A DNA stretch of 32,000 nucleotides, taken from NCBI RefSeq assembly GCF_900155985.1, contig NZ_FTMA01000001.1:1714655-1746654 (forward strand), written 5' to 3'. This document shows, in pieces, positions 1 to 32,000 of the stretch (its first letter is position 1; each line of letters opens with the position of its first letter). The notes under the pieces were generated by a model. It searched no databases. It was not told where the DNA came from and was given only the letters and a program-made list of their open reading frames with translations. Both the position numbers and the translations under genes were made by a program. Origin of the DNA: Maribacter ulvicola (GTDB taxonomy: Bacteria > Bacteroidota > Bacteroidia > Flavobacteriales > Flavobacteriaceae).

Positions 1-1865
1 AAATTGTAAAAGATGATGTCGCCATACCAAAAAACGGTATTGTTTTTATATTGGGAACTCCAGATTCCAGTACACTTATTAAAGATTTAGCATTAAATGG
101 TCAACTAGTTATTTCTAAAGTAATTCCAGGTTCTAGAGGAGGGGTTTGGGCAAAAGCCACATATGCCGAAACCAATGAGGGCATTGTTATCGCTGGATCT
201 GATGTTCAAGGTTTGCAATATGCTATTTATGATTATGCTAAAGAAGTATTAAGTATAAATCCATTAGAATATTGGACAGGAAAAATACCTAAGAAAAAAA
301 CAATAGACGACCTTTTCAATTTCACTGCTAAAACCATTGCACCGCCTAAGGTACCTTTGCTAGTTTATTTTGAAAATGATGTTGATGAGCTTGCAAATTA
401 TAGAGGTAAACTTCTCGAGTATGATTGGGAGAGCTATACAGAAATGATCAATTCTTTGGTGCGTCTTCGTTATAATGCCATTCAGTTTTTTGACATGCTT
501 GGTAGACCAGAGTTTTATGTGAGACCAGAATATAAAAAATTAAATCCAGATTATCAGATAGATATCGATTATCTCAATAAGATGATGGACTATGCCAAAT
601 TGAAAGGCATGAAAATTCAAATTGATTTTGAGTTAGGGTATCAAATACATCCTCTGGATGAAAGTAAGGCAGATTGTTGGTCTAAATATAAAGAAGATTG
701 GCTTAATGCGTGGAAATATTATTTGGAACAAACACCATTAATTAAGACAGATATTTTTGTCTTAAGACCTCGAAACCAAGTGTGGGATTGGGAATATAAA
801 AGCTCTTGTGGTGAATCTAAAATTGAAGTTTTTAACGAAGTGTATGAAGAATTTGGAAAGTTAGTGGACCAGTATAACAAAAATGCTATAAAAGTTGCTA
901 TATGTTATAGTGATGGAATGGACATGTTTAACGAGGGCTTTAGCCCGCCAAAAGATTGGAAAGTGATATGGTCTGATCACGGATTTGGAACTTTTGATCA
1001 TGAAATAATAGATACAAAGGGTTATGATTTCGGTACTTATATGCATGCAGGCTATTGGTTGAACCATACCGTTCACAATCCTTATCCTGAGAAAGTAGGG
1101 TCTGTTATGAAAGAAATGTTTCAGAAATATGATGCTGATAATTATTGCTTGGTAAACGGACAAAATTTTAGACCTTTTCTATTAAATCTTGAAGCGTATA
1201 GTCAAGTATGCTATGACCCTGAGAAATTTAATGCAGATAATTTCTATAAATCATGGACCAAACAATACTTTTCCGAAACGGCAGCTGAGTATGCCGTTTC
1301 ATCAATGAAATTGCTGCATGAAGCACAGCAGGGTAGAAAAGGTTACGTAGAACATTTATGGGAGATTAGAGAAGCTGTTTCTTACTTGTCTAATACGCCA
1401 ATAATTAGGCCTGGTAAAACACCCATTCCTTATGATTATAATCGTGTTTTGGGTGATATAGATAACACTGGTAGGGTAGAGAAAGTGCTACATAAATCAC
1501 TTTCTGAAGCAGAATTGGGTTACGGGGCAATGCATGAAAACAGTAATTTCTATCACGCCTATATTCTGCTTCCTGTACAGTTGTATTCAGATTTAATTGC
1601 TTTTGAGAGACAACTTCATAAAATGTCATTACTGAAAAAGCAGTTCGAGATAACCAAAAATCAAAAATTTTTGAACGCAGCAATAGCAAATTTACCAACA
1701 GCAAAAAACAAGCTTAAAACCATCTTTGATCGTAGAAAATCTGGCGATTTAGATGATAAATGGAAAAACTGGTATTCTATAGAAATTAGAAGACAGAATA
1801 ACGGTTTTCCAACTTATGATATGCTTGATGCAATAGAAGCTAACCTGATTAAAATGACACTTTAA
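1..1865 (+). CDS. Putative glycoside hydrolase, 5'-truncated by the window edge. The family is uncertain: possibly distant GH115/GH67-N-like or DUF4838-like.
   Basis: Frame 3 is open from nt 3 (IVKDDVAIPKNGIVFILGTPDSSTLIKDL...). The TTG at 51 in the ORF track is therefore an artefact and the gene starts left of the window. The stop is at 1863-1865. The segment IVFILGTP..LIKDL..GQL.....GS.G..YAIYDY resembles the N-terminal domain of GH115/GH67-type enzymes. The following YRG...Y.E.INSLVRLRYNAIQF resembles the start of their TIM barrel but is divergent. It lies 7-10 nt upstream of the GH92 gene on the same strand. Confidence 0.7.
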   Translation, partial: IVKDDVAIPKNGIVFILGTPDSSTLIKDLALNGQLVISKVIPGSRGGVWAKATYAETNEGIVIAGSDVQGLQYAIYDYAKEVLSINPLEYWTGKIPKKKTIDDLFNFTAKTIAPPKVPLLVYFENDVDELANYRGKLLEYDWESYTEMINSLVRLRYNAIQFFDMLGRPEFYVRPEYKKLNPDYQIDIDYLNKMMDYAKLKGMKIQIDFELGYQIHPLDESKADCWSKYKEDWLNAWKYYLEQTPLIKTDIFVLRPRNQVWDWEYKSSCGESKIEVFNEVYEEFGKLVDQYNKNAIKVAICYSDGMDMFNEGFSPPKDWKVIWSDHGFGTFDHEIIDTKGYDFGTYMHAGYWLNHTVHNPYPEKVGSVMKEMFQKYDADNYCLVNGQNFRPFLLNLEAYSQVCYDPEKFNADNFYKSWTKQYFSETAAEYAVSSMKLLHEAQQGRKGYVEHLWEIREAVSYLSNTPIIRPGKTPIPYDYNRVLGDIDNTGRVEKVLHKSLSEAELGYGAMHENSNFYHAYILLPVQLYSDLIAFERQLHKMSLLKKQFEITKNQKFLNAAIANLPTAKNKLKTIFDRRKSGDLDDKWKNWYSIEIRRQNNGFPTYDMLDAIEANLIKMTL

Positions 1866-1875
1866 TTTTACATTG

Positions 1876-4203
1876 ATGATACTAACAAATACATATAAGA
1901 ATAGTTTTGCGATGCTTGCTCTATTGCTTCTTTTTCAAGTTTCTTGTAAAAATGATATTACTTCGACCAAAGATGAGGTTGTTGAAAATATTGATTATAC
2001 GGCTAAAGTATATCCATTATTAGATTCTGAGAATTCTAGATGGTTCTACTTTTCATCTGCCAGTAGACCATTTGGTATGGTAAATTTGAGTCCAGATACT
2101 CAAATAGGTGGTGCTTGGGGTAGTGGCTATCGTTATAAAACCGATACCATAAAAGGTTTTAGCCATATTCATGCATGGCAAATGTCTGGGGTATCGGTTA
2201 TGCCCGTCACCACTAAAAATGAAACTAAAAAAGAAATTTTTAAAAATTTTCATTCAAAATTTAGTCATGAATCCGAGACGGTGACACCAGGTTATCATAA
2301 AGTGGAATTAGACAGATATCAAATTCAGGTAGAACTTACAAGTTCTAAAAGGGTGGGGCTTCATAAATACAGATACCCTGAAAACGACCAAGAAAAGGCA
2401 GTACTTTTTAATTTGAATACCCTTTTAGGTCCAAGCAAAAATGTCAATGGTTTGTTACGTCAAATATCTAAAAATGAACTTTCTGGAAATGTTACAATGG
2501 CAGCTACGCATAGAAGACCTAAACCTTTGACCGTTTTTTTTAAAGTGGTATTAAATAGTACTATTACTTCGTTAGAACATGATAAAGAAACCGGTAATTA
2601 TATGGTTGTTTTAGATGAGCATCAGAATAATGTATTAATGAAAGTTGGTATTTCTTATACCTCAATAGCTAACGCTTCTATTAATATTGAATCTGAGTTG
2701 CCTCATTGGAATTTTAATGAGACTAGAGATTCAGCTAAGCAAGAATGGAATGGTTTATTACAAAGAATTGAAGTTGAAGGAGGCTCTGATCAAGACCAGA
2801 GAAGGTTTTATACAGATTTATGGCATGCTTTACAGGGTAGAAGGATTATTAGTGATTATAACGGTGCTTATCCAGATAATACAGGAAATGACTTTAAGGT
2901 AGGGCAATTGCCTTTAGATGAGAATGATAGACCTAAATTCAATCATTTTAATTCAGACTCTTTTTGGGGGGCACAGTGGACTTTGAATACGCTTTGGGGA
3001 TTAGTATATCCTGAAATTATGGACGAGTTCTCAAATTCATTAATGCAGTATTATAAAGATGGCGGATTTATACCTCGTGGCCCTTCTGGAGGAAATTATA
3101 CATATGTAATGACAGGGGCAAGTGCTACACCTTTTATTGTTACGGCAATTCAAAAAGGTATTATTAAAGATGATTTGGAAACTATTTACCAAGCATTAAA
3201 GAAAAACCATTTAGTTGGTGGTATTATGGGGAAATCAGGTTATGAGCATAATACCACTATTGGCGGCGGACTAAAATATTATACCAGTCAGGGTTATGTG
3301 CCATATCCTTTGCCAGAGGGGTATTATGGTAGCCATCAAGATGGTGCTAGTTTAACCATGGAATATGCGTACCAAGACTGGACGTTGGCACAATTAGCGA
3401 AAAAGATGGGTTATAAAGAAGATTATGATTATTTCTTAGGGAGGTCTTCTAATTACAAAAATGTTTTTGATTCTGAAATTGGATGGATGCGTCCCAAAAA
3501 TGTTGATGGTCAATGGAAAGTGGATTATGATGCCTATCAAGCAGAACATGGTTTTATAGAATCTAACGGAGCACAATCTACTTGGTTTGTGCCACATGAT
3601 TTGGTTGGACTGGCTAGTTTAATGGGAGGGAAAGACGCTGCTGTTAAAAAGCTAAACGAACAGTTTGAAACTGCAGAAGATTTAGGTTTTACGGCAGGTA
3701 CATCGCATGCAGTGGAACTACACCCAGAGTACAGTAGAATTCCGATCAATTTTGGTAATCAACCCTCTATACAAACAGCATTTATTTTTCATCAATTGGG
3801 TAGACCTGACTTAACTCAGGTATGGTCAAGAAAAGTGGCAAAAACTGTTTTTGGCGGTTTGTCACCATCCACCGGATACAATGGAGATGAAGACCAAGGA
3901 TTAATGGGCAGTTTAGCTGTGCTTATGAAAATAGGGTTGTTTCAAATGAATGGAGGTACGGAAGCAAATCCTGAATATCAAATAGGAAGTCCTATTTTTG
4001 ATACCATTCGTATAAAATTAAATCCTGATTATTATTCTGGAAATGTATTCACAATCAATGCAAAAAATAATAGTGCAGAAAATGTCTTTGTATCAGAAGT
4101 TGCGTTTAATAACAAAAAATTAGAAGAGAATAGTCTTAAACATGACGAAATTGTAAAAGGTGGATCGTTAAATTTGCATATGGTGCCTACACCTCCAAAT
4201 TAA
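1876..4203 (+). CDS. GH92 family alpha-mannosidase (divergent), lipoprotein
   Basis: The ATG at 1876 follows the TTG at 1873 used in the ORF track. There is a signal peptide with a lipobox (LLLLFQVSC). GH92-like motifs are present: RPFGMVNLSPDT, KGFSHIH, and NGDEDQGLMGSLAV, which corresponds to the GNDDxGQMSAW catalytic-base region, followed by YQIGSPIFD. The length of about 775 aa is typical of GH92. Confidence 0.85.
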   Translation: MILTNTYKNSFAMLALLLLFQVSCKNDITSTKDEVVENIDYTAKVYPLLDSENSRWFYFSSASRPFGMVNLSPDTQIGGAWGSGYRYKTDTIKGFSHIHAWQMSGVSVMPVTTKNETKKEIFKNFHSKFSHESETVTPGYHKVELDRYQIQVELTSSKRVGLHKYRYPENDQEKAVLFNLNTLLGPSKNVNGLLRQISKNELSGNVTMAATHRRPKPLTVFFKVVLNSTITSLEHDKETGNYMVVLDEHQNNVLMKVGISYTSIANASINIESELPHWNFNETRDSAKQEWNGLLQRIEVEGGSDQDQRRFYTDLWHALQGRRIISDYNGAYPDNTGNDFKVGQLPLDENDRPKFNHFNSDSFWGAQWTLNTLWGLVYPEIMDEFSNSLMQYYKDGGFIPRGPSGGNYTYVMTGASATPFIVTAIQKGIIKDDLETIYQALKKNHLVGGIMGKSGYEHNTTIGGGLKYYTSQGYVPYPLPEGYYGSHQDGASLTMEYAYQDWTLAQLAKKMGYKEDYDYFLGRSSNYKNVFDSEIGWMRPKNVDGQWKVDYDAYQAEHGFIESNGAQSTWFVPHDLVGLASLMGGKDAAVKKLNEQFETAEDLGFTAGTSHAVELHPEYSRIPINFGNQPSIQTAFIFHQLGRPDLTQVWSRKVAKTVFGGLSPSTGYNGDEDQGLMGSLAVLMKIGLFQMNGGTEANPEYQIGSPIFDTIRIKLNPDYYSGNVFTINAKNNSAENVFVSEVAFNNKKLEENSLKHDEIVKGGSLNLHMVPTPPN

Positions 4204-4231
4204 AATTATTGTTTGTCAAATTCCAAAATTT

Positions 4232-5293
4232 ATGAGATTTATTCCTTTTTGTATTATAACTTTTGCGGTTTTCAGTCTAATAAGCTGTAAAAGCGAATAT
4301 GTAGCATTAAACCATATTCAGGTAATTGGTAGTCACAACAGTTATAAAATAGCTATAGAAAAACCGTTGTTTGATTACCTGTTCAGGGTAGATGAAGAAA
4401 AATTAAAAAGCCTAGAGTACACTCATATTTCTTTAGAGGAGCAATTGAATTTGGGTTTAAGAAATTTAGAGCTAGATGTTTTTTATGATCCCAAAGGTGG
4501 TCATTTTTCAAAGCCAAAAGGATTGGAAATTGTTAGATCTTTAGGGCAGGAACCTTTAGGGTACGATGAAGAATTAAAGCTTAATCAACCAGGGTTGAAA
4601 ATGTTTCATATTCAGGATATTGATTTTAGAAGTCATGCACTTTTGTTCACAGACGGATTAAAAGCATTGCGTAATTGGTCTGATCAAAACCCCAATCATA
4701 CGCCTATAATCATACTAATAAATACCAAAGATCAAGAAGTACCGCAAACTAGAAAACCGTTAGCTTTTGATAAGAATGCTTTTAATGCGCTTGATAATGA
4801 AATTAGAAGTGTATTTAAAGCTGATCAAATAATTACTCCAGATAATGTTCGCGGAAATTTTGAAACTCTTGAAGAAGCGGTTTTAACTAAAGGATGGCCC
4901 AGTTTAAAAAAGGTAAAGGGTAAATTCTTATTTGTATTGGATGAAAATGAAGCAAAAATCAATACCTATTTAGAAGGAGATGAAACGCAAAAAGAAAGAG
5001 TACTCTTTGTAAATAGTAAAGAGGGAAATGCCAACGCAGCATTTAGAATTGTAAATGACCCGGTTAAAGACTTTGACTATATCAAAGAATTGGTTAAAAA
5101 AGGATATATGGTTCGTACACGTGCAGATGCTGCTACTAAAGAAGCAAGAACTAATAGCTATGATAAATTTGAAAAAGCAAAAGCAACTGGTGCCCAGGTG
5201 ATTTCTACAGATTATTATCTGCCTTCTACTTTATTTAATTCTGATTATAAAGTGATTTTTGAGAATGGAACCTATGAAAAAATTAAAAAGTAA
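4232..5293 (+). CDS. Phosphatidylinositol-specific phospholipase C-like protein (PI-PLC X-domain / Ca-dependent PI-PLC-C1-like), lipoprotein
   Basis: The lipobox signal is FAVFSLISC. It has a VIGSHNSYK motif (the catalytic His region of the PLC X-box TIM barrel) and LELDVFYDP. The size of about 350 aa matches bacterial PI-PLC1-like proteins. It starts 28 nt after the GH92 stop. Confidence 0.6.
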   Translation: MRFIPFCIITFAVFSLISCKSEYVALNHIQVIGSHNSYKIAIEKPLFDYLFRVDEEKLKSLEYTHISLEEQLNLGLRNLELDVFYDPKGGHFSKPKGLEIVRSLGQEPLGYDEELKLNQPGLKMFHIQDIDFRSHALLFTDGLKALRNWSDQNPNHTPIIILINTKDQEVPQTRKPLAFDKNAFNALDNEIRSVFKADQIITPDNVRGNFETLEEAVLTKGWPSLKKVKGKFLFVLDENEAKINTYLEGDETQKERVLFVNSKEGNANAAFRIVNDPVKDFDYIKELVKKGYMVRTRADAATKEARTNSYDKFEKAKATGAQVISTDYYLPSTLFNSDYKVIFENGTYEKIKK

Positions 5294-5556
5294 TTTTAAG
5301 ATAGGAAGAATTGCTTTCACTACAACTAGCCTTCAAATGTCAATGGTATTGGTATAAAAGAAGATTTATTAGGTTTTAATAATGTTGTGTATTGTAAGGT
5401 TGTTATAGCTCATTTTTTACTTGTACTAAGGATGAAAAAGAGGCGAATTGACAGGTAAATACAGGGTTGGGAAACTTAAGTTTAGTAATTACGGCTTAAC
5501 CAAGAACCTTTAAATCTATAGTTTTAGTAAGAGATATTATAGCGAATAGTACGGTT

Positions 5557-5763
5557 TTGGAGTATGATTTTTATACATTTATTTTTGATGAACTCAAGGT
5601 CCGTTTACCGCCGGTTACAACTTACGATTTACATGCAGGTGTGAGCGTGCTTTATACCATTGCTATTACTGTTGCCATTTCCGTAATTGTTGGCTTTACA
5701 CTAAAGGGTGTAGTTAAGAATGAAAAAAGAATTTGCTGGAAAGTGCGCCAGTTTTTCAACTAA
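5557..5763 (+). CDS. Hypothetical small membrane protein (doubtful)
   Basis: This is a 68-codon ORF with a TTG start. It has one hydrophobic segment (VSVLYTIAITVAISVIVGFTL). I recognise no family and see no obvious RBS or promoter. It lies inside a 560-bp gap. Confidence 0.2.
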   Translation: MEYDFYTFIFDELKVRLPPVTTYDLHAGVSVLYTIAITVAISVIVGFTLKGVVKNEKRICWKVRQFFN

Positions 5764-5907
5764 ATAAATGATAAATCAAGATGTTAGGTGTACTTTAATA
5801 AAAGGTATAACAGGTTCAGTTATCTTGAATGATCAAGTAGAGAAAGATTTACAAGTATGGAAAAAGAGTTATGCGTTTACAAAAGAAACGTTCAAAAAAT
5901 AAAAATA

Positions 5908-7749
5908 ATGTCAATGAGATCAATAGGTAAGTTTCTATGTGTATTTCCTTTGATATTTATATGTTCATGTTCTAACAATAAGGGGAAAGAGTTGGCGAAT
6001 GTGAAAATCGCCTTCATTGCAGATGCACATTTTCAAGATATATATGCACATTTTGAAGATGCCGATTATAAAGGTATTGAGAATCCCAAAACTGGTGATT
6101 TTGTAAATATTAGAACAATGAATGCGCAATTACAATCTACTAGAATATTCAATGAAAATTATTTTGCTTTTATAGAGGCTTTAGATGACATTGTAGCAAG
6201 GGGAATAAAATATGTGGCATTGCCTGGAGATTTTAGTGATGACGGGCAACCCATACACGTAAAAGGATTACGCAAAATTTTGGATCAATACGCTAAAGAT
6301 CATGATATTTTATTTTTTGCAACGACAGGTAATCATGATCCTGTAAAACCATTTGCCCATGATGCCGGTAAGACAGATTTTTTGGGCAAGGGAGGTAGAG
6401 AGCAAATTATAACAAGTGTTGAAGATAAAAATAGCGCAGATGTAGATGGGCGATTAAAACCTATAATAACTTCAGAAATTCAAAAATGGGGCTATAAGGA
6501 TATACTGAACGAAATGTCTGCTTTTGGGTTTTATCCGCAGAAGGATTATATCTATTGGGAAACACCTTTTACGAAGTATACTTATGATAATTATAGTTAT
6601 AATAAGGCAGAAAGGGCATCAGTTTTAGACCAAAGAACATACGCCATAGATGCATTTAATAAACAACCGGATGCAAGCTATCTAGTAGAGCCGGTAGAAG
6701 GTGTTTGGCTTTTGGCCATTGACGCTAATGTATATATGCCCAATAAAGAATTAACAAAAGTATCTAACGATCCAAAAGATTTTTCAGGGGCAAGTATTGG
6801 TTATAATAATGTCTTGTTGCAGAAAACGCATTTAATTGCTTGGGTGAAAAAAGTAGCTGAACTAGCGAAGAAAAAAGCCAAGGTTTTAGTTGCATTTAGC
6901 CATTACCCTATGGTAGATTTTAATGATGATGCTTCAGAAGAAATGAAACAGTTTTTTGGTCCAGGAAAAATGCAACTACACCGGGTACCAAAAGAAGAAG
7001 TAGCATCAATTTTTGCCGATGCTGGAATACAAATTCATTTTGGAGGGCATATGCATATTAATGATACGGGGGTGAGAAAAAGTAAGGAAGGGAATACATT
7101 ATTTAATATTCAGACCCCTTCACTTGCAGCTTATGCGCCTGCATATAAAATATTAACAATTAAATCCAGGTCAGTATTTGAAATAGAAACCGTGGTGGTA
7201 GAAAAGGCTAAAAACTTCAACAGCTTATTTTCTTTGTATGAGCAAGAACATAAATTTAGACAGCGTACAGGAGCTAAATTAAACTGGAATAAAGCTATTT
7301 TAACTTCTAAAAATTATATGGAGTTTACTCAATGGCATTTAAAAGAACTAGTACGCTTGCGTTTTTTGCCAGAAGATTGGTCTAAAGAATTTACAGAAGA
7401 GTTTATAAGTAAAACAGGTTTTGACCTATTAACGTTATCAGAAAATTTGAATGCTGTTAAAACACAGCTATCATCTAAAGAAGTTGTCTTAGATGATTTT
7501 AGAAGCTGGACGGGTTTTGATATGATTTATGATTTTTATAGAATTAGAAGTGCAGATGAGCTGGCTTTTTCAGATATAGCCGAGTCTAGATTATTGCAGT
7601 ATAAAATGGTCTGTCAACAATTAAAAAAATCTACTAATGTAAATTACAGAATTTGGGCTGAAATTTTTGATAAAAGTAGTAAGGGCAAACCTTCTGATCA
7701 TTTCAAAATAGATTTGAATACAGATTCTATAAGTAGGTTGTCACCTTAA
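5908..7749 (+). CDS. Calcineurin-like metallophosphoesterase, lipoprotein (substrate unknown)
   Basis: All five metallophosphoesterase motifs are present in order: IADAHFQD (DxH), LPGDFSDDG (GDxxDxG), TTGNHD (GNHD), FSHYP (H) and GGHMH (GHxH). I prefer the start at ATG 5908 (MSMRSIGKFLCVFPLIFICSC, a lipobox signal) over the upstream ATG at 5857 used in the ORF track. Confidence 0.85.
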   Translation: MSMRSIGKFLCVFPLIFICSCSNNKGKELANVKIAFIADAHFQDIYAHFEDADYKGIENPKTGDFVNIRTMNAQLQSTRIFNENYFAFIEALDDIVARGIKYVALPGDFSDDGQPIHVKGLRKILDQYAKDHDILFFATTGNHDPVKPFAHDAGKTDFLGKGGREQIITSVEDKNSADVDGRLKPIITSEIQKWGYKDILNEMSAFGFYPQKDYIYWETPFTKYTYDNYSYNKAERASVLDQRTYAIDAFNKQPDASYLVEPVEGVWLLAIDANVYMPNKELTKVSNDPKDFSGASIGYNNVLLQKTHLIAWVKKVAELAKKKAKVLVAFSHYPMVDFNDDASEEMKQFFGPGKMQLHRVPKEEVASIFADAGIQIHFGGHMHINDTGVRKSKEGNTLFNIQTPSLAAYAPAYKILTIKSRSVFEIETVVVEKAKNFNSLFSLYEQEHKFRQRTGAKLNWNKAILTSKNYMEFTQWHLKELVRLRFLPEDWSKEFTEEFISKTGFDLLTLSENLNAVKTQLSSKEVVLDDFRSWTGFDMIYDFYRIRSADELAFSDIAESRLLQYKMVCQQLKKSTNVNYRIWAEIFDKSSKGKPSDHFKIDLNTDSISRLSP

Positions 7750-7824
7750 AATAAAAATAATTTATCATGGATTACCGCTTTTTAATCTTATAAAAAAACG
7801 TCACTCAACCACTTAAAACAATCA

Positions 7825-10800
7825 ATGCGATATATTTTTAGTGTATTAATAAGCATCTTGTTCTTCATTAATAGCTTGGTTGCGCAAGATATTAAATTTG
7901 AGCACTATAATGATGACAGTGGATTGTCTCATAATGCTGTACGCCATATTGTTCAAGATAAACATGGGTTTTTATGGCTAGGTACTTTTGCAGGTTTAAA
8001 CAGGTTTGATGGTTACGAGTTTAAATCTTATTTAAGCTCATCAACAGCAAAAAATAAGTTATATAATGATGATATAACCGATCTAGAACTTGATGAAGAC
8101 TCTAATAGCCTTTGGATCGGTACCAGAAAGGGACTGTCACTTTTTAAAACAGATACTCAGTTGTTTACAACATATTTGCCTAGCAAAGATGATGAAAATA
8201 GCCTGCCAGAAGCGGAAATTAGATCGGTTTTAGTAGATAAATTCAAAAAAGTATGGGTGGGGACAAAAAACAGCGGACTCTATAAATTTAATCCAGAGAC
8301 CCATGTTTTTAAAAGAGTTGAATTAAAGAATCTGAATTATATAAAAGAAATATTCGAAGACAAAAACGGAGATATTTGGGTAGGTAGTTATGAGTTTGGT
8401 GGTGTTGCAAAGTTAACTTTAGATAATAGAGGTGAAATTGCCAGCAAATTTTATTATGATTTGCCCATACCAAATTCAATAGAGAAGAACCCATATTTAA
8501 ATTTTATTTATGAAGATGCCAAGGCAGCTATTTTTGTTGGTACTAGAGAGGGTTTGTATAAGTTAGACAAGACTACAAATGAATTTGTACACCTAGGCAT
8601 TGAGGATGCCAAAATAAAGGATAGTTTAGGACCCTATTTTTTATCTGTAGTACGGGCCACGGATGGCAAATATTGGTTAGGTACTTTAGGGGGTTTAATT
8701 GTTTGCGATCAATTGGAAGATATTCCGTCTGGTAATTTTAAATGGCATTACTCCGTATTATCAGATGATACATCGTTAGTTGATAATTTAGTGTCGGCTT
8801 TATTTTTTGATACTTCCGGTGTACTGTGGGTGGGTACAGAAGACGGACTAGATAAATATGATCCCTATAAGAATCAATTCAATATCAACAAAGATATTTC
8901 TAAACATATTAACAATCAAGCCCCTAGAATTCGTGGTTTTGCAAAAACATTTGATGGACAGCTAATTGTAGCCACTAGGCATAATGGACTTTTTATCTCG
9001 AATAAAGAACATTTTGTACCGCTTTATAATAACCAAAAAGATATTGCAAGTATTTATTCTAATGACGGAATTACTTTTTATTGCGGTTTGTGGAACGGCA
9101 AGGTGTTGGTATATGATTATATGAAGAATACATCAAAAGAGATACAGATGGGTTTTGAGCAATCGCCCATATTTGCTTTTGAAAATATTGGGGAGAATCA
9201 ATTGTTGGTAGGGTCTTTTGGTGAAGGGGCAGTGATCTTAAATACCAAAAGTCTTAAGAAAGAGAAAAATACCGAAGTGATGTTAAGTGGCTATCAAATT
9301 AATGAAATAGTCAAAGAAGATGATCATAGTATTTGGTTTGCAACAGAATCTGGCGTTGTCCATTATATGACAGACAAAAATAAGACTGAATATTTTACAT
9401 CATCGGTAAAACCAGAAGAAGGTTTGCCCCATGATAATGTAAGTGATATCATGTTCGATAATAAAAATAGGTTATGGGCGGCAACTAGAAATGGAATAAG
9501 TAGGTTCAATTTCGATAACCAAAAATTTATGCCCTTACAGGAACCTAAAGAATTAAAAGGAAAATGGGTGACAGATATGTTAACCGATGCAAATGGTGAT
9601 ATCTGGTTTAATATGAATAGCAATGGTGTAGCTAGGTTAAAATCCAATTTAGAAGACTACAAGGTTTACGATGTTAAAAGTGGTAATAGGCTAGATGTTT
9701 TCAGTTCTAGTGGGTTCTATAGTTTTGAAGACTCTACTATTTATTTGGGTGGTAAGAATGGTATTATTTATTTTTCCCCAAATAAAATTAGTGAGAATAG
9801 CCTAGCGGAAAAACCTATGATTACCGAGTTTAAAATACAGAACGAAGTCATAAATCCAGGTTCAGAAATTAATGGTCAAGTTCCTTTAAAGAGAAATTTG
9901 AACGAAACACATGAAGTTATTTTAGACTATAAGAATAGAAATTTTTCTTTTCAATTCTCCACACCATCCTACGTAAATGAAAAATTGAACAAGTTTGAAT
10001 ATAAACTTGAAGGTTTTGATGAAAACTGGATTTCAACTACCAGTAATTCACGCACCGTACAGTATACGAACCTGTATCCCGGAGATTATACCTTTAAAAT
10101 AAAATCTAGTAACAGTGATGGTTTCTGGAGTGATGTTAATTCATATAAAATAACCATAACACCTCCTTTTTGGCTAACATACCAGGCGCTACTAGTGTTT
10201 ATTGCTTCTTTGATCCTAATAATATATTTAGTAAGAAAAGAAATGAAAAACAGACAGCGGTTAAGGCAAGAACTAGTTACTGAAAAAGTACTTAGGGAAA
10301 GAGATATTAAGCTTAATAATGAGAAACTTCGTTTTTTTACCAACATCTCTCATGAACTTAGAACACCATTAACCTTAATTCTGGGTCCTGCAAAACAATT
10401 ATTAGAAGAAAGTAACGAGAATAATAGCGCGTATCAAAAAAGTAGATTTAATTTAATTCATCAGAATGCAAATAGACTTTTAAGCTTGGTGAACCAGGTA
10501 CTAGATTTTAGAAAGGCACAAAGAGGAGAGTTAAAACTTAAGGTTTCTAAGACCGATATATTTTTATTTACCACAAATACTTTTGAGTTTTTTAAAGAGT
10601 TTGCCTTTAATAAACAAATTGAGCTTACTATCCATAGCGAGGTGGAATCATTATTTGGTTGGGTGGATAGAGATAAATTAGATAAAATACTTTACAATCT
10701 TTTGTCTAACGCAATTAAGTTTACCAACAAATATGGACATGTAAACCTGTCTATTAAATGTAAAGAAGACAATGGTAAAATATTGGTGATTAAGGTGAGC

Positions 10801-19600: not shown

Positions 19601-20070
19601 TTTTCAAGAATATTTGCGCCAGGTAATGGGGTGCCGTCTTTATCTGTAACTAAACCGGTAACCACTTGTTGTACCTGTTTTATTTTCCCTAAGACAGCGT
19701 CTGGTTTTTTATTCAATAAAATAGCGCCTTCTTTAGAAAAGGTATATTCGATATCGCCAAATGACAAACTTTTTTTCAATAGTTCACTGGCGTTGATCCG
19801 TCCTTTCTTTACGTGTACTTTAGGGGCATTCGTAAATAAATCGGACCGGTAAATGAAAGCGTGATCCGTCTGTTTTTGAATTAAATCAAAAATTTCTACT
19901 ACCGTGAGATGTGCATCTGATTTAATCTTAATGGTGGTATTCTGTGAGAAGCCTGTTTTAGGGGCAAACCCAAAGGTTGCAAAGCAGCATAAGAAGATAA
20001 ATGTTCTCATAATAGTAATCAAAAGTTTTTTCCTATATGGTATAGGACTCCCAATAAATTTAGTTTTCAT
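16630..20070 (-). CDS. SusC/RagA-family TonB-dependent transducer with an N-terminal STN signalling domain
   Basis: The protein is 1146 aa. The N-terminal extension (TIKIKSDAHLTVVEIFDLIQKQTDHAFIYRSDL...) is an STN/FecA-like signalling domain. A CarboxypepD_reg domain follows (VTGLVTDKDGTPLPGANILEKGTSNGTQADFDGNFSL). The TonB box/plug is DEVVVVGYGTQKKSDVTGA. The C-terminal beta-barrel ends in ...GVQVEF. An alternative start is at 20010 (MRTFIFLCC...). Confidence 0.95.
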   Translation of the reverse strand: MKTKFIGSPIPYRKKLLITIMRTFIFLCCFATFGFAPKTGFSQNTTIKIKSDAHLTVVEIFDLIQKQTDHAFIYRSDLFTNAPKVHVKKGRINASELLKKSLSFGDIEYTFSKEGAILLNKKPDAVLGKIKQVQQVVTGLVTDKDGTPLPGANILEKGTSNGTQADFDGNFSLDISDPNAILVVSYIGFVTKETTIGNQTEFTILLEEDTQGLDEVVVVGYGTQKKSDVTGAISTVKGEELTQVVTTSPTDALQGRVSGVTVSSSSGSPGAAADVMIRGVGSFGNNQPLYIIDGVQADPYYIDANNIASIEVLKDAASASIYGTRAANGVIIITTKKGKTGKPKVEIGSSISLNTTRNEMELLDADGYVNVHRQMYENAGATLPLYVQNTSNINTDWIDETHRDGQLSLLNVRVSGASDNINYSVGGNFADEKGLLIGSEFSKKGINARLGITKDKLNINTNLTYSETKRRPQTFSLRETYYISPLIPVLDPSKPSGFGFRDGDLPDHRNPVGENKYLEQLSKTKYFLGNVSLDYEVLNGLTAKANLAYSNLSTSSSNFNKPFQVRDVQEEGREFAFTSEYNSELKRINQEYTLNYTVDLNKHSINLLAGYQRIAEPFKRTYIQAEGYKIIRTVDGESINEEKVPANILDPNFKTLDAFTDGTFAGEGTNAEYNLVSQFGRLNYSFDNKYLLQASARRDGSSKFGKNNQYGVFPSFALGWKISEEKFMKNQDFFNFMKLRYSWGQAGNDSALGYYDYVALIAQGKSQNDGGYVFGSPQTSFLGGIARDLQNDNLQWETNTSSNIGLDFNAMNNKLKGSINYYNGTTEDLLITRVVSPSAGVNSPIVNVGEFKNNGVEFEFGYVNKDNEFHYSAFATFTTINSEVTKLSNEDQTLYGIGLLFGSDHFVNQTKIGYEPGAYFLPVADGIFQSEEEIASHSLNGNPIQPSASPGDIRFVDQNGDGEINSDDETYQGSALPKYEYSLSLGSEYKGFDLNIFLQGVGGNKIYNGNDFTLMSLDTGRNFRTEALNAWTPTNTNTTIPRAVLGDPNRNNRASTRFLEDGDYIRIKSIQIGYTLPKDIIEGAGMSRLRLYASGQNLFTFTNYNGLDPEVSSSIAGQNQGILSRGIDRTLYPKSKSFILGVQVEF

Positions 20071-20119
20071 AAATTTGGTTGTTTTAGTTAGTTAAATTTT
20101 TAATTAATTAATCATGCTA

Positions 20120-20169
20120 GGGGATGGAGCTTTAAATTGTCCACATCTAAACTCCATTCCCATTTTTTT
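20120..20169 (+). terminator. Intrinsic-terminator-like hairpin plus T7 tract, oriented for the + strand (antisense to the susC leader)
   Basis: The stem is GGGGATGGAG (20120-20129) with CTCCATTCCC (20152-20161): 10 bp including one G:U on the + strand. It extends by TTTA/TAAA after a 1-nt bulge and is followed by A then TTTTTTT (20163-20169). On the minus strand the same stem carries an A:C mismatch and has no trailing U-tract. Confidence 0.45.
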
Positions 20170-20173
20170 AAGG

Positions 20174-21325
20174 TTACTTCACTATTATTTTTTTTCCTAT
20201 TGTTTCAAATTTTGCTTCGTTAGTGTTTTCAATAATTAAAAGTATATCGTCTAAATTTTGTTTTTTATTGAATACACCATTGAACTTTAAATTTTTAATA
20301 TGTGTATTTTCGATAATTACCTCTATATCATACCAGCGAGAAAGTACTAGCATGATTTCCTTTAGGGGTTTATCTTTAAAACTGAAGAAACCACTTTTCC
20401 ATGAAACCTCGTTATATACATCTACTTGAGCAACATTAATCTCATGGTTTTCCATATTAAATTGTGATTGTTGCCCAGGTAGTAGGTTTTCAGAACTAGC
20501 CCCGCTTTTGATCAGTACACTACCTTCAACTAAAGTGGTTTTAATTATAGCATCTTCTTTATACGCGTTAATATTGAATTCTGTTCCTAGAACGTCAATT
20601 TCTTGCTCGTGGGTAGAAACTATAAAATGGTTGCCGTTATGTTCTGTACTTGAAGACACTTCAAAATAGGCCTCTCCGTATACAAGTTCTACTTTTCTTG
20701 CCTGATCGCTTGTAAATGAAACGGGATACCGAAGTTGTGTTTCAGAATTTAGCCAGACCTTTGTGCCATCGGCCAGTATGATAAAAAATTCACCTCCTCT
20801 TGGTATTGTTAGAACATTGTATGCTATAGTGTTCTTGCTAGATTTTGAGCCCGATTTATAAATAAGTTTTTCTCCATTACTTGAAAGATTATTGGCTTTA
20901 TAGTGTGCTCCCTTGCCTAGAATGATATTAGAACCATCTTCAAGAGTCAATGTAGCTTTATCGGTACCTATATTAATGATGTCTTCTGCTACTATAATTG
21001 GAGTGTTTTGAACTTCATGCTTTTCTTTCATAAGAAAAGGCAATGCACCTAGAATAAAAATAGCGGCAATTGCAGCTGCATATTTCCAGTAGTTAAATCC
21101 GTATCTGTCCTTTTTCACAAACTGAGGTTTTAAGTTTGTTTTGCTTGAAATTTTCTCCCACCCTTTTTGAGGATCAATGGCATCAGGTGATTTTAGAATG
21201 TTTTTTTCTACTTGAGCAAAGTACGCCCGGTGGCTATCCGATTCTAAAAACCACTCGTCAAAAATGAGCTCTTCTTCTTTCGTGAGTGTATTGTTCAGTT
21301 TCTTTAAAATGAGTTTGAACTCCAT
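20174..21325 (-). CDS. FecR-family anti-sigma factor (transmembrane sensor)
   Basis: The protein is 383 aa. It has a cytoplasmic N-terminal anti-sigma segment and a single TM (YAAAIAAIFILGALPFL). The periplasmic FecR domain and a C-terminal DUF4974-like region (FSFKDKPLKEIMLVLSRWYDIEVI) follow. It lies between the ECF sigma gene and the STN-SusC gene. Confidence 0.9.
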   Translation of the reverse strand: MEFKLILKKLNNTLTKEEELIFDEWFLESDSHRAYFAQVEKNILKSPDAIDPQKGWEKISSKTNLKPQFVKKDRYGFNYWKYAAAIAAIFILGALPFLMKEKHEVQNTPIIVAEDIINIGTDKATLTLEDGSNIILGKGAHYKANNLSSNGEKLIYKSGSKSSKNTIAYNVLTIPRGGEFFIILADGTKVWLNSETQLRYPVSFTSDQARKVELVYGEAYFEVSSSTEHNGNHFIVSTHEQEIDVLGTEFNINAYKEDAIIKTTLVEGSVLIKSGASSENLLPGQQSQFNMENHEINVAQVDVYNEVSWKSGFFSFKDKPLKEIMLVLSRWYDIEVIIENTHIKNLKFNGVFNKKQNLDDILLIIENTNEAKFETIGKKIIVK

Positions 21326-21445
21326 AGTTTTATTTTAAGCAACTTATAATTATGACAACAGAATAATTAAAATGGGTGACAATAAAATAAAGAAAATGTA
21401 AAATAAAGGTGTGTTAAAGATGAATTTAGTATTTAAAAGCCTTTT

Positions 21446-22006
21446 TTAATGAAATATTGATAGAAGGATAAGAATGGCGTGTAACAGTTGACCAATTTTT
21501 ATTTTTGCCCGTTTAAGTTGGGTTTTTACGGTATTTACCGAGATTTTAAGTTCTTCCGCAATCTCTGCATACCTGTAATTTTCAAGATATCTCATTTTAA
21601 CGATTACTTGCATTTTTTCTGGTAAGGTATCTATGATATTTAAAAGTTGGTTATGAATTTTATTAGTTGTCTCAATAGTATCTTCATGGTTATATGTATC
21701 GTCTAGTATTGCCTGTAACTCTAAAACTTGTGTGCTATCTGTAATTTTTATAGATTTTAAGAGGTTTAAGCTCTTATTTCTGACCATAGCGTATAAATAA
21801 CCTTTTAATGTAGTATTGATCTCAATGGTATCTGCTTTTTCCCATAAGGTTATGAAAACATCTTGCACCATATCTTCGCTTCGACCCTTATCAAAGAGAT
21901 AGCCATGTGCATAATTGACCAAATCTTCATAAAATTCATAAAAGATTTTTTTGAAGACGAAATGGTTTTTATTTTGTAATTCCTTTAGTTCTGAATTAGT
22001 TTTCAA
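21446..22006 (-). CDS. ECF-type RNA polymerase sigma-70 factor (Bacteroidota expansion family)
   Basis: The protein is 186 aa. Region 2 is DMVQDVFITLWEK and region 4 HTH is RYAEIAEELKISVNTVKTQLKRAK. It lies immediately upstream of fecR. Confidence 0.9.
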   Translation of the reverse strand: MKTNSELKELQNKNHFVFKKIFYEFYEDLVNYAHGYLFDKGRSEDMVQDVFITLWEKADTIEINTTLKGYLYAMVRNKSLNLLKSIKITDSTQVLELQAILDDTYNHEDTIETTNKIHNQLLNIIDTLPEKMQVIVKMRYLENYRYAEIAEELKISVNTVKTQLKRAKIKIGQLLHAILILLSIFH

Positions 22007-22276
22007 AATAGTTTGCTCATATTTAATAAAGCTATGTAAATGTAGCGAATCATTATTTCATTAAGAATTGATTGAATAATTCAATAGTTGGCATATTTTT
22101 ATGATTTTTTTTAGCTGCTACCTAAAAATCGTTTTTTTTTGTACATTGCGTTCGTCCACACAAAAAAGGTGAATCCGTTTTTTTAACGGCTGATATCTTC
22201 TTCACTATTGTATAAAATAGTATACATAATAAAATTCTTTAGAGGAAATTTCTATTGAAACTAAACCTTTGATACG

Positions 22277-24319
22277 ATGGACAAAAAAAGTATTCTTTCT
22301 ATTATTCTTATTTTATTATTGTTTGCTTGTAAGCAAAACAAAATTAAAAAGATAGATAGGCCTAATAATAGGGACTACCACGCTTTATACAGTAATATTT
22401 TGAATTTTAGTGGCATTCCAGAAACTAGAATAGATAGAAGTATGTTAATGTTTTCTGATCAAGGAGCATGGTTTGCGTATAGTTTGCCTGATTCCCTAAC
22501 CACCTACGGTGGTTTCTCGGGCCCTTTTTTAATGACCCAGGAAAATGGAGTGTGGATTAGTCCAAATTTAATGCAGTTGAAACTTTCTTATGGTTCTAAA
22601 GAAACAACGGTTATGGATTGGGAAAATAATTTGATACACCAAAAAAGCTATACTAGTCATTTAGAGCAAAAATTTAAGAACAAAGACCTTAGCATAGAAC
22701 AGTCTTTGGTTTATATTTCTGGTCATACTGCCATGCAGCGTATTACCATTACCAATGATGCTGAAGCAGCTCTCACTTTAAATGCTAGTTTTTCAGGAAA
22801 GCTATACAACTCGGGAATTCATGTTACCAAAGATAATGGGATGATCAAACTAAAGTCGTCTAAAAGTGATGCTGTAGGTTACGCACAATTATTGAATATG
22901 CCCAACGATGTTTTCATACAAGATAGTTTATCTTATAAAATTAACTATCAGACGTTTGTTTTACCTTCAAAAAAAGCGAAAGAAATTATAGTATCACAGA
23001 CATTTATTTTTCCAGAATATTCATGGGAAAATGAACAACAGCTCATTTCCAGTATCAACTTTGATTCTGTCTTAAATGCGCGTAAATTGGAAAAGAATAA
23101 TGAGCTGTCAAAGTTGATAGAAAAGAGAAAAGATAACTTTAAAAATGATAAATACGCATCCGTTCTTGCCAAAGCACATTTAACCTTACAGAATAATTGG
23201 CGTATAGCTGCCGGAAAATTACAACATCAAGGTCTTTTTCCAAGCTATCATTATGAATGGTTTCACGGTTTTTGGTCTTGGGACTCTTGGAAACATGCTG
23301 TGGGTCTGTCCTGGTATAATATACCCTTGGCAAAAGATCAAATACGGGCCATGTTCGATTATCAAAATGATGATGGTTTTGTTGTTGATTGTATCTATAG
23401 GGATACAACCATAGAACCTTTTAATTATAGAGATACCAAACCACCACTTGCAGCTTGGGCCGTTGCTGAAATTTTTAAAAAAGATTCAGATGTTGATTTT
23501 ATAAAAGAAATATATCCTAAGCTAAAAAAATATCATTTTTGGTGGTATGCTAAACGTGATCATGATCAAGATGGGCTGTGCGAATATGGGTCTACGGATG
23601 GAACCGTTTTAGCAGCAAAATGGGAAAGTGGTATGGACAACGCCATTCGTTTTGATGATTCTAATATTTTAAAAAATGGAGAAAATGCTTACTCCTTAAA
23701 TCAAGAAAGTATAGACCTAAATGCCTATTTATATGCAGAAAAGTTATACTTGGCAACATTGGCAGAGGCGCTTGGTTATAAAGAAGATGTGGCTATATAT
23801 AAAACAGGAGCAATGATTTTAAAAAAGGCTATTCAGCATCAATTTTATGATACTAGTGATGGGTGGTTTTATGATACCAATTTAGAGGGCACCTCTTTTA
23901 TAAAAGGAGCAGGGAGTGAAGGTTGGATTCCTCTTTGGGCAAACGCCGCTACCCAAGAACAAGCCATTACGGTAAAAAACAAAATGATGGATCCAGAGAA
24001 GTTCTTTACCAAAGTCCCTTTTCAGACGATGGCGAAAGATCACCCAAAATTTGACCCTTTAAATGGATATTGGCGCGGACCAAACTGGCTGGATCAAGCT
24101 TATTTTGGTGTAAAAGGATTGCGCAATTATGGTTTTGGTGCAGAGGCAGATCTTGCAACCGAACAAATTATTGAAGGAGCAGAAGGGTTATTGGACGATG
24201 GAAAAGCCATAAGAGAAAATTATCACCCTATAACTGGAGAAGGGCGCGAAGCTAGAAATTTTAGCTGGAGCGCAGCACATATTATCATGCTTTTAACTGA
24301 AGATAAGAATGAATTATAA
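22277..24319 (+). CDS. GH63/MGH1-like (alpha/alpha)6-barrel glycoside hydrolase (alpha-glucosidase or mannosylglycerate-hydrolase-like), lipoprotein
   Basis: The lipobox signal is LILLLFACKQ. Motifs typical of the GH63/GH37-type clan are present: GFWSWDSWKHA, CEYGS.DG...AKWESGMDNA and YWRGPNWLDQAY. An N-terminal beta-sandwich precedes the C-terminal barrel, as in YgjK-like enzymes. The gene overlaps the next gene by 11 nt. Confidence 0.75.
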   Translation: MDKKSILSIILILLLFACKQNKIKKIDRPNNRDYHALYSNILNFSGIPETRIDRSMLMFSDQGAWFAYSLPDSLTTYGGFSGPFLMTQENGVWISPNLMQLKLSYGSKETTVMDWENNLIHQKSYTSHLEQKFKNKDLSIEQSLVYISGHTAMQRITITNDAEAALTLNASFSGKLYNSGIHVTKDNGMIKLKSSKSDAVGYAQLLNMPNDVFIQDSLSYKINYQTFVLPSKKAKEIIVSQTFIFPEYSWENEQQLISSINFDSVLNARKLEKNNELSKLIEKRKDNFKNDKYASVLAKAHLTLQNNWRIAAGKLQHQGLFPSYHYEWFHGFWSWDSWKHAVGLSWYNIPLAKDQIRAMFDYQNDDGFVVDCIYRDTTIEPFNYRDTKPPLAAWAVAEIFKKDSDVDFIKEIYPKLKKYHFWWYAKRDHDQDGLCEYGSTDGTVLAAKWESGMDNAIRFDDSNILKNGENAYSLNQESIDLNAYLYAEKLYLATLAEALGYKEDVAIYKTGAMILKKAIQHQFYDTSDGWFYDTNLEGTSFIKGAGSEGWIPLWANAATQEQAITVKNKMMDPEKFFTKVPFQTMAKDHPKFDPLNGYWRGPNWLDQAYFGVKGLRNYGFGAEADLATEQIIEGAEGLLDDGKAIRENYHPITGEGREARNFSWSAAHIIMLLTEDKNEL

Positions 24320-27300
24320 CTCAATTAAAATATCAACACAACAAGCTGAGAAAATTGCATTCAATTTTTTTAACGTTACCGGAAACGTAACGGTGTTACC
24401 TGGAGAAGTTGATTTCAATTATAGAATTAAAGTGACCAATAGTGAAGGCTATATTTTAAAAATATCACGACCTAATGAAGATGTAGATTATTTAGATTAT
24501 CAACAGAAACTTTTACAGTATGTGGCACAAATTGGAAATAATTTAATATGCCCAAGAGTTATTACCGATATTAATGGAGCATCTATTTCTTTATATATAG
24601 ATCAACATGGAAACCAAAGAATGGTACGTTTGCTATCTTGGGTTTCGGGCAGAATTTGGAGCAATGTTAATCCACAATTAAATCATCTTAGATTTAGTTT
24701 AGGTGAGCAATGTGGTAAACTGACCCAAGCGCTACAGGGATTTGACCATGAGCAAGCCCATAGAAAATTTGATTGGGATATAGCACAATCGCTTTGGACC
24801 AAAAAACACCTTAATTTATTTAAAAATGAAAAAAAGAAAATTATTGCTTTTTTCCAAAATGAATTTGAAACCTCACTTACCAAATACGAAAAACTACGTA
24901 GCGCTGTAGTTCATAACGATGCAAATGATAACAATGTAGTGGTGTCTAATGAACTTATTAACCCCAAAGTCAAGGCCGTAATTGATTATGGTGATGCCGT
25001 TTACACTCAAATAATCAATGATCTTGCCATAGCGTGCGCCTATGCCATTATGGGGCACAATGACCCTTTAGAAGCCGCATTGCCTATTGTGAAAGGATAC
25101 CATACTACGTTTCCGTTACAGGAGACTGAATTGGAACATTTGTACAATGCCATAGCAATGCGATTAGTAATTTCAGTTACTAAAGCGGCTCTAAATAAAA
25201 TAGAAGAACCAGATAATGCCTATCTATTGGTGAGCGAAAAACCAGCATGGGAAGTTCTTGAAAAATGGTATGCTACAAATTCAGATTTTGCCTTGTATTG
25301 TTTTAGACAAGTTTGTGGTTTTACAGCCCACCCAGATCAAACTAAATTCAGCAAATGGGCAGCTAAGAACGATTTTAACACTTGCAATTTATTCCCAAAC
25401 CTAAACAAAGAGGGGATACATTTATTAGATCTAAGTGTTTCTAGTACTTGGCTAGGACATCAACAAGATTTTAATGATCTGGATTATTTTCAGTATAAAA
25501 TTAAAGGGTTGCAAAAAAGATATCCCCAAAAAATTATGGCAGGTGGGTATCTTGAGCCACGTGCATTATATACTTCATCAGAATATGATAAAATAGGTAA
25601 TAATGGAAGGGAAAGTAGAACCGTTCATTTGGGGATAGATTTTTGGTTGCCTGCTAATACACCGGTTCATGCTCTTTTACAAGGAGAAATAGTGGTTGTA
25701 GAAAATGATGCCGGATTTAAGGAATACGGTGGACTTATCATTTTAAAACATACTGTAGGCACCCTAGTGTTCTATACCTTATACGGTCATTTGTCCTTGG
25801 TTTCATTACAAGGCAAAGAGGTGGGGCAAATTCTTGAAAAAAATGAATGTATCGGTTTCTTGGGCACACCCGAAGAAAATGGAAGTTGGTCACCTCATCT
25901 TCATTTTCAGATAATGTTGTCTATGTTGGGGGATAAAAAAGATTTTCCAGGTGTGGCCTATTACAAGCAAATAGCGGTTTGGAAAAGTATTTGTCCGGAT
26001 CCAAATTTACTGTTTAAATCCAATGAGCTTCAAAAAAGCACACCAATTTCAAATACCGATTTAATTAAATATAGAAAAGAACATTTAGGAAAAAGCCTTA
26101 GTCTTCAATACAAAATACCCATTAAAATGGTACGAGGTTCTGGACAATATTTAATAGATGAATATGGTCAAAAATACTTGGATACGGTGAACAATGTTGC
26201 CCATGTGGGACATGAGAATTATGCCGTTGTAAAGTCAGGTCGAGAACAAATGAGTCTGCTTAATACCAATTCTCGTTACCTACATGATAATATAAACCAA
26301 CTTGCTAAAGAGTTAATTGAAACTTTACCATCAGAATTAAGCGTATTACATTTTGTAAATTCAGGTAGTGAAGCAAATGAACTGGCTATTCGCATGACCA
26401 AAGCTGCTACTGGAGAACAAGATATTATAGCTTCAGAAGTCGGTTACCACGGCAATACCAACATGTGTATTAACATAAGTTCGTATAAATTTGATGGGAA
26501 AGGCGGAAAAGGAGCACCAGAGTATACCCATATTTTTCCACTTCCAGATGCATACAGAGGTAAGTTTAGGGGGCAGGCGTCAGGTGCTAAGTATGCAGAG
26601 GAGGTTCAGGATCAAATAGATAGTATCCATAAGAAAGGGCGTGGTGTTGGAGCTTTTATTATAGAACCTATAATTAGTTGTGGCGGACAAATAGAATTGC
26701 CAGATGGTTTTTTGTCCAAGGCCTATGCAATGGTGAGAGCAGCTGGCGGACTCTGTATTTCAGATGAGGTTCAAGTGGGTTGTGGTCGTCTTGGGAAGAC
26801 TTTTTGGGGTTTTCAATTGCACAATGTAGTACCTGATATTATAACTATTGGTAAGCCTTTAGGTAATGGCCATCCTCTGGCAGCAGTAGCTTGTACCCAA
26901 GAAGTAGCAGAAAAATTCGCAAATGGTATGGAGTATTTTAACACCTTTGGCGGTAACCCGGTTTCATGTGCAATTGGTACGGAAGTATTGCGAACGGTAA
27001 AGCGAGAAAAACTACAAGAACACTCCTTTGTTGTTGGTGAGTTCCTTAAAAACAAACTTCACCTTTTAGCTAAGGATTTTCCTATCATTGGTAATGTACG
27101 CGGGCAAGGACTTTTTCTGGGGTTTGAGTTGGTTGACATTGCAATGAATCCTCTTGCTGATCAAGCAGATTATTTGGCTAACCGCATGAAGGATCATGGT
27201 ATTTTAATGAGTATTGACGGACCAGATCATAATGTCATTAAAATAAAACCTCCCATTATATTTACACAAGAGAATGCAGAAGAATTGATTTTATATTTAA

Positions 27301-27335
27301 AAAAGATACTAGCAGAAGATTTTATGAAACTTTAA
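24309..27335 (+). CDS. Tri-domain fusion: APH/hydroxylysine-kinase-like phosphotransferase, M23 metallopeptidase domain, and class-III aminotransferase-fold phospho-lyase (ETNPPL/PHYKPL family)
   Basis: The protein is 1008 aa with no signal peptide. The kinase domain (aa ~20-320) has YILKISRPN, the Brenner motif VVHNDANDNN and the metal-binding IDYGD. The M23 domain (aa ~410-540) has HLGID (HxxxD, H440/D444) and HLHFQ (HxH, H530/H532). The PLP domain (aa ~585-1005) has LLNTNSRYLHDNI, FVNSGSEANELA, ISDEVQVGCGRLGKTFWGFQ and TIGKPLGNGHPLAAV (the PLP lysine). These closely match human AGXT2L1/AGXT2L2 as I recall them. Confidence 0.9.
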   Translation: MNYNSIKISTQQAEKIAFNFFNVTGNVTVLPGEVDFNYRIKVTNSEGYILKISRPNEDVDYLDYQQKLLQYVAQIGNNLICPRVITDINGASISLYIDQHGNQRMVRLLSWVSGRIWSNVNPQLNHLRFSLGEQCGKLTQALQGFDHEQAHRKFDWDIAQSLWTKKHLNLFKNEKKKIIAFFQNEFETSLTKYEKLRSAVVHNDANDNNVVVSNELINPKVKAVIDYGDAVYTQIINDLAIACAYAIMGHNDPLEAALPIVKGYHTTFPLQETELEHLYNAIAMRLVISVTKAALNKIEEPDNAYLLVSEKPAWEVLEKWYATNSDFALYCFRQVCGFTAHPDQTKFSKWAAKNDFNTCNLFPNLNKEGIHLLDLSVSSTWLGHQQDFNDLDYFQYKIKGLQKRYPQKIMAGGYLEPRALYTSSEYDKIGNNGRESRTVHLGIDFWLPANTPVHALLQGEIVVVENDAGFKEYGGLIILKHTVGTLVFYTLYGHLSLVSLQGKEVGQILEKNECIGFLGTPEENGSWSPHLHFQIMLSMLGDKKDFPGVAYYKQIAVWKSICPDPNLLFKSNELQKSTPISNTDLIKYRKEHLGKSLSLQYKIPIKMVRGSGQYLIDEYGQKYLDTVNNVAHVGHENYAVVKSGREQMSLLNTNSRYLHDNINQLAKELIETLPSELSVLHFVNSGSEANELAIRMTKAATGEQDIIASEVGYHGNTNMCINISSYKFDGKGGKGAPEYTHIFPLPDAYRGKFRGQASGAKYAEEVQDQIDSIHKKGRGVGAFIIEPIISCGGQIELPDGFLSKAYAMVRAAGGLCISDEVQVGCGRLGKTFWGFQLHNVVPDIITIGKPLGNGHPLAAVACTQEVAEKFANGMEYFNTFGGNPVSCAIGTEVLRTVKREKLQEHSFVVGEFLKNKLHLLAKDFPIIGNVRGQGLFLGFELVDIAMNPLADQADYLANRMKDHGILMSIDGPDHNVIKIKPPIIFTQENAEELILYLKKILAEDFMKL

Positions 27336-30482
<3,147 letters not shown>

Positions 30483-30764
30483 AAAGATTTCTATGTTAGC
30501 AAAGGACAGCGCACATGAGCAGGATATGTATTTTAATTTAGTGTGATTTAATGTATAGTTTAATTCTCTAACTGTTCAAGAGATAAATTTAGGAGTCGCA
30601 ATACCAATTAAATTTATACTATAAACTAGAAAGAAGAGGAGTTAAAAAGAAGAATAGGAACTAGGTGCCTTGGGAGAAATATTGCCCCAATTCAAGGACA
30701 ACCCGTTAGGGGAGGTAGCAAGCAGTATTTTTGGTCCAATTGGGTTCACGTTAATACCTATTGG

Positions 30765-30794
30765 ACCTGTTCGTACCTGTTCGTACCTGTTTGT
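30765..30794. repeat. 10-bp direct tandem repeat x3 (ACCTGTTCGT, ACCTGTTCGT, ACCTGTTTGT)
   Basis: I read this directly at 30765-30774, 30775-30784 and 30785-30794. The third copy has one substitution. It is immediately preceded by an 8-bp perfect stem-loop (GGTCCAAT 30733-30740 with ATTGGACC 30760-30767). Confidence 0.8.
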
Positions 30795-30989
30795 GCTATT
30801 GTTGTTTAACCATTTTTCTCTCTAACCTATCTAGTATTGAACTGATCGGTATTGCAGCATTTGTTGTTTTCTTACCTGTATTTTATTTTTTCATAAAAAA
30901 AATGAATAGCAATGAATAGACTTGTATCATGGTTTTGCTACGGGTGTCCTATAAACCGTAACCTTACTCATTTTCAAGGATGTTTTTTA

Positions 30990-32000
30990 TTAATTTCTAA
31001 CCGTAGATTTTCTAATATTCAATACACCATCCATAATAATAGTTTCTTGATCAGAATTGCCGTTATTAATATGTTTTAATAGAAGCTCTGCTGCTTTTTT
31101 GCCTATTTCGTGGGTAGGTTGCCGTACGCTGCTTAACTGTGGCGTTATAAGTTCTGCCATACGCGTTTCGGTAAAACCCATTACGGTAATATCTTCCGGA
31201 ACTCTATAACCACTGTCCTTTAAAATTTTTATCGCTCCCATGGCCACATGGTCGTTTTCACAAAATAAAGCATCTGGTAGGTTCTGGCTATTAATTAATT
31301 CTTTAACGGTATCAATACCTTGGTTAGAAAACAGTCCGGTTTCTATAATCTTATAATTTTCTTTTGGAATGTTATGCTTTTTTAATGCTCGGATAAAACC
31401 TTTTATGCGTTCACCAGAAACACATAAATTCTTGTGTCCCGCTAAATGAAAAATTCTCTTGTTACCTTGTGCAATAAGATGTTCTGTGGCAAAAAAGCTC
31501 CATTTTTCATTATCGAACAAAATTTTAGAAGCTTTTAGGCTTTTTTCCACCCTGTTCATGAATACAATAGGGAACCCGTTGTCTCTTTGTTTAAGGTAAT
31601 AATCCATATTATCGTTCGCTGCTGTAGGTGCTATGATCAATCCATCCATCATGTTTTGCATCAGGGTTTTAACATTTGCTAACTCCTGTTCCTGATTTTC
31701 GTCTGACTGCATAACCAAAATTTGGTACCCTTGCGATGTGAAAATATCTTGTATTGCAATTATTATTTCTGAATAAAATTCATTTATAAATTCTGGAACT
31801 ACGATACCAATATTAAAGGTTTTCTTCTGACTTAGTTTTTTTGCGATCGGATTTGGAAAATACCCCATCTCTTCTGCTGTTTTTAATATAAGCTCTTTGG
31901 TTTCTTTTTTGATATCATATTTATCGTTAAAAGCTCTTGATACCGAAGAAATTGAAACATTCAATTTTTTAGCGACATCTTTTATGGTAACGTATTTCAT
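30990..32000 (-). CDS. LacI/GalR-family transcriptional repressor
   Basis: The protein is 336 aa. The N-terminal HTH is MKYVTIKDVAKKLNVSISSVSRAFN, followed by a periplasmic-binding-protein-like sugar-binding core. The start codon occupies 31998-32000, exactly at the window edge, so its promoter and operator are outside the window. Confidence 0.9.
   Translation of the reverse strand: MKYVTIKDVAKKLNVSISSVSRAFNDKYDIKKETKELILKTAEEMGYFPNPIAKKLSQKKTFNIGIVVPEFINEFYSEIIIAIQDIFTSQGYQILVMQSDENQEQELANVKTLMQNMMDGLIIAPTAANDNMDYYLKQRDNGFPIVFMNRVEKSLKASKILFDNEKWSFFATEHLIAQGNKRIFHLAGHKNLCVSGERIKGFIRALKKHNIPKENYKIIETGLFSNQGIDTVKELINSQNLPDALFCENDHVAMGAIKILKDSGYRVPEDITVMGFTETRMAELITPQLSSVRQPTHEIGKKAAELLLKHINNGNSDQETIIMDGVLNIRKSTVRN

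What the first reader, a model, noticed from the sequence alone, without database searches (positions are those of the whole stretch)
24309..27335. 1008-aa kinase, M23 peptidase, phospho-lyase fusion with all three active sites apparently intact
Seen in sequence: the kinase motifs (HNDANDNN, IDYGD), both M23 zinc-ligand motifs (HLGID at aa 440-444; HLH at aa 530-532) and the PLP lysine context (GKPLGNGHP) are all preserved. The peptidase module therefore does not look like a degenerate linker. A cytoplasmic M23 domain is odd: it has no signal peptide, whereas M23 enzymes normally act on peptidoglycan cross-bridges outside the membrane. It is sandwiched between two consecutive enzymes of an amino-alcohol degradation route. 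It may act as a substrate-binding or peptide-trimming module, or as an oligomerisation scaffold that channels the phosphorylated intermediate. I believe similar three-domain proteins exist in other bacteria without experimental characterisation, but I cannot verify that here.
Basis: partly seen in the sequence, partly recalled or inferred. Interest (0 to 1): 0.7.

Follow-up and report, generated by a model that had tools for sequence, protein, structure and literature searches.

The report
Hydroxylysine-degrading fusion enzyme in collagen-sugar operon
This is a real cytoplasmic enzyme joining a kinase, an intact-looking M23 peptidase and a phospho-lyase, and its conserved neighbours indicate that it breaks down hydroxylysine released from the glucose-galactose-hydroxylysine units of collagen, although what the peptidase part does is still inferred.

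Summary
ORF 24309-27335 encodes a 1008-aa APH-kinase / Peptidase_M23 / class-III-aminotransferase-fold protein, 100 % identical to a Maribacter ulvicola protein.

The architecture is already catalogued (NCBIfam PRK06148) and spans many phyla.

What I could not find described is the context:
- The gene lies between an exported YgjK-like GH63 alpha-glucosidase and an exported GH2 beta-galactosidase, beside SusC/SusD and an ECF sigma/anti-sigma pair.
- This arrangement is conserved in Flavobacteriaceae.
- It holds reciprocally when starting from GH63.
- It recurs in Sinorhizobium meliloti pSymB with ABC transporters, a distant GH63-type enzyme and a GH42 beta-galactosidase.

Related Bacteroidota operons carry an M23-less two-domain fusion together with L-piperidine-6-carboxylate dehydrogenase, 2-oxoadipate dioxygenase/decarboxylase (HGLS family) and YdiJ-type dehydrogenase. 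That fixes the substrate as 5-hydroxylysine.

M23 evidence:
- The catalytic residues are kept in about 75 % of lineages and in 118/118 operon-linked proteins.
- The active-site shell is lost all-or-none with them, repeatedly and independently.
- Kinase and lyase columns are indifferent to M23 status.

M23 is therefore an autonomous, dispensable catalytic module, most plausibly a peptide-trimming step. It is not a channelling scaffold.

The parts
24309..27335 (+). Whole ORF: 1008-aa trifunctional protein (kinase / M23 / phospho-lyase), cytoplasmic
   Evidence: ORF and translation. Three Pfam domains. End-to-end match to NCBIfam PRK06148. 100 % identical to a Maribacter ulvicola protein. AlphaFold2 model with pLDDT 92.2 and pTM 0.90.
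24309..25328 (+). N-terminal APH-fold kinase module (aa 1-340), inferred to be a 5-hydroxylysine kinase. Catalytic H202/D204/N209 lie at nt 24912-24935 and D226 at nt 24984-24986.
   Evidence: Pfam APH aa 27-265, 7e-22. D204, N209 and D226 are invariant in alignments A1 and A2. Coordinates.
25329..26048 (+). Middle M23 module (aa 341-580); the Pfam core is aa 439-536 (nt 25623-25916). Zinc ligands: H440 (nt 25626-25628), D444 (25638-25640), H532 (25902-25904). Catalytic residues: H494 (25788-25790), H530 (25896-25898). Family-specific shell: E416, Y421, R437, Y473, N524, W527, G548/V549.
   Evidence: Pfam. Alignment to lysostaphin, LytM and others. Foldseek neighbours of the module model are all M23/LytM domains. 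Conservation statistics.
26049..27335 (+). C-terminal class-III-aminotransferase-fold ammoniophospho-lyase module (aa 581-1008). PLP lysine K849 (nt 26853-26855) and D819 (nt 26763-26765).
   Evidence: Aminotran_3, 3e-73. Human ETNPPL 6tor: 6.7e-128 by sequence, and 48 % identity with rmsd 1.5 A by structure. Bacterial phospholyase 5g4i.
22277..24319 (+). GH63 YgjK-like alpha-glucosidase with a lipoprotein-type signal peptide. It overlaps the fusion's start codon by 11 nt. Inferred to remove the alpha-1,2-glucose from Glc-Gal-Hyl.
   Evidence: Pfam MGH1-like_GH and YgjK_N. Best solved relative is E. coli YgjK, 1e-74. Leader sequence. Immediately upstream of the fusion in 34/80 genome loci. Reciprocal test.
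27345..30482 (+). GH2 LacZ-type beta-galactosidase with a lipoprotein-type signal peptide, starting 9 nt after the fusion's stop codon. Inferred to remove the beta-galactose from Gal-Hyl.
   Evidence: Pfam GH2 domains. NCBIfam beta_gal_Bga2A, 1002 bits against a cutoff of 999. Immediately downstream of the fusion in 36/80 loci. Replaced by GH42 in two other lineages.
16630..20070 (-). SusC-like TonB-dependent transporter, transcribed divergently from the GH63 operon
   Evidence: Pfam Plug and CarboxypepD_reg. Present in 25/80 genome loci and in many metagenome loci.
15073..16614 (-). SusD-family binding lipoprotein
   Evidence: Pfam SusD_RagB and SusD-like_3.
20174..21325 (-). FecR-type anti-sigma factor
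   Evidence: Pfam FecR and FecR_C. Syntenic in 16/80 loci.
21446..22006 (-). ECF sigma factor
   Evidence: Pfam Sigma70_r2, Sigma70_r4_2 and Sigma70_ECF. Syntenic in 15/80 loci.

Best explanation
The ORF encodes a cytoplasmic three-module enzyme dedicated to catabolism of collagen-derived 5-hydroxylysine (Hyl). It is the cytoplasmic end of a glucosyl-galactosyl-hydroxylysine utilisation operon.

Proposed sequence of events:
1. Collagen glycopeptides, or free Glc-alpha1,2-Gal-beta-O-Hyl, are taken up by the SusC/SusD pair under control of the ECF sigma/anti-sigma pair.
2. The exported GH63 alpha-glucosidase removes the glucose and the exported GH2 beta-galactosidase removes the galactose.
3. 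Hyl, or a short Hyl-containing peptide, reaches the cytoplasm.
4. The M23 module, a canonical lysostaphin/LytM-type zinc peptidase, trims the Gly-rich peptide remnant and releases free Hyl.
5. The APH-fold kinase phosphorylates the 5-hydroxyl group.
6. The PLP-dependent lyase eliminates phosphate and ammonia to give 2-aminoadipate semialdehyde (in equilibrium with piperideine-6-carboxylate), which enters the aminoadipate / 2-oxoadipate / D-2-hydroxyglutarate route.

Shown here: the domain identities, the intact catalytic residues, the exported versus cytoplasmic locations, the conserved gene neighbourhoods, and the evolutionary behaviour of M23.

Inferred: the chemistry of steps 2, 5 and 6, from homology plus context (my confidence about 0.8-0.85), and the peptide-trimming role of M23 in step 4 (about 0.45). 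M23 behaves as an autonomous accessory catalytic module. It is not needed for the kinase-to-lyase hand-over.
For: Domains and residues:
- establish the three domains and their catalytic residues.
- The lyase module is 48 % identical to human ETNPPL with rmsd 1.5 A.

Operon in Flavobacteriaceae:
- GH63 is immediately upstream of the fusion in 34/80 loci and GH2 immediately downstream in 36/80. Intergenic gaps are mostly 0-25 nt.
- 53/80 loci carry glycoside/Leloir genes or hydroxyproline/prolidase genes within 8 kb. These include galactokinase, Gal-1-P uridylyltransferase, a proline-racemase-family gene, a DAO-family oxidoreductase, an aldehyde dehydrogenase, an M24 peptidase and an M20 peptidase.

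Reciprocal test from GH63 relatives in metagenomes:
- Of 70 loci with room downstream, 33 have the fusion adjacent.
- About 11 more have it after an extra GH2 paralogue.
- 9 have a two-domain fusion after a GH42.

Cross-phylum recurrence in S. meliloti pSymB:
- Gene order is LacI, a Lys/Arg/Orn-like binding protein, an amino-acid ABC permease, an SDR, the three-domain fusion (39 % identical, M23 intact), a sugar ABC system, a GH63-type hydrolase, LacI and a GH42 beta-galactosidase.

Substrate identity:
- The M23-less operons add L-piperidine-6-carboxylate dehydrogenase (NF050084, 829.7 bits against a cutoff of 730).
- They also add an HGLS-family 2-oxoadipate dioxygenase/decarboxylase and a YdiJ-type D-2-hydroxyglutarate dehydrogenase.

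Glycosidases:
- YgjK, the closest solved relative of the GH63, has been crystallised with Glc-alpha1,2-Gal (PDB 3W7W, cited in bioRxiv 10.64898/2026.07.01.735942).
- GH63 and GH2 have lipoprotein leaders and the fusion has none.

M23 as an active module:
- Its catalytic residues are invariant in A2, intact in 105/123 full-length representatives and present in 118/118 proteins from the fetched loci.
- A shell of further residues (Y421, Y473, W527, N524, R437, G548/V549) collapses together with them, with p between 1e-20 and 1e-27.
- The closest sequence and structural relatives are Gly-Gly endopeptidases such as lysostaphin and LytM. Hyl in collagen sits in Gly-X-Hyl-Gly (established knowledge).
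Against: - No enzymology exists for any bacterial member that I could find.
- M23 is absent from two-domain fusions sitting in the same operon type. I saw no compensating peptidase within 7 kb there. Peptide trimming therefore cannot be essential to the pathway.
- 26 of 141 representatives keep a degenerate M23, which argues for some structural contribution as well. Several of these (patterns HDNHH, HDGHH) keep the zinc ligands but lack H494.
- In Chloroflexota, Acidobacteriota, Desulfobacterota-like, Saprospiraceae and Cyclobacteriaceae contigs the gene has no glycosidase neighbours. The Glc-Gal link is therefore lineage-specific.
- The S. meliloti GH63-type enzyme is only 24 % identical to the window's GH63.
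- YgjK's best in-vitro substrate is reported to be nigerose.
- I could not inspect the model coordinates, so the accessibility and orientation of the M23 groove are untested.
- The closest solved lyase is the ethanolamine-phosphate enzyme. No PHYKPL structure appeared among the PDB matches, so this cannot be used to discriminate between substrates.
Confidence: 0.6

Rival explanations
1. The M23 module does not catalyse anything. It is a zinc-stabilised structural hub or substrate-binding module that fixes the kinase and lyase in a defined geometry, or mediates oligomerisation.
For: The full-length model has pTM 0.90, which implies a fixed inter-domain arrangement. 26/141 representatives keep the domain after losing catalytic residues, so they retain it rather than delete it. 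Some of these keep the three zinc ligands but lack H494. Non-catalytic LytM domains exist, for example EnvC and DipM, which appear among the structural neighbours.
Against: Known non-catalytic LytM domains lose the catalytic residues. Here all five are invariant across alignment A2 and in 118/118 proteins from the fetched loci. A whole shell of surrounding residues is conserved only when the catalytic residues are present. Nine representative lineages and the GH42 operons dispense with the module entirely, so it is not needed as a scaffold. No kinase or lyase column tracks M23 status.
Confidence: 0.2
2. The M23 module is catalytically active on something other than collagen peptides. Candidates are an N-acyl or isopeptide derivative of hydroxylysine or lysine, or cytoplasmic muropeptides. 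The fusion would then reflect co-regulation, or a different upstream step.
For: Characterised M23 enzymes act on peptidoglycan cross-bridges, many of which are attached to the epsilon-amino group of lysine (established knowledge). The closest relatives are lysostaphin, LytM and Csd-type enzymes. In distant phyla the gene stands alone, with no collagen-related context. The family has specific residues (W527, N524, Y421) in place of the canonical groove residues.
Against: No cell-wall recycling genes appear in any of the contexts examined. Recurrent neighbours are instead collagen- or peptide-related: prolidase-like M24, M20, DUF885, the hydroxyproline route, and M61 in one case.
Confidence: 0.15
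3. The kinase and lyase act on ethanolamine / phosphoethanolamine or another amino alcohol rather than on hydroxylysine.
For: The best solved relative of the lyase module is human ethanolamine-phosphate phospho-lyase, followed by an Arthrobacter PLP-dependent phospholyase (5g4i). The window also carries PI-PLC and inositol genes upstream.
Against: - No PHYKPL structure appeared among the PDB matches, so the ETNPPL top hit does not discriminate.
- Operon partners point to hydroxylysine: piperideine-6-carboxylate dehydrogenase above its curated cutoff, an HGLS-family enzyme and a YdiJ-type dehydrogenase; a Lys/Arg/Orn-like binding protein and an Lrp/AsnC regulator; and an alpha-glucosidase plus beta-galactosidase pair matching the only known Hyl glycoside.
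- The PI-PLC/MIOX block is not syntenic with the fusion in the other loci.
Confidence: 0.07
4. The long ORF is an assembly or sequencing artefact that joins two or three separate genes.
For: None found.
Against: The identical protein is present in NCBI. 80 genome loci and 39 metagenome loci carry uninterrupted full-length orthologues. About 130 divergent 50 %-identity clusters have the same architecture. The single-chain model is confident. GC content is uniform.
Confidence: 0.01

Closest known systems
Vertebrate hydroxylysine kinase (HYKK/AGPHD1) plus 5-phosphohydroxy-L-lysine phospho-lyase (PHYKPL/AGXT2L2); Veiga-da-Cunha et al. 2012, J Biol Chem 287:7246
   Same: The same two-step chemistry is inferred: an APH-fold kinase followed by a class-III-aminotransferase-fold PLP lyase that yields 2-aminoadipate semialdehyde. 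Two held reviews state that the vertebrate enzymes were identified with the help of comparative genomics and gene fusion (PMC12138971, PMC5714238). From memory, the 2012 abstract mentions bacterial 'bi- or tri-functional' homologues. I could not read that paper.
   Different: Here the two enzymes are one polypeptide with an M23 peptidase inserted between them. The gene is bacterial and lies in an operon with exported glycosidases. No biochemical data exist for this form.
Human ethanolamine-phosphate phospho-lyase ETNPPL (PDB 6TOR) and the Arthrobacter aurescens phospholyase A1RDF1 (PDB 5G4I)
   Same: These are the closest solved structures to the C-terminal module: 48 % and 37 % identity, TM-score on the target 0.94 and 0.93. 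The PLP lysine and the aspartate are conserved.
   Different: Both are stand-alone enzymes, and 6TOR acts on phosphoethanolamine. Context here points to 5-phosphohydroxylysine.
Lysostaphin, LytM, zoocin A and pseudoalterin (MEROPS family M23, secreted Gly-Gly or Gly-X endopeptidases)
   Same: The HxxxD and HxH motifs, the catalytic His and the beta-sheet fold are shared. These are the best sequence and structural matches for the middle module.
   Different: The module here is cytoplasmic, has no targeting domain, and is embedded between two metabolic enzymes. It has family-specific residues (W527, N524, Y421, and a DFPGV motif after HxH). A peptidoglycan substrate is implausible.
NCBIfam PRK06148 ('hypothetical protein') and PRK06149 ('aminotransferase')
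   Same: The protein aligns end to end with PRK06148 (aa 6-1004 on profile positions 9-1011 of 1015), so the three-domain architecture is an already catalogued family.
   Different: The score of 1114.2 is 14 bits below the curated cutoff of 1128. The family carries no functional name.
E. coli YgjK (GH63) and the ebgAC-ygjIJK cluster
   Same: YgjK is the closest solved relative of the upstream GH63 (1e-74) and has been crystallised with Glc-alpha1,2-Gal. In E. coli it lies in one co-oriented block with the GH2 Ebg beta-galactosidase and an amino-acid-permease-family transporter. This is the same GH63 + GH2 pairing.
   Different: There is no kinase-lyase gene in that E. coli block. The physiological substrate of that cluster is not established (my knowledge).
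Animal protein-glucosylgalactosylhydroxylysine glucosidase PGGHG (GH65)
   Same: It removes the alpha-1,2-glucose from Glc-Gal-Hyl (PMC8626586). This is the activity proposed here for the GH63 enzyme.
   Different: It belongs to a different glycoside hydrolase family (GH65, clan GH-L), so it is an analogue and not a homologue.
Bacterial lysine catabolism through 2-aminoadipate, 2-oxoadipate and D-2-hydroxyglutarate (AmaB / HglS / YdiJ-type enzymes, described in Pseudomonas putida; my knowledge)
   Same: The M23-less sister operons encode piperideine-6-carboxylate dehydrogenase, an HGLS-family enzyme and a YdiJ-type dehydrogenase. These are the expected sink for the lyase product.
   Different: These genes are not in the window itself. 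There the entry point is lysine rather than hydroxylysine.

Membership tests
Peptidase family M23 (Pfam PF01551 / MEROPS M23) | Profile match above the curated threshold | tested here: met
   56.9 bits against a gathering score of 28.7, aa 439-536.
Peptidase family M23 (Pfam PF01551 / MEROPS M23) | HxxxD motif supplying two zinc ligands | tested here: met
   H440 and D444 are present, align with lysostaphin 'HYGVD', and are invariant in alignment A2.
Peptidase family M23 (Pfam PF01551 / MEROPS M23) | HxH motif (a catalytic His plus the third zinc ligand) and the upstream catalytic His | tested here: met
   H530, H532 and H494 align with lysostaphin 'PHLHFQ' and 'YMHLS'. They are invariant in A2 and present in 118/118 orthologues.
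Peptidase family M23 (Pfam PF01551 / MEROPS M23) | M23/LytM beta-sheet fold | tested here: met
   The module model has pLDDT 87.9. Its top 34 Foldseek hits in the PDB are all M23/LytM domains with probability 1.00 and TM-score on the target of up to 0.67.
Peptidase family M23 (Pfam PF01551 / MEROPS M23) | Zinc binding and peptide-bond hydrolysis | not testable with these tools
   This needs metal analysis and enzyme assays.
Peptidase family M23 (Pfam PF01551 / MEROPS M23) | Extracytoplasmic location and action on peptidoglycan or elastin (typical of the family but not defining) | tested here: not met
   There is no signal peptide or transmembrane segment. The module is fused to ATP- and PLP-dependent enzymes.
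Class-III-aminotransferase-fold ammoniophospho-lyases (ETNPPL / PHYKPL) | Aminotran_3 fold with the PLP lysine and the pyridine-binding aspartate | tested here: met
   Aminotran_3, 3e-73. K849 and D819 are invariant.
Class-III-aminotransferase-fold ammoniophospho-lyases (ETNPPL / PHYKPL) | Closer to characterised phospho-lyases than to transaminases | tested here: met
   6tor scores 431.6 bits and 5g4i 300.8 bits, against at most 167 bits for any other PDB chain (decarboxylases, racemases, transaminases). Foldseek gives the same order.
Class-III-aminotransferase-fold ammoniophospho-lyases (ETNPPL / PHYKPL) | 1,2-elimination of phosphate and ammonia, and specificity for 5-phosphohydroxylysine | not testable with these tools
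   There is only contextual support, from the piperideine-6-carboxylate dehydrogenase, HGLS and YdiJ-type genes in sister operons.
Hydroxylysine kinase (HYKK/AGPHD1)-type APH kinases | APH fold with the catalytic HxDxxxxN loop and the metal-binding Asp | tested here: met
   Pfam APH, 7e-22. H202, D204, N209 and D226 are conserved.
Hydroxylysine kinase (HYKK/AGPHD1)-type APH kinases | Orthology to vertebrate HYKK | not tested
   No HYKK sequence or structure was reachable with the tools, and phmmer against the PDB found nothing for the kinase module. The link rests on the 2012 paper, which I could not read.
NCBIfam PRK06148 | Full-length match at or above the curated cutoff | tested here: inconclusive
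   The alignment runs end to end, but the score of 1114.2 is below the cutoff of 1128.
Bacteroidota polysaccharide-utilisation locus (PUL) | Adjacent SusC/SusD pair together with glycoside hydrolases and a dedicated regulator | tested here: met
   SusD 15073-16614, SusC 16630-20070, FecR 20174-21325, ECF sigma 21446-22006, GH63 22277-24319 and GH2 27345-30482. The arrangement is syntenic in other genera.
Bacteroidota polysaccharide-utilisation locus (PUL) | Substrate-induced expression and growth dependence | not testable with these tools
   This needs transcriptomics and genetics.

The most novel reading that the evidence does not exclude
The M23 module is an active cytoplasmic peptidase that frees hydroxylysine from collagen-derived peptides. 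That would make this protein a self-contained three-step machine running from peptide to Hyl to phospho-Hyl to aminoadipate semialdehyde. The GH63-fusion-beta-galactosidase gene set, seen in Flavobacteriaceae, other Bacteroidota and Sinorhizobium, and echoed by the E. coli ebgAC-ygjIJK block, would then define a widespread and so far undescribed bacterial pathway. That pathway would consume glucosyl-galactosyl-hydroxylysine, the collagen glycoside that animals largely excrete. It would also supply natural substrates for YgjK-type GH63 enzymes and possibly for the Ebg beta-galactosidase.
Probability: 0.35. Interest if true: 0.8.

Novelty: new variant of a known kind. Interest (0 to 1): 0.6.

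Why it matters
- **Carbon and nitrogen recycling.** Collagen is the most abundant animal protein, and its Glc-Gal-hydroxylysine units resist ordinary proteolysis. A defined bacterial route for them would explain how marine Flavobacteriaceae and soil rhizobia recover this carbon and nitrogen.
- **Enzymes without known substrates.** It would give physiological substrates to GH63 YgjK-like enzymes.
- **A directly testable prediction.** The relevant enzymes and operons are identified here in one culturable marine genus (Maribacter) and one genetically tractable species (S. meliloti).
- **M23 biology.** A catalytically intact M23 peptidase working inside the cytoplasm as part of a metabolic enzyme would broaden the known role of a family regarded as cell-wall or matrix hydrolases.
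- **A natural experiment.** M23 is present, degenerate or absent in otherwise equivalent proteins, which can be used to dissect what the module adds.

Tried and rejected
**Unavailable or blocked**
- The 2012 JBC paper is not held. What it says about the third domain is quoted from memory only.
- Model coordinates are not exposed. I could not measure whether the M23 groove is open or which active site it faces.

**Searches that gave nothing useful**
- phmmer of the kinase module against the PDB found nothing.
- The sigma-70 promoter and terminator scan of 21900-31100 was no better than shuffled sequence and says nothing about the operon boundaries.
- Literature searches for a bacterial Glc-Gal-Hyl locus, for hydroxylysine in Sinorhizobium, and for M23 together with hydroxylysine found nothing relevant. 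The search for 'Bga2A' returned only bifidobacterial and agarose-related papers.
- Contexts in Desulfobacterota-like, Anaerolineales, Blastocatellia, Saprospiraceae and Cyclobacteriaceae contigs showed no conserved partners.

**Ideas considered and rejected**
- A phosphoethanolamine or GPI-anchor reading, prompted by the PI-PLC, MIOX and GH92 genes upstream in the window. That block is not syntenic with the fusion elsewhere.
- M23 as an obligatory channelling scaffold.
- An artefactual fusion.

Full report
**1.

ORF 24309..27335 on the + strand starts at ATG and encodes 1008 aa. Pfam finds three domains:
- APH, aa 27-265, 7e-22.
- Peptidase_M23, aa 439-536, 56.9 bits against a cutoff of 28.7.
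- Aminotran_3, aa 602-1001, 3e-73.

- HNDANDNN at 202-209.
- IDYGD at 225-229.
- HLGID at 440-444.
- HLH at 530-532.
- GKPLGNG at 848-854, with K849.

It aligns with the catalytic His of lysostaphin 'YMHLS'.

The protein has no hydrophobic leader and no transmembrane segment, whereas both neighbouring glycosidases have lipoprotein-type leaders.

It is not an assembly artefact:
- It is 100 % identical to an NCBI protein of Maribacter ulvicola.
- Uninterrupted orthologues occur in 80 genome loci and 39 metagenome loci.
- About 130 separate 50 %-identity clusters share the full-length architecture.
- GC content is even across the modules.

**2. The architecture is already catalogued**

NCBIfam PRK06148 ('hypothetical protein') aligns end to end, scoring 1114 bits against a cutoff of 1128. 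Members occur in Bacteroidota, Alphaproteobacteria (Kiloniella, Sinorhizobium, Rhizobium, Shinella), Chloroflexota, Acidobacteriota and Desulfobacterota. Sources name them only 'aminotransferase class III-fold PLP-dependent enzyme' or 'peptidase M23'.

Two held reviews cite Veiga-da-Cunha et al. 2012 as a case where comparative genomics and gene fusion revealed vertebrate hydroxylysine kinase and the ammoniophospho-lyases. I could not read the 2012 paper itself. My recollection that its abstract speaks of bacterial 'bi- or tri-functional' proteins is memory, not a tool result.

**3. The flanking modules**

The C-terminal module is far closer to phospho-lyases than to any other PDB chain. Human ETNPPL 6tor scores 431.6 bits and Arthrobacter phospholyase 5g4i 300.8 bits, against at most 167 bits for decarboxylases, racemases and transaminases. 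In the full-length AlphaFold2 model (pLDDT 92.2, pTM 0.90) it superposes on 6tor at 1.5 A with 48 % identity.

The kinase module has the APH catalytic loop and metal-binding Asp. D204, N209 and D226 are invariant. It has no solved close relative.

**4. Genomic context identifies the pathway**

In the window the fusion gene overlaps the stop codon of an upstream YgjK-like GH63 alpha-glucosidase (22277-24319) by 11 nt. A GH2 LacZ-type beta-galactosidase (27345-30482) follows 9 nt after its own stop. Transcribed divergently are an ECF sigma factor, a FecR anti-sigma factor, SusC and SusD (15073-22006).

*Flavobacteriaceae loci.* Across 80 loci:
- GH63 is the immediate upstream gene in 34 and GH2 the immediate downstream gene in 36. 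Intergenic gaps are mostly 0-25 nt.
- Other recurrent neighbours are galactokinase, Gal-1-P uridylyltransferase and an SSF symporter.
- A hydroxyproline-type set also recurs: a proline-racemase-family gene, a DAO-family oxidoreductase, an aldehyde dehydrogenase, an M24 prolidase-like peptidase, an M20 peptidase and DUF885.
- 53/80 loci carry at least one of the glycoside/Leloir or hydroxyproline/prolidase genes.

*Reciprocal test.* Starting from GH63 relatives in metagenomes, 70 loci had room downstream:
- 33 have the fusion adjacent.
- About 11 have GH63, then a GH2 paralogue, then the fusion.
- 9 have SusC, SusD, GH63 and a GH42 beta-galactosidase, followed by a 765-779-aa APH + Aminotran_3 protein with no M23.

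*Cross-phylum recurrence.* In S. meliloti 1021 pSymB a 1008-aa homologue (39 % identity, M23 residues intact) lies in this cluster:
- a LacI regulator;
- a Lys/Arg/Orn-like binding protein;
- an amino-acid ABC permease;
- an SDR;
- the fusion;
- a sugar ABC system;
- a GH63-type (MGH1-like) hydrolase;
- a second LacI regulator;
- a GH42 beta-galactosidase.

The alpha-glucosidase-type + beta-galactosidase + kinase/lyase triad therefore survives three changes. The transporter changes from SusCD to ABC. The beta-galactosidase family changes from GH2 to GH42. The phylum changes from Bacteroidota to Alphaproteobacteria.

**5. The substrate is 5-hydroxylysine**

The M23-less operons also encode three enzymes of the aminoadipate route:
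- An aldehyde dehydrogenase that passes the NCBIfam equivalog cutoff for L-piperidine-6-carboxylate dehydrogenase (829.7 bits against 730).
- An HGLS-family 2-oxoadipate dioxygenase/decarboxylase.
- A YdiJ-type D-2-hydroxyglutarate dehydrogenase, truncated by the end of the locus.

These are the steps that would carry 2-aminoadipate semialdehyde, the product of 5-phosphohydroxylysine phospho-lyase, on to 2-oxoglutarate. The only well-known natural glycoside of hydroxylysine is Glc-alpha1,2-Gal-beta-O-Hyl of collagen (PMC8626586). It needs exactly an alpha-glucosidase and a beta-galactosidase. E. coli YgjK is the closest solved relative of the window's GH63 (1e-74) and has been crystallised with Glc-alpha1,2-Gal (PDB 3W7W).

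I therefore read the locus as a glucosyl-galactosyl-hydroxylysine utilisation operon, with the fusion protein as its cytoplasmic end. I found no description of such a locus in the searchable literature.

**6. What the M23 module is**

By sequence its best solved relatives are lysostaphin, TagE/Csd, pseudoalterin, LytM and zoocin A. A model of aa 341-600 (pLDDT 87.9) has only M23/LytM domains among its 34 significant PDB neighbours. It meets every sequence and fold criterion of family M23. It fails only the usual extracytoplasmic location.

**7. How the M23 module evolves**

- Among 141 representatives with both flanking domains, 106 keep H440/D444/H494/H530/H532, 26 are degenerate and 9 lack the module.
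- The non-intact forms are scattered, and most have intact forms as nearest neighbours. Loss has therefore been repeated and independent.
- When the catalytic residues go, a further set of residues loses conservation with them: Y421, Y473, W527, N524, R437, G548, V549, E416 and H481. Fisher p values for these residues range from 2e-11 to 4e-27. No column outside aa 400-565 beats about 3e-4.
- In all 118 full-length orthologues from the fetched genome and metagenome loci, the five catalytic residues and the shell are present.
- The two-domain protein corresponds to a clean excision of aa ~348-577.

This is the signature of an autonomous catalytic module under selection in most lineages. It is dispensable for kinase-lyase function. 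It is not the signature of a linker or of an obligatory channelling scaffold. Some structural contribution remains likely, because degenerate copies are retained and the model's pTM of 0.90 implies fixed packing.

**8. Most likely mechanism**

- Exported GH63 and GH2 strip glucose and galactose from imported collagen glycopeptides or from Glc-Gal-Hyl.
- Hyl or short Hyl peptides enter the cytoplasm.
- The M23 module trims the Gly-rich remnant. In collagen, Hyl sits in Gly-X-Hyl-Gly, and M23 enzymes prefer glycyl bonds.
- The kinase phosphorylates the 5-hydroxyl group.
- The lyase releases phosphate and ammonia to give 2-aminoadipate semialdehyde.

I put about 0.8-0.85 on the Hyl kinase/lyase and glycoside reading and about 0.45 on the peptide-trimming role.

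The rivals are:
- a non-catalytic zinc-stabilised hub (0.2);
- a different hydrolytic substrate, such as N-acyl or isopeptide lysine derivatives or muropeptides (0.15);
- a different amino alcohol (0.07);
- an artefact (0.01).

**9. Limits**

- There are no biochemical data for any bacterial member.
- No model coordinates were available to me, so groove accessibility is untested.
- In several phyla the gene has no informative neighbours.
- The S. meliloti GH63-type enzyme is only 24 % identical to the window's.
- YgjK prefers nigerose in vitro.
- No compensating peptidase was seen near the M23-less fusions.

**10. Verdict**

The channelling-scaffold idea is not supported.

The protein belongs to a catalogued but uncharacterised family. 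The part that appears to be new is the conserved, cross-phylum operon logic tying it to collagen's hydroxylysine glycoside, together with the natural present / degenerate / absent series for M23.

Interest 0.6: a specialist would find a catalytically conserved cytoplasmic M23 module inside a metabolic enzyme unusual, and the pathway prediction can be tested directly.

Noticed in passing
window 51-14561: A separate PUL-like block lies here: a GH115-like gene (51-1865), GH92 alpha-mannosidase (1873-4203), a Ca-dependent PI-PLC (4232-5293), a metallophosphoesterase (5857-7749), a hybrid two-component regulator (7825-11859), myo-inositol oxygenase (12012-12890) and an SSF symporter (12984-14561). 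The mix suggests use of an inositol-phosphate-linked glycan. It is not syntenic with the fusion gene in other genomes.
   Followed up: no
L169 (E. coli K-12 NC_000913.3 3221466-3231239): ebgR-ebgA-ebgC-ygjI-ygjJ-ygjK are co-oriented neighbours. They comprise the GH2 'evolved' beta-galactosidase, an amino-acid-permease-family transporter (YgjI), a protein with no Pfam match (YgjJ) and the GH63 YgjK. This is the same GH63 + GH2 pairing as around the window's fusion gene. It hints that a Glc-alpha1,2-Gal-beta-linked amino acid could be the natural substrate of that cluster.
   Followed up: partly
L030, L040, L060, L072, L074, L078 (downstream of the fusion, about 11000-18000 in locus coordinates): In a subset of Flavobacteriaceae the fusion gene is followed by a GNAT acetyltransferase, a DAO-family FAD oxidoreductase, a proline-racemase-family gene, DUF885 and an aldehyde dehydrogenase weakly similar to 2,5-dioxovalerate / KGSA dehydrogenase. 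This looks like a hydroxyproline catabolic set, placed next to the hydroxylysine enzyme.
   Followed up: partly
L099, L100, L101, L115, L125, L130, L135, L136, L139, L151, L164: This operon variant runs GH63, then a second GH2 paralogue (about 39 % identical to the window's GH2), then the fusion. In some of these loci an extra ~1.2 kb gene lies before the fusion. The role of the second beta-galactosidase paralogue is unknown.
   Followed up: no
representatives P0131, P0135, P0208, P0218, P0248 (alignment positions of H440/D444/H494/H530/H532): Several degenerate M23 modules read HDNHH or HDGHH. They keep the three zinc ligands and H530 but have lost only the catalytic H494. They could be zinc-binding, substrate-binding but inactive variants.
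   Followed up: no
L166 11208-11921 and 24236-25240 (S. meliloti pSymB): The rhizobial cluster also contains an SDR oxidoreductase immediately upstream of the fusion and a beta-lactamase-family serine hydrolase after the GH42. Either could be an extra pathway step, such as semialdehyde oxidation or peptide/amide hydrolysis.
   Followed up: no
L085 7918-9816 (Cyclobacteriaceae MAG) and L083 7012-9979 (Blastocatellia MAG): Where no glycosidases are nearby, peptidase genes are often adjacent to the fusion. An M61 glycyl aminopeptidase lies divergently upstream in L085, and M28 plus YkuD genes lie upstream in L083.
   Followed up: no
window 30990-32000 (- strand): A LacI-family regulator lies downstream of the GH2 gene and reaches the last base of the window. 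LacI homologues were seen near the fusion in only 2 of 80 Flavobacteriaceae loci. LacI regulators do flank the S. meliloti cluster.
   Followed up: no
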